Origin: an uncultured Oligoflexia bacterium
GTDB lineage: Bacteria; Bdellovibrionota; UBA1018; UBA6935
Reading direction: 5' to 3'
DNA: 64,000 bases
Assembly (NCBI GenBank): GCA_964013565.1
Contig: CAXGWU010000001.1
Coordinates: 93,601 to 157,600, forward strand
Each line of letters opens with the position of its first letter. The first letter of the stretch is position 1. The position numbers and the translations under genes are program-made. The notes under the pieces were generated by a model. It ran no database searches and had not been told where the DNA came from. It was given only the letters and a program-made list of their open reading frames with translations. This document shows, piece after piece, positions 1-64,000 of the stretch.

Positions 1-38
1 AACTCAAAAATCGAATAGAGCAGAAACGGAAGGAAAAA

Positions 39-416
39 ATGAAGCTTTTGTCTGAGGAAGAAATCTCTTCTAGATCTCATCTACAGTTTTCGGAATATCT
101 TTCCCAGCTTGGTGTTGCTCATCAAAATGAAATTTTATTAGAAAAGATATTTTTAGTTGATATTGTTTTTGATTCTTTTAAAGCGATTATTGAAGTCAAT
201 GGGATTCATCATTACTGGGAGGACCGTGATGGGGCTTTTTATTTGAAAGGACCTGATTTAGCTAAGTATAGAATGCTAAAAAAACAGGGATGGGTCATCA
301 TTGAGTTGAATCAATTTGATTATATTGAAAGGTATGGTCAACTCGGAGTCCAAGGTGGCGTTGATGTTTTTCGGATGTGGTTTGAAAACCAGTTGCGCTC
401 GCTCCCATCTCGTTAA
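39..416 (+). CDS. RAP/DUF559-like PD-(D/E)XK endonuclease-fold protein
   Basis: 125-aa ORF. Core LVDIVF..AIIEVNGIHHY..GPDLAKYRMLKKQGWVIIEL fits the D / E-x-(D/N)-G-x-H / K-x-R-x-L-x-x-G-W pattern of RAP and DUF559 (Vsr-like) domains. The frame stays open back to base 3, so the true start may lie upstream of the window. Confidence 0.5.
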   Translation: MKLLSEEEISSRSHLQFSEYLSQLGVAHQNEILLEKIFLVDIVFDSFKAIIEVNGIHHYWEDRDGAFYLKGPDLAKYRMLKKQGWVIIELNQFDYIERYGQLGVQGGVDVFRMWFENQLRSLPSR

Positions 417-495
417 AATTATAAGCTTTTTTAATCAACTCACGTAATTTGACCGAAAATATATTTTAACCTATGCCTTATGACAGAGGTGTCCG

Positions 496-1368
496 ATGAG
501 GTTTACTTTTTTTATTGGTTTATTATTGTTTTCAACGTCCCTTTTTGCAGAAACTCTGTCTCACCAAATGGATCGTTTTCGGGTTCAAATTTTGAAATCT
601 ACCGTAGAGCCTTATGAAGAATCGCTTGGTCCGATTGTCTTTATCAAAGCTCCAACAGTGTTAGAGCAGAGTGTTTGGTTTACTCAGCTTAAAAAAATGA
701 TGAATGAACTTCCTAAAGAAGTGAATGTTTCTGTCATTTTGTATGGACCTCAGACTAAACCTGAAGTGTTAGCATCTCCTCATCATTGGGTGAACACCTC
801 ACTAACCCCACCTTGGAGTATTCAAAAGAAATTTGAAGCAGTTTATCGGGAGAAGGTAGGAACCTCAGAAACTTCATTGAAGGAATTTTCTGAAGCGTTT
901 TTTAAGTTTCATTTCATGCATGGAAATTTAAATTATGTTCGAATAATCAGAAATGAAATTTCAACTCTTGTCGCAGGTTTTTATTTTTCAGAAGATCCAA
1001 AAGAAAGAAAAATTTATTTTGATCGAATGATTCAACTAGACGGTTTAGTTACAGGAAGTATTCATGAGCCTATCGTTCATTTTGTGACTGAACATATGAT
1101 TGAGGCATTGAAAACATCTATGAATAAAGCAATAGAAAGCTTCGTATTAGATTTATTGAAGAAATGGAAGCATACGTCTGCTTCAATGTATGTTGATTTA
1201 TTAGAGTCGTTTACGAAAGAACTCAAGACTCGTTTAAAAAATAAAGGTTTTGAATCTGATTTATCTTCAAAAAAAGTTCGAATGATTGTGAGTATGCATA
1301 AGGCTTTGATCATTATCCAAGCTAATCAACCTTGTCCGACTCATTTTAAAGCACTTAAAGATGATTAA
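496..1368 (+). CDS. hypothetical secreted protein with C-terminal CxxxF motif
   Basis: 290-aa ORF with signal peptide MRFTFFIGLLLFSTSLFA. Its single cysteine lies in the C-terminal QPCPTHFKALKDD. No family recognised. Confidence 0.6.
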   Translation: MRFTFFIGLLLFSTSLFAETLSHQMDRFRVQILKSTVEPYEESLGPIVFIKAPTVLEQSVWFTQLKKMMNELPKEVNVSVILYGPQTKPEVLASPHHWVNTSLTPPWSIQKKFEAVYREKVGTSETSLKEFSEAFFKFHFMHGNLNYVRIIRNEISTLVAGFYFSEDPKERKIYFDRMIQLDGLVTGSIHEPIVHFVTEHMIEALKTSMNKAIESFVLDLLKKWKHTSASMYVDLLESFTKELKTRLKNKGFESDLSSKKVRMIVSMHKALIIIQANQPCPTHFKALKDD

Positions 1369-1723
1369 GGAATGCTCCAGTTTTAAGTCCAAGGAGTCCC
1401 AGTAAAAGTCCGCCGATGACTGAAGCTCCAATATAGAAAATTGCAGGGCCGTTGAGTCCATTTTGAAGAAGACGAAGAGTGTCGATAGAGAAGGTTGAGA
1501 AAGTAGTAAAGCTTCCAAAAAAACCAACAGTGATTCCGATCACGAATGGAGATGGGGACTGAAAAAATGAAAGTGCTAATCCTAGGCCAAAAGCTCCAAT
1601 TAAATTAATGATTAAGGTTGTGAGTGGAAACTGAGAGGCGGGGAGGATAAACGATACTCCGTATCGACAGATTGCTCCCAAAGACCCAAACGTTCCGATA
1701 AAAAAAAGAGTTTTTACAGCCAT
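1355..1723 (-). CDS. crcB: fluoride ion channel CrcB/FluC
   Basis: 122 aa with four hydrophobic segments. Typical CrcB motifs GSLGAICRY and GFFGSFTTFSTF. Confidence 0.9.
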   Translation of the reverse strand: MAVKTLFFIGTFGSLGAICRYGVSFILPASQFPLTTLIINLIGAFGLGLALSFFQSPSPFVIGITVGFFGSFTTFSTFSIDTLRLLQNGLNGPAIFYIGASVIGGLLLGLLGLKTGAFLNHL

Positions 1724-2370
1724 TCAATTAACGTTTCGATCGATTTTTGAATTCCACTAAAAACATCTGAAAGTTTTGCATCATCATACATATATGCAGG
1801 ACTAGAAATGATTTTATGAGATTGATCGGTATGAATTTCGTTTGTAAGACAAACATGGTGTTTGTGTCCCATGGAGACGAGTGCGTCTGCAGCTTCTCCT
1901 TGGGGACCAAGTGTCATTTCAAAAGATTCGTTTTTGAAAATCATTCCAAGAAGAGCTGGGGCAATGCATAAGGCAACAATTGGTTTTTTGTTTTGATAGA
2001 AAGTTTCGATTTTAGATTTCACCAAAGGATGAACGGAGCCTTTTGGACCTTCAAAAGCAAATGTACAGAAGTTCTTTGCAACCCCAAATCCTCCAGGGAG
2101 TACAAGTGCATCATAAGATTTTGGATCACATTCTTCCAGTGACTTAATTTGACCTCGGGCAATCCTTGCGGATTCAATGAGTTGATTTCTTTGCTCAGAA
2201 ACAGCCTGCCCACTGAGGGTGTTGATAACTTCTTTCTGGTTTTCATTGAGGGCAAAAAGGTGGACATCGACTGGATGAGAGTCCAGTGCTAGTAGTGTAC
2301 AAATAGACTCTCTTATTTCGGCTCCATCTAAATAACCACACCCAGAAAGTAAGACTGCAATTTGTTTCAT
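1714..2370 (-). CDS. elbB: ElbB-type DJ-1/PfpI family protein (glyoxalase-like)
   Basis: From internal Met MKQIAVLLSGCGYLDGAEIRE..LVLPGGFGVAKN..CIAPALL the protein is collinear with E. coli ElbB. The 54-codon upstream extension of the ORF (to 2532) has no homology-like features. Confidence 0.85.
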   Translation of the reverse strand: MKQIAVLLSGCGYLDGAEIRESICTLLALDSHPVDVHLFALNENQKEVINTLSGQAVSEQRNQLIESARIARGQIKSLEECDPKSYDALVLPGGFGVAKNFCTFAFEGPKGSVHPLVKSKIETFYQNKKPIVALCIAPALLGMIFKNESFEMTLGPQGEAADALVSMGHKHHVCLTNEIHTDQSHKIISSPAYMYDDAKLSDVFSGIQKSIETLIEWL

Positions 2371-2448
2371 GAAGATCTCCCTCTTTAGAAACGATCCTGT
2401 CTCGAAAAGAGGTGCGAAGCAAGGAAAACTCTGGTAATTGTTGCGAAT

Positions 2449-3030
2449 ATGGAAAAAAATTCGCAACACGATCACGGGGGAGTGAATGATCCAGTCGGAT
2501 CTCATTCCGAATATTATCTTCACTTTCTTCAATCACAAAAGGATTCGGAAGGTCGACTGTTTTCTGATATTCAGACCGTTCTTGTTGTTCTCTCAGCGGC
2601 AGGAATGATTTTTGACCTTGAAGGCCTTCGGCAAAAAATTATCCATGCTTATCCTGGAGCGGCTGTTTTTTTTAAAAGTACCTCAGGAGATGATATGGGA
2701 ACTCCTGCTCCACAAAAGGTTGATCTTTTAATTGATTTAACTGGGCCACGACAACGTCAAGGATGGTTCTACGCAAAAAAATTAAGAAAACAGGCAAAGT
2801 ATGCTGTTGGTAGAAATGTGGGACTCTTTCGAAAAAAAATCTATGATCGCATTTACGATGAAAAGGCCCAGATCGGATTAACTAGAGATATTCTAAAAAG
2901 AGAAGAAATTGTTCAAAAAGAAGTTCTTTCCTTGGCTGGAATTTCTTTTGCTCCGGTGTCTTCTGCTACCCCTGATCGCTCAAAAGAGATTGCGAGGAAT
3001 TTACCTAAAACAGGTTACCTTCCTCGATAG
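2449..3030 (+). CDS. hypothetical protein resembling only the N-terminal half of a GT9 heptosyltransferase
   Basis: 193-aa ORF 24 nt upstream of resB. VLVVLSAAGM..AYPGAAVFF..VDLLIDLTGPRQRQ..AVGRN resembles the GT9 N-domain pattern (GD..YP..D-x-v-I-D-L-q-G). The C-terminal sugar-nucleotide domain is absent. Start uncertain. Confidence 0.35.
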   Translation: MEKNSQHDHGGVNDPVGSHSEYYLHFLQSQKDSEGRLFSDIQTVLVVLSAAGMIFDLEGLRQKIIHAYPGAAVFFKSTSGDDMGTPAPQKVDLLIDLTGPRQRQGWFYAKKLRKQAKYAVGRNVGLFRKKIYDRIYDEKAQIGLTRDILKREEIVQKEVLSLAGISFAPVSSATPDRSKEIARNLPKTGYLPR

Positions 3031-3054
3031 TAAGCCATTATTTCTGGAGTTTCT

Positions 3055-4455
3055 ATGAACGCATTGTTTCGTTTTTTAAGTTCTTTGAAGCTCGCGGTGA
3101 TCACCATCGTTGGGATTGCTATTGCACTGACAGTCGCTACTTTTCTGGAATCTTGGTATGACACTCGGACTGCGCGATTTTGGGTGTATCGGTCCTTTTG
3201 GTTTTATGGGATTTTGGCTTTATTAGGGGTAAATATTTTTGCGGTAATGGTTGATCGTTGGCCGTGGAAAAAACGACATCTTCCTTTCTTACTCGCACAT
3301 ATTGGAATTTTAATGTTGCTCTTTGGATCTTGGATGACCTATCAATCCGGACTCGATGGCTCTTTGATGTTGGAGGAGGGGCAGTCTTCTCCAAGAGTAG
3401 AACTCGAAGAAAACGTCCTCGTGCTTATTGATTCAATGAAAACCCAAATTCTACCCATTGAATGGAAGCCTGCTCATTATCCTTTTGAACCTTATTCTTT
3501 AGGTTCTTTCGATTTGGAAATGGATCAATGGATTTCTCATGCAGAACCTAAGATTCAATTTTCTAAAGCTCAGTCAGATGAACCTCCTGCAATTGAATTA
3601 GTAATTGAGGGAGGACCAATGAATTTTGAAAAGGCAATTTGGTTATTTGCTGGTGATCAAAATTGGAGCACTCTTTCTTTGGGACCGGCACAATTTACAC
3701 TGTTTCCAGTCAGTGTTGGTGTTGATGTGAAACAGTTATTTTCAGTACCGATTCGTAAAAATCATGCCTTTTTTTGGAGAGGAAAGAAAAACGAACTGCA
3801 TTATAGAATTTACTCAAAAGATGGAACTTATATGGGTGGAAGTCTATCTGAAAAATCTCAAGAAACTGTTTTGAGTACGGGCTGGATGAAGCAGATTAAA
3901 GAACTGAAACTACGCGTTCGTCAGTGGATGCCTCATGCATTAAACGAGACTTCCTATCATCCTGCAAGGGTTCAAAAAGGACCCGATGCTCCACCTTCAG
4001 CGATTCATTTAAGAGTGAAGGGAAAGTCCTCTGTGGGGGTATGGCTTGGTTTAGGAGATCGAGCAGTTTTAGATACGGGTGAAACAGAAATCCAAATTCA
4101 GTACCGTAGAAAACAAGTGATGCTTCCTTTTAGTTTGCACTTAGAAGAGTTTAAGATTCAAAATTATCAAGGAACTTATAATCCTGCGATGTACTCTTCA
4201 TTTGTAAGAGTCATTGACGAAAATGCACCTCAAGAAAAAATTGAAATTAAAATGAATGATCCATTAAAATGGAAGGGGTTCACTTTTTTTCAATCGAGTT
4301 ATGTTCCTGCACGACCTAGACCTACGATTTCGATTTTTACAGTGAATCAGGATCCAGGTCGATTCATGAAGTACTTGGGATCTATTTTGTTAGTTTTAGG
4401 TTCTGCACTTTTATTTATTCGAAAATACGTTGGAAAAAAGGGGAAAATATCATGA
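3055..4455 (+). CDS. resB: cytochrome c biogenesis protein ResB/Ccs1 (system II)
   Basis: N-terminus FRFLSSLKLAVITIVGIAIALTVATFLES, a large periplasmic domain and a C-terminal TM with the conserved FQSSY-like region. Overlaps ccsA by 4 nt. Confidence 0.85.
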   Translation: MNALFRFLSSLKLAVITIVGIAIALTVATFLESWYDTRTARFWVYRSFWFYGILALLGVNIFAVMVDRWPWKKRHLPFLLAHIGILMLLFGSWMTYQSGLDGSLMLEEGQSSPRVELEENVLVLIDSMKTQILPIEWKPAHYPFEPYSLGSFDLEMDQWISHAEPKIQFSKAQSDEPPAIELVIEGGPMNFEKAIWLFAGDQNWSTLSLGPAQFTLFPVSVGVDVKQLFSVPIRKNHAFFWRGKKNELHYRIYSKDGTYMGGSLSEKSQETVLSTGWMKQIKELKLRVRQWMPHALNETSYHPARVQKGPDAPPSAIHLRVKGKSSVGVWLGLGDRAVLDTGETEIQIQYRRKQVMLPFSLHLEEFKIQNYQGTYNPAMYSSFVRVIDENAPQEKIEIKMNDPLKWKGFTFFQSSYVPARPRPTISIFTVNQDPGRFMKYLGSILLVLGSALLFIRKYVGKKGKIS

Positions 4456-6119
4456 AAAGGTTAATTCTACTGGGGCTTTTAGTTTCTTCCTTTGTTTGGG
4501 CACAGCCCCAGCCTCATAATTTTAGTTTTTCACAAATAAAAAGAATTCCTATTCAAAATGGTGGGCGTTTAAAGCCTTTAGATTCATTTGCCAGAGAATG
4601 GGTTTTAGGAATTACAGGGTCTAGAACTTTTAAAGGTTTTGATTCGGTTGATTTAATTCTTTCATGGATTTCTTTTCCCAATGAATGGGAAAAAGAACCT
4701 TTTATCCGAATTAATCGTAAGGATGTAAAAAAACAACTTTTGTTGTCAGAAGACCGAAAATACTTCTCGCCACAAGAACTCACCCATAATGCGGCTTTTC
4801 TGCAGTATGCAGATCAGATTGCTAGTGAGATGGGAGGACAGGGAGTAAAAAAAGCTCAGGTGACAAAAACAGGAGTAAAAGAGGATGGTCGTCAGAGGGA
4901 ACTGAAGACGGTATTAGGAAGACTCACCTCTTTTCGTCGAGTGACTTCGGGGGAGGTGTGGACTCTCGTTCCAGATCCCCAAAAGTGGAAGTCAATTGCA
5001 GACTCCTCGTCCGCACCTGAAATTGAAAAAAGCTTTAAATCTCTTATTCGGGCCTACGTCGCTTCTGAGAAAGATGCTTTTAGTCAGGCAGCTGTTTTGT
5101 TGAAAGGGGCTGTCGAAGGAAAAATGAAAACTCAAGGTGCCGATATACAGACGGTTCAGTCTCGAGCAGGACTTGAAACGCTTAGCAATGAAATTCGCTT
5201 TTTTCAAAAAGCGTGGTCTTTGTATTTACTTGCAGGACTTTGTTTTTTGATGATGTGGGTAAGTCAAAGAAAGCGTTGGAAAGTTCTTGCGTGGGGCCTT
5301 GTTAGTTTAGGGTTTGTTTTTCATGTTTTAGGTTTTGGAATTCGAGTTTTTCTTACACAAAGAGCTCCTGTGACGAATATGTATGAGTCCATTGTTTGGG
5401 TAAGTTTCGGAGTGATGGTTTTTGCTTTTATTCTTTATCGACTTCAGAAGAAAAAGATTTTAATGACTACTGCTTGTTTTCTTTCTGCTTTAGCGTTGAT
5501 CGCTGCGGATGCCAATCCTACCATGTTAAATCCAGGACTGGATCCATTGGTTCCTGTTTTGAGAAGCAACTTTTGGCTTACCATTCATGTCCTGACCATT
5601 ACATTGGGGTACGCAGCATTTGCCCTGACTTATGGATTAGCAAATATTAATCTGTTTCATTTTTTAGCTGCAGCTTTGAAAGCTAAAAAAGAAAAGGTGA
5701 AACCTAAAGTTTCTCCTAAAATGGCTGATTTAAATCAACTGACCTATCGTGCGATGCAGTTTGGTGTGGTCTTACTCGCCGCAGGAACTATTTTGGGAGG
5801 AGTCTGGGCTGACTACTCCTGGGGAAGGTTTTGGGGATGGGACCCAAAAGAAGTGTGGGCTCTTATTGCTTTACTTTGCTACCTTGCTATTCTGCATGGT
5901 CGTTATGCGGGCTGGGTGAGACCTTTTGGCTTTGCTGCTTGGTCAGTGCTTGGGTTTACTTCAGTGGTAATGGCTTGGTATGGAGTGAACTTTGTGTTGG
6001 GAGTTGGACTTCACTCCTACGGGTTTGCGTCCGGTGGAATGGAGTGGGTGGCAACAGCTGTTTTGATACAAATTATTTTGGTTCTTCTTGTCTCTTTTTT
6101 TCATAAAAGAGCTTCTTAA
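4452..6119 (+). CDS. ccsA: cytochrome c biogenesis protein CcsA/ResC (system II heme handling)
   Basis: Trp-rich WWD motif WGRFWGWDPKEVWAL, multiple TM helices and conserved His residues. Carries a long N-terminal periplasmic extension. Confidence 0.9.
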   Translation: MKRLILLGLLVSSFVWAQPQPHNFSFSQIKRIPIQNGGRLKPLDSFAREWVLGITGSRTFKGFDSVDLILSWISFPNEWEKEPFIRINRKDVKKQLLLSEDRKYFSPQELTHNAAFLQYADQIASEMGGQGVKKAQVTKTGVKEDGRQRELKTVLGRLTSFRRVTSGEVWTLVPDPQKWKSIADSSSAPEIEKSFKSLIRAYVASEKDAFSQAAVLLKGAVEGKMKTQGADIQTVQSRAGLETLSNEIRFFQKAWSLYLLAGLCFLMMWVSQRKRWKVLAWGLVSLGFVFHVLGFGIRVFLTQRAPVTNMYESIVWVSFGVMVFAFILYRLQKKKILMTTACFLSALALIAADANPTMLNPGLDPLVPVLRSNFWLTIHVLTITLGYAAFALTYGLANINLFHFLAAALKAKKEKVKPKVSPKMADLNQLTYRAMQFGVVLLAAGTILGGVWADYSWGRFWGWDPKEVWALIALLCYLAILHGRYAGWVRPFGFAAWSVLGFTSVVMAWYGVNFVLGVGLHSYGFASGGMEWVATAVLIQIILVLLVSFFHKRAS

Positions 6120-8230
6120 GAGAGTTTAGATTTCATTTGTTCTAAAAAAGAAGACACCTTCTGTTCGTGTGCTTCTCGAAGAACTTGGCTTGAAAGATCA
6201 GGTGTAGATGAGACATCTTCTGTGAAAATTAAGTTTCCGGGTATTTCTGATAGGAATCGAGAAGGGTACCGAGGTACTGGTTTCCCGTATCGAATTCTAT
6301 TTTTTGCACGAGTCAGATAGAGTTTTTCTTTTGCACGAGTGATTCCAACGTAGCAAAGACGACGTTCTTCACTATAGTCTGTTGCTTCATCCATGACTCT
6401 TTGATGAGGAAGGTAACCATCCTCCATTCCCACTAAAAAGACAGTGGGGAATTCTAAGCCTTTTGAGCCATGTAAAGTCATGAGTGTCACTTCGTCTTTT
6501 TCCTTACTTTCCTCTTCTTCGCTTTCTTCTTCGGCATCAAGAGTCAATCGAGTGATGTATTCTCTTAAAAACATAAAGCTGTTTTCAGCAGGTTCTTCAA
6601 GTTTCATCTGTCCAAGGCCATGTGCGAGCTCTTGAACCATTTCCCATCGCTGAGATGCTTGTAGGGCATCATCAACGTCGTTTTCTATTCCAGTTCTCAT
6701 TCCTATCCATTCAAAAGTTTGCCTTGCCCAGTCCGCCATAGCCGTTGGTTCAGGCTCAATCTTTTCTAATGCGTTTCTCATCTTTTGGATAAGAGAAGCG
6801 AAGGTCATGACCGCTTGTTTGGGTTTAGTCTTTAAGTCTGCATCAGGAATTGACTCAAAAAAAGAACATTGGTTTTCTACTGAATGGCTATGAATGGTGT
6901 CGATGGTTTTTTTCCCGATTCCTCTTGCAGGCCAATTAATGATTCTTCGAAGTGCAGTTTCTTCATCTGGATTTAAAATCGTTTTCCAGTAACTGAGGGT
7001 ATCTTTGATTTCTTTTCGGTCTAGAAAAGAAAAAGATCCAACTAAACGATAAGGAATCCCTTTCATTCGGAGTGCTTCTTCGAAATGTCTACTTTGTGGA
7101 TTGGATCGAAATAGAATTGCAAAATCACTCCAGTTCATGAGTGTTTTGACTTCCCCTCCCTCGTGTTTTTTTGCGAGATCAAAAATTCGCTCGGCTACGG
7201 TAGTTGCTTCGTCATGATCATCTTCAGTTAAGATGAGTGTTATCGGAGGTCCATCTTCTTTTTGAGACCAAAGCGACTTAGGGTGCCTAACCGAATTATT
7301 TTGAATAACTTGATTTGCGGCATCTAAAATAGTTTGTGTGCTTCGATAATTTTGATCAAGAGTTACTGTTTTTGCTCCTGGGTAGTGTTTTCCAAAATTT
7401 AAAATGTGGGAAGGATCAGCCCCCCTCCAAGCATAAATAGATTGGTCATCGTCTCCCACCACGCAAATATTTTGTTGCTTTAGGGTAAGGAGTCGAATGA
7501 GTTCAAATTGGGCTTGATTGGTGTCTTGGTACTCATCAACAAGAATGTATTTAAATCGATCATTATAGGCGTCACAGACTTCAGGGTGTTTTTTTAATAA
7601 ATCAACAGCGTTGAATAATAAATCGTCAAAGTCCATCGCATTCATGGCCCGAAGTTGATCTTGATACTCCGGATAGGTGGTTGCCATTTCTAAAGCAATT
7701 GGAGAGGATGCCTCATTTCTAGCTGAATTCATAAAAAAAGCTTCAGATTGATGAGGGGGAATAAATCTGTTTTTTGCTTGTCCAATTCCAAACAAGATAA
7801 AAGAAGGATCGAACTTTTTATCATCCACACTATTTTTTCTTAGAATTTTTCTGATGATCTCAATTTGATCATTTTGATCTAAAATAGAAAATTGTGAAGT
7901 GTATCCTAAGCGACTCGCTTCTTGTCTTAAGATTTTAACGCAAAGACTATGAAAAGTAGAAACAGTTAGTCCTTGTGTTCTTTTTTGTGTGATTTTTCTC
8001 ACTTCTGAATAAACGCGGTCTCTGAGTTCTCCAGCAGCCTTATTTGTAAAGCTAAGTCCTAATATTTGGCGCGGAGAGACCTTCTTTTGAGTAATCAAAT
8101 GAATCATTCGATAGGTCATTGTGCTGGTCTTTCCACTCCCTGCTCCTGCTAGGACAAGAAGGGGACCTTCTTCGTGGAGAACGGCTTGGCGTTGATTTGG
8201 ATTGAGTTTTTTTAAGTACTTCGTTTGCAT
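6116..8230 (-). CDS. uvrD: UvrD/PcrA/Rep-family ATP-dependent DNA helicase
   Basis: Helicase SF1 motifs AGAGSGKT, DEYQDTN, QNYRS, LHGSKGLEF and VGITRAK. Confidence 0.9.
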   Translation of the reverse strand: MQTKYLKKLNPNQRQAVLHEEGPLLVLAGAGSGKTSTMTYRMIHLITQKKVSPRQILGLSFTNKAAGELRDRVYSEVRKITQKRTQGLTVSTFHSLCVKILRQEASRLGYTSQFSILDQNDQIEIIRKILRKNSVDDKKFDPSFILFGIGQAKNRFIPPHQSEAFFMNSARNEASSPIALEMATTYPEYQDQLRAMNAMDFDDLLFNAVDLLKKHPEVCDAYNDRFKYILVDEYQDTNQAQFELIRLLTLKQQNICVVGDDDQSIYAWRGADPSHILNFGKHYPGAKTVTLDQNYRSTQTILDAANQVIQNNSVRHPKSLWSQKEDGPPITLILTEDDHDEATTVAERIFDLAKKHEGGEVKTLMNWSDFAILFRSNPQSRHFEEALRMKGIPYRLVGSFSFLDRKEIKDTLSYWKTILNPDEETALRRIINWPARGIGKKTIDTIHSHSVENQCSFFESIPDADLKTKPKQAVMTFASLIQKMRNALEKIEPEPTAMADWARQTFEWIGMRTGIENDVDDALQASQRWEMVQELAHGLGQMKLEEPAENSFMFLREYITRLTLDAEEESEEEESKEKDEVTLMTLHGSKGLEFPTVFLVGMEDGYLPHQRVMDEATDYSEERRLCYVGITRAKEKLYLTRAKNRIRYGKPVPRYPSRFLSEIPGNLIFTEDVSSTPDLSSQVLREAHEQKVSSFLEQMKSKLS

Positions 8231-8310
8231 GGACGATCTTTACTTTAAGGATACGCGGTGCGCTAATCAATCAGAATTCCTTGATTTTATAAGAATCAAA
8301 AAGGAAAAGT

Positions 8311-9795
8311 TTATCGTTTACTGTTAAAAGACAAAAATACACGATTGCATTTTAAATTTTCCCAGCTTTTTTGGTGATCTTGATAAGATTTCACAAGGTT
8401 ATCCAGTATTCTGTTTTTGAAAGGAGCCTTTTCAGAGAAAATTCTTGTTACTTTTTTGCTTGTCATTGAAATTTTTTGAATCAATGTAAAAAGGGTTACC
8501 GAAGGCTGAACGTCTCTTAGAACAGTATTGAGAATGTTTTCAAATTCTTTAGAGGAGATTTTCTTGTTTTTTCGTGCTACGGCTGTTTGTTCAAGAACGA
8601 GAAGAGGGATCCAGCGGTTTTTATAGTTTTTTGAAATTCTATGATAGAATTCAAAAAATTTAGAAATATCTTGTTTTTTACTTTCTTTGTTGAATGGTTT
8701 GTAAAAATTAGCAATTTCAGAATTGATAGATTCAATGTTTATTTTTTCTTTTTCCATTTTTAAAAGTAAATCTTCTTCATAATTCTTTTTTGAGATTCTT
8801 TTTTTTGTCCTATTCTTGATTTTGAATTGGTAGCCTAGCGCTTGAGCTTTTTTTATGACTTCCGCTAAAAAAGAATCGCTTGTAACAAGTTCGTAAATCG
8901 CTTTTTGATATCTAAGGAGATTCATTCTTACATCCGAAGACTTGGGGCCGAGTGACTTGGCGTAGCTATGATTGTTTTTATCTGTTGTAATTTCTGCAAA
9001 GCTTTGATTCCACGCGCCTACATAATGTTCATATCCAACTTCAGCAAACTTTGTTGAGACTTGATCATAGTAGTGAAGAGGAACGATGTTTTTATGATAT
9101 TCTGTTTGATCTGCTTGTTCTAAATTTTTTAATGTAGTTTCTTGAATTTTTCTTTTTTCCTTTAGTTCATATATGGATTCTCGAAAGGTTGGGGCAACTA
9201 CGCCTATAAAATAAAGTCGAGAAATGATGTCTTTGAGGTTTCCCCCGGAGTTTTCGTAGAGTCGGTACATTGCAGCAAGACAAGCTCGTCCTTGTCGTCC
9301 ATTTCCTTTAGAAACGGTGTCTACGAGTATGAGAGGTCTACCATTCATTCCATTTTTTAAGTCAAACCCTTTGCTTTTAAAAAGGCTATAGATTTGTTCG
9401 TCTGTAGGGTTGAATTTTGGACTAAAATCAGGATCCATTCCAAAAGTTGCTTTACTCATCCCCACTCTAATTACTTTATTGGGTTCTCCGATGCTATTGA
9501 AAAACCCTTCAATAATATCTGAAAATATTAGACTATCTCGACCTAAGAAGCCAAAAACTGCGTCTGGATAGATAAAAGATAAATGAGCGATAAATCTTGG
9601 TGCCTCTTTTTCTATAAATTGAAACCAATCAGGAAAAGGATTGTTTCCAGGAATTTCTTTTAAAACAGATTCCACCTTCTTCATAGATGGTCTTACGTTT
9701 TGATTGATTAAATTATTAATATCTTGGTCTTTTTGAGTCCAAGATAACATAGGAGAAAATAAGATAAGTAAGGCAATATATATTTTTGTTTTCAT
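8311..9795 (-). CDS. exported hypothetical protein, GRD-family paralogue (PRTase-like motifs, tentative)
   Basis: Signal peptide MKTKIYIALLILFSPMLSW. FGFLGRDSLIFSDIIEGFF..GEPN..IRVG and GRPLILVDTVSKGNGRQG resemble the HGPRT-type VLKGGYKFFADLL and VLIVEDIIDTGKT loops. Full-length paralogue of 16931-18463. C-terminal KCNRVF motif. Confidence 0.45.
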   Translation of the reverse strand: MKTKIYIALLILFSPMLSWTQKDQDINNLINQNVRPSMKKVESVLKEIPGNNPFPDWFQFIEKEAPRFIAHLSFIYPDAVFGFLGRDSLIFSDIIEGFFNSIGEPNKVIRVGMSKATFGMDPDFSPKFNPTDEQIYSLFKSKGFDLKNGMNGRPLILVDTVSKGNGRQGRACLAAMYRLYENSGGNLKDIISRLYFIGVVAPTFRESIYELKEKRKIQETTLKNLEQADQTEYHKNIVPLHYYDQVSTKFAEVGYEHYVGAWNQSFAEITTDKNNHSYAKSLGPKSSDVRMNLLRYQKAIYELVTSDSFLAEVIKKAQALGYQFKIKNRTKKRISKKNYEEDLLLKMEKEKINIESINSEIANFYKPFNKESKKQDISKFFEFYHRISKNYKNRWIPLLVLEQTAVARKNKKISSKEFENILNTVLRDVQPSVTLFTLIQKISMTSKKVTRIFSEKAPFKNRILDNLVKSYQDHQKSWENLKCNRVFLSFNSKR

Positions 9796-9797
9796 TT

Positions 9798-11288
9798 CTA
9801 TTTTCCTCTCATGAGTGCAATTGCATCTTCTTCTGAATCAATAAGATGAATTCTTCTTTTTAACCATTCAGGGTAATGATCAGAGATTAAGTTTTTAAGT
9901 AACGGTTTATAGAATTCGCTATTTATAAAAGCTAATTGAGAGCGCTTATTTGGATTTCCAGAAAAATCAACAAAAGTTGTTGCTAGTTCTTTCATCGTTC
10001 CATTGCCTCCAGGTCCTACAAAAATAAGGTCTTTGTCGTGCAGTAAAAAAGGAATTCGTGTTTCATAATCCATTGATTCAATGACAAATCTTTTATTGCT
10101 AAAAGAATAAGATTTCCCAATGATAATATCGATGGCAGTTCCTCCATTATCAATGCTTGCATTTGCTGCGGCTTCCATGAGGCCACCCCCCCCACCGCTT
10201 GATAAGATATATTTATTTTTTGCAGAAACTTTAGCTACGAGTTGAACTAGTTGTCTCCAGCGATAGTCAAACGAACTAGACCCAAAAAAAACCGCTTTTT
10301 TATGATCTTTCAAACTTTCAGAAATATAATCTATATCTTCAATTCCAGCTAAGTAATTAGAGATGATTAATTTAAAACTATAATCAAATTGATGACTAAA
10401 CTTTTCTTCGTTGAAAGGAATAATGCTTTTATATCTATTGGGACCCGGAGTAATAAAACTTAAGTCATTTTTAATTTTTAAGTATGAAGACTTAAATTTT
10501 CCTAATGCTTTGAAATTTAAAAAGTCTGAATCCCATTCATTTTTATAGTTAATGAGGAAATCTAGTTTATCGATTAAATGAAGAGCTAAGGCTGTAACAG
10601 AACGAGTATCACCTACTGACTTTCCTATAGAAAAAGCTTTAAGTCTTAAGTAAGGATTTTCAATTGCAATGATGTTTTCATTTAAATTTTCTTTATTTGG
10701 GTCCGCAGTAATGCCTACTCCAAGTTTCCCTAATGTTTTTTGTATATCTTTCGCTGATATTGAATCTGCATCGTAGAAAAATATTTGAGAAAAATTAGAT
10801 AGTGTTTTTTTGAGTGAATTGAGATCGACTGTGGTTGGGTAATCGGTGGTTCCAAAAAGAAGAGTGTATGGATTCATATTGGAAAACGAATCTAACCACT
10901 TAAATCTCATAAGATCTGAAAGAAATGATTTTGATTGATCTTTTCTATCTAATTTAAAAATTTCCTCTATTGATAATTCTTGAGGTTTACTACTTTTTGA
11001 TGGAAGTTTTCTATTCTTGTTTTCGTAATGACTATTGGAATAACCTTTATAAGAATATGGGCTGTCTGTATCTAGACTTGTAACTGGAGATTGATAATCA
11101 AATTGGTATGTGTTGTTAACAGCAATCTCACTTATATCAGGAACTTCATCAATTTTAGGTGGTTTGATTCCGTGAATTCCAAAAACTAAAGCGCATTGAG
11201 AAGAAAATAAATGGTCCAAATTAGAAGTAGCGTTGGATGTTAATGTATAGATGATACCTACTATAGATATCAAAAAAAGATTTTTCAT
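9798..11288 (-). CDS. exported tandem LOG/TIGR00730-like protein (degenerate N-repeat plus intact C-repeat)
   Basis: Signal peptide MKNLFLISIVGIIYTLTS. The C-terminal domain carries both LOG signatures, SSGGGGGLMEAAANAS and VGPGGNGTMKELAT. Paralogue of 15189-16880 (YETRIPFLLHDK / YETRIPLLLHEK). The single Cys lies in an N-terminal CALVF. Confidence 0.65.
   Translation of the reverse strand: MKNLFLISIVGIIYTLTSNATSNLDHLFSSQCALVFGIHGIKPPKIDEVPDISEIAVNNTYQFDYQSPVTSLDTDSPYSYKGYSNSHYENKNRKLPSKSSKPQELSIEEIFKLDRKDQSKSFLSDLMRFKWLDSFSNMNPYTLLFGTTDYPTTVDLNSLKKTLSNFSQIFFYDADSISAKDIQKTLGKLGVGITADPNKENLNENIIAIENPYLRLKAFSIGKSVGDTRSVTALALHLIDKLDFLINYKNEWDSDFLNFKALGKFKSSYLKIKNDLSFITPGPNRYKSIIPFNEEKFSHQFDYSFKLIISNYLAGIEDIDYISESLKDHKKAVFFGSSSFDYRWRQLVQLVAKVSAKNKYILSSGGGGGLMEAAANASIDNGGTAIDIIIGKSYSFSNKRFVIESMDYETRIPFLLHDKDLIFVGPGGNGTMKELATTFVDFSGNPNKRSQLAFINSEFYKPLLKNLISDHYPEWLKRRIHLIDSEEDAIALMRGK
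10186..10193 (-). repeat. G8 homopolymer (C8 on the plus strand) inside the LOG GGGxG motif codons
   Basis: Direct read: ggccaccccccccaccgc. On the coding strand this is ggt ggg ggg ggt ggc, encoding GGGGG. Confidence 0.95.
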
Positions 11289-13237
11289 TTTATGTCCCCA
11301 ATAAAATTTTTCTCACATTTTTCCTCAATATCTCCATTAATTACTTCTTTTATAAATGTTTTTTTTATGTGAAGAGATTGAGCCCATTTATTTCCGAGTT
11401 CATCTAAATAGAGGAGTCTAGTTTCGGTATCTGTGGTTGTCGGAATGAGATGACCGTAGTACCAAAGGCTCCACGTTCCATTGTGAAAATATAAACTATC
11501 TGGAGTTAAACCGTGAATATATAGATTTAAATGAACTAGATGATCAAAAAAATCCGCAAGTGCTGTCCATGCAATTGTTTCATGAATTGGAACCGCTGCT
11601 TTATTTGAAAGCTCTCTTAAAGAAACTCCTTGTGGTTCATCTATCGCAACAAAATAAAGACTGTTTCTTATCTTAGAAACAATAATTCTATTCTCTTGTA
11701 GGTGCAATAGCTCATAGTATGAAGGTGTTCCTGGGTCAAACCTAAAGATCACTTGTTTTAAATTTTTTTCTTTTTGAATGATTTCATATTTTTTCAATTC
11801 TCCAATGTTCACTTTTTTTGGCGAAGAATTAATAAAAGGAGGCTCTTTTTTTATGTCATTATTTTCATAATTTAATTCATTACTTTTTTTTCGTCTTTTC
11901 TTTTTGGGACCTTTTGAATGATTTTGGAAGTTTTGTTTATCTAGTAATTCTTTCCAAAATAAATCAATTTCTTTTTTTTTGCTTTTAAGTTCTTCTCTTA
12001 ACCATTTTGTTTTTAGTTTGTTTGAGTATTCATTTAGAGTTCTATGTTTGCTGAAAAAAGTTCTAATTGGTCCGCTATCAACTATTTGCCATTCTTTTCC
12101 ATCAAAAATAAGATTGTCAGGGTTTAATCCGGAGACATAAATGTATTTTTCAGAAGCTTTAATGAAAAATTTTTCTAGTGCTAATTTTTTTGGGTTATTT
12201 TTTGTGTCTAAAATTTTTTCATCGAGAATCGCTTCTCTTAATCGAGTTCCTTCAATGAAATTCATAAGTAGAGACTTTTTATCTGTACTCCATTTCACAT
12301 TAACTGAAGACAGACCGTTTTTTCTCCATTCTTCTGATAGCTCTATCTGTTTTTTGAAACTTTTTTGAATATCCGCACTATCGTTTACTGGAACTTTCCA
12401 AGCCCATAGTTCTCCATTTGAGTCCTTTAACTGATGAACTCTACCTGTTTTTCCAACGCCTACGGCTTCTTTTTCTAATGAGTAACCTTCCGGAATATCG
12501 ACCTCTTTAACTGAGTTAATGAGAGCTAATAATTTTTCCCAGTTTTTTTCTTCAATCAAATCTTTGGCATTTTGTAAGAACTTTCTCCTTTGGCTAACTT
12601 CGGTAATGGTATTGGCTTTTTTTAGAACTTGAAAATGAATTGGTTCGAGATCAATTTTTGGGAAAACATACCGACTCAATCGCCTGAGAGTTTTTGTGTT
12701 TGCTCGGCTTGTGATAATCCAAATTAATTCAAAATCATCTCTATAAGAGGATAGAGGAAGGATATGTTTTGTAAAAGATTCTAATTCATCTAATGGTATG
12801 ATCGCTGCTGTATAACGAAGAGAAGGAAGTAAATTTTTTTCATTACTTTGAGTGAATAGTTTAAAGAGTGTAGAAAAGTTATAAATTTTTTTGTCGCTTA
12901 AAATGCCAATTAGAACATTGTTATTGTTTTTTCCTTTTTCTGAATGCAAATATTGATTAATAATGATGTCTCTTAGACAGAAACTTTCTGTCGCTAGTTT
13001 AATATAAAATTTATCAGGTGGGTTGTTTTGTGATTTAATGATTTCATCAATGATAGCTATATTCATCGCTTTATATTCATTGCTTTTCGCCAAAGATAGT
13101 TTTTTTATAACCTGAGAAATCGCCTCCCACTGTTGATTTTCGATTAGTTTTTTGAGTCGATGTGGAACCACGGTTTGAGCATGTGCTGGTATGATAAAAA
13201 ACAGACAAGCTAAATATAAGAAAATTTGTTTTTTCAT
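11285..13237 (-). CDS. exported protein with two atypical protein-kinase-like modules
   Basis: Signal peptide ending AHA-Q. Module 1: GVGKTGRV (G-loop), WAWKV, LLMNFIEG (hinge), GLNPDNLIF, IVDSG. Module 2: FVAIDEPQGVSL, IHGLTPDSLYF. Lys-rich linker KGPKKKRRKK. C-terminal KCEKNF. Confidence 0.45.
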   Translation of the reverse strand: MKKQIFLYLACLFFIIPAHAQTVVPHRLKKLIENQQWEAISQVIKKLSLAKSNEYKAMNIAIIDEIIKSQNNPPDKFYIKLATESFCLRDIIINQYLHSEKGKNNNNVLIGILSDKKIYNFSTLFKLFTQSNEKNLLPSLRYTAAIIPLDELESFTKHILPLSSYRDDFELIWIITSRANTKTLRRLSRYVFPKIDLEPIHFQVLKKANTITEVSQRRKFLQNAKDLIEEKNWEKLLALINSVKEVDIPEGYSLEKEAVGVGKTGRVHQLKDSNGELWAWKVPVNDSADIQKSFKKQIELSEEWRKNGLSSVNVKWSTDKKSLLMNFIEGTRLREAILDEKILDTKNNPKKLALEKFFIKASEKYIYVSGLNPDNLIFDGKEWQIVDSGPIRTFFSKHRTLNEYSNKLKTKWLREELKSKKKEIDLFWKELLDKQNFQNHSKGPKKKRRKKSNELNYENNDIKKEPPFINSSPKKVNIGELKKYEIIQKEKNLKQVIFRFDPGTPSYYELLHLQENRIIVSKIRNSLYFVAIDEPQGVSLRELSNKAAVPIHETIAWTALADFFDHLVHLNLYIHGLTPDSLYFHNGTWSLWYYGHLIPTTTDTETRLLYLDELGNKWAQSLHIKKTFIKEVINGDIEEKCEKNFIGDIK

Positions 13238-15192
13238 TTTTTAAGGTTTCCAGGTGTTCCAAATAGGATTTGACATGTCGAAGTACTGTTAGAACTAAAG
13301 CTCTTATTTTTACGACTGTCATGATAAAAGAACTCTTTTAAAAAATTCATATCTGAAAGCATTTCAGTTTGAGTTTTGTCTGTAAAAAAATAAGTATAAA
13401 ATCCTTTATTGAGACGTGGAGTGTAGTCTACATTAACAATTTGCTCAGCGTTATCGACCTGAAAATTTGCGGCTTTGAAGTCTAACCAAATGTTTTGTTC
13501 TGCTGCAATTTTTTTTGCGATAAGCCATTGTTCCAATACCTGGTTTTTTATTTTTTTCGGTATTTCTTCAATTGGATTTTGAGAATATTTTGCTTCTAAG
13601 TTTTTTCCGTCAAAGTAAGTTTGTTCTACAATTACCCCTGTTGGATGTGCATAAAGTATTTTTGCATGCCTAAAATTTGGATAATTTTTTAGAATTCTAT
13701 CTTGTGTCCATTTTTGCAAAAGAGATTTACGTGCATTTTTTGGGTTTTTTGTAATTTTAATAACTCTATTTTTATCACTTAAAAATACTTGTACATTTCT
13801 ACCTTCTCCTAGATATCCTTTTAACTTATAGAGGACTGCATTATTAGAGGTTAGAACCATTGGGTAATTTGGATCATCGCTTTTTTTGATTTCCAGAGAT
13901 GAAAAAAAGTCATTTGCTCCCTCTAATGGTTCCAGATATTGCCAATCTTTCATAGCACTGAAGCCTTTTTGATGGACTTCAGATATTTCCTGAAATAAGA
14001 GTTCGTTTTTGTTTAAGTCTTTTTTGTTTTTTCTTATTTTTTCTTGATTTTTAGTGGTCTTCTTTTTTACTGGAATAATTGTTTCAGCAAGTCGTAGATC
14101 AGATACTAGTCCAAGGAGTGATATAACTTTTTGAGATAGTTTTATAGGTTTGTCACTATAAATATGAAGTGACGGTTTTGTTTTAAATTTTAGTCCTGTT
14201 TGTATAAACTTATGACGATGCTCTAGTAGATTGTGAACATGATCAGCATCCCAGTGATTAATTGCTCCTGGAATAGCGATTTGAAATCGTTGAATAGAAA
14301 AAAAATAATCAGTTTCGGTGAGTTTTTTAATAGTCTCTGAAGAGAGTTCTTCGTTGTTCCTGGTGTAATTGTTGATAATATCTTTAAAAGAAGAGTTTCC
14401 ATCTACTCTTTTTGATCTCAAATATCTGAAATCTACAAGTTTCAGGAATTGAGTTGCTTCAGATTTATTTAGGTTTTCACAAATGGCTCTTAAAATTGCT
14501 CTGGGAATTTTTCCAGACATACTTGAATCCATAAATACTAAGCCATTTTTTAATAATCTCTCTTTTGTTAGTCCGATGGAATTTAATAAATGGTAAATTT
14601 CAGAAGTTTGATGGTTGAAGATTAAGTCTCTTATTTTCCTTGATACATTAAGGGTGTAAAGAAAATTTTTATCTATAGATTTTTTTAAAGAGATAAAAAG
14701 ATATGGAGCCGTAAAGTCTCTTCCTATAAAAAATAAATTTTTATTATTAAAATCTCTTTTGATTTCATTTTCTATTTGAGCGATTACAGGAATGATGACT
14801 TCTGTTTCGTATTCTTGAGTGTAACGAATAAGTTGATCTGTTATTTTTTTAGAATCAATTGAATCTAAAGAAACAACACCGATTTTTTTGTCTAATTCAA
14901 GAGCACTATTTTTAAGTTTTGAGCGTTTATTTGACCAATGAAAAAAGAGTTCATTGAAAAACTGAGTTTTTTCTTGAGTCGTTAGAGTTTTAACTTCTTC
15001 TAAAATTAAATAGATGTCATTACGAATTGACTCTAAAATATCGGTTTGAATCCATTTTTTAAGAAATTCATCGTAGCTATTAGAGTTTTGGGCTTGAAGA
15101 GCTGATTCATAGTGATTTTCTATTACATCGCTGGAAAATACATTAGTCTCAGTAAAGCAAAATAATAGAATAAATAAAATTAATTTATTCAT
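13234..15192 (-). CDS. exported fusion of a GRD-family (PRTase-like) N-domain and an ePK-like kinase C-domain
   Basis: Signal peptide MNKLILFILLFCF. N-half: LFFIGRDFTAPYLFISL and GLVFMDSSMSGKIPR. C-half: LGEGRNVQVF (GxGxxxxV), VIKITK (VAIK-like), VIVEQTYFDG (hinge), WLDFKAANFQV (DxKxxN), NVDY (DFG-like). C-terminal TCQILF. Confidence 0.55.
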   Translation of the reverse strand: MNKLILFILLFCFTETNVFSSDVIENHYESALQAQNSNSYDEFLKKWIQTDILESIRNDIYLILEEVKTLTTQEKTQFFNELFFHWSNKRSKLKNSALELDKKIGVVSLDSIDSKKITDQLIRYTQEYETEVIIPVIAQIENEIKRDFNNKNLFFIGRDFTAPYLFISLKKSIDKNFLYTLNVSRKIRDLIFNHQTSEIYHLLNSIGLTKERLLKNGLVFMDSSMSGKIPRAILRAICENLNKSEATQFLKLVDFRYLRSKRVDGNSSFKDIINNYTRNNEELSSETIKKLTETDYFFSIQRFQIAIPGAINHWDADHVHNLLEHRHKFIQTGLKFKTKPSLHIYSDKPIKLSQKVISLLGLVSDLRLAETIIPVKKKTTKNQEKIRKNKKDLNKNELLFQEISEVHQKGFSAMKDWQYLEPLEGANDFFSSLEIKKSDDPNYPMVLTSNNAVLYKLKGYLGEGRNVQVFLSDKNRVIKITKNPKNARKSLLQKWTQDRILKNYPNFRHAKILYAHPTGVIVEQTYFDGKNLEAKYSQNPIEEIPKKIKNQVLEQWLIAKKIAAEQNIWLDFKAANFQVDNAEQIVNVDYTPRLNKGFYTYFFTDKTQTEMLSDMNFLKEFFYHDSRKNKSFSSNSTSTCQILFGTPGNLKK

Positions 15193-16880
15193 CTTTTATT
15201 CCTCTTTTTATTAAAGAAATAAATTTCTTCATCTAAAAGGCCAAAGCTGAAGAGGGTCTCTATAGTGATTTTTAATTCAAAATCGTTTTTGACAAAATGA
15301 ATTCTATCTTTAATGAATTGCGGAATTGATGAGCTGTCGATTTGATTTTTTAAGCCACTGTAATAGTCATCACCCACAAAAATGATCTCTAATTTTTCTT
15401 TTGGGTTTTCTAGAAGTTTTAGAATCGTTATCCAAAATTCTTTCATGGTTCCAGAGCCTCCTGGAACAAAAACAACAAGTTGTTTTTCGTGAAGAAGGAG
15501 AGGGATTCGGGTTTCATATCCACTACTCGAAACGGTAAGAGAATGATGTTCTTTTTCTACTTTTTTTTCTGTTTTTAGAGTGTGTTTACCCGTGATAGGG
15601 ATCCCAACTGATGGAACATGAGATGATATTGCTGCAGTATTTGAAGTTTTCATGGCACCGCCAGCTCCGCCAGTCGTGATGCTAATATCAAGAGATCCTA
15701 AGGCGAGACCAGATTTGAAAATAAGGTTCTCAAAAGGATTCTCATCCCTTCCCGTTCCAAAAACTGCAGCTCCTCTTACTCCTGTTAAATCTTCTTGTCC
15801 GATTAGAAGTTCAGTAACTTCTTTGACGATATGATCAATTTGATAATCAGAAAGGTCTGAAAGAGTTATTTTTTTTGGTTTAAATTGTTTTGTAATTATT
15901 GGGAAAATTTCTGTCTCAACGTGAGGAGAGGTACGAATAGGCTCTCCTGCAAGGTCAAATTCTTGATTAAAGTAACTTTTACTGTAGATAGGAGATGAAG
16001 GGATTTTTTTAATCGCTGTAGTAACGGTTGTAGCTTGATCAAAAATAGGTATTTCTTTAGTTCGAACTCCCATGTTTATGTTCATAAGATCTAAGTCTTG
16101 TTTCCATTGATGAAGAGAAAAGTTCCATTCTTTTTTTGGATCAAAAATAATGTCTATTTCATTATTGAATAATCCCGCAAATCCAGTTGTGGAGTCAGGA
16201 GTTGTAATTATTTTTTCCGAGGTGTTAAATAAAGCCTGTGCTCTTAAGTAGGTGTTTTTAATGTAAACTTGGCCTCTTTGTTTTGTTGGTTGATTAGAGA
16301 TACCAAAAGATGATTTTTGAGCTAGAGATTGAATTAGTTTAGCGTAAGGACTATTTGATTCGTAGAGGATAAAATATCCACGAGAAATAAATTGAGAAAC
16401 TAATTCGGTCAATTCAGTTTGCATTTGAGGATCAGGCTGTGTTCCAGAAGTCCCTGCAAGAATCGTCACTGTTTGTTTTGAATTTAGTTTTTTTAATCTT
16501 TCTAGGTTGAGGTGATCTTGAATGTACTGACCTTCAGTAGTTAATAATACCAATTCAAGTGCTTTTAGGTTTTTTTCTCTGTTTGTTTTTTTTAGACGTT
16601 GAATCTCTGAAGTTATTTGAGCTATTTGCTTTTTTACCGATTGATTTTCTTTTTTTCCAGAATTACTAAAAATTTTTTTTAGTAATCCTCTTTGTTTTTT
16701 AGAAATTTTTTTAGTATTTAAAGACGTTAATTTTTTTTCTAATTCTTTAATCCGTTCTGACTCCTGATTTAGACTAGTTAGTCGTTCTAATGTGGATAGA
16801 CGACTTAAAAAATTTTCTTCACATCCGGCTAAAGAGAAGTGATGGGCAATTAAAGTTAAAATAATAATAAGTTTTTTCAC
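15189..16880 (-). CDS. exported (lipobox) coiled-coil plus tandem LOG/TIGR00730-like protein
   Basis: MKKLIIILTLIAHHFSLAGC (lipobox LAGC, then CEENF). Lys/Glu-rich coiled coil. Degenerate first repeat (TILAGTSG..ITTPDSTTGFAG). Intact second repeat with TTGGAGGAMK and VPGGSGTMKEF. Confidence 0.65.
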   Translation of the reverse strand: MKKLIIILTLIAHHFSLAGCEENFLSRLSTLERLTSLNQESERIKELEKKLTSLNTKKISKKQRGLLKKIFSNSGKKENQSVKKQIAQITSEIQRLKKTNREKNLKALELVLLTTEGQYIQDHLNLERLKKLNSKQTVTILAGTSGTQPDPQMQTELTELVSQFISRGYFILYESNSPYAKLIQSLAQKSSFGISNQPTKQRGQVYIKNTYLRAQALFNTSEKIITTPDSTTGFAGLFNNEIDIIFDPKKEWNFSLHQWKQDLDLMNINMGVRTKEIPIFDQATTVTTAIKKIPSSPIYSKSYFNQEFDLAGEPIRTSPHVETEIFPIITKQFKPKKITLSDLSDYQIDHIVKEVTELLIGQEDLTGVRGAAVFGTGRDENPFENLIFKSGLALGSLDISITTGGAGGAMKTSNTAAISSHVPSVGIPITGKHTLKTEKKVEKEHHSLTVSSSGYETRIPLLLHEKQLVVFVPGGSGTMKEFWITILKLLENPKEKLEIIFVGDDYYSGLKNQIDSSSIPQFIKDRIHFVKNDFELKITIETLFSFGLLDEEIYFFNKKRNKR

Positions 16881-16930
16881 CGTTTATTTAGTCCTTTTTT
16901 AAAAGTAAGATTTGCTTTTTTTAAAATGAT

Positions 16931-18463
16931 TTATTTTTTATCTATTTGTGTAAAAATTCGATTACATCCAGTTTTTGTAAGATAATCTGAGATGGTTTTA
17001 GTGTGTTCCGAAATTTTCCCTCCAAATTTGTCGGAGTTTTTAAATTCATCTTCTCTTTTTTCAAACATAGATCTGAATTTTTCATCGTTTTCATAAAGCT
17101 CCCGAATAGCTTTTAGTTGATCGTCAGAAAGAGAAGGAGTGTTGCCTAGGACATAACGATAAAGTCGTTTATAATCTCTTCCTTTAATTTTCTGAGAAGC
17201 TCTTGCTCTAGTGATAGCCTGCATAAATGGGACAATGATTTTGTCTTTAAAATCTGTATTTTGAAATTGCTTTAACCATTGAAGGTAGTGATTTCCGTTG
17301 TTTGAGAGTTTGTTTGTGATTTCTCCGGGTTCATTTAAAGATTGTTCTATTTCAAAAAGGTTTTTTAGATGTTCTTTAAGTTGTTCTTGTTTTTTCTCTT
17401 CTTGAAGAGCTAATTCTTTTTTTCTTTGTTTTTTTCTTTCATTGATTTGTTGTGACGTTAGTGATTGATAAAGTTTTGAATTTCCATCTAAATCAATTTT
17501 ATAGAGTTTTAGATATTCATCTAATTTGTCTTTAAATTCATTAGATTTAATGAGTTCGATAATTATATAAATTTCTTGTAAAACAGTTTTTTTTGAAATA
17601 TTCGAAAATTGCACGCCAGAAATTGGAATAAGTTTTTCGTTTATTTCTTTAAAACCTAGCCATGAATCATGCCACTCTGAAGTCCTATGATTTATCCTAA
17701 AAAAAGTTCCATAACTTGTGCTTAATCGTGGAACCGGTACGCCGTCTATATGAGATAGTGATGATACGTTTTCGAAAAAGTTTTCCTGATCAAAGTCTTC
17801 GTTGATAGTATGTTTTAGGTTGTTGTCGCTAATATTAACAAACGCAATTTTTCCAAGAAGATCTTTTGGGTCTTTTCCTAGATTTTTGTAGGTTTCATAG
17901 AGATATCTCATCGTTAGCCTGGATTGGCTTGCTTCTCCTCCTCCTCCTCCACTGGTATAAGTTGGGCTATAGCTACTAAAATCATAGAGAACCCAAGGGG
18001 CACTTTCTGTAATGGTATCGAAGTTAATGCCTAGAGACTGAGCATATCGAACAATGGTTTCTGAGGAAGAGTTTTTAAAACTTGGAGTACTTGCGTTGAA
18101 TCTTCCTGCGCGATTAGGCTCACCTCTCAGATAGTAAAACGCTTCCAGGGCTAGACTATTTTGGATGACATCTCTTCCAAGAGAAAAATATCTTCCTCCA
18201 GGAAAGGCTTTTTCAAAACTTACAATCATTCTGGCGATATTGTTTATAGCATTAGGGTAAGCATTAGCGATAAACTCTTGATTAAGCATTTTTTCATGAC
18301 TCGGCCATGGGTTGAGTACAGTGAGCATTTCTTCGATTGTGGGAACTGTTTTTTTTTGTACTAACTCATCAATTTGATTTTCTAATTGTGTTTGATCAGA
18401 AAAAGCAAAAGAAATGAAAAGAAAGTGGAGGCTAAAAAAAATAGATTTATTTATGAGTTTCAT
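16931..18463 (-). CDS. exported hypothetical protein, GRD-family paralogue (PRTase-like motifs, tentative)
   Basis: Start taken at internal Met MKLINKSIFFSLHFLFISFAF (signal peptide). This removes the overlap with the upstream gene. YFSLGRDVIQNSLALEAFYYLRGEPN and WVLYDFSSYSPTYTSGGGGGE. Single Cys in the C-terminal GCNRIF. Confidence 0.45.
   Translation of the reverse strand: MKLINKSIFFSLHFLFISFAFSDQTQLENQIDELVQKKTVPTIEEMLTVLNPWPSHEKMLNQEFIANAYPNAINNIARMIVSFEKAFPGGRYFSLGRDVIQNSLALEAFYYLRGEPNRAGRFNASTPSFKNSSSETIVRYAQSLGINFDTITESAPWVLYDFSSYSPTYTSGGGGGEASQSRLTMRYLYETYKNLGKDPKDLLGKIAFVNISDNNLKHTINEDFDQENFFENVSSLSHIDGVPVPRLSTSYGTFFRINHRTSEWHDSWLGFKEINEKLIPISGVQFSNISKKTVLQEIYIIIELIKSNEFKDKLDEYLKLYKIDLDGNSKLYQSLTSQQINERKKQRKKELALQEEKKQEQLKEHLKNLFEIEQSLNEPGEITNKLSNNGNHYLQWLKQFQNTDFKDKIIVPFMQAITRARASQKIKGRDYKRLYRYVLGNTPSLSDDQLKAIRELYENDEKFRSMFEKREDEFKNSDKFGGKISEHTKTISDYLTKTGCNRIFTQIDKK
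17936..17950 (-). repeat. (TCC)5 trinucleotide repeat, i.e. (GGA)5 on the coding strand, encoding GGGGG
   Basis: Direct read: tcctcctcctcctcc within gcttctcctcctcctcctccactgg. Confidence 0.95.
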
Positions 18464-18464
18464 T

Positions 18465-19850
18465 TTATTTAATCTTTCTGCGTATAAATAACGTTTTACA
18501 AAGTGGAGTCTTTTTTTCTCCTGAAAATACAGACTGTAAAGTTTCCGAAATTTCAAAACCTAAATTTAAAACTGATATATCTGGCTGAGTAATGTTAAAT
18601 GAATTCGTCACAACCATGAGATCAATGTCTGGCGAGTCAATTGCTTTTTGAGCGTTTCCTGCAAGATGGCTAACAACACCAAATATCTTATTTGCACCAT
18701 GCTTTTTAAGAAACTCTGCTGACTCGGCAAGTGTTCCTCCAGAGGCAGTTTCGTCATCAACAATCGCTACAGTATGCCCTTTTACAGAGTCTCCACTAAT
18801 CCCGAGAATACGAGTCTCTCCAGTGAGAGGATTTCTTTTCTTATTGATAATTGCGAGGGGTAGGTGAAGTTCTTCTGCATATAAAGTAGCATCTTTTTGA
18901 AAACCAGCGTCAGGAGAAACGATAATAGAAACTCCCAGTTTCTTGAGTTCTTTATTGATTGTTTCTCTTCCGTTGATTTCAAAAACAGGGATAGAAAAAA
19001 AACCTACACTCTGAGGTGCATGCGGTCTTACAATTGTTATTGTTTTTACTCCTAGTCCCTCAATGAGGTCAGCAGTGAGTCTTCCTGTTACAGTAATTCC
19101 AAATTGATCTATCTTATCTGATCGAGCATAAGGAAGGTAGGGAGAGATCAGGTGAACTTGTTGCCACTTTGATTGAGTGCTATATATTTTATGTAAAGTA
19201 TCAAAAAATGATTTGTTTATTGGAGACTCAAGAGAAGATACATAAAATATATTGTATCCAGAGAGCTTTTTATTGTTGGGGTTCCATTCAGATTCTTGAA
19301 TGACTGGGATATTGAGTTGTTTTGATAAGGTGTCTCTCAATGAAGGGTTTGTGTCTCCTACAATTGCAAACTTTTTTTTAAAATTTTTTGTTTTTGTTTG
19401 ATATTCTGGAAAGTCATAATCTTGGTTTGCAATACGGTAAGATTCCGCCCCCGAAATTTTGAAAAGTTTTAATACAAAAGTTGAAGGTAAGGATTCAGAT
19501 TCAAAATGAACGGATATTGATAAGGCACCCATTGTTTTAGCGGTGCGAACTTTAATGAGAGCTTCCATAAGAAGGTCATCATGATCTTCAATGTTGTTTG
19601 GAATATACAGAGTTAGTTTCTGATTGATAGGATTTTTTAAAAATCGAACAAAAGTATTTCCGTTGCTAAACTCCGTTGTTTTTGTCGGAAGAATTTTACT
19701 TTCAATAGTTTCAGAATACGATTGAGTCTTTGCCTCATATCCACGAATTCCAACAAGCCATGGCTTTTTAGAAGCGATACAAACATTTGAAAAGCTAAAG
19801 CTTAAAAGAAATAAAAGTCCAAATTGTATTTTTTTTTGTGCCCCACCCAT
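18465..19850 (-). CDS. ribose-phosphate pyrophosphokinase (PRPP synthetase) homologue with signal peptide and an extra degenerate N-half
   Basis: Prs motifs LISPYLPYARSDK, SPDAGF, the flexible loop KKRNPLTGETRILGISGDSVKGH, the PRPP loop VAIVDDETASGGTL, and VVTNS. The N-terminus MGGAQKKIQFGLLFLLSFSFSNVCIA looks like a signal peptide. Residues ~50-150 repeat the Prs N-half (FSNGNTFVRF..DDLLMEALIKV). C-terminal LCKTLF. Confidence 0.7.
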   Translation of the reverse strand: MGGAQKKIQFGLLFLLSFSFSNVCIASKKPWLVGIRGYEAKTQSYSETIESKILPTKTTEFSNGNTFVRFLKNPINQKLTLYIPNNIEDHDDLLMEALIKVRTAKTMGALSISVHFESESLPSTFVLKLFKISGAESYRIANQDYDFPEYQTKTKNFKKKFAIVGDTNPSLRDTLSKQLNIPVIQESEWNPNNKKLSGYNIFYVSSLESPINKSFFDTLHKIYSTQSKWQQVHLISPYLPYARSDKIDQFGITVTGRLTADLIEGLGVKTITIVRPHAPQSVGFFSIPVFEINGRETINKELKKLGVSIIVSPDAGFQKDATLYAEELHLPLAIINKKRNPLTGETRILGISGDSVKGHTVAIVDDETASGGTLAESAEFLKKHGANKIFGVVSHLAGNAQKAIDSPDIDLMVVTNSFNITQPDISVLNLGFEISETLQSVFSGEKKTPLCKTLFIRRKIK

Positions 19851-20214
19851 TAATACTTTTGATCCTTTCTTATGTGTTTCTAGGAGTCCTTAGAATTCGA
19901 ATTGCAATGTGTCAATCTGTATGGTTAAAAAAATTATAAGAAGAATTTGCTTTTTATAATTAAAACCAACTTAGATTGTTGTTTATGAATAGATTGATTT
20001 AATGAGATTTCTTTATAGATAACCGGTTATTTGATTTTAAAATCGGTTTGTTAATGCCTATTTTGTTGTTTAGAAGAATCCAATGATAAATTAATGCATA
20101 TTGCTAATCTAAATGGATGGAAGTTCTACAGTTTAATGAATAAAGACGAAGGATCTAAAGTTTATGAATGTGTCTGCCTTGTTCTAAATGAGGATCATGC
20201 TAGAGTACCATGCG

Positions 20215-21009
20215 ATGAAAAATTATCTCGAATTGATGGAAAAGGTTTTGGTAGAGGGGACTCATAAAGAAGATCGGACAGGAACTGGAACAATAAGCTT
20301 ATTTGGCCATCAGATGCGATTTGACCTCGAAGAAGGTTTTCCTTTGGTGACGACAAAAAAAGCTCATCTTAAGTCGATCATTTATGAACTTCTTTGGTTT
20401 TTAAGAGGTGAAGGGAATATTCAATATTTAAAAGATCACAAAGTCACCATCTGGGATGAGTGGGCGGATCAAAAAGGTGATTTAGGGCCAGTCTACGGTG
20501 TTCAGTGGCGTTCCTGGCCAAAGCCGGATGGTCAGGTTGTTGATCAAATTTCTACAGTGGTTAATCAAATAAAAACAAACCCGGATTCTCGGAGATTAAT
20601 TGTCAGTGCGTGGAATGTAGGAATGCTTGATAAAATGGCTCTTCCTCCATGTCATGCTTTTTTTCAATTTTATGTCGCAGAAGGAAAGCTTTCTTGCCAG
20701 CTTTATCAAAGAAGTGCGGACTTGTTTTTGGGGGTTCCTTTTAATATTGCCAGTTACAGCTTACTCGTGTTGATGATGGCTCAGGTTTGTGGATTAAAGC
20801 CAGGGAGTTTTGTACATACTTTTGGAGATGTACATCTTTATACGAATCATTTAGAGCAAGCAAAAACTCAGCTCTCTCGAATTCCAAGAAAAAAACCTCT
20901 GATGAAACTAAATCCTGAAGTCAAAAATATTTTTGACTTTAAGTATGAGGATTTTGAATTGGTTGATTATGATCCGTATCCTGCAATCAAAGCACCGGTA
21001 GCAGTATGA
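20215..21009 (+). CDS. thyA: thymidylate synthase ThyA
   Basis: From [26 protein letters not shown] the protein is collinear with E. coli ThyA (264 aa). Active-site PPCH. Confidence 0.95.
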
Positions 21010-21482
21010 TTTCATTAATTGCTGCAATGGCGGAAAACCGGGTGATCGGCAAAGATGGAACGCTTCCTTGGAATATCCCTAGTGAAATGAAGTATTTTAG
21101 GGAAACAACTTCTGGATGTCCGATCATCATGGGAAGAAAAACGTTGGAAGAGTTAGGTGGAAAGCCCCTACCTAAAAGACGTAATATTGTAATCACTAGA
21201 AATAGAGATCTAGTTGTAGACTCTCGGATTGAGGTTTTTCATTCTCTTAAGGAAGCGATTGAAAATATTTCCTCTCAGATAGAAGTTTTTGTCATTGGTG
21301 GTGCTCAAATGTATAAGGAAGCTCTTCCATACTGTGATCGAATTTATTTAACTTCTATTCATGAGACTTACGAGGGAGATACTTATTTTCCTGAATTTAA
21401 CGAAGAGAGTTATGAGATTATTCGTGAAACATTTGTTGAAGAAGATCCTTCTTATACGATTCGAGTCTACCAAAAAAAATAG
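21006..21482 (+). CDS. folA: dihydrofolate reductase
   Basis: [39 protein letters not shown] overlap with thyA. Confidence 0.92.
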
Positions 21483-21621
21483 TTCTCGTTTTATTCTGCA
21501 GACATTTGTAAACACATTTTTATGAATAGTCATTCATTTATGATGAATGGCTTGACGAAAAACGTATTTTTAGTTCTGATTTGGATGAATAAGTATAGAA
21601 TTAAAAGTGGGGGCATTGTTA

Positions 21622-22719
21622 ATGCGATTTCTTCTTATCGTATCTTTTTTATTTTTAAGTCAAAATAGTTTTGCTCATCCGATGATGATTCGTCATGGGT
21701 ATACGACCTGTGTGACTTGTCATCGATCTCCACTGGGTGGATCTTTGTTGACTGATTACGGAAAAGGAATTGCAGCATCTCTTTCGATCTCTCCTTCAGA
21801 ATATGATCCTGAAGAAAAGAGTTCATTTGAAAAAACGCTTACACTAAATGGTCGCATTCAGCATGGGCTCCAGTTTCGTGGTGTAGTTTTAGATAAGAAT
21901 GGTGAATGGTCGGCCTTTCCGATGCAACTTGATTATTTAAATTTTATTGATTTTGGAAAAGGACATGGTTTTCAGTTCGAAGTAGGGCGAACTCCAAATC
22001 GAAGTGATGGGACTCGTTCTTTTTTAAATACGCTTTTATTGAGACGAGCGGTTTACTCTTATCGTTGGAAAAAGAAGAAAAGAGGAGATCAAATTACTAT
22101 TGGTAGAGACTACCTTCCTTATGGAATTAGAATCGATGATCATCGTGCCTATATTCGATTTAGAAATCGACAGGATGTCAGTGATGTCGTTTCCACAATT
22201 AGATATGATTTTTGGAGAGAGAATGATCAATCTACCTTTTTTTTAGGGGCACCGAGTGGACAAGAAGTATCTCAAAATGGAGAGTGGTCTTTAGGGGGAA
22301 GATATGAGTATTATTTAGATTCTCACTTTTCTCTTGGGGGAATTGGTCTTTTTGCTCACTCAGAAGTATTAAATAGAACTCTGCTGGGTTTATTTTCTCG
22401 CTATGGAAATGAACAATATGGAGTTCTTTCCGAATATGATTTTAATTTTAGAAATATTTTAAATCGATCAGATGAATCTTTTTTTCAGCATTCGTTTTAT
22501 CTCAGGCCATTTTATTATCCAGTTGAATTTTTGGAAATCGCTTTTATTGGAGAACTTCTTTATGTTCAAAGTCCTTTTTTGGAGTTTAATAAGCGACTTG
22601 GTCTGGGGTTAGATTTGAAAATTTTAAGAAATCTAACTTTTAAAACAGACTTTAGGAAGGCGTGGAATCAATCTCTTTCTGAAGATTTATTGATGGCACA
22701 ATTGTTTTTGAATTTTTAG
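21622..22719 (+). CDS. predicted outer-membrane beta-barrel protein with an N-terminal CxxCH heme-binding motif
   Basis: Signal peptide MRFLLIVSFLFLSQNSFA, then HGYTTCVTCHRSPLGG. The rest shows alternating hydrophobic beta-strand patterns rich in G/Y/R/D. Ends in LFLNF, a terminal Phe typical of an OMP beta-signal. Confidence 0.45.
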   Translation: MRFLLIVSFLFLSQNSFAHPMMIRHGYTTCVTCHRSPLGGSLLTDYGKGIAASLSISPSEYDPEEKSSFEKTLTLNGRIQHGLQFRGVVLDKNGEWSAFPMQLDYLNFIDFGKGHGFQFEVGRTPNRSDGTRSFLNTLLLRRAVYSYRWKKKKRGDQITIGRDYLPYGIRIDDHRAYIRFRNRQDVSDVVSTIRYDFWRENDQSTFFLGAPSGQEVSQNGEWSLGGRYEYYLDSHFSLGGIGLFAHSEVLNRTLLGLFSRYGNEQYGVLSEYDFNFRNILNRSDESFFQHSFYLRPFYYPVEFLEIAFIGELLYVQSPFLEFNKRLGLGLDLKILRNLTFKTDFRKAWNQSLSEDLLMAQLFLNF

Positions 22720-22728
22720 GAGGAATTT

Positions 22729-23403
22729 ATGAAGAAGTTTTCTTTATTGCTTTTTTTATTCGTTGGAGCTTGTGCCAAAACGGGAACGGATGAAGCGTCT
22801 CAGTTTGGAGGACCTTCACAATCAGAATTATTGAATCGTCTGAAAGAAGTTTCCGCATATGAGAGAGTTCAAATGATTGTTCAGGAGAAATGTATTAATT
22901 GTCACACGGGATTTCATCGATCGTGGGCAAAGAATTTGCAAAAATCAATTTCAAAACGAATCAAGCCAGGAGATCCTATTCGATCCTCTCTTTATTGCAG
23001 AACAGACCCCAATTGTTCTCGGCGGTCGTTAATGCCTCTTAATTCAAGTCCTCTCAGTGATATTGAGAGGACTTATATTCGAGATTATATTTTGAGTTTA
23101 GAACAAACAGATCCAGATCCCGTTCCTCCTCCGGTTCTTAAGAAGGTGAGTTTTGTCGATTTGAAAAAAACGGTCTTAGATGTGAGTTGCGCTAAATGTC
23201 ACGGAGATCCAAGTCAAAATACAGAGGGTTTTGACCCTCCTCTTTATACTTATGATCAGGTAAAAGAGAAAATTGAGCTTGTGATCGACCGAGTTCAAAC
23301 GGCTAAAGACATGCCTCCAGAGTGGGATGATGAAGCTGTTTTCCCTTCGGAAAAACAGAGAAGTCTTTTCTTTCAATGGAAAGAGGGAGGATTTCTTCCT
23401 TAA
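22729..23403 (+). CDS. lipoprotein with two planctomycete-type cytochrome c (PSCyt1-like) heme domains
   Basis: Lipobox LFVGAC. Heme motifs CINCH and CAKCH, each followed by a PG/MP..W pattern (IKPGDPIRSSL..LMPL..DYI and DMPPEW..FFQW). Confidence 0.55.
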   Translation: MKKFSLLLFLFVGACAKTGTDEASQFGGPSQSELLNRLKEVSAYERVQMIVQEKCINCHTGFHRSWAKNLQKSISKRIKPGDPIRSSLYCRTDPNCSRRSLMPLNSSPLSDIERTYIRDYILSLEQTDPDPVPPPVLKKVSFVDLKKTVLDVSCAKCHGDPSQNTEGFDPPLYTYDQVKEKIELVIDRVQTAKDMPPEWDDEAVFPSEKQRSLFFQWKEGGFLP

Positions 23404-23479
23404 GTCATCTCTTTGACGTTATTGAGCTCGGCTTAATTTTCCTACTTTCTGTATGAAAAAACGTAGTTATAATTGAGGG

Positions 23480-24451
23480 ATGTCATTGCGAATTAAAATT
23501 TGGGGAGCGCGTGGCTCCCTCCCTACACCCCATCTTCCTTCTGAGTTAAATCAACGATTTACTCATTTGATGCATGACTTTTTCGAGTCCGGATACAAAA
23601 AGAAAAGTGATGTTCAAACTTTTTTAGAAGGACTTCCTCTTTATAAGTTAGGCGGCTATGGAGGAAACTCTCCTTGTATTGAAGTAAATAGTGATCGCGA
23701 TCAAATGATTATTGATGGTGGAAGTGGTATTCGGCTTTTAGGATATCAACTGATGAATGGACCCTGCGGTAAAGGAAAAGGAGAGGTTCATCTTTTCTTT
23801 ACTCACTTTCACTGGGATCATCTCATTGGCCTTCCTTTTTTTACCCCTCTTTTTATACCTGGGAATAAAATTCATGTTTATTCGGTTCAGAAAGATTTGC
23901 CTGAAGTTTTTCAAACCATTTTCAAAAAACCGTATTTTCCAGTTTCAATTGATAGTTTAGAAGCGGATATTATTTATCATCAGTTAGAGCCACGAAAACC
24001 TCTTAAGTTTGGGGATATGGTGATTACTCCTTATCAGCTAGATCACCCAGATCCATGTTGGGGGTACCGAGTTGAAAGTGGAGGAAAAGTCTATTCTCAT
24101 TGTGTTGATACTGAAGCGACTCGCATTTCAGAAAAAGAATTGGGTCTTGACCTCCCTCTTTATCAAAATGTTGATTTGATGTTGTTTGATGCTCAGTATA
24201 CGTTGATGGAGACGATCGAAAAAATCAATTGGGGTCATGCTACGGCTTCGATTGGACTTGATATTGCTATTCGAGAAAAAATCAAAAAAGTTCTTTTCAT
24301 GCATCATGATCCAGCTTCTTCAGATGAAAAAATAGCAGCTGCTGAAGCAGAAGCCAGAAGATATTATCAAATTCAGAAAAAAGCTGAAGAATCAGGTTTT
24401 TTTGAGGTGGATTGGTCTTTTGCATTTGAAGGCCAAGAGATTGAGTTGTAG
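23480..24451 (+). CDS. MBL-fold metallo-hydrolase
   Basis: FTHFHWDH (HxHxDH) motif, downstream DHPD and MHHD metal ligands. Confidence 0.8.
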   Translation: MSLRIKIWGARGSLPTPHLPSELNQRFTHLMHDFFESGYKKKSDVQTFLEGLPLYKLGGYGGNSPCIEVNSDRDQMIIDGGSGIRLLGYQLMNGPCGKGKGEVHLFFTHFHWDHLIGLPFFTPLFIPGNKIHVYSVQKDLPEVFQTIFKKPYFPVSIDSLEADIIYHQLEPRKPLKFGDMVITPYQLDHPDPCWGYRVESGGKVYSHCVDTEATRISEKELGLDLPLYQNVDLMLFDAQYTLMETIEKINWGHATASIGLDIAIREKIKKVLFMHHDPASSDEKIAAAEAEARRYYQIQKKAEESGFFEVDWSFAFEGQEIEL

Positions 24452-24462
24452 AAAGAAGGACA

Positions 24463-24771
24463 ATGAGTTCAGATGACTATTTTTTCTTAAGTCCAGAAGA
24501 CACAGATCCAGCTCGGATAAAAAAAGAACGAGAAAAAGCAAAAAAATTAAAGAAAACACAGTGGTGGCAGAATCAACTGAATCAAGGAGTTTGCCATTAT
24601 TGCGAAAAATCCTTTTCTGCTCAGCAGTTGACGATGGATCATGTCGTTCCACTCGCTCGAGGGGGGACGAGTTCAAAGGGGAATATCGTTCCTTGTTGTC
24701 GGGAGTGTAATCAAAAAAAGAAATTAGGAATTCCGGCCGAAGATTTGTTAAAAAATATACAAGATGAATAA
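24463..24771 (+). CDS. HNH endonuclease (small, McrA-like)
   Basis: CHYCEK..DHVVPLARGG..NIVPCCRECNQKK. Confidence 0.85.
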   Translation: MSSDDYFFLSPEDTDPARIKKEREKAKKLKKTQWWQNQLNQGVCHYCEKSFSAQQLTMDHVVPLARGGTSSKGNIVPCCRECNQKKKLGIPAEDLLKNIQDE

Positions 24772-25810
24772 GTTAATCCCTCTTTTTTTATTCTTAGGAA
24801 CGACTCTTTTATTTGCAGGGGGAGAGCAAATTGAGTTTTGTCCCGCATGTGGACCAGAGTCTGAATATATTGTTTATCCTGACGAAGGCCTTACCTTAAA
24901 CTTTTGTGCAAAATGGGATCCTGACTTTGCGTTTCGAGGAGGAAGATGTTGCGGAAAAATTCCTTGGAAATACCGAAGAAGAAGGATTCGGTGTAATCCT
25001 GCGAGGGCAAAAAGATCATTTTGTGATGAACAGACTCAAGAGCAAATGAATTACATTCGGTCTGTAAAAACAGGAAAAATTAAAGATATTTTAGCACATT
25101 TACTCATTGAGTCTGGAAAACGAGGTCCTCAGGCTTATTGTAAAGTGAATCAAGGGTTTTTGGCTTGGGGAAGGCCGATCGTCTCAACAGAAGAAAATCG
25201 ACTGATTGTTCGTAGAGAGCATCGTTGTGTACATTTTGGTACAGATCGCATGGTTGGAATGCTTGAATGGGTTGGAAGAGAAATTTCGAAAACTTACTTT
25301 TCAGTTTCAGAAAAAGGAATCAAGCTTTTAGTTGGTGATATTTCAGCGCCTCGCGGAGGCTGTCTTTTTGGCCGAGGAGGAAGGAGAGGTCATGCTTCTC
25401 ATATGACAGGGCAAGATGTGGACATCGGATTTTTACATGCAAACAAAGATCGAAAATCGCCTCTTTCCTTTTCAAGAAAATTTGATCCTGAGGCGAATTG
25501 GTGGTTAATAAAGAAATTTTTTCAAAACCCTTTTGCCTGTATTAAAGTAATTTTTATTGATCGAAGGTTGAAAAGAAGATTAAAACGAGTTGCTCAATCA
25601 GATCCGCTGTGGCCAAAAGTTTCTCGGTATTTGAGGCATGTGAGAAGTCATCGCAATCACATGCATGTGCGGATTGGGGATCGAGTGGGGGAGCCAGGGT
25701 GTGGGACTCCTGTTGATATTGAATATGAAGAAAGGTTCTTTGAGGATTTAAGAAAAGAGCTTTTAAAAGAGGGGAATGAGCTTGAAGAAGAAGAGTTTGA
25801 TCAAGACTGA
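24764..25810 (+). CDS. mepA: penicillin-insensitive murein endopeptidase (MepA/M74-like), secreted
   Basis: Signal peptide. HASHMTGQDVDI and HRNHMHVRI zinc-ligand blocks typical of MepA. Acidic tail. Confidence 0.75.
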   Translation: MNKLIPLFLFLGTTLLFAGGEQIEFCPACGPESEYIVYPDEGLTLNFCAKWDPDFAFRGGRCCGKIPWKYRRRRIRCNPARAKRSFCDEQTQEQMNYIRSVKTGKIKDILAHLLIESGKRGPQAYCKVNQGFLAWGRPIVSTEENRLIVRREHRCVHFGTDRMVGMLEWVGREISKTYFSVSEKGIKLLVGDISAPRGGCLFGRGGRRGHASHMTGQDVDIGFLHANKDRKSPLSFSRKFDPEANWWLIKKFFQNPFACIKVIFIDRRLKRRLKRVAQSDPLWPKVSRYLRHVRSHRNHMHVRIGDRVGEPGCGTPVDIEYEERFFEDLRKELLKEGNELEEEEFDQD

Positions 25811-26595
25811 GGAAGTTTTGGTTGAGATCGAGTTGCTCGTTGTCCTTGCATCACTGGAGCAATTGGATGAAGAGAAATAGGCTTCAATGCTTCCCGACGA
25901 TATCCTTTTGAAGTGCGAGTGATTCTTACGAGCTCCTGTGTTTTTCTCATCGGATCTTTTGCGACGGGCATAATCAGCCTTCCTCCCACTCGAAGTTGTT
26001 CTATGAGTGGACGAGGAATATGATCGGGAGCTGCGGATAAAATGATGACATCAAAAGGTGCATTACCTTTCCAACCCGCATATCCGTCTCCTGTTTTTGA
26101 TATAATATTCTGGTACCCTAGTTTTTGAAAAACTTTTTGAGCTGACTGGGCAAGTTGAGGAACAATTTCAATCGTAAAAACTTTTTGGGCTAATTTTCCA
26201 AGAACAGCAACGTGATATCCAGAACCAGTTCCCACATTGAGCACATGATCCGTTGGTTTAATTTTTGCTGAATCTGTTAAAAAAGCAACTAGATAAGGAT
26301 TTGCAACGGTTTGTCCAAAGCCAATAGGGATCGGAGTATCGTAATAAGCAAACTCCTGTCGAGCTTTTGGGACAAATTGTTCGCGGGGGACTTGTTTCAT
26401 TGCCCGAATGAGTTTTGGGTTGTGAATTCCTCGTCCGACTACTTGGGATCGAATCATGCGATTTCGAATGGTTTGCATGGGGTCAGAAGGAGCGGGGCGA
26501 GCCTCGCTGATTGATGTAAATCCCATGAATATTAAAAAAAAGAAAAGTCCCCGGTCCATTGATTTCTGGATAACTTTTTTCTTTGCATGTGGCAA
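25801..26595 (-). CDS. pcm: protein-L-isoaspartate O-methyltransferase, with a possible signal-peptide-like N-extension
   Basis: VPREQFVP, VLNVGTGSGYHVAVL (SAM motif I), GGRLIMPV. The alternative start at 26478 (MQTIRNRM) would give a canonical-length cytoplasmic Pcm. Confidence 0.85.
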   Translation of the reverse strand: MPHAKKKVIQKSMDRGLFFFLIFMGFTSISEARPAPSDPMQTIRNRMIRSQVVGRGIHNPKLIRAMKQVPREQFVPKARQEFAYYDTPIPIGFGQTVANPYLVAFLTDSAKIKPTDHVLNVGTGSGYHVAVLGKLAQKVFTIEIVPQLAQSAQKVFQKLGYQNIISKTGDGYAGWKGNAPFDVIILSAAPDHIPRPLIEQLRVGGRLIMPVAKDPMRKTQELVRITRTSKGYRREALKPISLHPIAPVMQGQRATRSQPKLPQS

Positions 26596-26709
26596 TTGTT
26601 AAAAGAAGGCTTGGTTTTTATTTGATTTTAAAAATATCTGATGAAATTTGTTTTTTTTAAAAATTAACTTCATTGTTTAAAAAAGACTCATTGTGTTACC
26701 TTTGTGCTC

Positions 26710-27030
26710 ATGAATTCAAAAAAGAAGATTTTCATTTTTCTCTTATTTTTTCTGGCTGCTTGTGAAGATCAAAAAACCGATGAAACCACTAAGAAACTAT
26801 GTGAAAAAAAGGTGGGACCGGAATTAAAAACGTCACTCATTGAGAGTTGTTTGCAGGGATTTGCTTTCAAAAAAGAGCTCGTTTCGGCAGAAAAAGCGAA
26901 AGAAGAGTGTAGAAAACGATATCGAGATGTTGCTTTTCAGCAAACGGTTGATGGAGAGAAGGATTTGACTTTGAGTGTATTAACGAGTGGAGAGCTTTAC
27001 CGAGCCTGTCTGAATGGGACAGATCTTTAA
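26710..27030 (+). CDS. small hypothetical lipoprotein
   Basis: MNSKKKIFIFLLFFLAAC lipobox. About 106 aa. No family recognised. Confidence 0.5.
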   Translation: MNSKKKIFIFLLFFLAACEDQKTDETTKKLCEKKVGPELKTSLIESCLQGFAFKKELVSAEKAKEECRKRYRDVAFQQTVDGEKDLTLSVLTSGELYRACLNGTDL

Positions 27031-27230
27031 GATGGCTTTTCTGTGTACTTCGGAAACATGACAATTCTGTAATCTTTTAAAAAAGATTTTTTCACAAAAG
27101 CGGGTAGAGTTTTTGTACAATGCAAGTTAATAAAATAGCAGGAATCATCAACCATTTATGAGGCTCGTTGTATTTCTTCTTTAATTTCAGAGAAGTTGCG
27201 ATGAGTTTCGGAAACTAGACGATTAACTTC

Positions 27231-27854
27231 GTGGAGATTGGTGCATCTATGTTGAGCATCCTTGGTAAGCTAACAAAATCCCAAATTCGTTTGGGTCTGT
27301 TTTTTGGTACATTGGTAGGACTTGCGATTGTGGTCGGAATTGTCTCGTTATTTCCGTCTGCGTCTGATCAGGGCTATTACCCTGAGCAACCTATTCCCTT
27401 TAGTCATAAGTTACATGCAGGAACAAATAAGATTGACTGTAAGTACTGTCACGTGGGTGTGACTCGTTCTCATCATGCAAGTATTCCTCCGATGAATGTT
27501 TGTATGAACTGTCATCGAGTTGTGAAGACGGATAGTCCTCATATTCAGAAACTTGCGCGGGCTTATCGAGATGGGAAACCAATTGAGTGGGTTCGAATCC
27601 ATCGTCTGCCCGATCATGTTTTTTTCAATCATAGACCTCATATCTCTGCTGGAGTTTCCTGTGAAACTTGTCATGGAGATATTAAGGAAATGGACCGAAT
27701 CTATCAATCAAAACCATTGACGATGGGGTGGTGTTTGAATTGTCACAGGGGTGAAACAACTCCTGAACAGGTCCTTGAAAATCTGGGTAAAAAGCGTGGA
27801 AAAGATGGTCGAGCGGATGTAGCTCCTGTGAACTGTTCCACTTGTCATTATTAA
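27231..27854 (+). CDS. actA: alternative complex III subunit ActA (pentaheme cytochrome c)
   Basis: N-terminal TM helix and five CxxCH motifs (CKYCH, CMNCH, CETCH, CLNCH, CSTCH). First gene of the act operon. Alternative ATG start at 27249. Confidence 0.88.
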   Translation: MEIGASMLSILGKLTKSQIRLGLFFGTLVGLAIVVGIVSLFPSASDQGYYPEQPIPFSHKLHAGTNKIDCKYCHVGVTRSHHASIPPMNVCMNCHRVVKTDSPHIQKLARAYRDGKPIEWVRIHRLPDHVFFNHRPHISAGVSCETCHGDIKEMDRIYQSKPLTMGWCLNCHRGETTPEQVLENLGKKRGKDGRADVAPVNCSTCHY

Positions 27855-27887
27855 AAACAACAAAGACGCGATTAGAGAGGCAAATTC

Positions 27888-30800
27888 ATGGCTCATCAGA
27901 AAAATTCAGATCAAAAAAAGTTTGAAAAACCACGTCACTGGGTAGCTCTAGAGGAACTTTCAGAGAGTTATTGGGGTGATGGAGGGTCACAGGAAAAGAG
28001 AGGGCAAGAGTTTCTTTTTAAACCTGTGGAAACGATAGCAAATATAGACAAAATTGATTCCAAAGGAATGGCCAGACGGGATTTTTTAACTGTGATGGGC
28101 GCTTCGATGGCCATGGCTTCTTTGTCTTGCGCAAGAAGACCGGTTTCAAAAATCATTCCCTACGTTAATAAACCAGAAGAAGTAACTCCTGGGGTACCTA
28201 ATTTTTATGCTTCAACTTTTGTTGATGGAACAGCTTCAACTGGAATTTTAGTGAAGACTAGAGAAGGTCGGCCCATTAAACTCGAAGGAAATCCTGATCA
28301 CCCTACAAGTTTAGGGGCGTTAAGCGCGAAGGCTCAAGGTTCGCTTCTTGGATTGTATGACCCAGATCGATTGAGAGCACCGCAGAAGGTTCAGTCTTTT
28401 CGAACCGCTCCGATGACGTGGTCTGAAATTGATCAGACCGTTGTTTCTCGATTAAAAAGTCTTGCTGTTGGAGATGGAGGGGTCCGTTTTTTAACTGCTC
28501 CACTGGTGTCGCCGAGTGCATCTCGACTGACTCAGGATTTTTTACAGGCGTTTAAAAATGCAAAACATGTGGAGTGGGATGTCGAGTGTTTCGATGATTT
28601 AAGGCTTTCACAAAAAGACAATTATGGAACCGACTCTATTCCAAACTATCACTTTGATCGAGCAGATGTGATTGTCTCTTTTGGTGCCAACTTTATTGAT
28701 GGATGGCTTTCTCCAACTGAGTATGCAAAAGCATGGTCAAAAAATAGAAAAGTAAAAAGTGAAGATTCGGCTCAGGCAAAAATGTCAGAGACTTATGTGT
28801 TTGAGTCAACCATGACTCCAACAGGAAGTAATGCAGATCATCGTTATGCGATTGCTCCGGGGGATGAGCTGAGTGTGGCTGCTGCAGTTGCATATGAAAT
28901 TGCTCGTAAAGCTGGAGTGAGCACTTCTGCTTTTTCAGAATATAGCCCTGAAGCGGTTGCTGCAGCGGTGGATGGTTTTTTAACGGCCAAGGATATTAAA
29001 AAAGTAGCGAAAACGTTGTGGGCTGCGAGAGGACGTTCTTTGGTTGTTGGTGGATCTTTGAATGCTTCAACTAAAAACGCTCATGCACTTCAGGCGACTA
29101 TTAATTTTCTGAATTCGACGTTGGAAAATGAAGGAAAGACAGTCGATGGAACAGGTGATGTTTTTACTGTCGGTGGAAGTTCTGAAGATTATTTAAAATT
29201 AAAGAAAGAGATGGCTTCAGGGAAAGTTGATCTTTTAGTTATTTCTGGACTGAATCCGGGGTACATGGATCCGACATGGGAAGCTGCTGTTGCAAAAGTT
29301 CCTATGGTTTTGGTAGTTACTGACCGCGTTGATGAAACAGCAAAGTTAGGTCATTATGTTCTTGCTTCTCACCATGCTCTTGAGGCTTGGGGAGATGTTC
29401 AAGTTCGAAAATCAATCATGAGTTTGGTACAACCAACCATTGCTCCTTTAGGTGACACTCGTTCCTATGAAGATCTTCTTTTAAATTGGGCTTCGAAAGC
29501 AGGTTTAAGAGTAGGAACATTAACTCAATCTTATCTTTCTCAAGAAAAAGAACCGACTACTCACACTTACTTAAAGTACTTTTGGAAAAAAGAAGTTTAC
29601 CCTGAGTGGGGACATTCTGAAGGATTCGAAATTTTTTGGGAGAACACTCTTCGGAAAGGTGTTGCGAATCGAACAACAAAACAAGGAGTTCGTAAGTTTA
29701 GTTGGGGTCGAACAAAAATTCCTTCATTGAAAAAAAATTCTGCAATGAAGCTTGCCCTTTATGAAATGGCACATTATGGGGATGGGGCTCATGCAAATAA
29801 TGCTTGGCTTCAAGAACTTCCGGATCCGGTGAGTTCTATTACTTGGGATAATTTTGCAAACATTGCTCCGTCTACGGCAAAAAAGATGGGAATTCGTCAA
29901 GATGATGTCATTGAAGTGACTTCAGGTTCGCTTCGAATGGAGCTTCCGGTGAATGTCCAACCGGGGATGCATCCTCGAACGATTTCAGTGGCGACTGGTT
30001 ATGGTCGATTTGCGGCTGGACGAGTTGGAAATGGAACAGGAGTGAATGTTTATCCATTTGCTTCTTGGGATGAGGAAGTTACTTTTTCTGGACGGGAGAT
30101 TGATATTCGTAAAACAGGACGTCGGTATCAATTGGCTGCGGTTCAAGGCCACCACCGTACAGAAGGAAGACCGATCATTAATGATATTACTTTAGAAGAA
30201 TTTCAAAATAATCCAAAAGCGGAAAATCATACAGACCCTCATTTGAGGTTAAAAACAGTCCCTACCATGTGGACTCAGCACAAATATCCTGGGTATCGAT
30301 GGGGAATGGCAATTGACTTAAATTCGTGTACGGGGTGTGGAGCATGTGTTGTTGCATGTCAGGCCGAAAATAATATTCCAGTTGTTGGGAGAGATCGGGT
30401 TCGGGTAGGACGAGAGATGCATTGGATTCGTGTGGATCGATACTACGCGGGATCTGAAGATCAACCTGATGTCGTTTATCAACCCTTGATGTGTCAGCAT
30501 TGTGAGAATGCTTCTTGCGAAACGGTGTGTCCGGTACTTGCCACTGTTCATGGCAGTGAAGGTTTGAATGAGCAAGCCTATAATCGATGTGTTGGAACTC
30601 GATACTGTTCGAATAACTGTCCTTATAAAGCACGTCGGTTTAACTTCTTTGATCATTGGAAGGATTATAAAGATTCAATGAATCTTGTGTGGAATCCCGA
30701 TGTGACGGTACGTTCTCGAGGAATTATGGAAAAGTGTACTTTCTGTGTACAAAGAATTAATTCTGCTAAAGATATTGCGAAAAAAGATGGGAGACGAAAG

Positions 30801-31016
30801 TTGCGAGACGGAGAATTAAAAACCGCTTGTCAACAGACTTGCCCGACAGACGCAATTACTTTTGGAAATACCAATGATGCAAACTCAATGGTTTCTCAAC
30901 AGAAAAAAGAGAAGCATGTTTTTCATTCTCTTGAAATTTTAAATAACTTACCGCAAGTGTCTTACCTTACTAAAGTAAGAAACAAAGAAGAAGGGGCTCA
31001 TCATGGAAAGCACTGA
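27888..31016 (+). CDS. actB: alternative complex III subunit ActB (fused molybdopterin-like and FeS domains)
   Basis: Tat motif [11 protein letters not shown]. MopB-like N-part. Ferredoxin cysteine clusters [38 protein letters not shown] and CTFCVQR. Confidence 0.92.
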
Positions 31017-32376
31017 GAGATTTCATCAGGACGTTCTTGTCACCGGTGGAAAACAGTACTCGGATTTAAATGACGATGTTGCAAAACCGTTGGAGAGTTT
31101 TCCTACGAAAAAATGGTGGGTCTGTTTTATTACAGCGGTACTTGTTTTTGCTTTTGGGGCGATGCTTGCAGCAAATATGTTTATGCAAGGACTAGGTGTT
31201 CTTGGATTAAACCAGCCTACCGGCTGGGGAACATTTATCGTAAACTTTGTTTTTTGGGTCGGTATTGGACATGCAGGAACATTGATTTCAGCAATTCTTT
31301 TTCTTTTTAGACAAAAGTGGAGAACGGCAATTAATCGTTCGGCTGAGGCAATGACAATCTTTGCGGTGATGACTGCATTGTTATTCCCTTTGATTCATAC
31401 GGGGCGACCGTGGTACGCGGCGTTTTGGTTATTGCCCTATCCCAATCAAAGAGAGTTGTGGGTGAATTTTAGGTCACCACTTTTATGGGACGTTTTTGCG
31501 GTATCCACCTATTTTACTATTTCAGCTATTTTTTGGTATGTGGGTTTGATTCCAGACTTGGCTTCCATTCGAGATCGAGCAAAGCATCCAATTCGAAAAT
31601 TAATTTATACTCTTTTGTCGATGGGATGGACGGGCTCCAATAAAAATTGGAGGCATTATGAAGTGGCTTATTTGTTATTTGCTGGACTTTCTACACCGTT
31701 GGTTCTTTCTGTGCATTCAGTCGTTTCGTTTGACTTTGCGGTTTCAAATCTTCCTGGTTGGCATACGACGATTTTTCCTCCCTACTTCGTAGCCGGAGCT
31801 ATTTTTTCTGGCTTTGCGATGGTGGTGACTTTGTTGACAATTGTTCGAGAAGTCTTTGAATTGAAAAACTATATTACTATTGACCATCTGGAGAAGATGA
31901 ACAAAATCATCATGGCGACAGGGATGTTGGTCGGTTACGCATATGCCTGTGAATTTTTCATTGCCTGGTACAGTGGTGCGGAATTTGAAAGATTTGCGTT
32001 TATTAATAGAGCTTTTGGCCCTTACTGGTGGGCTTATTGGACGATGGCGATTTGTAACGTGATTATTCCTCAGATTTTTTGGTGGAGACCTGCACGAAGA
32101 AATATTGCAATTATGTTTGTGATCTCCTTGTTTGTGAATATTGGGATGTGGTTTGAACGGTACGTCATTACCGTCACTTCACTTCATCGTGATTTTATTC
32201 CTGGAAATTGGAATATGTATATTCCAACTTGGTATGACTGGGGAATCACCCTTGGAAGTTTTGGTTGGTTCTTTATTTTCTTCTTACTTTTTTGTCGATT
32301 ATTACCAGCGTTGGCAATGTCTGAAATTAAAGGCGTGATGCCAAGTCCAAAGGGAGGAGCCGCTCATGTCGAGTAA
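31003..32376 (+). CDS. actC: alternative complex III subunit ActC (NrfD/PsrC-like quinol-interacting membrane subunit)
   Basis: About 10 TM helices with NrfD-like sequence ([22 protein letters not shown]). Operon position. Confidence 0.9.
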
Positions 32377-32929
32377 TGCTCAAATATTAGAGGGAGTTGT
32401 TGGATTTTTTGATGATCCTGAAACAACTCTAGAGGCGATGAAAAAAGTGACGGAGGCAAATTATGAATCTTATGATTCTTATACTCCGTATCCAATTCAT
32501 GGAATGGACGATGCGATGGGACTGAAAAGGTCTCCTCTTCCTTGGATTACTTTAGCGGCGGGTATTGCTGGAGTGTCCTTGGCTTTTGCGCTTCAGTATT
32601 GGACTTCTGTCGTTGATTGGCCTGTGAATGTAGGAGGAAAGCCTTTTAATTCTTGGCCGGCATTTGTTCCAGTGATGTTTGAGTTAACGATTTTGTTTTC
32701 TGGGATTTTTACGTTACTTGGACTTTTAGGGCTGTGTCGACTTCCAAATACTGGAAGGAAAGTCATTGATCCTTCGATTACTCGAGATCGATTTGCAATT
32801 ATGATCGATTTACCTAAAAAAGTAAGAAATTCTTCTTGTAAGCCATTTGAGGAGAGTGAAGTCACTCAATTCTTACAGTCTTTGGGAGCCAAGGATGTCC
32901 GAAAAGTTTATGAAGAAGGGTGGTTCTAA
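32366..32929 (+). CDS. actD: alternative complex III subunit ActD (DUF3341)
   Basis: [29 protein letters not shown] followed by two TM helices. Operon position. Confidence 0.85.
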
Positions 32930-33499
32930 GTGAAGGTTTTTTTCAAGAAATCACTTTTAGTGGCAGTCATGTTAGGAGGGTTGACCTCTTGTCGGCACGA
33001 TAAACCGAATATGACCTACATGCCAGATATGCATTACAGTCCTGCAGTCAAAGCTCAAGAGCAGACTCGGTGGAATTCAAAAACCCGGGTTCCTGTAGAA
33101 GGAACAATACCGAGAGGATATCATCCTTATCGGTACTCTGGTCAGCCAGAAAAAGCAGGTCAAATGTTAAAGAACCCACTTCGAAGGACAAAGACGGTCC
33201 TCAATCATGGGCGGGATTTATTTAATACCTACTGTATTGTCTGTCATGGGAAGTTTGGAGAGGGAGATGGTTACATTATTCCTAAGTATCCACGTCCACC
33301 AAGTTTACAGTCAGATAAAATTAGAAACTACCCTGATGGGAGAATTTATCACATCATTACAGAGGGTCAGAATTTAATGCCAAGTTATGCTTCTCAAATT
33401 TTACAAGAAGATCGATGGGCAATTATTCATTATATCCGAGTGCTACAACGAGCAAAAAAGCCAACCGCTTCGGATTTAAAGAAATTGGAGAATTGGTAA
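32930..33499 (+). CDS. actE: alternative complex III subunit ActE (monoheme cytochrome c lipoprotein)
   Basis: GTG start, lipobox LTSC, single CIVCH motif and an MP axial ligand region. Confidence 0.85.
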   Translation: MKVFFKKSLLVAVMLGGLTSCRHDKPNMTYMPDMHYSPAVKAQEQTRWNSKTRVPVEGTIPRGYHPYRYSGQPEKAGQMLKNPLRRTKTVLNHGRDLFNTYCIVCHGKFGEGDGYIIPKYPRPPSLQSDKIRNYPDGRIYHIITEGQNLMPSYASQILQEDRWAIIHYIRVLQRAKKPTASDLKKLENW

Positions 33500-33500
33500 G

Positions 33501-34709
33501 ATGAGTGCACATTCACACGTTGAAAAAGAGTTAGTGAATCCTGGAAGTTTTCATGCATCGGGACGGCTCAAAGGAGTTTTATTTTTGTGTGCCTTAGTTG
33601 GCTTAGCGGCAACTGCGGGAGCTTTTTTTACAGATACACACAGAGCCTGGCCAAGTTTTTTAATAAATCACTTTTATTTTCTTTGTTTAGGTTTAGGTGG
33701 GCTCTTCTTTGCAGCGATCCAGTGGTTGACAGGAGCGATGTGGAGTGCACCAGTGCGTAGAGTCAGTGAGTCTTTTACAGCTTATCTGCCTGTAGCCGTC
33801 TTAACGACAGTTGTTATTTTTATTGGAATGCACGACCTGTTTCATTGGACGCATCCTGAGGTGGTAAAAGGAGATATTGTTTTAGAAGGGAAAGCTCCTT
33901 ATCTCAATGAAGCTTTTTTTATCGTAAGAAACTGTGTCTTTCTTTTGGCCTGGTTGTTTTTTTCTCATAAAATGATTGGGAATAGTTTAGCTCAAGATCA
34001 AGATCCCGGGAATTATCGATTTAATTTAAAAAATAGAGTGTTAGCGCCTATTTTTCTTGTGGTATTTGGTTTTGGTTTCACTTTTACTTCGTTTGATCAG
34101 CTCATGTCTCTTGACCCTCATTGGTTTAGTACAATGTTTGGAGTTTATGCTTTTGCGGGGCTTTTTTATTCAAATCTTGCGATCACTTGTCTTTTAACTA
34201 TTTATTTGAGAAGAAAAGGACATCTTAAAGAATTTGTAAATGAAAACCATTTACATGACCTAGGGAAATTTATGTTCGCTTTTACAGTATTTTGGGCTTA
34301 CATCGGATTTTCTCAGTTTATGTTGATATGGTACGCAAACCTTCCTGAAGAAACAGGATACTTTTTAAGAAGAATGGATGATGCGTGGATGGGGTTCTCC
34401 CTGGTTTTGTTCTTCGGAAAATTTATTCTTCCATTCTTTTGGTTGCTTCCACGAGCAGCGAAGCGATCAGAATCAAGATTGATGATCGCTGGAATTTTTA
34501 TGTTGATTGCTCAGTGGGTTGATTTGGCTTGGCTTGTTCAGCCTGAGTTTTTTAAAGATGGCCCTCATATTGGATGGATTGAGATTGGTATGTTTGTTGG
34601 ATTCGCAGGTGTTTTTGGGCTGACTGTTTTACGGTTCTTGTCTAAAAATAACGTGGTAGCGATTGGTGATCCACGGTTACAGGAATCCGTTTTTCATCAT
34701 CATCAATAA
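33501..34709 (+). CDS. actF: alternative complex III subunit ActF (membrane subunit)
   Basis: Polytopic membrane protein following actE. Last gene before a strong terminator. Confidence 0.85.
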   Translation: MSAHSHVEKELVNPGSFHASGRLKGVLFLCALVGLAATAGAFFTDTHRAWPSFLINHFYFLCLGLGGLFFAAIQWLTGAMWSAPVRRVSESFTAYLPVAVLTTVVIFIGMHDLFHWTHPEVVKGDIVLEGKAPYLNEAFFIVRNCVFLLAWLFFSHKMIGNSLAQDQDPGNYRFNLKNRVLAPIFLVVFGFGFTFTSFDQLMSLDPHWFSTMFGVYAFAGLFYSNLAITCLLTIYLRRKGHLKEFVNENHLHDLGKFMFAFTVFWAYIGFSQFMLIWYANLPEETGYFLRRMDDAWMGFSLVLFFGKFILPFFWLLPRAAKRSESRLMIAGIFMLIAQWVDLAWLVQPEFFKDGPHIGWIEIGMFVGFAGVFGLTVLRFLSKNNVVAIGDPRLQESVFHHHQ

Positions 34710-34735
34710 GATAAAAGGGTAAAAGAATTAAAAAA

Positions 34736-34768
34736 AGCGAAGAAGATTTTCATCTCTTCGCTTTTTTT
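34736..34768. terminator. bidirectional rho-independent terminator between actF and the convergent gene
   Basis: A-run, then stem gcgaaga(a)ga / tctcttcgc (9 bp, one bulge) with loop ttttca, then a T7 run at 34762-34768. Reads as a hairpin plus U-tract on both strands. Confidence 0.8.
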
Positions 34769-35621
34769 ATAGAGTCCTGTTTCTTTTTTCTACTAATTTA
34801 AAATGCAAACTGTAGTTTTGAAGTGAGAGACCGTAAGATCCTGAATTTGCAATATATCCTTCTTTGTAGCGAATGCCACCTAAGTTTTTATGGACTTCTG
34901 GATTGAGTTTGTGTCTTAAAACACTGTGCCATTCTCCATTTTGATCTACAATTGCACCGGTCTGACTTTCTTCATTATAATAAGTTCCTTCAATTTTAGG
35001 CCCTCGATAAAAGAGAATGCTTGCTCGAGCACCAATACCGACGCGAGAATGAATTTCAATCAAGGGTCTAGCGTTAAAAGTTTCTTTCATTTTTTTGTAT
35101 TGTTCTTGAATTTGTTGAGAGAAGTTTTCGACGGCGGGTTGATTGGCGAGTACCTCACTAAGATTTTTTTCTAGTGCTTCATCGTATCCACTTGAGTAAA
35201 AAAAATGTTCTAAGAGAAGTTGAATTCTTGTAGAAGAAGTCTCAAAGGAGTGTTTGATCACTTCAAAAAGAACTGGTTTTTGAATGTCTTTTGGCCATTT
35301 TAATAGTTTGGATACAAAATCAGAGGTTGTAGTTCTGTTCTGAAACTCATAGAGATCAACAGAACGAATAACAAATGGAATTAATTCTTCACTTGGTAAG
35401 CTGAGTGAAGCTTCTCCAATTTTTTCTAAATAGTTTGAAAAATAAGAAAGATCATTAATTGAAGCGTCATGAGCTCTTGCTAAGTTCAGTCTTATGTCAC
35501 CGAGAAGTTTTTGTTTGATTCCTTTTAGGCCTGAGAATTGATAACGGCAAGTAATGGGTTTCGGTGGCTGAGCGTATGAATATAAAGAGAAAAGAGAAAT
35601 AAATAGAAGAAGCAGTTTCAT
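34767..35621 (-). CDS. hypothetical secreted protein (single Cys in N-terminal CRYQF)
   Basis: Signal peptide MKLLLLFISLFSLYSYA. 284 aa. ATGA overlap with the upstream gene. Confidence 0.55.
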   Translation of the reverse strand: MKLLLLFISLFSLYSYAQPPKPITCRYQFSGLKGIKQKLLGDIRLNLARAHDASINDLSYFSNYLEKIGEASLSLPSEELIPFVIRSVDLYEFQNRTTTSDFVSKLLKWPKDIQKPVLFEVIKHSFETSSTRIQLLLEHFFYSSGYDEALEKNLSEVLANQPAVENFSQQIQEQYKKMKETFNARPLIEIHSRVGIGARASILFYRGPKIEGTYYNEESQTGAIVDQNGEWHSVLRHKLNPEVHKNLGGIRYKEGYIANSGSYGLSLQNYSLHFKLVEKRNRTL

Positions 35622-36532
35622 CGTTTTTTACCCTTTTTGTCGTAAAATTCAGACTCACAGTGACCTAAAAGTCCACGGTGGAGTCGTTGAAATCCATTGA
35701 GTGAAGCACGGGTTGTTTTTCTAGGGAAAAAGAGGCGAACTCCTGTTTGATCAAGAGATGAAAAAATGGAAAGAACTTTGTTTTCTGTAGATGGTGAGAG
35801 ACTTGCTTGAAAAAGAACGCGTTCTCGTTGATTGATATAAATTTCAATAAGGTTTTCAGCAATGAATTGCTTTTTTTTCATTTGTTCTGAAGCTTTTTGT
35901 TCTGTCCTTATTTTTTCTAAAATAGAGACTTGTCTTCGAAGGATTTCAGCAATTTTCAAATGAAAATCTTCGACAGGACGGAGTTTGAATTCTGAAGTCA
36001 ACTCATATCCATGTTGAAGGAGTATAAGGGTATCATTAAAATAGCGAATAAAGCGACGACCATCATCTTTCAGAGCTTCTCGCTCAAGATGATTTAAGTA
36101 GGAGGGATCGCTAATGGGGAGGCGATTTCGTAAAGTGAGTCGACGGAGATAGTTTTTTCTTTGGATGACCTCTTCTTGAAGCGTTTCTTTTACCATTGAA
36201 GAAAAAGAGGGGGAGTAATCATGAATCGCATTAAGCGCAGTGATTGCTTGATTTTGTTTTCTGTGTTCAAATGCATTCATTATTTCATTTCCCATTTGAT
36301 AGAGAAGAAGAACTAATTTGTCTTTTCTTGTTTCACGGCGAATTTTTGGATCTAAAAAAAGCTCTGTAAATTCTTTAGATTTTAAGGACAATGCAATCGG
36401 ATGATTTGTGAGGACAGCGTAGACTTTTTCTTGCCATTGAATTTCGTATTCGATTTCAGGATGGGTTGAGTGTGCATGTAAGGGGAGGAGAGAGACGATG
36501 ATACCGGTAAAAAAGAGTGTTATCGTTTTCAT
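35618..36532 (-). CDS. hypothetical secreted protein (single Cys in C-terminal HCESEF)
   Basis: Signal peptide MKTITLFFTGIIVSLLPLHA. 304 aa, mostly helical-looking. C-terminal LLGHCESEFYDKKGKKR. Confidence 0.55.
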   Translation of the reverse strand: MKTITLFFTGIIVSLLPLHAHSTHPEIEYEIQWQEKVYAVLTNHPIALSLKSKEFTELFLDPKIRRETRKDKLVLLLYQMGNEIMNAFEHRKQNQAITALNAIHDYSPSFSSMVKETLQEEVIQRKNYLRRLTLRNRLPISDPSYLNHLEREALKDDGRRFIRYFNDTLILLQHGYELTSEFKLRPVEDFHLKIAEILRRQVSILEKIRTEQKASEQMKKKQFIAENLIEIYINQRERVLFQASLSPSTENKVLSIFSSLDQTGVRLFFPRKTTRASLNGFQRLHRGLLGHCESEFYDKKGKKR

Positions 36533-36710
36533 ACCCTAGTGGATAACACGTCTACTTCATTGATTCGAAGCAAAAAATGCTTAGCGTTATATTTTTCAGG
36601 TATTTTTGAATTCTGCAAGTAACTTATTGATTTTTAAGATTATTTGCAAAATATAACTCAATGAGTTAAAGAAAGGGCTGGGAATTTTAGGTGTGAATTG
36701 AGGAGTTTTT

Positions 36711-38612
36711 GTGAGATTTTACGCTTCGTTTTTGACCCTTCTTTTTCTGAACCTGAATTTAGCAAATGCTGCAAATTCTCAATCTTTCGATCTTTCTTGT
36801 GACGATTCAAATAAAGTTTTAGCTTATTCTTATGCAAAACATGTGAGAGATCGAGACGATCTTTGGGTTCTTCCAAGAGATTTAAAGAGAGCAGGGCTTC
36901 ATATCATTCAACGTGCTGATCCTCACCGAATTATTTGGTCACAAGCTGATGTTGATCACTTAATGAAAAGTCTTTCTTTTCAGGAATTTGAAAGTGAAGA
37001 GCATTGTCAATATAGGAATAAGTGGCTCTTCAACGTTCTTGAGATAAGGAAACTATGGGTAGTTACTCCGGAGTGGCTTGAAAATCATAAAGCAATTCTG
37101 ACATCAAATACGCCTTTTGAATTTATGGTCGATGAGGTTGAGGTTTCAAAAGAGCGTCCTTATGTTGCTTCAACTGACCTTTTAGAGAAGAGAAGACTTT
37201 GGATCCTGAGAAAAACTTATCGGGAACGATTAGCGAGCAAAAAGAATCCAAAAAAAGCGTGGGAGTCTCTGGTTCAATTAATTACTAATTATGCGGATCT
37301 GGATTTAGGAGATCCTGAGAAAGTCTGGTTAGATGCATTGCTCGCAGAGCTTGGTCCTCATACGAACTATTTTCCACCAGCTCAACAGAAAGCGTTTTCT
37401 GAGAGTACTTCAGCAACGATTGGAGGTGTTGGTGCCTTATTAACGCTGGATCACGGAAAAGTAAAAGTAAAAGAAACAACGGAAGGTTCATCATCAGCTG
37501 CTGAGGGAGGCTTGGTTTCCGGGGATCAAATTCTGGCTGTTGATCAAGTGAAAGTACAAAAGAAGTCATTAGTTGAAGTAGTCGCTATGATTAAAGGAGA
37601 GGTGGGAACGACCGTTGCTTTAAGTATTTTACGGCGTAGCAAAAAACTTGAAGTGAATTTGGTTCGTCAGAAAGTAGATACCTCCTCTTCAGAATACAGT
37701 GTTCGTTTTATTCAAGAGGAAGGGAAAAATTTAGCATGGATTTCTATTCATTCTTTTTTTGGAAATAGAATGAGAGGAGTGTCTAAATTGGTTCGAGAAG
37801 AGTTACAAAAAATTCAGGAGTCTCATAAGATTGATGGTGTGGTTTTTGATTTAAGGGGAAACCCTGGAGGCCTCTTACTTGAGGCAGATTTGTTGCTTGA
37901 TCAGTTTATTTCTACTGGAGTATTGACCGTTTTAAAGTCACGAAGTGTTGATCCTATTACTTTGAAAAAAAGTTGGCGATACGAACCTTATATCTCTGGA
38001 GATCAGGGTGCGATTTTATTTGATTTTCCAGTGGTAGTTTTGGTGAATCGATTAAGTGCAAGTGCTTCAGAAATTTTAGCCGGTGGACTTCAGGCGTATC
38101 GAAGAGCAATTGTAGTGAGTACTGATTCTCAAACTTTTGGAAAAGGAAGTGCCCAGGTCATTGAAAATGTGGGGAATGTTCCAGGTTCATTAAAGTTTAC
38201 TTCGTCGTATTATTATCTTCCAAATGGAATGAGCCCTCAAAATGTTGGAGTGGTTCCTGATGTTTTATTGGAAACTGATTCAGAAGTTCAAAAACGGAAA
38301 GAAAACTATGATGAGATGTTTTCTAAAAGAATATATAAAAAACTAAAAAGCCCAGAACGCATAAATGTATTTGTAAATGAAAACAACGAATATATGAATG
38401 GAGAGGATTGGGGGCTTTTAAAAAATCAATTGAAGCAACGAATGAGTCAACGACTCCAATTAGATGAATCTCAGTCTCATGACCATGGATTGAAGTTTTC
38501 TTCAGTGCCTGGAGTAGCTGAAGCAAGAGCGTTAGAGGTTTTATTAGACTGGGTTTCTGTTGATTCTCAAAAGAATGTCACTCGTGAATTAAAATCAGTT
38601 TGGTCTCCGTAA
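36711..38612 (+). CDS. ctp: C-terminal processing peptidase (S41, Ctp/Prc-like) with PDZ domain
   Basis: GTG start after GAGGAG. Signal peptide. PDZ segment GGLVSGDQILAVDQVKV. S41 blocks DLRGNPGGLL and SASASEILAGGLQ, then TFGKGS. Confidence 0.85.
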   Translation: MRFYASFLTLLFLNLNLANAANSQSFDLSCDDSNKVLAYSYAKHVRDRDDLWVLPRDLKRAGLHIIQRADPHRIIWSQADVDHLMKSLSFQEFESEEHCQYRNKWLFNVLEIRKLWVVTPEWLENHKAILTSNTPFEFMVDEVEVSKERPYVASTDLLEKRRLWILRKTYRERLASKKNPKKAWESLVQLITNYADLDLGDPEKVWLDALLAELGPHTNYFPPAQQKAFSESTSATIGGVGALLTLDHGKVKVKETTEGSSSAAEGGLVSGDQILAVDQVKVQKKSLVEVVAMIKGEVGTTVALSILRRSKKLEVNLVRQKVDTSSSEYSVRFIQEEGKNLAWISIHSFFGNRMRGVSKLVREELQKIQESHKIDGVVFDLRGNPGGLLLEADLLLDQFISTGVLTVLKSRSVDPITLKKSWRYEPYISGDQGAILFDFPVVVLVNRLSASASEILAGGLQAYRRAIVVSTDSQTFGKGSAQVIENVGNVPGSLKFTSSYYYLPNGMSPQNVGVVPDVLLETDSEVQKRKENYDEMFSKRIYKKLKSPERINVFVNENNEYMNGEDWGLLKNQLKQRMSQRLQLDESQSHDHGLKFSSVPGVAEARALEVLLDWVSVDSQKNVTRELKSVWSP

Positions 38613-38682
38613 GTTTATCATTCAACCGGGATCTATTTTGTTGTGAGAAAGAATATTCTCATAAAAAGCCGGAGTTTTTTAT

Positions 38683-39600
38683 TCACTGTGTGAGAGGGAT
38701 CCAAAGATAAATTCCCCAGTAATCGATTAGTGCTGCGGCAAGAATGAGAATAAGGCTGAAATTGACCCAGAGGAAAAATCTAAGCCATGACTTTTCTAGA
38801 TCTTTGGTTGAAAATCGTTTGAGTTCAAAAAGAATTTTTACTCCAATGAGAACGGAGGCTCCCATATAAAAAGCACCGACGTGTAAAAAAAGAGGACCAA
38901 TTAATAAGAGTGCAATATAGCCAAGGGACCATACGGCGATTTCTTGCACGGTGGTTTCCTCTCCTTGAGAAACAGGAAGAGTGGGAATGTTTCCGAGTTG
39001 ATAGTCTTTTTTAAATCGAATTGCTAGTGACCAAAAGTGAGGCATTTGCCAAAAAAATAAAATAAAGAAGAGGTACCAACCTGCAGGATCAAAAGGATGT
39101 CCTGAAGAAGAGAGGTGTCCCATCAGAATCGGAAGGGCTCCTGGAATAGCTCCTGGAATAGCGGCGTGAGCCCATCTGGGTTTCCACCAAAGGGTATAAA
39201 GAAAGTTGTAGGAGAGTACTGCAAATAGTCCAAAAATAAAAAGGGATCGGCTGAGAAAGAAAAGACATGATGCTCCAATGATTAAAAGTGTGGTGGCTAA
39301 GAGTTTCGCTTGCGTGGGAGTGATCCGTCCAGAGGGTAAGGGACGGTTCTGAGTTCGTGGCATTTTGGCGTCAATGATTGCTTCACTGATTTGGTTCCAT
39401 CCAGAAGATCCGGAAGCTAAAAAAAAGATCCCGATGAACGTTATTGAAAAACGAAACCAGTCAAGTTTTTTTTCAAGAGGATGACCTAGAAAATAGCCAC
39501 TAAGAACACTAATGAGAACAAGGGAGACGATTCCTCCTTTTGTAAATTCTCGAAAAGTTTTCAGTAGGTTTTGTTGAGGAATTGCTGTTTTCGTGGTCAT
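38683..39600 (-). CDS. ctaB: protoheme IX farnesyltransferase (heme O synthase)
   Basis: UbiA-family motifs DAKMPRTQNRPLPSGRI and WQMPHFWSLA. Start taken at the internal MTTKTA. Confidence 0.88.
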   Translation of the reverse strand: MTTKTAIPQQNLLKTFREFTKGGIVSLVLISVLSGYFLGHPLEKKLDWFRFSITFIGIFFLASGSSGWNQISEAIIDAKMPRTQNRPLPSGRITPTQAKLLATTLLIIGASCLFFLSRSLFIFGLFAVLSYNFLYTLWWKPRWAHAAIPGAIPGALPILMGHLSSSGHPFDPAGWYLFFILFFWQMPHFWSLAIRFKKDYQLGNIPTLPVSQGEETTVQEIAVWSLGYIALLLIGPLFLHVGAFYMGASVLIGVKILFELKRFSTKDLEKSWLRFFLWVNFSLILILAAALIDYWGIYLWIPLTQ

Positions 39601-39809
39601 TGGAAGGCGACTATATAACAGTTGACCACAATGAAAAGAGAATTTCTCATGCGCTTTTAAAGAATACAAAAAAGTCATCATTAAAAAAAACGACGTAAAA
39701 CGTTGACTTAGAGAGGTTTAAAAAATAGAAAATGAGTTCAACCTAAAAAAACTAAAGAAAGTTTTAGAAGATGGACGTCTTGCAGACAATAGAGCGCGGA
39801 GTAAAAGTG

Positions 39810-40646
39810 ATGGGGATACGAGCGCTCGTCGTCTTTTTCTTATTTAGCAGTTTATCTTCTTTTGCAGCTTCAGAAATTCCAGGTGAATTAAAGGGAGTTG
39901 GAATTGAGGAGAAATTAGGAAATCAAGTTCCAATTACCGAGTTAGAATTCAAAAACGAGGATTCTCAACCAGTTCGTTTAAGTCAATATTTTAAAAGTGG
40001 TAAACCAGTTGTTCTTGCTCTTGTTTATTATAACTGCCCTAATCTCTGTAATTTTCTTCTCAATGGCTTTTTGGATACGCTGAAAAAGTTTCAATGGTTA
40101 CCTGGACGCGAGTTTGAAATTGTAACGGTAAGTATTAATCCCAGAGAAGGTTCTTCTTTAGCTAAAGAAAAGAAGAAGCGATATATAGAGGCTCTTGGAA
40201 GAGATCCAGAGGTGGTTGCTCAGGGTTGGCATTTTTTGACCGGACAGGAAGATCAGATTAAGAAGCTGGCTGATTCTGTAGGGTTTGGTTTTCGGTTTGA
40301 TGAAAAAAGTGGCGAATTTGCTCATAGTTCGGCTCTTTTTGTATTAACTCCTTCTGGAAAGCTTTCTAGAAATCTTTATGGGATTGAATTTCCTCAAAAA
40401 GACTTTAAGCTCGCTTTATTAGAGGCATCTGACGGAAAAATTGGTACTATAGTAGACCGAGTCCTTTTATTTTGTTTCCATTATGATCCAGATTCACGGG
40501 GATATTCCCTCTATGTCTGGAGATTAATGCGTCTTGGCAGTGCGGGAACCCTCTTTGCTGTAGGTGGTTATCTCGCTGTTTTTTGGAGACGTCAGAGAAG
40601 GAAAGAAGAAGAGGACGAAGAGACTGTGAATGAAGGAGATGTGTAA
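39810..40646 (+). CDS. SCO1/SenC copper chaperone
   Basis: Signal/anchor. Thioredoxin-like CPNLC (CxxxC) plus a downstream His (FAHSS). Immediately precedes coxB. GGAG 9 nt before ATG 39810. Confidence 0.85.
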   Translation: MGIRALVVFFLFSSLSSFAASEIPGELKGVGIEEKLGNQVPITELEFKNEDSQPVRLSQYFKSGKPVVLALVYYNCPNLCNFLLNGFLDTLKKFQWLPGREFEIVTVSINPREGSSLAKEKKKRYIEALGRDPEVVAQGWHFLTGQEDQIKKLADSVGFGFRFDEKSGEFAHSSALFVLTPSGKLSRNLYGIEFPQKDFKLALLEASDGKIGTIVDRVLLFCFHYDPDSRGYSLYVWRLMRLGSAGTLFAVGGYLAVFWRRQRRKEEEDEETVNEGDV

Positions 40647-41669
40647 ATGATATCCATTGCGAATGCCGCAGATAAATTTGCTGGAACCCTACCGATCCAA
40701 GGGACAAATGTCGCTACAGGTTGGGACATGCTATATTGGTTCTTAATTGGCGTAAGTGTCTTTTTCTTTGTGGGAACCATGGCTGCAATGGTTTTTTTCG
40801 CTTGGAAATATCGAGCAAGTTCGGGCGCAAAACCAGTTGATTTTCGAGGAAATCACCTTATTGAGATTATTTGGACGGTTATTCCAACTGCACTGGTTCT
40901 TTTGATTTTTGCATGGGGATGGGTTGTTTACAAACAAATGGTACATGTTCCTGGTGACGCGATGGAAATTCGAGTCATTGGAAAACAGTGGCTTTGGCAG
41001 TTTATTTATGACGATGGTCGTAAGACAGTCGGTGAAGTTTATGTTCCTGTGAATCGTCCTGTTAAACTGATTCTGACTTCAGATGACGTGATTCACGGAT
41101 TTTTTATTCCAAACTTTCGAGTGAAAAAGGATGTTGTTCCTGGGATGTATACTTCTGTTTGGTTTCAGGCAAAGGTACCGGGGCGGCATCAGGTTTTTTG
41201 TACTGAATACTGTGGAGGCGCTCACTCAGGGATGTTAGCTAAAATTTATGCACTTCCAGAAGCGGATTTTCAGGCATGGAAGCGTGGCAAAAAAGTGGAA
41301 GTCAAAGGATTTGATGCCGAGCTTGCAAATAAAGAAATTTCTGGTGGGGCTTCTTCGGGAGGTCAATTAAAGAAAGTTTCTCTTGCCGACCAAGGAAAGA
41401 AACTCACTGAGACTAAAGGATGTATTGCTTGTCATAGCTCAGATGGTTCAAAATTAATTGGTCCTTCTTATAAAGGGCTTTTTGGTAGTAAAAGAGTCTT
41501 TACTGATGGGAGCTCTGTTGTCGCCGATGAGAATTATATTCGTGAGTCCATTGAGAATCCCGGTAAAAAGGTGGTTCAGGGATTTGCTCCGTCGATGCCA
41601 ACCTTTAAAGGTTTAGTTAACGAAGAAGAGTTAAATGCGATTATCTCTTATATTAAGAGTTTGAAATAA
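40647..41669 (+). CDS. ctaC: cytochrome c oxidase subunit II with fused C-terminal cytochrome c (caa3-type)
   Basis: Two N-terminal TM helices. CuA site HGFFIP..CTEYCGGAHSGM. C-terminal CIACH heme c domain. Confidence 0.92.
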   Translation: MISIANAADKFAGTLPIQGTNVATGWDMLYWFLIGVSVFFFVGTMAAMVFFAWKYRASSGAKPVDFRGNHLIEIIWTVIPTALVLLIFAWGWVVYKQMVHVPGDAMEIRVIGKQWLWQFIYDDGRKTVGEVYVPVNRPVKLILTSDDVIHGFFIPNFRVKKDVVPGMYTSVWFQAKVPGRHQVFCTEYCGGAHSGMLAKIYALPEADFQAWKRGKKVEVKGFDAELANKEISGGASSGGQLKKVSLADQGKKLTETKGCIACHSSDGSKLIGPSYKGLFGSKRVFTDGSSVVADENYIRESIENPGKKVVQGFAPSMPTFKGLVNEEELNAIISYIKSLK

Positions 41670-41680
41670 AGGAGACAGAT

Positions 41681-43282
41681 GTGAGTAGTGAACACCACGG
41701 AGATGTCAATTACCTGAATCATGAAAAAGGATTAAAATCCTGGTTGACGACTGTTGACCATAAACGGATTGGAATGATGTATCTTTTCACCGTTTTGTTC
41801 ATGTTTTTAATTGGGGGGATTTTTGCCCTTTTGGTTCGATTGGAGCTATTTTCAACAGGCCCAACGATTATTGATATGAATACTTATAATCAGTATTTCA
41901 CTTATCATGGGACGATTATGGTATTCATGGTGGTCATTCCATTGATCCCTGCCGCGATTGGGAACTTTGTTTTACCAATTATGTTGGGGGCAAAAGATGT
42001 TGCCTTTCCAAGATTGAATCTAGCTACTTATTATATCTATCTTGTAGGTGTTTTGGTTGCTTGTACAACGTTGTTTTTAAATGGAGTAGATACGGGCTGG
42101 ACTTTTTATACTCCTTATTCGATCCGAACGAGTACTTCTACAACATTGGTTATTTTAGGCGCCTTTATTCTTGGGTTTTCTGGAATTTTTACGGCACTTA
42201 ATTTTATTGTTAGTATTCACAAGTTAAGAGCACCCGGACTGACATGGGATCGACTCCCTCTTTTTGTTTGGGCATCTTATGCCACAAGTATTGTGCAGAT
42301 GTTGGCAACTCCGGTTCTTGCTATTACTCTTTTCTTATTAATTTTTGAGAGACTAACTGGGATTGGGATTTTTGATCCAAAGCTGGGTGGAGACCCTGTA
42401 ATGTTTCAACATTTCTTTTGGTTTTATTCTCATCCTGCGGTGTATATTATGGCACTTCCTGCCATGGGAATTGTTTCAGAGGTCATTCCCGTTCATTCTC
42501 AAAAGCCGATTTTTGGCTATAAAGCGATTGCGATGGCAACTTTTGGGATTGCTCTTGTTGCCTTCATTGTTTGGGGACATCATATGTTTGTTTCTGGACA
42601 GTCTGAGTTAGCAAACTTTGTATTCTCTTTGCTAACGATGTTTGTGGCGGTTCCTACAGGAGTGAAAGTTTTTAGTTGGATAGGGACAATGTATAAAGGT
42701 TCGATCCGATTTAATGCCCCCATGCTTTACGCAATGGCATTTTTGTTTATTTTTACGATCGGTGGTTTGACTGGAATCTTTTTAGCGACCGTTGCAACCA
42801 ATGTTCATTTAACGGATACGTACTTTGTTGTGGCTCACTTTCACTATGTAATGGTGGGTGGAACGTTGATGGGCTTTATGGCTGGATTCCATCATTGGTT
42901 TCCTAAAATGTTTGGAAGAATGTACAACGAGTCTGCCGCATTAGTTTCGGGTTTTTTAGTATTTGTTGGCTTTAATGTAACTTTCTTTCCTCAGTTTATT
43001 TTGGGGGCACAGGGAATGCCGAGAAGGTACTATGATTACCTTCCTGAGTTTGAAGCTCTTAACCGGGTTTCTACCGTTGGTTCAATGATGATTGGGTTAG
43101 GTTTTGTTTTTTCAGCAATTTACTTATTTAAAGCAATGAAATCAGGACCAAAAGCTTCGGCGAATCCGTGGAATGGAAAATCGTTGGAATGGGAAACGAC
43201 TTCCCCTCCACATCCTCATAACTTTCATGATCAGCCTGTTGTGACTCATGGACCTTACGACTTTATTGAGCAGGGAGAATAA
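41681..43282 (+). CDS. ctaD: cytochrome c oxidase subunit I
   Basis: GTG start after AAGGAG. Canonical WFYSHPAVY, GHHMF and HFHYV motifs. Confidence 0.95.
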   Translation: MSSEHHGDVNYLNHEKGLKSWLTTVDHKRIGMMYLFTVLFMFLIGGIFALLVRLELFSTGPTIIDMNTYNQYFTYHGTIMVFMVVIPLIPAAIGNFVLPIMLGAKDVAFPRLNLATYYIYLVGVLVACTTLFLNGVDTGWTFYTPYSIRTSTSTTLVILGAFILGFSGIFTALNFIVSIHKLRAPGLTWDRLPLFVWASYATSIVQMLATPVLAITLFLLIFERLTGIGIFDPKLGGDPVMFQHFFWFYSHPAVYIMALPAMGIVSEVIPVHSQKPIFGYKAIAMATFGIALVAFIVWGHHMFVSGQSELANFVFSLLTMFVAVPTGVKVFSWIGTMYKGSIRFNAPMLYAMAFLFIFTIGGLTGIFLATVATNVHLTDTYFVVAHFHYVMVGGTLMGFMAGFHHWFPKMFGRMYNESAALVSGFLVFVGFNVTFFPQFILGAQGMPRRYYDYLPEFEALNRVSTVGSMMIGLGFVFSAIYLFKAMKSGPKASANPWNGKSLEWETTSPPHPHNFHDQPVVTHGPYDFIEQGE

Positions 43283-43285
43283 TCA

Positions 43286-43930
43286 ATGGCAATAGTTGCA
43301 AGTGAAAGAAAACATTCAGAACACTTTAATAGTGCGGAACATGAATTTGTTTCGAGTAAGCAGGGAATGTGGTTATTTCTGCTTCAAGAGGTCTTGTTTT
43401 TTGCGGGTCTTTTTGTTGCTTATGGAATTTTTAGGGCTCTAAACCCGGAAATGTTTCATGCAGCATCACAAATGCTCGATGTAAAAATGGGTGCTTTGAA
43501 TACTGTGGTTTTGATTTGTAGTAGTTTGACGATGGCTTTTGCCGTTCGTTCTGCTCAAACAAATCAGACTAAAAAGACAACGATGTATTTGATTGTCACT
43601 TTTCTACTCGCATCCGTTTTCTTGGTGGTGAAGTATTTTGAATATAGCCACAAATTTCATGTCGGACTTCTTCCTGGTCAATATTTTACGAACACAGAAT
43701 TGACGGATCCAAAGTCAGGACTCTTTTTCTCATTGTACTTTATGATGACGGGGGTTCATGGATTGCACATTATTTTAGGAATGCTTGTGATTCTTTGGTT
43801 GGTTAGAAGATCATCCAGAAATGAGTTTGGCTCGAATTATTATACACCTGTTGAACTATTTGGTTTGTATTGGCACTTTGTCGATTTAATTTGGATTTAT
43901 TTATTCCCATTATTGTATCTTATTGATTAA
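43286..43930 (+). CDS. ctaE: cytochrome c oxidase subunit III
   Basis: FYFMMTGVHGLHI and YWHFVDLIW motifs. Confidence 0.92.
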   Translation: MAIVASERKHSEHFNSAEHEFVSSKQGMWLFLLQEVLFFAGLFVAYGIFRALNPEMFHAASQMLDVKMGALNTVVLICSSLTMAFAVRSAQTNQTKKTTMYLIVTFLLASVFLVVKYFEYSHKFHVGLLPGQYFTNTELTDPKSGLFFSLYFMMTGVHGLHIILGMLVILWLVRRSSRNEFGSNYYTPVELFGLYWHFVDLIWIYLFPLLYLID

Positions 43931-43943
43931 GGCGAGGAAAAGC

Positions 43944-44741
43944 ATGAGTAATCAACACGAACATCATGAACATTTTATTTTACCAGTGAAACTAGGAATT
44001 TTTGTTTGGTTCGCTTTGATCATTGGTACGATTATTACGGTATTAGTCGCTCAGGTTCACTTAGGTGAGTGGAATTTTGCTGTGGCAATGGCCATTGCAA
44101 CTGTAAAGGCGGCGCTTGTCGTTACTTACTTTATGGGAATGAAGTATGAAACAAACGATAATAGAGTAATTGCAGTCAGTGCGATTATTTTTAGTGTCAT
44201 CTTTTTCGTTCTTACAGCAACAGATCTGTTTTTTAGGAAAGATGGGGTCTATGTTCAAAAGGGTGATCTAGAAGCATGGGCCGCTTTGGGAGCAGACTCT
44301 CAAACTCTTAAATTTAAAAAACCTTGGGTATCTAGCGATGAGCTCGTTGCTCATGGGAAAAAGTTATTTGATATGCAATGTGCCACTTGCCACGGTTCTG
44401 CTGGGAAAGGTGATGGTCCTGCTTCAGGTGCACTTAATCCGAAACCAAGGAATTTCACACAGGCATCTGGATGGAAAAATGGACGAAAACCCGCACAGAT
44501 TTACGGAACTCTTCAAAAAGGGTTAGGAACAATGCCTTCGTTCGGATCTCTTCCTAAGGATGACCTTTGGGCATTGGCTCATTATGTCTCGCATTTTGGA
44601 CCAGATGTCTTAAAAGATAGCAATGCAGACTTGAAAAAAGTTGGAATTGACCCATCAAAAGAAGATGGTGGTCTTGGGGGAGCAGGGTCTAAGGTTCTTC
44701 CAATTGACTTCGCAATTGAATTGATGTCAGAAGATTCATAA
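43944..44741 (+). CDS. cytochrome c oxidase subunit IV-like membrane domain fused to a C-terminal cytochrome c domain
   Basis: N-part: three TM helices with AxxKAALVVxYFM, typical of bacterial subunit IV. C-part: CATCHGSAGKGDG..MPSF class I cytochrome c. GAGGAAA before ATG 43944. Confidence 0.75.
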   Translation: MSNQHEHHEHFILPVKLGIFVWFALIIGTIITVLVAQVHLGEWNFAVAMAIATVKAALVVTYFMGMKYETNDNRVIAVSAIIFSVIFFVLTATDLFFRKDGVYVQKGDLEAWAALGADSQTLKFKKPWVSSDELVAHGKKLFDMQCATCHGSAGKGDGPASGALNPKPRNFTQASGWKNGRKPAQIYGTLQKGLGTMPSFGSLPKDDLWALAHYVSHFGPDVLKDSNADLKKVGIDPSKEDGGLGGAGSKVLPIDFAIELMSEDS

Positions 44742-44756
44742 AAACTAGAAAAAATT

Positions 44757-44870
44757 AAAGAGGAGATTGATTACTTTTCATCTTCGGGTGAACAGTGTTC
44801 TTCAAAGCTTTTCATCATGATTTGTTCGGATGGGGATGAAGAGTAATCAATCTCCTCTTCTTTTTTCTTT
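44757..44870. terminator. long inverted repeat (about 25-bp arms, 52-nt loop) with flanking T/A runs; probable bidirectional terminator
   Basis: Arm 44758-44782 (aagaggagattgattacttttcatc) pairs with 44835-44859 (gatgaagagtaatcaatctcctctt), with a single T-G wobble position. T-run at 44861-44866. Lies between convergent genes. Confidence 0.6.
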
Positions 44871-45750
44871 AGAATAATTTTTTTATTTTTAACCATTCTC
44901 TAATCGCTTGATCTTTAGATCCTCGATTAAACATTTCTACTTGATGATCTTCCCCTCCATAACGAAAAGTGAGAACGTCTAAAGATGGATCGTTCTTTAA
45001 CGCTTTTGCTACTCCATCGCAGTGATGTCTATGGTCATCTATAAAGAGGATAGATTTAAGCTTTTTTTTCGCATGATTTAAAAAAAGCTTAAGCATTGCT
45101 CCTTTATGTTGTCCTTCTGAAAAAAAAATACCTTCTCGATAAAGAACTTTTCGTGGAGAGGTAAGTAGATGAAAATTTTTAATTTCTTTTAAAGAAAATC
45201 CTTCTTTTTGAAGAGTTGAATATTGATACGGTAAAAAAGTATTTTTTGGAAAAGATGAAGGTATTGCGTTTTGACTTAAGTCCACTTGAATTGAAGTCAG
45301 ATGCCTCATGGTGTACGGGTAAAAACGAGGCCCCCGACTGGTTAAAATGAGAATAGGGTATCCTTGATTTTGAAGGGAGCGGATGAGAGTCGATGTGTTT
45401 TTCTGAGTAGGTCGAGCTGCGGCGAGCGCATGCAGTTTCCCTTGTACTTCTAATAGCCCCATAAAAGACTGAGCGACAGCAAAAGGAAAGTGAGGCTGAT
45501 TTAGATGTTCATATTGCCAACGAAACCATTGATCACTTCCAATCGATTGTTGATAAGCAAGTAGAGTATTGTCGAGATCAAAAACGACAAGAGTTTGAAA
45601 AATACTGTGAGTGTTTGACTGTATTTTGGAATATTTGACGACTTCTTCGAGATGGTTGATTTCATAGTGATGAGATGAAGCATATGAGAGTTGAAAAATA
45701 ATCTGAAAAAATAAGATCAAGACAAATTCTCTTTCATTTGTGGCTCCCAT
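44869..45750 (-). CDS. HAD-superfamily phosphatase-like protein, probably exported
   Basis: VVFDLDNTLL (DxDxT motif I), LTSRG (motif II-like), FIDDHRHH (motif IV-like). Hydrophobic N-terminus. Confidence 0.55.
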   Translation of the reverse strand: MGATNEREFVLILFFQIIFQLSYASSHHYEINHLEEVVKYSKIQSNTHSIFQTLVVFDLDNTLLAYQQSIGSDQWFRWQYEHLNQPHFPFAVAQSFMGLLEVQGKLHALAAARPTQKNTSTLIRSLQNQGYPILILTSRGPRFYPYTMRHLTSIQVDLSQNAIPSSFPKNTFLPYQYSTLQKEGFSLKEIKNFHLLTSPRKVLYREGIFFSEGQHKGAMLKLFLNHAKKKLKSILFIDDHRHHCDGVAKALKNDPSLDVLTFRYGGEDHQVEMFNRGSKDQAIREWLKIKKLF

Positions 45751-46895
45751 TTTTTTTGTACTACTTTAGCTAATACGAATGCCAAAAGGAGAACCCCAGA
45801 AGCTGCTATAAAGGGAGTTCCTGCACCTAGATGATCAAAAAGGTATCCACTCATGGGAGGTCCTACAATTCTGGCTAGGCTTGACGATGAATGAAAAATT
45901 CCCATAGTGACCCCTCTTCTGGAAGGGGCTGCGCCTTGAGAGCAAAGACTTGAGAGGGTTGGGTGTAAAATTCCATGTCCGAATGCCATAAGAATCATTG
46001 CATAAATAAGGTGAGTATAATCAAATGTTTGACCAAACCAACTCATTCCGGCTGACATTAAAACAGTACCGATTAAGACTAATCGAATATCTCCAAATAA
46101 TTTTGAGAGTTTTCCAATCAGTCCTCCTTGAATAAAAGCCATGATCAGTCCCATGGTACCGAGCAGGTATCCTGCTTGTAGAGCTGTTTTAGAAAAACGA
46201 GTCTTTAAGTAAAGAGCAAATGACACTTCCATTTGAACAACCGCTAAGGTGAGAAGAAAAAATAAGAAAGTTGTACTTCCAGTGAGAGGATGGCTTAAAA
46301 CTTCTTTTAAGGTTGTTCGGTTGAATTTACGATCCCGATTTGCTTTTCTTTGCTCGTGAGTGAGGGGAGGCTCTTTTAAAATAAATATTGCTAAGATCAA
46401 GTTTAAAGCAGAGAGTCCAGCCGCAAAGAATAAAGGAGTGGAGTATCCATGTTGGGACAGAATCCCTCCAATGGCGGGTCCAAAGATAAATCCCAATCCA
46501 AACCCGGCACCAATCAGTCCCATTCCTTTTGAGCGGTTCTCTTGAGTAGTTACATCTGCTACGTAAGCATAGGCTGTGGAAATATTTGCCGTCATGATTC
46601 CTGCACAGAATCGAGCAATAAATAGCCAAACGAGAGAAGATGCAAATCCTAGACCGGTAAGACTAAGGACCGTTCCAAAAATACTGATTAAGAGAACTTT
46701 TCTTCTTCCGATTCTGTCGGAGAGTTGCCCCCAAAGGGGAGCAAAAAGAAATTGCATAAGTGAGTAAATAGTCATTAACCAACCGAGGTCCCAGGCGGTA
46801 GCTCCAAAGCTCTCCGCATAATAAGGGAGAATTGGGATGACGATTCCAAAACCGAGAAGGTCAATAAATAGGACCAAAAAAAGAGTAAGTAACAT
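45717..46895 (-). CDS. MFS transporter (drug:H+ antiporter-like)
   Basis: 12 TM helices with the MFS motif A, GQLSDRIGRRKVLL. Confidence 0.85.
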   Translation of the reverse strand: MLLTLFLVLFIDLLGFGIVIPILPYYAESFGATAWDLGWLMTIYSLMQFLFAPLWGQLSDRIGRRKVLLISIFGTVLSLTGLGFASSLVWLFIARFCAGIMTANISTAYAYVADVTTQENRSKGMGLIGAGFGLGFIFGPAIGGILSQHGYSTPLFFAAGLSALNLILAIFILKEPPLTHEQRKANRDRKFNRTTLKEVLSHPLTGSTTFLFFLLTLAVVQMEVSFALYLKTRFSKTALQAGYLLGTMGLIMAFIQGGLIGKLSKLFGDIRLVLIGTVLMSAGMSWFGQTFDYTHLIYAMILMAFGHGILHPTLSSLCSQGAAPSRRGVTMGIFHSSSSLARIVGPPMSGYLFDHLGAGTPFIAASGVLLLAFVLAKVVQKKWEPQMKENLS

Positions 46896-46906
46896 GGGAA
46901 TAAGGT

Positions 46907-47614
46907 TTATCTTGATTCAGGGGGGCCATGCAAGAACGCAATGAGTGATGCGAAAAAGAATCCAAAAAAACCGCCAAAAACTACATCAGTCGGATAATGT
47001 CGCCCCGCCCAGACTCGAAGAACTCCTGTTGAAATGGTGAGAAAGAGGCTGAGAAAGAAGATCATTTTTTGCGCTCTTGAGTTTAGATTCCGCCTTACAC
47101 CAAAATAAATGAGGGAAACACAGGAAGCCGCAGCAAAACTCGTATGTCCTGAGAAAAAGGAACTATAATCGTGAACGTTATTTGCTTGATGCCACGGTTT
47201 AAGAAATAAGTAAGGGCGAGGACGGTTGGTTACGATTTTTGTGATCTCTGTAAACATTCCTGTGATGAGAACAGATTGAGCAAAAATAGTGAAATCAAAT
47301 AAAAAGTCTTTTGAGGTACTCTTTTCAAAAGGAGGAAGTTTTTGGATTTTTCGGTAGAGGTGAATACTTAAAGGAATAAATACAGCACAAAGACCAGCAA
47401 GATCTTGAGTCCAAAATGATGCAATATCAGCGAGATCATGAATGGGATGAATTGCAAGTTGATCAATGAAATTAATTTCTGAAGCTGAGCATGCTCCTTC
47501 TTTTGCGCAGGGAGTGTTCATCCATTGATCTCTATTTTTGACTAGAAAAATCCAGAGCAAACCTGGAATCAGAATAAGCCATGCATCTACTTTAAAAAAT
47601 AAGCTTCGTTTCAT
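46907..47614 (-). CDS. PAP2-family (acid / lipid phosphate) phosphatase, membrane
   Basis: The three PAP2 motifs: KIVTNRPRPY, SFFSGHTS and VWAGRHYPTDV. Confidence 0.85.
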   Translation of the reverse strand: MKRSLFFKVDAWLILIPGLLWIFLVKNRDQWMNTPCAKEGACSASEINFIDQLAIHPIHDLADIASFWTQDLAGLCAVFIPLSIHLYRKIQKLPPFEKSTSKDFLFDFTIFAQSVLITGMFTEITKIVTNRPRPYLFLKPWHQANNVHDYSSFFSGHTSFAAASCVSLIYFGVRRNLNSRAQKMIFFLSLFLTISTGVLRVWAGRHYPTDVVFGGFFGFFFASLIAFLHGPPESR

Positions 47615-47659
47615 TTTAAGTCACTTTAACATAATTCGTTTTTGACTGGTAAATTTCAT

Positions 47660-48553
47660 TTATTCAAGCGCCCAATCAAAAATTCCATGGATTCTTAATC
47701 TTCTGACTTCTTCTTTGAGTCGATCTACTTCAATTTGAAGGTCTTCGATTCTGTTGATGAACGTTGAAGCCGTAAAAAACAGGGTTTCAACGTCAATGCT
47801 TATTTGAAGAAGTGCTTTTGAGTGATTTTGCAATAACACTCGATAGTAAATTCGGGCATTTTTGAGTTCATCAATACGGTAGTTATCAATACTTAAGGCG
47901 AGATCAAAAAGTTCTTTTTCAGTAGATTCAATAATGTCGAGTTGAGTGCTTTCTAAGAGTTCAAATGGGTTGAGATAGTTTCTTCTTAAATGTTCAATGA
48001 TGAATGCGTCAATTCCCCCAATGATTCCACCTGTAAGATAGACTTGAGTTCTACCAATGAGGGTTTTTGGAAGCTCATGAGAGACAACCTTCAGTCGTCG
48101 AGAGAATTGCTCTAGGTTTGTCTTTCCTGCAGAAACCCAAGCAGATTTTTTAAATAAACCACGAGTCCATTTAAATCCATAAAACAAAGTCCAGTATACA
48201 GCAATATCTTTAAAGATAATCATGACGGGATGACGTTTCTCTTGTTCATCCAGTTCTCTTTGAATCATTGATTGTATTTGAGAGAGAAGTAAAACGGTAT
48301 TTGCTCGGTCAATCGGATTCCAGCGATAATGACTTATTAAATTAAGAAGCGTTTCATTAAAATCTTCTTTTGAAAGAGATTTAATTCTTCTGGAGAGAGC
48401 ACGGGCATGTCTGAGTTGTAGATCTTCACTCGAGGGAGAGTCGTTTTCATTTGATGAATAAGTATTAAAATAATCTTGAATCATTTGATCTGACCAAGGA
48501 GCTGCATAAGAAAATCCATGAAATAAAAAAATTCCTAATAAAAATTGAATCAT
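47660..48553 (-). CDS. hypothetical secreted/membrane protein (third gene of a coupled trio)
   Basis: Start at MIQFLLGIFLFHGFSYA gives an ATGA overlap with the upstream stop. Hydrophobic segments VMIIFKDIAVYWTLFYGF and YLTGGIIGGIDAFII. Confidence 0.5.
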   Translation of the reverse strand: MIQFLLGIFLFHGFSYAAPWSDQMIQDYFNTYSSNENDSPSSEDLQLRHARALSRRIKSLSKEDFNETLLNLISHYRWNPIDRANTVLLLSQIQSMIQRELDEQEKRHPVMIIFKDIAVYWTLFYGFKWTRGLFKKSAWVSAGKTNLEQFSRRLKVVSHELPKTLIGRTQVYLTGGIIGGIDAFIIEHLRRNYLNPFELLESTQLDIIESTEKELFDLALSIDNYRIDELKNARIYYRVLLQNHSKALLQISIDVETLFFTASTFINRIEDLQIEVDRLKEEVRRLRIHGIFDWALE

Positions 48554-50019
48554 GGGGTCTCTTCTTTCCATTCATAAGTCATTTGAAGAAATTGATTAAG
48601 CATTTGATTGATTGAATGCATGTCTTGAGTCAAACGAGTAATGAGAGTTTGTTTACCTGGGAATGTATATTGGTGAAGATTTGCTATAGCATGAAGAAAA
48701 ACCGAGTTGGGATGGGAGAAGCTAGTTTGAGGTAATAAGCTATTTAAATAGCGTAGATTCATTTTTTCTACCCACTTCGAATAAAGATCTTCTTTTAGAG
48801 AAAGAAGCATGGATGATTGAATTTGTTCTTCTTGATGGGGTTTTATTTTTTGAAGGTAAAAATCTCTATAGAACCATGCAAGTTCCTTTAGGTGAGGTTC
48901 AAATGCGGCTAAAGAATACCAGTCTTTGTGAATGATGCGTTCTCGAGTTAAAAATCCAGAGTAGCCAAAATGTGAGAGCATTTTATGTTTATTAAATACA
49001 TGAAGGAGTTCTAGGAAAAGCTCATTTGATTCCTTTTTTGAAAGTTCAGTGGGGTTTTCAAATGCCTCACTGGTGAGCTCTATGGTTTCTTCATAAACAG
49101 GTTGAAATAAAAAATAAGCAAGTTTTTGAGCGTCTTTGGCGATTCTGTGTCCATAAATGGCTCTTTGATGTGGGGTAGTTGCTAATTTAAATTCATCAAT
49201 TGAACTAAGGTAATCTTTAGTGTGATTTGATTTTTTATGTTTTTGATAACGGGCATATGCTTGTTCTTCTACGAGTACGCCTGCAACAATGCTTCCAGCA
49301 AAAACAAGTGGATGAGCTTTTGCTGGTGTTGCAGCTCGATTGACTCCTCCGAACAGAAGAGCACCTCGTTGAATCATTTTTCCTATGAGTGCTTCTGCTA
49401 AGAAGCTACCGCTAACAAAACTTCCTAGTTTAAAAAATAAGTCTGTCGTTACAGGGCCATTAAGAAGAGGAAAGGGATCAGAGGGAAGAGCTTCTAATTG
49501 AATGAGATGAGAAGGGGGGGCTTTCTCTGTTGCAGATCGAGAAAGAAATTCTCCAGTAGATTTTCCAGCAACAAAGCCAACAACTGGGAGTGTGCCTCTT
49601 AAAAATTTAAAATAAGAACTTATTTTTTCTGGGTGTTTTTTTAGAATGAAGTAAAAAGCAAGGGCAAGTCCTATTCCACTTACAGTTCCAATTCCCGCTC
49701 CCGCATCGATTGTTAAATTTCGAATTCTTTGAGAGCCTTTGGCACAATGACTTTCCCAGTGTGTTTGTAGATCGATAGCAATGGATGGAAGTTTATTGGG
49801 ATCTATTTTTTCACTTAAAATGAGTAACGCATTTGAGTAGTTTTCATTGTCTAGTGAGAATACTTTTTGAATAAGTAAATCAGAAGAAATTAAGTTTTCT
49901 GTGGTTGTTTGAGCTGAGTTTACTCTAGTTATGATTTCTTCAAGTGAGTTATTAAGTGCTTTAGTTTTACAAATTCCGAAAGCGAGTTGTGGAATAAAAA
50001 AAAGAAAAAATAATTTCAT
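48550..50019 (-). CDS. hypothetical secreted/membrane protein with Gly-rich hydrophobic segments
   Basis: Start at MKLFFLFFIPQLAFG (ATGA overlap with the upstream stop). Segments AGAGIGTVSGIGLALAFYFIL, LPVVGFVAGKSTG and LVFAGSIVAGVLV. Confidence 0.5.
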   Translation of the reverse strand: MKLFFLFFIPQLAFGICKTKALNNSLEEIITRVNSAQTTTENLISSDLLIQKVFSLDNENYSNALLILSEKIDPNKLPSIAIDLQTHWESHCAKGSQRIRNLTIDAGAGIGTVSGIGLALAFYFILKKHPEKISSYFKFLRGTLPVVGFVAGKSTGEFLSRSATEKAPPSHLIQLEALPSDPFPLLNGPVTTDLFFKLGSFVSGSFLAEALIGKMIQRGALLFGGVNRAATPAKAHPLVFAGSIVAGVLVEEQAYARYQKHKKSNHTKDYLSSIDEFKLATTPHQRAIYGHRIAKDAQKLAYFLFQPVYEETIELTSEAFENPTELSKKESNELFLELLHVFNKHKMLSHFGYSGFLTRERIIHKDWYSLAAFEPHLKELAWFYRDFYLQKIKPHQEEQIQSSMLLSLKEDLYSKWVEKMNLRYLNSLLPQTSFSHPNSVFLHAIANLHQYTFPGKQTLITRLTQDMHSINQMLNQFLQMTYEWKEETP

Positions 50020-52649
50020 AAACTGGCCTCCAGAGTTTTTAGAGTGCCCGGTTGTTTTAAGATCCATCTTTCATTTAAAAGAGTTTTTTCACTGAGTCTA
50101 AAATAGGCCTTTTCAATAGATTTAAGTTCTTCTTGAGTTAGGTTCTGAGGTTTTTTTCTGAGGTGATCAAGTTGTTTTTTTAATTGTTCTAAATTCCAGC
50201 TTTTAGAATTTCCTGGTTTTATTTTTAAAGTTTTAAAAGCTTCAATATCTTTAATGATTTCTTTGAATCTTAACGCCGATCCAGATTCAAATTCAATAAA
50301 ATGAGCAATGGGTTTGTATCGAGATACTTTGATCCACTGTAAAAGTCTGCTAGCCCAAGATAAGCCAAAAAGTAATCCAATATCTACGATTAAAAATTTT
50401 ATTTTTTGGCTTTGGTATATTTTCTTTGCTGAATCGAGATTAATAAAGCTTATAAAGGCATCTTTTTTAACTTGAGAACGATATATTTTTTTGATCTTAT
50501 TTTTCTTTATTCGTGTGTCATAAAAAGTGTTTTTTGCTTGATAAGCGATTTCTCCAATGAGCATCCAAGCAATTACTTTTTTTAAACGTTCTGTAAATGG
50601 CATTTTTAAAATCAGTTTAGAGAAAGGACCTAGTTTTTTTGAAAAGAAACTCACACTTTCAAGGATGATGAGTCCTGTTGCTAAGTTGATCATTTCATCG
50701 GAAAGAGTTTCTCCTGCAATTTGATCTAAAAGGGTTTGTTCTTGAAGTCTTTTTTTCTCGTTTTGAATGATCTTGTTATAGTTTGGGTAATTTTCAATAA
50801 ATGATTCTGTGATTTGGGATTCTAAAAAAATGATTTTTAAATCATCTATTTTTTTTGCAGATTGAACTCGATTGATGAGTTGAAATAGGTTTTTTTTAGC
50901 GATTTCAATCGATGCTTCAATCGGAGCCCAAGGGGTATAGGCTGCGAGGTTTTCAGATAAATATTTTCCTTCAGAAGTGTTTGTGTTTAGAAGTGGATGT
51001 CTGAGTCGAGTATTTTCTCTTTTTTCTTCATAGTCTTCTGTAGAGAGGTTTTTAAAAAAATCGAGAGAAGGGCTTTGTTCTGGATGAAACGGTCTAAGAA
51101 ATCCCATCCATTTTCCGAAATGGTAAAGACTATAAAGGTCTCTTCTTATTTCTGATTTAATTTCATGAATCATTCGATGTGTTTTTAAAGACTCTTTTTG
51201 GGACTTTATTTTAGCAGGAAGTGAAATTTTTCCGTTCTCTAAAAAATGAATAAATCTGACTTTGTCAATTTTCCCTTCGTAAAAACACCATGGAGGAAGA
51301 AATAGTTCTAGAGATGACTGGTAGTTGTTGAAGGACTCAGAATAAGAGTTTGATTGAACGATTTTCTGAAAAATTTGTTTTGCAAATAGTGATGGGTTGT
51401 CTTTTAGAAAAAAAGGAAGATAGTGTTTTCCCAGAAGAAGGGGTTGGATAAAGGTTTGTCTTGCAAATGATTTTTTTATTTGGATTAATTCAGATTTAAA
51501 TTCTTCTCTTTTTATTTGTGTGTTGTCACTTTTTAAAGTTTTATTTGATTCATTAATCCAATTTTCAATTTGATCAGAAGGAATTTTTTTTAAAAAATTG
51601 TTACTGATTTCATGTATTTTTTCAGTAAGAGATTCTTCGATAGATTGATCTAAATCAAACGCGATGTGGGTAAATGATAGTCTTAAGGTTTCTTCTAATG
51701 CGAGGGCAATCCACCTTTTTAGTAATGGGATCCACGTTTCTTGCGGGCTTTTAGAAAATAAAAACGATGTATTGAAGATTTGAGTTTTTGTAGCTTTTAT
51801 TGCCACATCTTGGATGTATTTTATTTTTTCTTTTTTAAAGAGATTATTTACTCTTTTGTCTTGTGCAATGCGAATAAGGTCTGCTCTGTCTTCTTCATCT
51901 AAAAAAAGAGGTAAATTAAGTGTGTCAATGCTCTTTGACAGTGCATTACGTGTTTCGTTTTCTTTATTTGATTCGTTTATTTGTGTAAAATAAGCTAATC
52001 CATTTTGTTGTGGTGAAACGTTTATAGATTTTAAAGTGTCTTGAATGTCTCTTTTGTTTTTTTCAGAAACAATTTCATTCATAACAAATAGTTGCTCTAT
52101 TGCCTGTTCTATAACTTTTTGTTTAAAAATTTTGAAGAAGTTTTTTTTATTTGGATTTTGTTTGAGTTTATAATTTTTTGCTTCTTGAGAAAAGTCACTA
52201 AGGAGTTTAAGTCGATATTTGTTGTCTTCTTTTTGAATTTTTATTGGAAAGGGCCGGTCTTGGTTTGCTTGAAATTTTAACCAGGCAAACAAGCGTTCTT
52301 CAGAAAGAGGGATGCTCCAATCAATACTGGAAGGGGAGGAGTGGAGCTGAGAGGTGATCAAGAAGATTTCAATGATTTCTAGATATTTTTGTAACGGATC
52401 AGATTCATCGCTCAGTGGATCTTTAATGATTTGAGTTTTCCATTGGAGCAATTCCGATTCAATTTCTACAAGGGAATGAGAGGGAGTCATTGAAGTCCAG
52501 CGATCAGGGTGAATTACTTGCTTCATTTGAAGCACAATTTGTCGATGAAGCTCATTTGGAACTAATGCTGCCATTGAATTCAAAGGAAAAACAAAGAGTT
52601 TTGCCAGAATCACAATTGTGAAGCGTGTACCCCAAGGAAGTCTTTTCAT
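50016..52649 (-). CDS. large hypothetical Lys/Asn/Ile-rich protein with C-terminal TM segments
   Basis: The ORF is open to 52736. The more likely start is MKRLPWGTRFTIVILAKLFVFPLNSMA at 52649. C-terminal hydrophobic segments LATGLIILESVSFF, VIAWMLIGEIAY and FLIVDIGLLFGLSWA. Confidence 0.5.
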   Translation of the reverse strand: MKRLPWGTRFTIVILAKLFVFPLNSMAALVPNELHRQIVLQMKQVIHPDRWTSMTPSHSLVEIESELLQWKTQIIKDPLSDESDPLQKYLEIIEIFLITSQLHSSPSSIDWSIPLSEERLFAWLKFQANQDRPFPIKIQKEDNKYRLKLLSDFSQEAKNYKLKQNPNKKNFFKIFKQKVIEQAIEQLFVMNEIVSEKNKRDIQDTLKSINVSPQQNGLAYFTQINESNKENETRNALSKSIDTLNLPLFLDEEDRADLIRIAQDKRVNNLFKKEKIKYIQDVAIKATKTQIFNTSFLFSKSPQETWIPLLKRWIALALEETLRLSFTHIAFDLDQSIEESLTEKIHEISNNFLKKIPSDQIENWINESNKTLKSDNTQIKREEFKSELIQIKKSFARQTFIQPLLLGKHYLPFFLKDNPSLFAKQIFQKIVQSNSYSESFNNYQSSLELFLPPWCFYEGKIDKVRFIHFLENGKISLPAKIKSQKESLKTHRMIHEIKSEIRRDLYSLYHFGKWMGFLRPFHPEQSPSLDFFKNLSTEDYEEKRENTRLRHPLLNTNTSEGKYLSENLAAYTPWAPIEASIEIAKKNLFQLINRVQSAKKIDDLKIIFLESQITESFIENYPNYNKIIQNEKKRLQEQTLLDQIAGETLSDEMINLATGLIILESVSFFSKKLGPFSKLILKMPFTERLKKVIAWMLIGEIAYQAKNTFYDTRIKKNKIKKIYRSQVKKDAFISFINLDSAKKIYQSQKIKFLIVDIGLLFGLSWASRLLQWIKVSRYKPIAHFIEFESGSALRFKEIIKDIEAFKTLKIKPGNSKSWNLEQLKKQLDHLRKKPQNLTQEELKSIEKAYFRLSEKTLLNERWILKQPGTLKTLEASL

Positions 52650-52861
52650 GGAGTTTTTATAACGCAATAAGTCATTGTTTTCAATGAAGAAGGTTCGTAG
52701 GGCCTTTGATTCAAATTTCAGGTTCGACCCATGCATTTATTTGAAATTACTATTAAAATTGTAACGATTTAGTCTGGAACTTCGAATAAGTTCTATTACA
52801 GGCGAAAAATAGTACTTCTAAAAAGGAAAGTTTGTTTCGATTGACTCGATTATCAATCTTT

Positions 52862-54757
52862 TTAGACTTTCCCTTCTTTAAGCTCTTCCACAATCTGAGG
52901 GTCCAAGAGGGTACTGGTGTCACCGAGGTTTTCAGTTTCTCCAGAAGCAATTTTTCTTAAAATTCTTCTCATAATTTTTCCAGACCGTGTTTTTGGAAGT
53001 CCAGAGACGATTTGAATTTTGTCTGGTTTTGCTATGGGACCGATTTGTTGAGTGACCGTTTTTAAAATACTCTTTTTTATTTCTTCTTGATCTAAAAGAG
53101 TTTGATCACAAATTAAAAAAGCATAAATTCCTTGTCCTTTGATGTCGTGAGGATATCCTACCACCGCACTTTCAATGACGTGAGGGTTAAGGTCAATCGC
53201 ATCTTCAACTTCAGCGGTTCCAATTCGGTGACCAGAAACATTAATGACGTCATCCACTCTCCCTGTAATTCGATAGAGTCCATTTTCATCTTTTTTGCAT
53301 CCATCCCCTGTAAAGTAATAACCTTCGTAGGTGGAAAAATAAGTTTGTTTAAAGCGGTCGTGATCTCTAAAAACGGTTCGAGCAATTCCTGGCCAGGATC
53401 GTTTGATACATAAATTTCCTTCAATATTATTTCCAGTTAGGTCTGTGCCCTTGTCATTTTTAAGAACGATTTCGACTCCGGGAAGTGGAAGGGTTGCGTA
53501 ACTGGGTTTCATTGGCGTGACTCCCGCAAGATTAGAAATCATGATTCCACCGGTTTCTGTTTGCCACCACGTATCGACAACAGGGCACTTTTTTCTTCCT
53601 ACAATATCGTGGTACCAAATCCACGCTTCTTCGTTGATAGGTTCGCCTACAGTACCTAATACTTTTAAAGAACTGAGTTCGGCTCTTTCAACCCAGTGGT
53701 CTCCCTGTCCCATAAGGGCTCGAATTGCTGTTGGAGCAGTGTAGAAATGTGAGACTTTATGCTTTTCAATCACATTCCAAAACCTCCCTGGATGCGGATA
53801 GTTTGGAACTCCTTCAAACATGACTGTTGTGATTCCATTAATTAAAGGAGCATATGTAAGATAGGTATGACCAGTAACCCATCCGATATCTGCGCTACAC
53901 CAGTAAATGCTTTTGTCATTGATTTGAAAAACATTTCTAAAAGTATACGCACCCCAAACCATATATCCTGCGGTAGTGTGAACGACGCCCTTGGGTTTTC
54001 CTGTGGAACCAGAAGTATAAAGAATAAAAAGAGGGTCTTCGCTTTGCATGGGTTCAGCAGGACATTCGGAAGCAGCGGAGCTTTGAAGATCATGCCACCA
54101 AAAGTCCCTTCCATTTTGAAGTGAAATATCAGAATAGGTTCTTCGATGGATGATCACTTTAGAAATAGATGGGCAAGTTTTTAACGCCTCGTCAGCAATT
54201 TCCTTAAGAGGAATAGTCTTTTCACCTCGAAACCCACCATCATTAGTGATCAGTAGACTACATTCGCAGTCATTGATTCGATCACTGAGGGCTTTTGCTG
54301 AAAAACCACCAAAAACAACAGTATGGACTGCTCCAATACGAGCACATGCAAGGAGGCTGATTAATAGTTCAGGGACCATCGACATATAGAGACAGACGCG
54401 GTCTCCTTTTTTTACACCACTGCTTTTTAGCATATTTGCGGTCTTACAAACCTCAGTATAAAGCTCTTGAAAGGTATATTTTTTTGTTTCAGAGTTTTCT
54501 TCATTTGGTTCAAAAATAAGAGCAGTGTGATTTCCGCGTTTTTCTAAATGACGATCGAGTGCATTTTCTGTGATATTTAGAATTCCACCTTCAAACCATT
54601 TTACATCCACTTTTTTGAAGTCTCCACTTTGAACGGAATCAAATTCCTTTTTCCATTGAAAACTTTTGGCAATTTCTCCCCAAAATTCTTCCGGTTCGGA
54701 AAGACTTTTTTTGTAAGCGTTTTGATATTCTTCGTAGGATTTGATTTGCCAGAACAT
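52862..54757 (-). CDS. acs: acetyl-CoA synthetase
   Basis: YTSGSTGKPKG AMP-binding motif, WWQTETGG, and GDGCKKDENGLYRITGRVDDVINVSGHR. Collinear with Acs. Confidence 0.93.
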   Translation of the reverse strand: MFWQIKSYEEYQNAYKKSLSEPEEFWGEIAKSFQWKKEFDSVQSGDFKKVDVKWFEGGILNITENALDRHLEKRGNHTALIFEPNEENSETKKYTFQELYTEVCKTANMLKSSGVKKGDRVCLYMSMVPELLISLLACARIGAVHTVVFGGFSAKALSDRINDCECSLLITNDGGFRGEKTIPLKEIADEALKTCPSISKVIIHRRTYSDISLQNGRDFWWHDLQSSAASECPAEPMQSEDPLFILYTSGSTGKPKGVVHTTAGYMVWGAYTFRNVFQINDKSIYWCSADIGWVTGHTYLTYAPLINGITTVMFEGVPNYPHPGRFWNVIEKHKVSHFYTAPTAIRALMGQGDHWVERAELSSLKVLGTVGEPINEEAWIWYHDIVGRKKCPVVDTWWQTETGGIMISNLAGVTPMKPSYATLPLPGVEIVLKNDKGTDLTGNNIEGNLCIKRSWPGIARTVFRDHDRFKQTYFSTYEGYYFTGDGCKKDENGLYRITGRVDDVINVSGHRIGTAEVEDAIDLNPHVIESAVVGYPHDIKGQGIYAFLICDQTLLDQEEIKKSILKTVTQQIGPIAKPDKIQIVSGLPKTRSGKIMRRILRKIASGETENLGDTSTLLDPQIVEELKEGKV

Positions 54758-55010
54758 AAACGAGCCCCTTTAGCGTTTTGTTTGTGATTTCAATAGTTAA
54801 CCTATCAAAGCTTTAAGAAAAGCAAAAGGAGTGGGGGTGTTTTGAGGTATTTATTATAAAAAACAATAAGTTATATGAATACTGTTGAAAAATAACCTTA
54901 AAAGTCAGATATTAAGGTTAAGGATCACTTCTATTACTCCGATAGGAAGTTAAGGTTTTATGGGCTTTTTGGTGTCCATGAATCTAAAAGTAAAAAAAAG
55001 GTTTAAGATC

Positions 55011-58000
55011 ATGAAAATACAACATTTCATTTTACCGCTCTCAGTGGTCTTTTTTGGGTTGATGGGAATAAGTCAGGCTTCTGGTGGACCTGCAACCCAA
55101 GAGGAAAAAGAAGCTCTTGTTTTTTTCAAGAACAATGGCCTGGAGTTAACTCTAAAAGAACTACGAGAAAATGAAAAAGATGCACAAAAAATAGCAGATA
55201 TGTGCACGAGCATTAAGGAAGACTATCAGCAGATTCCAGAAAGAGTAAAACAACGCTGTATTCATAGTGGGTCTGCAGGAACTTATATGCGGAATAAGTA
55301 CATTGTTAAATACACTCAAAGATTATTTAAAAAAGCAAACTGTGAAGGTGCAGATACCAAAGAATCGGTGATCGACTGTTATCAAAACATCCAAAATAAA
55401 TTGATTGATAAAAAAAATAAGTCAAAAAAGTCAGGGATTACCGGATATGGAAGACATTTCTCTAAGGTAAGACCGACTTTTAAAGAAGTTGCAGTGGATA
55501 AGTACTGCCATTCGATTGCACGAAAAAGAAGTGAAAACGGGGCTGCATTGCCTCCAACGTTTGTTACGGATTGTGTCGCTCTTGAGTATGGGCATTTAGC
55601 GGTCCTCGTAGAGGGACTTGATGTTAGAGATGATGAAAGTCTTTCTGGGACAAATATGATGCAAAAAAATGTTTCTCGTTTTGTGAGTCATTTACAAAAT
55701 CCAAAAGCATTTGAAGAAATCTTTAAAAAAGCCAGAGAGAAAGCAATTCGCCTTTCTAAAACTCCAGGGCAAAGTTTTCAAAAAGCTAATCTTGAATATC
55801 GAAGATTGGCTCGAATAGGTGCAGTCTTAAAGGAACTTGATGCCGTATGTAAAGGACTCAAAGGACAAAAGGCAAGAGCATGCGTACGTGAACAGCTGGG
55901 AGATATGAAGTATGAGCTCAGTCGTGGAGTGATGGAAAATGGTCTTGGTAATGAATTAGATTACGCAACCGCATGGGATTGGGCGAGAAGAGATTGTGTC
56001 GCTGCTTTGATTCAGCTCGATGGAAGTGAAGTTTCAGATACTAAAATAAGACAAAAAGAACTGAGAGATCAGTGTACTTCTCCTAAAGTGATTCAAGACA
56101 GGCTTTGGGAAGTTCCGAGCTTAGCTTTTGTTCCTCTAAAAAAAGGAGGAGGAGCAGGAGGTTCTGATGAGGACGGTGAGGGCTCAGGAGGAAGTGGCTC
56201 AGATGGGGAAAAGGGCGGAAGTTTTGGTGGCGTTGCTGGCGGTGGAAATGCAGACGCAGCTTCTTCCTCTGGTAATGTCGTTTTAGCTGATGATAAAGAT
56301 CATTGGAGTATTACCAATGATATTGCTTCTTTAAGAAATTTAATCAGTGAAAAAGTTTTTGACTCTAGTTCAGTTTGCCAAAGAGTCGCTTCAAAAGATG
56401 CAAACTTAAAGTATAAGAAAGAAGCAGCGTCCAGTCTTGGTGTTCCTGATGATGGCGTTTGTGTCGAATGTAAAAAAAGTGGAACGGGATTTTTAGGTAC
56501 CACTGTAGGTGACTTAGCTGAACACCTTGCTCATGAAAAAGCCGATGTGACTGTGGGTGAATATGACCGAATGCTTCGAAGGAAGTTTTTAAAAGTACTT
56601 TCCGATTCCTATAAAGAAGATTTTTTAGAAGATCTTCCTATTGAGAAAGAGGGAGCTTTTCCTGCTTCGAGGAAGAAAACATTTGGATCCTTGGGGCTTG
56701 ATGGATCGATGTGTGAAATTAATCCAAGTCTTTTAGATGCGATGGGTTTTGAGAAAGACGAAAAAGGGAACATTCAACCTGTGGTTCCTTTCCGAAAAAA
56801 CCAACTTGAAAAAGAGGATAGAATCGATCCTAAAAGAATTCGTTCATGCGCAAAAAGAATTTCTGATGCAAGAAATGCAGTGAGGACACGACTGTTTGGA
56901 AAAGACCCAGACGCTCTTCTTGACATGGTTTCTCAAGAAGATAAAGAGTTTGTGATTCAAAAAACAAAGCTTTATGAAGAAGTTGCGCAAGAGTGTCCAG
57001 AAGTCAAATGGGGTGCTCCTGGTGCTTCTCAGTTTCTTGGAAACCCTGGAAGCGAAGAAAAAGCGATGAAGTGGTATGACATCGAATTTAAAGGTTGGGG
57101 ATTTACTAAAGATAAAATTTCAAGAGATGGTCTTCCTTTTGTTACTCAATTTGGAGATTCATCTCTGAGTGATGCAGAGATTTCTTCTCGATTAACAAAA
57201 ATTAGAAAAGAAAGAAAAGATGCATATTTGAAACTGATCCATTCCACATGTGATCCTGATTTAAAACAAGCTGGGAAAATCACTTCTTATTTAAATAATA
57301 TGGCAGCTTTAGTTTCCGTGGATGATCCTGGTCATTTAAAAGATGAAAGAAGAGTGGGTGCGGACGGAAAAATTACCGCTTATGGAAAAATGAGAGATGC
57401 TCACGAGTGTGTCAATTTGACCAATAATGCAGATTTTAAACATGACGCATTTCAGACGTTTACGATGGTGGCGTGTACACTTGGAGAAGTGGCAGTGGGA
57501 GCATCAGGTGTGGGATTACCGATCACTGTTGGAATAGGTGCTGCGTGTTTTGGTGGAGAAGCATTAGAGCTTCTTGATCATATGAACCACAAATCTCAGA
57601 AAGCATCCTTTTTGTCGGCATGTGAACTCCTAAATGCGGGAAGAAAAGGAGTATGTGACTATGATTCTGCTCAAAAGGCAGCCCAAGAAGTTGAAGCGAT
57701 TTACGATGAATTAGTTCTAAGTGCTGCAATGAATGGAGTTGGGGTTTTGGGTGGAGACGTCCTAGGAAAAGGGTATGCGAAGGCAAAGCAGCTGAAGGGG
57801 GCTGCTCGTCGAATTAAGGATTGGAATACCTTATCTAAAGTGACTGGAGAGCTTGCTACCGCAAAGGGGCTTCAAAAGAAAATGAGCCGCTTGAAAAGGA
57901 TTGAAGATCAAATCGTGTCTCATCGAGGGCGGATCAGTCGACGAAAAATGAAAGCTCTTGAAAATGAAGCAGCTCGATTGAATAAGGAAATTTCAAGAGA

Positions 58001-58487
58001 TCTTGATGATGTGACCAATGCGATGATTGCTCAGATTAAGGTTAACGATCCAGCTCTTTATAAAGAAATGATTGCGGATGCGGCAGTTAAAAATAAAACG
58101 AATAAAATTGAACTTTTTGAAGATCTTTCTAGAAGAATGGATCAGAATGAAGCTTTTGCTAATAAAATGAGAGCTCAAGCAAAAGAGGCTCGAGAACGCT
58201 TGGCGGATACTCATCCAAATGTGCGGATGTACGACCCGGATCGGCAGCCTGCTGAGATTTTAGCGATTCAATCTAGAGTTGATGAAATCAAAAGTGGTTT
58301 AAAAGCAGATGAGAATCGACATTATTTTGAATTAGTCGAAGCTCATAAAAAGAAGCATGGAAGGAAACCAAGATTGCTTCAGCGAAGAAAGTATAAAAAA
58401 CAGGCTCGAGAACGCGCTGAGCTTGATATGAAACGAAAAGACGTTGACTTGGACAAACGTATCGTGAGTTGTCACGGAAAACGCTAA
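55011..58487 (+). CDS. very large hypothetical secreted protein (Cys-rich N-part, G/S/D linker, Gly-zipper-like hydrophobic hairpin, basic coiled-coil tail)
   Basis: Signal peptide MKIQHFILPLSVVFFGLMGISQA. Linker GGGAGGSDEDGEGSGGSGSDGEKGGSFGGVAGGG. Hydrophobic segment ACTLGEVAVGASGVGLPITVGIGAACFGGEA. K/R/E-rich C-terminus. Confidence 0.55.
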   Translation: MKIQHFILPLSVVFFGLMGISQASGGPATQEEKEALVFFKNNGLELTLKELRENEKDAQKIADMCTSIKEDYQQIPERVKQRCIHSGSAGTYMRNKYIVKYTQRLFKKANCEGADTKESVIDCYQNIQNKLIDKKNKSKKSGITGYGRHFSKVRPTFKEVAVDKYCHSIARKRSENGAALPPTFVTDCVALEYGHLAVLVEGLDVRDDESLSGTNMMQKNVSRFVSHLQNPKAFEEIFKKAREKAIRLSKTPGQSFQKANLEYRRLARIGAVLKELDAVCKGLKGQKARACVREQLGDMKYELSRGVMENGLGNELDYATAWDWARRDCVAALIQLDGSEVSDTKIRQKELRDQCTSPKVIQDRLWEVPSLAFVPLKKGGGAGGSDEDGEGSGGSGSDGEKGGSFGGVAGGGNADAASSSGNVVLADDKDHWSITNDIASLRNLISEKVFDSSSVCQRVASKDANLKYKKEAASSLGVPDDGVCVECKKSGTGFLGTTVGDLAEHLAHEKADVTVGEYDRMLRRKFLKVLSDSYKEDFLEDLPIEKEGAFPASRKKTFGSLGLDGSMCEINPSLLDAMGFEKDEKGNIQPVVPFRKNQLEKEDRIDPKRIRSCAKRISDARNAVRTRLFGKDPDALLDMVSQEDKEFVIQKTKLYEEVAQECPEVKWGAPGASQFLGNPGSEEKAMKWYDIEFKGWGFTKDKISRDGLPFVTQFGDSSLSDAEISSRLTKIRKERKDAYLKLIHSTCDPDLKQAGKITSYLNNMAALVSVDDPGHLKDERRVGADGKITAYGKMRDAHECVNLTNNADFKHDAFQTFTMVACTLGEVAVGASGVGLPITVGIGAACFGGEALELLDHMNHKSQKASFLSACELLNAGRKGVCDYDSAQKAAQEVEAIYDELVLSAAMNGVGVLGGDVLGKGYAKAKQLKGAARRIKDWNTLSKVTGELATAKGLQKKMSRLKRIEDQIVSHRGRISRRKMKALENEAARLNKEISRDLDDVTNAMIAQIKVNDPALYKEMIADAAVKNKTNKIELFEDLSRRMDQNEAFANKMRAQAKEARERLADTHPNVRMYDPDRQPAEILAIQSRVDEIKSGLKADENRHYFELVEAHKKKHGRKPRLLQRRKYKKQARERAELDMKRKDVDLDKRIVSCHGKR

Positions 58488-59092
58488 AAAAGATCAATGA
58501 GAACAATCTGTTCGTTTTGTTTGAGATACTTTAAAACAATCTGAGTGAGCATTTCAGCATAATCTTTAGGAGAGATTTCCTGGGGGTCTGGGGGATTGTT
58601 TAAATTAAATTCTGACTCTATAGAATGAAAGTAGTGATCAAAAGATTGAGGGTGAATCCCCAGGTCGTTGTCTTTAATGCCAAGAAGTTTTCCTGTGAAA
58701 TAGTATGTAATTTCCATACTGAAAATATCATATTGAAACTCTGTAAGATGAAGCTTTGGGATCTCTCCATGAAGAAATTTTTTAATTTCATCTAAAGTCA
58801 GTTCTATTTTTTCTTCCTCTGCAAGGAGGAGGTCATTGTTTTGATGTTCAAAAATGACAGCAGAAAAATCAAAAGTCGACCCTGAGACTTTTGTAAATGC
58901 TTCTTGAATGAATCTAAGGTCCGCCTTTTTTCTTTCTTGATCAATCATTGATTGAGGTTTTTGATTGGCTGGAACTAATCTGCTGTTTGGATCTTCAATT
59001 TCAAAAAGCTCGTTACAGAAAAAATCATCAGCAAAAGAGGTTCCTGATAGCAGAAAAAAGACCGTAAGTATCGAAAACTTCATGAGTTGCAT
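58484..59092 (-). CDS. hypothetical secreted acidic protein (single Cys in N-terminal CNELF)
   Basis: Signal peptide MKFSILTVFFLLSGTSFA. 202 aa. Confidence 0.55.
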   Translation of the reverse strand: MQLMKFSILTVFFLLSGTSFADDFFCNELFEIEDPNSRLVPANQKPQSMIDQERKKADLRFIQEAFTKVSGSTFDFSAVIFEHQNNDLLLAEEEKIELTLDEIKKFLHGEIPKLHLTEFQYDIFSMEITYYFTGKLLGIKDNDLGIHPQSFDHYFHSIESEFNLNNPPDPQEISPKDYAEMLTQIVLKYLKQNEQIVLIDLF

Positions 59093-59139
59093 ATATCACA
59101 TCAGTTTTGTTTGAAAAGGACGTCTTTGAATAATGGCTC

Positions 59140-59395
59140 TTTTTGAAAGAATAAGTGGAGAAAGGATCATCTTTAAAATTCTTTTATCCTCCTCATCCAT
59201 TTAAAACAGGTGAACTCGTGTCAGAAGACCAGTCCCGTATGGGGACTGGTCTTCTGGGGAGGAGCGTACAACTTCTAGCTGTACATGCCTGGTCTAGGCA
59301 ACTCTTTGAAACTTTTCTTAAGGACATAGAAGGAGGAGCTGATCCTGGCAAGTGATCCTCAGGGATGAGGCGTAGATTCTTGATTACGGAATTTT
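59140..59395 (+). ncRNA. candidate structured RNA (unidentified); strand uncertain
   Basis: A locally GC-rich island in an AT-rich divergent intergenic region. Perfect 15-bp hairpin 59222-59236 / 59242-59256 (cagaagaccagtccc-gtatg-gggactggtcttctg). Repeated GGAGGAGC boxes with complementary CCTCCTC and CCTCATCC / GGATGAGG pairs. Possible TTGTTT-16-AATAAT promoter at 59106-59133. Weak hairpin plus T-rich tail near 59369-59395. Confidence 0.25.
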
Positions 59396-59523
59396 ATTTA
59401 TTAACTATTTATTTTTATTGATAAAATATTAGTCACTTAAGTTGATTTTTTTGGTTTATTATTGCGCGGCAGGTCTTTATTGCTGAGAAGAGAGAAAATT
59501 ACCAGAAGGATAGAAGAGAATGA

Positions 59524-59552
59524 TTGAAGCCAGAGCAGCTTTGTTCTATATA
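59524..59552 (+). promoter_or_regulatory. sigma70-like promoter for the small basic protein gene
   Basis: TTGAAG (59524-59529), a 17-nt spacer, then TATATA (59547-59552). AAGGAG at 59569-59574 and ATG at 59580. Confidence 0.45.
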
Positions 59553-59579
59553 AGGGGTTTGTTTTTATAAGGAGTTTTT

Positions 59580-59768
59580 ATGTCTGAAGCGGCAACTGTT
59601 GATAAAAGTAAATTTTCTAGAAAAACTTTAAAGAAGCTTTTCAGAAAAGCACTTTCAAAAAAAATTCACGAAGATCGTGATTTTGCAAAAACCTTTTTCG
59701 AAGAAAAGTCAAAGCGTTCTACTGAAAGAAAAGTGGCTTATCGAAGAAGACACGTAGCTAAGAAGTAA
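59580..59768 (+). CDS. small highly basic (Lys/Arg-rich) hypothetical protein
   Basis: 62 aa, strong RBS AAGGAG 5 nt upstream, with its own promoter-like element. Confidence 0.5.
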   Translation: MSEAATVDKSKFSRKTLKKLFRKALSKKIHEDRDFAKTFFEEKSKRSTERKVAYRRRHVAKK

Positions 59769-59799
59769 TTCTAAGCTTTTATTTATACGTTCGGGGGGA

Positions 59800-60336
59800 A
59801 TGATGGGTCTTTCTAAAGGCGGGCGTTCGTCTATTCAATCAAAAGTACAGAAGCTGTTATCTCCGCTTCCTGAGAACCTTAGGAATACGCTCTATTTAAG
59901 AGTGTTTTCTTTGATGCAAATCCCTGTTCTTTTTTTTATTAGGCCTAAGGTTCTCCGAGTTGATGAAAAAGGCTGTACGGTAGTTATTCCTTTAAATCGA
60001 CGAACGAAAAACCATTTAGGATGTATGTATTTTGGGGTTCTTGCCTGTGGTGCAGATATCGCAGGAGGACTCGTGGCTATGAAAGCCATTGATGAAAGCG
60101 GAGAAAAGATTTCTCTGATCTTTAAAGATTTTCAAGCTCAGTTTTTAAAAAGAGTCGAAGGAGATTGTCATTTTGTGAGTGATGATGCCGATCGAGTCAA
60201 AGCATTAGTCCAAGAAGCAATACAGACCGGAGATCGAGTGGAAACTTCTGTATCTGTAGTTGCTCATGTTCCAGGTGTTTTAGACGAACCTGCCGCAACT
60301 TTCCAATTGACTCTGTCCCTGAAAAAGAAAAGCTAA
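59800..60336 (+). CDS. DUF4442/PaaI-like hotdog-fold thioesterase family protein
   Basis: LRVDEKGCTVVIPLNRRTKNHLGCMYFGVLACGADIAGG is typical of YiiD_C/DUF4442 hotdog proteins. Confidence 0.6.
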   Translation: MMGLSKGGRSSIQSKVQKLLSPLPENLRNTLYLRVFSLMQIPVLFFIRPKVLRVDEKGCTVVIPLNRRTKNHLGCMYFGVLACGADIAGGLVAMKAIDESGEKISLIFKDFQAQFLKRVEGDCHFVSDDADRVKALVQEAIQTGDRVETSVSVVAHVPGVLDEPAATFQLTLSLKKKS

Positions 60337-61004
60337 GATTGAATGAGTTGATTTGCTCTGTGAAAAACTTCATCGAACATGGGTTCAGTCAGTCTCTTTG
60401 TAAAGGTGTTTTGTTGGCTTGGATGATAAGACATTAAAATCACCCTTCCATCTGGAAGGCGGTGTTCTCCGAGGTGTTTGAATTTTGGTTTTTTTTGATT
60501 TGGACTAAGTGTCTTCCAAAGTGAATTTAAAGCAATTTGTCCTAGAACTAAATAAACTTTTATTGGAATCCATTTGATTTCATTTTCTAAATAAGGAAGA
60601 CAGTTTTTAATTTCCTCTGGAGTAGGTTTGTTTTGGGGAGGAGCACAATGGGCTGTTGCAGTGATGTATGCATTTTTTAATTTTAAAGAATCTGTAGAAT
60701 GAACCGATTCCATCTGATTTGAAAACCCCGCTTTGTAAAGGGCTCGGTAAAGCCATTCTCCTGAGCGATCTCCTGTAAACATACGTCCGGTACGGTTTGC
60801 CCCATGGGCTGCAGGAGCTAATCCTAGAATAAAGAGTTTTGCTTTTGGATCGCCAAAGCTAGGGACTGGTTTGCCCCAATACTTTTCATTGATGAATGCT
60901 TTTCTTTTTTTTTCTGAAATATTTTTACAGTGTTCGATGAGCCTTGGGCAAAGAGTACATTGTGGAATTTTAATGTTTTGGTTTTTTATTTTTTGTAAAT
61001 TCAT
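60333..61004 (-). CDS. uracil-DNA glycosylase, family 5 (UdgB-like, FeS)
   Basis: CTLCPRLIEHC cysteines. GLAPAAHGANRTGRMFTGDRSG (GLAPA motif of family 5). HPSQQN. Confidence 0.8.
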   Translation of the reverse strand: MNLQKIKNQNIKIPQCTLCPRLIEHCKNISEKKRKAFINEKYWGKPVPSFGDPKAKLFILGLAPAAHGANRTGRMFTGDRSGEWLYRALYKAGFSNQMESVHSTDSLKLKNAYITATAHCAPPQNKPTPEEIKNCLPYLENEIKWIPIKVYLVLGQIALNSLWKTLSPNQKKPKFKHLGEHRLPDGRVILMSYHPSQQNTFTKRLTEPMFDEVFHRANQLIQS

Positions 61005-61723
61005 GACTTCTTTTTTGGAATCATTTGATCCAGATCGGTAACTTCTTTTTCTGAAAGAATTCTAAATTCTCCAGAAGCGAGGTGAGAAAGTTCTAGAGGT
61101 CCTTGTTCTATTCTTTTGAGTTTTAAAACCTCATATCCTTGATTTTGAAACATCCTTCGAACAAAGCGATTTCTTCCTTCGCTGACTTCTACCTCATAGA
61201 CTTTTTTTGAGAGTGTATGAAGTCCTTCAAAGTGTCCTGGACCATCTTCGAGAAGAATTTGAGAAAGAAGGTGGTGTCGATCGACTTCATCGAGTTCTTT
61301 GTCTAAATGAACTTCGTAAGTTTTTCTTACACCAAAGCTTGGATGCATGAGTCTATTTCCTAGGTCGCCATCGTTAGTGAGTAAAAGAAGTCCTTCAGAT
61401 TCATAATCAAGTCTTCCCACGGGATTGAGATGATGATATTTTTTTGGAATCCAATCATAAATAGTCTTTCTGCCGTGAGGATCGTGTTTAGTGGTTAAGC
61501 ATTGAATCGGTTTATGAAAAAGTAGAAATTCCTTTTTTTTATCAAGAATCACTTTTTGATGGTCAAGTTCAATCAAATCGGTTGTTGGATCTGCTTTGAC
61601 TCCTAATTCAGTAATCACGTTTCCATTTATTTTTACTCTGCCGGATTCAATTGCTTTTTCAGCCGCTCTTCGACTAAGAAGCCCTGCTTGGGATAGGATT
61701 TTTTGAATTCGCAATTTACTCAT
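61001..61723 (-). CDS. RsuA/RluB-family pseudouridine synthase
   Basis: S4 domain RIQKILSQAGLLSRRAAEKAIESGRVKING. Catalytic GRLDYESEGLLLLTNDG. Confidence 0.88.
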   Translation of the reverse strand: MSKLRIQKILSQAGLLSRRAAEKAIESGRVKINGNVITELGVKADPTTDLIELDHQKVILDKKKEFLLFHKPIQCLTTKHDPHGRKTIYDWIPKKYHHLNPVGRLDYESEGLLLLTNDGDLGNRLMHPSFGVRKTYEVHLDKELDEVDRHHLLSQILLEDGPGHFEGLHTLSKKVYEVEVSEGRNRFVRRMFQNQGYEVLKLKRIEQGPLELSHLASGEFRILSEKEVTDLDQMIPKKKS

Positions 61724-62493
61724 TTTTTTGTGATTTCACTTTCGTAGAAGGTAAATTGATCTTTAAAACCAATTTGATGATAAAGGTCGATTGCTTTTTT
61801 ATTTTTACTTAGAACATTGAGTCCAATCCATTGACACTCGTTCATGAGTTCTAAACAAAGAGCTGTAATTACCTCGTATCCATACCCTTGGTTTCGGTGG
61901 AGAGGATGAGTAGCAATGTTTCCTAGCGCTGCTGTTTTATAATCAGGAGAGTAAGTGTGAATTCCAGCAACAGAAAGAATTTGATCATCTTTGATGATTG
62001 CTTTGAATTTTCCGGTCTCAATCATAAATGAATCATACCAATGATCTGGATAGGAGAGGGTATAAAAATCAAGGAGTTGTTGAGAATGAGAATGATTTAA
62101 GCTTTGGATTAAAAGGGAAGGGTTTCTTCTTTTTAAAGAAGGATTTTGAAGTAACATGCGCTGATGAGGGTGAGAGAATCCAATCGTAAAATTTCTATCG
62201 GCTTTGGGGCGGGCTGGAGAGTCGAGGTAAAACCGTTCAGGTAGAACAAAAGAAAGTTCAGAAAGGATTTCTGATAGCGTGCTGGAATCTTGAATTTTTG
62301 GTGTAATTAGAATGGAGTGTTTTTCTGCTTGATAGAGTAAGAAAACACTTGGAAGTCCTTTAATGGTAAACCAACGGGTTTTCGGAAAATAAAAAGGATC
62401 AAGATCCCCGATAAGGTATAGGTACGCGCATGGATCCTTTTTCATGAGCTCCCAGAGTTTATTTTTTTCTTTGATTTCTCGTACTAAAGACAC
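61720..62493 (-). CDS. GNAT-family N-acetyltransferase
   Basis: C-terminal acetyl-CoA motif IATHPLHRNQGYGYEV. 4-nt overlaps with both neighbours. Confidence 0.7.
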   Translation of the reverse strand: MSLVREIKEKNKLWELMKKDPCAYLYLIGDLDPFYFPKTRWFTIKGLPSVFLLYQAEKHSILITPKIQDSSTLSEILSELSFVLPERFYLDSPARPKADRNFTIGFSHPHQRMLLQNPSLKRRNPSLLIQSLNHSHSQQLLDFYTLSYPDHWYDSFMIETGKFKAIIKDDQILSVAGIHTYSPDYKTAALGNIATHPLHRNQGYGYEVITALCLELMNECQWIGLNVLSKNKKAIDLYHQIGFKDQFTFYESEITKK

Positions 62494-62513
62494 TCCGTGT
62501 CTTTAGCATGACT

Positions 62514-63002
62514 TTATTTTTTTGCAAAGAAGTGATCAATGTGTTTTAGCGCCTTTTGGTAGGAAAGGGAGTAGGGGCATAGGCTTTGCTGTTGATTTGT
62601 ACAATCTGTTTGAATTTGTGCTGCCATCTTTTTAAAGACGGGAACATATTTCTTGAGTTGTACCTTTGCTTCTGTTGAACCTTGATGGACCTTTTCTATA
62701 AGAGCTTTGGTCGTGTTATAGAGGAGAATGCTGATGTCAGCTTTGTTTTTAAGGGGACTTCTTAGGTATGAACTTGTGACCACACGATTGCATTGGACGT
62801 ACTCTTCTATGTCTAGCTCCATGAGGTCTGCTTGCAAAAAAGCTCCTTGAGAAATAAGGTCGTTGACCACTTTTTGATCACAAGAAGCTCCTTTTTTTCC
62901 TTCAATACTTAGAGCATGAGAAAGTTCTTTGAGATCTTTGGCAAATGCAAAAGTTTTGAAATGAATAAGAATCAGAAAACTATAAAAAAAGAATCGCATC
63001 AA
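62514..63002 (-). CDS. hypothetical secreted protein
   Basis: Signal peptide MMRFFFYSFLILIHFKTFAFA. 162 aa. Confidence 0.5.
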   Translation of the reverse strand: MMRFFFYSFLILIHFKTFAFAKDLKELSHALSIEGKKGASCDQKVVNDLISQGAFLQADLMELDIEEYVQCNRVVTSSYLRSPLKNKADISILLYNTTKALIEKVHQGSTEAKVQLKKYVPVFKKMAAQIQTDCTNQQQSLCPYSLSYQKALKHIDHFFAKK

Positions 63003-63420
63003 GAGAATATCTCCCTGGTCCTATTACAAAAAAGACCATTAATATCACAGCAAGATTAATAGTATATTCGGCTCCTGGAGGATTATTGGTAATTAAGTAC
63101 CCTCCTCCTTTATGTCCAATCAGTCCAGCAACCACCATTGTAAAAAAAAGAACAATTGCGGCAGGTCTCATCAAAAGCCCAAGGGCAAGTGCAGCTCCTC
63201 CGACAAGCTCACTCAGCATCGCTAAATAAGCTTGCAGTTTTGGCATGGGAACTCCCAGGCTTTTTAGCCAGCCTGCAAATCCTTTCATGCTTCCTCCTGG
63301 ACCAACCCAGCCGAGCTTTCCAAACGCATGAATCATAAAACAGACACCGATAAAGATTCGTCCTATGAGTATTGCAATATGAATCCATTCACCATGACTT
63401 TTAAGGAGATAAATTGACAT
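62980..63420 (-). CDS. DoxX-family membrane protein
   Basis: Four TM helices with GRIFIGVCFMIHAFGKL, typical of DoxX. Confidence 0.75.
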   Translation of the reverse strand: MSIYLLKSHGEWIHIAILIGRIFIGVCFMIHAFGKLGWVGPGGSMKGFAGWLKSLGVPMPKLQAYLAMLSELVGGAALALGLLMRPAAIVLFFTMVVAGLIGHKGGGYLITNNPPGAEYTINLAVILMVFFVIGPGRYSLDAILFL

Positions 63421-63434
63421 TCTTCAAAAGTAAC

Positions 63435-64000
63435 TTAGTTCTGAAGGGCTGGCAAAAGGTATTTTTCACGGTCTTTTAAGTAACTTTCAATATTCTGGAT
63501 AACTACTCTTCTTTGCTTTGACTCTATATCGTTTTCTAGGCGCTCAGAGAGTTCTCCTTGAATACTTACGTATTCAAGCGTGAGAATATGAAAAAGAGAT
63601 TCAAGCAAGGGGTCAATTTCAAAGGAAATTTCTCTTTTCTTCTCTTTAAAAGAACGAGTATTGTCAAAGAGGAGTTCAAGTTCTCTTCGTTTTGAGGAAT
63701 AGAGAGATTCAATTACCCAAATCGCATTTCTGACAGACCAGGTATACATTTGAAGACCGGAGTTCGAAGCTTCTTGGGCTTTGTTTTGTAAAAGGTATAA
63801 AATCTCCCACTGGCGTTGAATATAAGATCTGAGCTCTTTTGAGTCGTAAGGGTCTTTTTGTTGAAATAAAGTTGAATTTTTTTGAATTCGATCCAGTACT
63901 GTTTTTCCATTTTTTTTCTTTTTTTGATAAAAACGAGCAAGTTTTTCAACTCTCTCAAATCCATAAGGCTTTTTTAGATCTTTATTTTTAGATTGAAGAT
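63435..64000 (-). CDS. hypothetical protein, 5-prime partial (continues beyond the window)
   Basis: My manual translation of the 63435-63749 frame stays open upstream of Met 63749 to the window edge (..ERVEKLARFYQKKKKNGKTVLDRIQ..QMYTWSVRN..). The gene is therefore longer than the Met-initiated ORF in the track. Confidence 0.5.
   Translation of the reverse strand, partial: LQSKNKDLKKPYGFERVEKLARFYQKKKKNGKTVLDRIQKNSTLFQQKDPYDSKELRSYIQRQWEILYLLQNKAQEASNSGLQMYTWSVRNAIWVIESLYSSKRRELELLFDNTRSFKEKKREISFEIDPLLESLFHILTLEYVSIQGELSERLENDIESKQRRVVIQNIESYLKDREKYLLPALQN

Follow-up and report, generated by a model that had tools for sequence, protein, structure and literature searches.

A translationally coupled gene trio of a Bdellovibrio-like bacterium that recurs in other lineages apart from its phosphatase and transporter neighbours

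Gene order and coupling at the locus

In a marine Bdellovibrio-like genome, six genes follow one another on the minus strand of a 64-kb window (the whole stretch of DNA that was analysed). The first three, here called A, B and C, overlap. Gene A (g1, 50016..52649) has its ATG at 52649, a start backed by a full-length alignment (A1), and encodes 877 aa; its open reading frame covers 50016-52736, and the product would be 906 aa long if translation began at an alternative ATG upstream, at 52736. Gene B (g2, 48550..50019) encodes 489 aa from 50019 within an ORF spanning 48550-50067, and gene C (g3, 47660..48553) encodes 297 aa from 48553 within an ORF spanning 47660-48571. ORFs of these lengths seldom arise by chance at 36% GC, and the trio are real genes because homologs of all three proteins exist elsewhere. 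Their GC3 of 0.23-0.27 is close to the window mean of 0.29 (sd 0.04), marking them as native to the host genome.

Both junctions within the trio are ATGA stop/start overlaps. At the A/B junction (50016..50019, minus strand; ctGGAGGccagtttATGAaa) the TGA stop of A overlaps the ATG of B, with GGAGG 7 nt upstream; at the B/C junction (48550..48553, minus strand; AAAGAAGAGaccccATGAtt) the purine-rich AAGAAGAG lies upstream. The coupling of the three genes described in the initial annotation is borne out by these overlaps and their upstream Shine-Dalgarno-like sequences.

Downstream, 45 nt beyond C, lies a gene for a PAP2-type membrane phosphatase (46907..47614, 235 aa), followed after 11 nt by an MFS transporter (45717..46895, 392 aa) and a HAD-superfamily phosphatase of the DUF2608 type (44869..45750, 293 aa), all on the minus strand. 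The last two genes overlap by 34 nt, or by a 4-nt TTGA with the TTG at 45720 as the HAD start codon. A long inverted repeat (44745..44872) occupies the gap in which the HAD gene and the cox operon converge; its 38-nt arms (44745-44782 and 44835-44872) are 84% complementary across a 52-nt spacer. It occurs once within the window, its RNA fold has an energy of -43.6 kcal/mol (z = -7.6), and it is probably a bidirectional terminator. The six genes, two ATGA overlaps, two gaps, MFS/HAD overlap and terminal repeat all lie where the initial annotation placed them, as read from the ORF list and the junctions.

The three downstream products are readily assigned, in agreement with the identities first given to them. 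The phosphatase matches Pfam PF01569 (3.4e-21) with all three catalytic motifs intact (K-IVTNRP-RP, SGH and R-VWAGR-H-YPT-D), the transporter matches MFS_1 PF07690 (1.6e-77), and the HAD protein matches DUF2608 PF11019 (1.3e-44) and HAD-IIIC (6.9e-6), with a DxDxT motif (FDLDNT) and a signal-like N-terminus. They thereby resemble PgpB, LpxE/LpxF, SepP, the DHA-type exporters (Tet(A)-like) and the DUF2608 HADs in Pfam membership and motifs, but each falls below the NCBIfam equivalog cut-offs. The PAP2 matches to SepP (30.3 against 250 bits), PgpB and LpxF are all sub-threshold, and the top NCBIfam match of the transporter, the Tet(A)/(B)/(C) efflux family, scores 218.6 against a cut-off of 475 bits. 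A full-text literature search returned no mention of DUF2608.

Recurrence of the trio and of its neighbours

The trio stands outside every described family, in line with the initial annotation, which recognised none: A, B and C gave no match in Pfam, NCBIfam, PHROGs, PADLOC or the PDB sequences, and no relatedness among the three was detected. Homologs of each do exist in sequence databases. For A, an exhaustive phmmer search of 1.8 billion proteins recovered P0005, P0006, P0007 and P0008 (1.7e-8 to 3.5e-5). Homologs of B are found in L007 (6e-21), L009 (5e-8), the C-terminal part of a fused protein in L006 (1e-10) and L010 (tblastn, 3e-7), and those of C (alignment A4) in L006 (2e-13), L009 (1e-9) and L007 (2e-5), with a C-like ORF in L010 (hhalign 91.9%). 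In other words, judged by these matches, the trio is not an orphan. One exhaustive search from a divergent single-sequence query samples the size and taxonomy of the families thinly.

The genes also recur together. An exhaustive HMMER search and contig look-ups place members of the A, B and C families next to one another in four further metagenomic lineages of GC 0.51-0.69 (L007/L008, L009, L006/L011/L012 and, in part, L010). The A-B-C order and the ATGA overlaps are found again where the entire trio is visible, the A/B overlap in L009 reading GGGAGGccagccATGA and the B/C overlaps GAGGAGcgcccATGA in L009 and AGGGAGaatccATGA in L006, with SD-like sequences ahead of the overlaps in both. In L010, B and C adjoin in the order C-B, and the 5' end of C is truncated. 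In L006/L012, A and B form one fused ORF followed by C; the product, P0006, is a 1310-aa A-B fusion in which residues 978-1133 align with aa 84-251 of B (31% identity, 5e-10). An independent assembly repeats the fusion with 1114/1117 residues identical across the junction. This co-conservation holds despite identities of 20-35% and a range of GC from 0.36 to 0.69.

The initial annotation joined all six genes into one envelope- or lipid-modifying or prey-membrane-targeting module. Several features of the locus favour such a grouping: the genes share a strand with only short gaps or overlaps, the intergenic gap after C holds no terminator-like hairpin (gap check and hairpin scan), one strong hairpin terminates the entire set, and the intact PAP2 motifs and the HAD N-terminus predict that several products act in the envelope. 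The comparison of loci speaks against it. No PAP2, MFS or DUF2608 homolog lies within up to 10 kb of any other trio locus, and opposite-strand genes come after the visible trio in L006/L011, L009 and L010 (L007 ends inside C). Three MFS homologs in other phyla (L001-L003) likewise have no PAP2 or DUF2608 neighbours, and the tight ATGA coupling ends with gene C. Of the expected co-occurrence, then, the part that stands is the trio, which turns up together in four further lineages; its companions do not accompany it, and a functional set of six is not supported. By this comparison the PAP2, MFS and DUF2608 genes are ordinary envelope and phosphatase neighbours, found downstream of the trio only in this genome. 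Trio and downstream genes may still share one transcript; the gap between them is 45 nt and lacks a hairpin.

Architecture and membrane character of the three proteins

All trio members, in the window and among homologs, begin with a readable n-h-c signal-type N-terminus where the start is visible, A of L007 requiring an in-frame upstream extension. The Sec-type sequences, with cleavage sites placed by eye, are MKRLPWGTRFTIVILAKLFVFPLNSMA before AL in A, MKLFFLFFIPQLAFG before IC in B and MIQFLLGIFLFHGFSYA before AP in C. These N-termini and the glycine-rich hydrophobic segments had both been described from the sequence, and the peptides quoted as examples were located in B (AGAGIGTVSGIGLALAFYF), C (YLTGGIIGGIDAFII) and A (FLIVDIGLLFGLSWA).

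In protein B, four hydrophobic helices rich in Gly and Ala lie between an N-terminal domain and a helical C-terminal one of ~230 aa. Its conserved core (aa 84-251; 49267..49770, minus strand), defined by hydropathy and alignments including A3, runs from an LQ..WE motif through helix 1 (aa 105-127), a basic loop and helix 2 to an acidic loop with P.SPAH..LG, helix 3, a basic loop with N...TP.K..P and helix 4. In A, an extended helical region rich in Lys comes after the N-terminus, and the C-terminal domain is conserved. The stretch of highest conservation (aa 586-864; 50058..50894, minus strand) is the one matched by P0007 and the one where the invariant positions of A1 concentrate. It comprises two weakly hydrophobic helices with a basic loop between, then the motifs D..AF..LG..PG.W and E..AE.AY.RL..K. 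Protein C carries the motif FN..L..L...Y and two weak helices on either side of a highly basic ~40-aa loop, and its C-terminus resembles a coiled coil. Single-sequence AlphaFold2 models predict all three to be all-helical, at low confidence (pLDDT 38).

The small-residue-rich hydrophobic helices hold conserved positions in the alignments, with conserved charged or polar residues within or beside them. Several space G/A/S at i, i+4, as in IGxxVGxxGLG of B helix 1 and TAGGGAxG of C. The membrane character first ascribed to the trio is upheld in part: hydrophobic Gly-rich segments are present, but by a simplified Hessa analysis only aa 108-126 of B (dG 0.9) reaches the weaker helices of the MFS transporter. 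At a cut-off of dG 5.0, B helix 1 of the homologs passes in L007 and L009 (2.4-3.8) and no segment is recorded for the B portion of the L006 fused protein; A is borderline (4.2), and C yields no segment. Most segments lie below transmembrane thresholds, with a mean Kyte-Doolittle value of ~1.0-1.5. With B helix 1 alone hydrophobic enough for a classical transmembrane helix, and the sole clearly transmembrane-like segment of the B core, most segments may instead be packed inside a soluble helical bundle, or insert only when triggered, like the latent helices of toxins.

Loop charge gives a second indication of topology. Loops 1, 2 and 3 of B, summed over five divergent sequences, carry +17/-2, +12/-30 and +19/-1, and the stretch after helix 4 is acidic; the hairpin loop of A (also over five sequences) carries +22/-8, and the loop of C carries +39/-11. 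This alternation fits the positive-inside rule with the N- and C-terminal domains outside, an argument weakened by a further basic stretch (+19/-8) ahead of B helix 1. In the A-B fusion the C-terminus of A runs straight into the exported N-domain of B, and A would therefore have an even number of membrane passes.

Known systems and the possible role of the trio

Three kinds of known system invite comparison. Type III secretion translocon sets such as IpaB/IpaC/IpaD and YopB/YopD/LcrV combine a large protein bearing hydrophobic helices with a smaller one, also hydrophobic, and a third, hydrophilic coiled-coil protein, a composition that the trio shares, as it does their joint encoding. T3SS substrates lack Sec-type signal peptides; the trio proteins all carry them, and no family hits link the two. 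No T3SS genes are annotated among the ORFs of the window or of the related loci. Glycine-zipper (small-xxx-small) helices, known from the VacA N-terminus, some T6SS membrane-targeting effectors and Pfam Gly-zipper families, share the small-residue repeat; the trio gave no match to the Pfam families at E <= 0.1, and unlike in small toxins or lipoproteins the motif is embedded in large multi-domain proteins. The third kind is the tripartite alpha-helical toxins, of which those of B. cereus are Sec-exported.

The reading that we favour, tentatively and at somewhat less than an even chance, is that the trio forms a periplasm-facing accessory envelope complex anchored in the inner membrane of the producing cell and separate from any lipid module. 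A point against it is how fast A, B and C have diverged, as effectors would also be expected to do.

A rather unlikely alternative is a secreted, multi-component membrane-attacking complex that would act as translocon proteins or the tripartite alpha-helical pore-forming toxins do. Its components would exit in soluble form, keeping their Gly/Ala-rich helix pairs concealed until, once assembled on a target membrane (e.g. of prey), they inserted these to form a pore. Like the ClyA-family sets (B. cereus Hbl/Nhe, Aeromonas AhlABC, Serratia SmhABC and Vibrio MakABE), the trio is three predicted all-helical proteins of one operon with paired, adjacent Ala/Gly-rich segments too weakly hydrophobic for constitutive transmembrane helices. 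Such segments form the hydrophobic heads of the family, whose tripartite members were recognised partly by hydropathy patterns at very low identity (PMC6602965). The trio also diverges faster than neighbouring genes: between L006 and L007, identity is 26-31% in A, B and C (for C of L007, over a 112-aa fragment) against 51-58% in adjacent shared secreted proteins. Family-less secreted proteins, including one like a transglutaminase elicitor and others with a GHNCTSW motif of Cys-hydrolase type, adjoin the trio in L006, L007 and L009, and NCBI labels the host genome as Bdellovibrionaceae.

Against membrane attack, Pfam and profile searches over all PDB sequences detected nothing that resembles ClyA, Hbl, Nhe, Ahl, Mak or Yax, and the solved structures of the family (ClyA, YaxAB/XaxAB, NheA, Hbl-B, AhlB and AhlC; PMC6602965) should be among the chains searched. 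Unlike ClyA-family components, A, B and C show no detectable relationship to one another. They are very unequal in size (877, 489 and 297 aa, straddling the 359-residue AhlB chain; PMC6602965), and B contains four hydrophobic helices. Hairpin tips as strongly basic as these, with conserved Pro, Lys and Arg, would pass through a target bilayer poorly, and they somewhat favour insertion in the producer's own inner membrane over that of prey. No outer-membrane secretion machinery or immunity gene is conserved beside the trio.

Distinctly improbable, in our judgement, is a soluble periplasmic helical complex that never enters a membrane, its Gly/Ala-rich segments being packed bundle cores and its basic loops structural or binding anionic envelope components. 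The low hydrophobicity of most segments (dG >4 for A and C), the cleavable-looking signal peptides of all three proteins and the polar residues in or beside the helices agree with it. It sits poorly with B helix 1, which equals genuine MFS helices in hydrophobicity, and with the strict basic-acidic-basic alternation of loops over four helices in five divergent B sequences, unexpected for a soluble bundle. The six-gene module, on the comparison of loci above, we consider very improbable.

We propose instead that A, B and C constitute an autonomous conserved module whose products probably form a complex, as their co-conservation and fusion suggest on genomic grounds. Under the inner-membrane proposal, the ATGA overlaps and internal Shine-Dalgarno sites would cause the three proteins to be made in coupled amounts, and the Sec pathway would export each of them to assemble into one heteromeric, all-alpha-helical complex. 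B would be its membrane-embedded core, with two Gly/Ala-rich helical hairpins whose basic connecting loops face the cytoplasm, while A and C would each contribute one weaker hairpin of the same design. Nearly all of the mass, ~1,400 residues, would then lie on the periplasmic side, and through small-residue helix packing the complex may serve the cell envelope as a channel-like or scaffold unit.

Gene layout and genomic setting

The three genes of the trio, A (g1), B (g2) and C (g3), lie on the minus strand of the window at 50016-52649, 48550-50019 and 47660-48553 and, with the start codons of the initial annotation, encode proteins of 877, 489 and 297 aa. They are followed on the same strand by a PAP2 gene (46907-47614, 235 aa), an MFS gene (45717-46895, 392 aa) and a HAD-type gene of family DUF2608 (44869-45750, 293 aa). 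All six of the reading frames that had been claimed are present in the ORF listing, and the three peptides quoted from the trio are found in its translations. The ATGA stop/start overlaps at the A/B junction (ctGGAGGccagtttATGAaa) and the B/C junction (AAAGAAGAGaccccATGAtt) can both be read in the sequence, each with a Shine-Dalgarno-like sequence within the upstream gene. Also borne out were the gaps of 45 nt between C and PAP2 and of 11 nt between PAP2 and MFS, as well as the overlap of the MFS and HAD genes, which measures 34 nt. The start of the HAD gene is itself ambiguous: the ATG at 45750 gives this 34-nt overlap, whereas starting at the in-frame TTG at 45720 would make its junction with the MFS gene a TTGA stop/start overlap, akin to the ATGA junctions of the trio.

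The set ends, as proposed, at an inverted repeat with arms at 44745-44782 and 44835-44872. The arms are 38 nt long and 84% complementary across a spacer of 52 nt, the predicted RNA fold has an energy of -43.6 kcal/mol (z = -7.6), and the element occurs only once in the window. It occupies the entire convergent gap (44745-44872), such that the HAD stop codon (44869-44871) falls within the right arm and a gene of the cox operon ends 4 nt before the left arm. Apart from this repeat, the scan for promoters and terminators was uninformative and returned no convincing example of either, and the 45-nt gap between C and PAP2 is without a hairpin (z = 0.26). The six genes may still be co-transcribed in this genome.

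The annotation of the window places the region in the core chromosome. The gene acs lies directly upstream of A, and genes for a PDZ/S41 protease, UbiA and SCO1, together with the cox operon and an alternative-complex-III-like set, lie upstream and converge on the HAD gene. The latter set (27231-34709) includes a 1042-aa subunit of the Fe-S/molybdopterin type and an NrfD-type membrane subunit, and cytochrome c biogenesis genes of the ResB and CcsA types are found at 3055-6119, making this a respiratory-chain-rich core region. Horizontal transfer of the trio was considered and is not supported, as its GC3 is within about 1.5 standard deviations of the window mean; the low GC of A (0.32) results from its Lys/Asn/Ile-rich composition. 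No paralogs of the trio were found within the window, scans of viral contigs with the A and B alignments gave no match, nor did a tblastn search of plasmids, and the module is not visibly mobile or phage-borne.

Two other features of the window deserve mention in their own right. At 54960-58487 on the plus strand, divergent from acs, is a gene for a 1175-aa protein without a family. Its N-terminus is signal-like and its C-terminus rich in Lys/Arg, and it also contains a low-complexity stretch of Gly/Ser/Asp and a Gly-rich hydrophobic segment (aa 837-869). The style and the Gly-rich stretch recall the trio, but by hhalign the protein is unrelated to A or B. On the minus strand, 8311-19850 is a block of low GC (0.30-0.35 vs about 0.39 nearby) with seven tightly packed ORFs, flanked by a UvrD helicase gene. 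It holds two paralogs that end in SLOG/LOG-type domains (9798-11288 and 15189-16880; blastp 3e-27), another pair of paralogs without a family (8311-9795 and 16931-18556), a PRPP-synthetase-like protein (18465-19850) and two 650-aa proteins without a Pfam match. The block looks like a duplicated nucleotide-processing or defence-like module.

Relatives of the trio and its neighbours

None of A, B or C has a match in Pfam, NCBIfam, PADLOC, PHROGs or the PDB sequences. When 5.8 billion proteins were searched through a word index, the trio matched only itself, in a Tara Oceans MAG labelled by NCBI as a Bdellovibrionaceae bacterium (GCA_002722705.1). The orphan status suggested by that search is wrong: exhaustive phmmer with A against 1.8 billion representatives surfaced four true relatives (P0005, 1.7e-8; P0006, 4.6e-8; P0007, 1.4e-5; P0008, 3.5e-5), a fifth match, P0004, being a fragment of A itself. 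One of these, the A-family fragment P0007, comes from sample 3300047160, a tropical forest soil co-assembly (PMC10434106).

The metagenomic contigs carrying such relatives reveal the same gene set. L009 (GC 0.61) encodes A-, B- and C-like proteins of 950, 567 and 309 aa with 4-nt overlaps. In L007/L008 (GC 0.69), A (932 aa) and B (538 aa) overlap by 8 nt, as read in L007, and are followed after a short gap by a C-like ORF cut by the contig end. In L006 (GC 0.51), a single 1310-aa ORF (P0006) is followed, with a 4-nt overlap, by one of 296 aa. Family by family, BLASTP connects A with its L007 counterpart (3.6e-23 over 934 columns), B with that of L007 (6e-21) and C with that of L006 (2e-13). 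The 1310-aa protein is an A-B fusion, its residues 978-1133 aligning with residues 84-251 of B (31% identity, 5e-10). An assembly artefact can be excluded as its source, since L012, independently assembled from another sample, has the same continuous ORF across the junction and is identical to the L006 fusion at 1114 of 1117 residues. A metagenome scan with the three-sequence A alignment found nothing; the scan with the B alignment found one new locus, L010, in which an ORF of the C family (hhalign 91.9%, 7e-7) that runs off the 5' end of the contig overlaps by 4 nt with a B-family ORF behind it. Here the gene order differs (C-B), and A is off the contig.

The three families are thus adjacent, with Sec-type N-termini and overlapping stop/start codons, in the window, L007/L008, L009 and L006/L011/L012 (where A and B are fused), the exceptions being the truncation of C at the end of L007/L008 and the arrangement of L010. 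ATGA junctions with Shine-Dalgarno-like sequences recur in L009 and L006. Judged by these alignments and gene orders, the trio is a conserved module in five lineages, across which identities amount to just 20-35% and GC spans 0.36 to 0.69. The initial annotation's view of the trio as real, coupled and exported proteins without a described family therefore holds at the level of sequence.

The neighbours of the trio in other lineages are also of note. Two secreted proteins of about 525 aa without a Pfam match, one containing the motif GGG(T/V)CFTQACVLSH, adjoin it in L006 (514-3890), L012 (987-4363) and L007 (2601-5842), on the same strand directly upstream of the trio in L006 and on the divergent strand in L007. 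Between L006 and L007 the identities of this pair (58% and 51%) are far above those of A, B and C (26-31%), and no homolog of it was found in the window or L009. L009 encodes two paralogous secreted proteins of 877 and 439 aa (4760-8760; 70-873 also listed), which have in common a C-terminal, Cys-hydrolase-like domain marked by a GHNCTSW motif. L007 encodes a transglutaminase-elicitor-like protein (364-2465 listed; PF16683, 2e-21), and a secreted protein of 246/267 aa is common to L007 and L009 (46-48% identity). The trio tends to be found among family-less secreted enzymes.

The identification of the three genes downstream of the trio in the window was upheld by Pfam, with scores well above the cut-offs for PAP2 (PF01569, 3.4e-21, 75.8 bits vs a gathering cut-off of 27.2), MFS (MFS_1, 1.6e-77, 261.2 bits vs 33.4) and HAD (PF11019, DUF2608, HAD-type, 1.3e-44, 153 bits vs a gathering cut-off of 22.6). 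In the translations, the PAP2 motifs KxxxxxxRP, SGH and RxxxxxHxxxD are intact (KIVTNRPRP, FSGHT, RVWAGRHYPTD), as is HAD motif I, DxDxT (VVFDLDNTLL). All three fall short of the NCBIfam equivalog cut-offs; the MFS protein scores 218.6 bits against NF012174, the Tet(A)/(B)/(C) equivalog, below the cut-off of 475, and is a member of MFS_1 only. These genes are ordinary members of known superfamilies. A full-text literature search found no paper mentioning DUF2608.

It had been proposed that all six genes form one functional module. Among L006-L010, however, tblastn found no homologs of PAP2, MFS or DUF2608, and in L006, L009 and L010 the trio is followed by unrelated genes on the opposite strand (the L007 contig ends inside C, making its downstream side unreadable). 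The MFS homologs in the genome collection, which does not include the MAG studied here, are distant, occurring only in Bacteroidota, Ignavibacteria and Phycisphaerales MAGs at 38-44% identity, and none has PAP2 or DUF2608 beside it. The trio co-occurs across these loci and the six-gene set does not; on this comparison, the association of the trio with PAP2, MFS and DUF2608 is lineage-specific, and a functional link between them is not supported. This corrects the logic of the annotation: the function of the trio should not be guessed from these three genes.

Protein anatomy and predicted topology

Every trio member that can be read at its start has a Sec-type N-terminus, including A of L007 when its ORF is extended upstream in frame; C of L010 lacks its 5' end. 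By hhalign, no homology is detectable among A, B and C (probabilities below 1%), and in all three families conservation concentrates on short hydrophobic helices rich in Gly/Ala/Ser. Those of A are located within its last 280 residues and precede the motifs D..AF..LG..PG.W and E..AE.AY.RL..K. The core of B (aa 84-251) comprises four helices with the invariant motifs LQ..WE, P.SPAH..LG and N...TP.K..P, and C has a helix pair following an FN..L..L...Y motif. Single-sequence AlphaFold2 models of B and C are of low confidence (pLDDT 38.0 and 37.8) and entirely helical by DSSP. Two other assignments were rejected: the C-terminus of A (AF..LG..PG ... E..AE.AY.RL..K) superficially resembles a J-domain but has no HPD motif, the wrong spacing and no Pfam DnaJ match in an exported protein, and B is not read as a lipoprotein, as the Cys that follows its signal peptide lies in FGIC, which is no lipobox, and is not conserved.

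The hydrophobic helices have mean Kyte-Doolittle values of 1.0-1.5. On a simplified Hessa scale, only helix 1 of B is clearly TM-like (0.9 in the window, against 3.8 and 2.4 for its homologs in L007 and L009), with a hydrophobicity close to that of the weaker helices of the neighbouring MFS protein; A is marginal at 4.2, and C has no segment below 5. Charges summed over all homologs alternate along B (loop 1, +17/-2; loop 2, +12/-30; loop 3, +19/-1; after helix 4, +9/-15), and the hairpin loops of A (+22/-8) and C (+39/-11) are basic. The alternation in B and the basic loop in each helix pair match what the positive-inside rule would lead one to expect of helical hairpins inserted from the periplasmic side, with the turns in the cytoplasm and the two end domains external. 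One departure from this pattern is the basic stretch that precedes helix 1 of B (+19/-8). The A-B fusion adds a constraint, in that the C-terminus of A and the exported N-terminal domain of B must share a compartment, so that the number of membrane crossings in A is even or zero.

A candidate envelope complex

Coupled expression through gene overlaps, co-conservation, fusion, export signals and conserved small-residue helix pairs with basic turns are established for the trio. The prediction that follows from the natural fusion of A to B, from the constant order of the genes and from their conserved coupling in translation is that the three proteins bind one another and that B forms the membrane core. 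We tentatively propose that they would form one heteromeric complex anchored in the inner membrane of the producer, an accessory envelope complex with most of its mass probably facing the periplasm.

The main rival is a secreted, multi-component membrane-attacking complex analogous to the tripartite alpha-pore-forming toxins, in which the hydrophobic head is likewise a helix pair containing Ala/Gly that stays concealed while the protein is soluble (PMC6602965). Like the ClyA-family tripartite toxins, the trio has three components in one operon (ATGA-coupled in the window and L009, with an 8-nt A/B overlap in L007 and with A and B fused ahead of C in L006). Its helices are weakly hydrophobic, A, B and C diverge fast (26-31% between L006 and L007, against 51-58% in the adjacent secreted proteins common to both loci), and its neighbourhoods are rich in family-less secreted proteins, some of them hydrolase-like. 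However, no trio member has a Pfam match to the HBL/ClyA-type families or similarity to any ClyA-family member, and in a sequence-level comparison, profiles of families A, B and C (alignments A1, A3 and A4) found nothing relevant at E <= 10 among all PDB chain sequences, where the solved structures of that family should be present. Furthermore, the three components are no paralogs of one another and differ greatly in size, their hairpin tips are basic, and no conserved secretion or immunity gene accompanies them. As to the bilayer-spanning helix pairs expected in at least two components of such a toxin, the picture is mixed: conserved pairs occur in A, B and C, and TM-like hydrophobicity is reached only by helix 1 of B. 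We regard this reading as possible, if on the unlikely side.

Other known systems fit no better. The trio differs from type III secretion translocon proteins in having Sec-type N-termini, no type III secretion families were found among its neighbours, and it resembles the translocon sets and the tripartite toxins in general design only. No trio member or homolog matches the Pfam glycine-zipper families (Gly-zipper_Omp, _OmpA, _YMGG) at E <= 0.1 or 0.05. We rate the trio, which at the sequence level belongs to no described family, as lying outside the known kinds, because none of the membership tests that could be run placed it in one; a fold-level relationship may still appear. A broader and unlikely formulation is that the trio represents an undescribed class of three-component, Sec-exported, alpha-helical membrane-inserting machines, unrelated in sequence to the ClyA-family toxins or any described system. 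Such a machine would be either a new multi-component pore or translocon for a target membrane, which could be deployed by predatory or otherwise antagonistic bacteria, or a new inner-membrane channel complex in which three different subunits supply the glycine-zipper hairpins.

A purely soluble periplasmic complex is distinctly unlikely, and the six-gene envelope or lipid-modifying module of the initial annotation is very improbable.

The preferred reading, an inner-membrane-anchored envelope complex with B at its core, concerns a trio whose distribution is so far sparse, with occurrences in a marine genome of Bdellovibrio-like type and in at least one metagenome from soil. It has as yet no evident tie to a long-standing or major open question, and the practical gain would be smaller, as conserved unknowns of this sort mostly prove to be accessory systems serving a niche. 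Should A, B and C truly make up a three-subunit membrane complex, they would define three new protein families, and with them a conserved module, itself new, that belongs either to the Gram-negative envelope or to bacterial antagonism.
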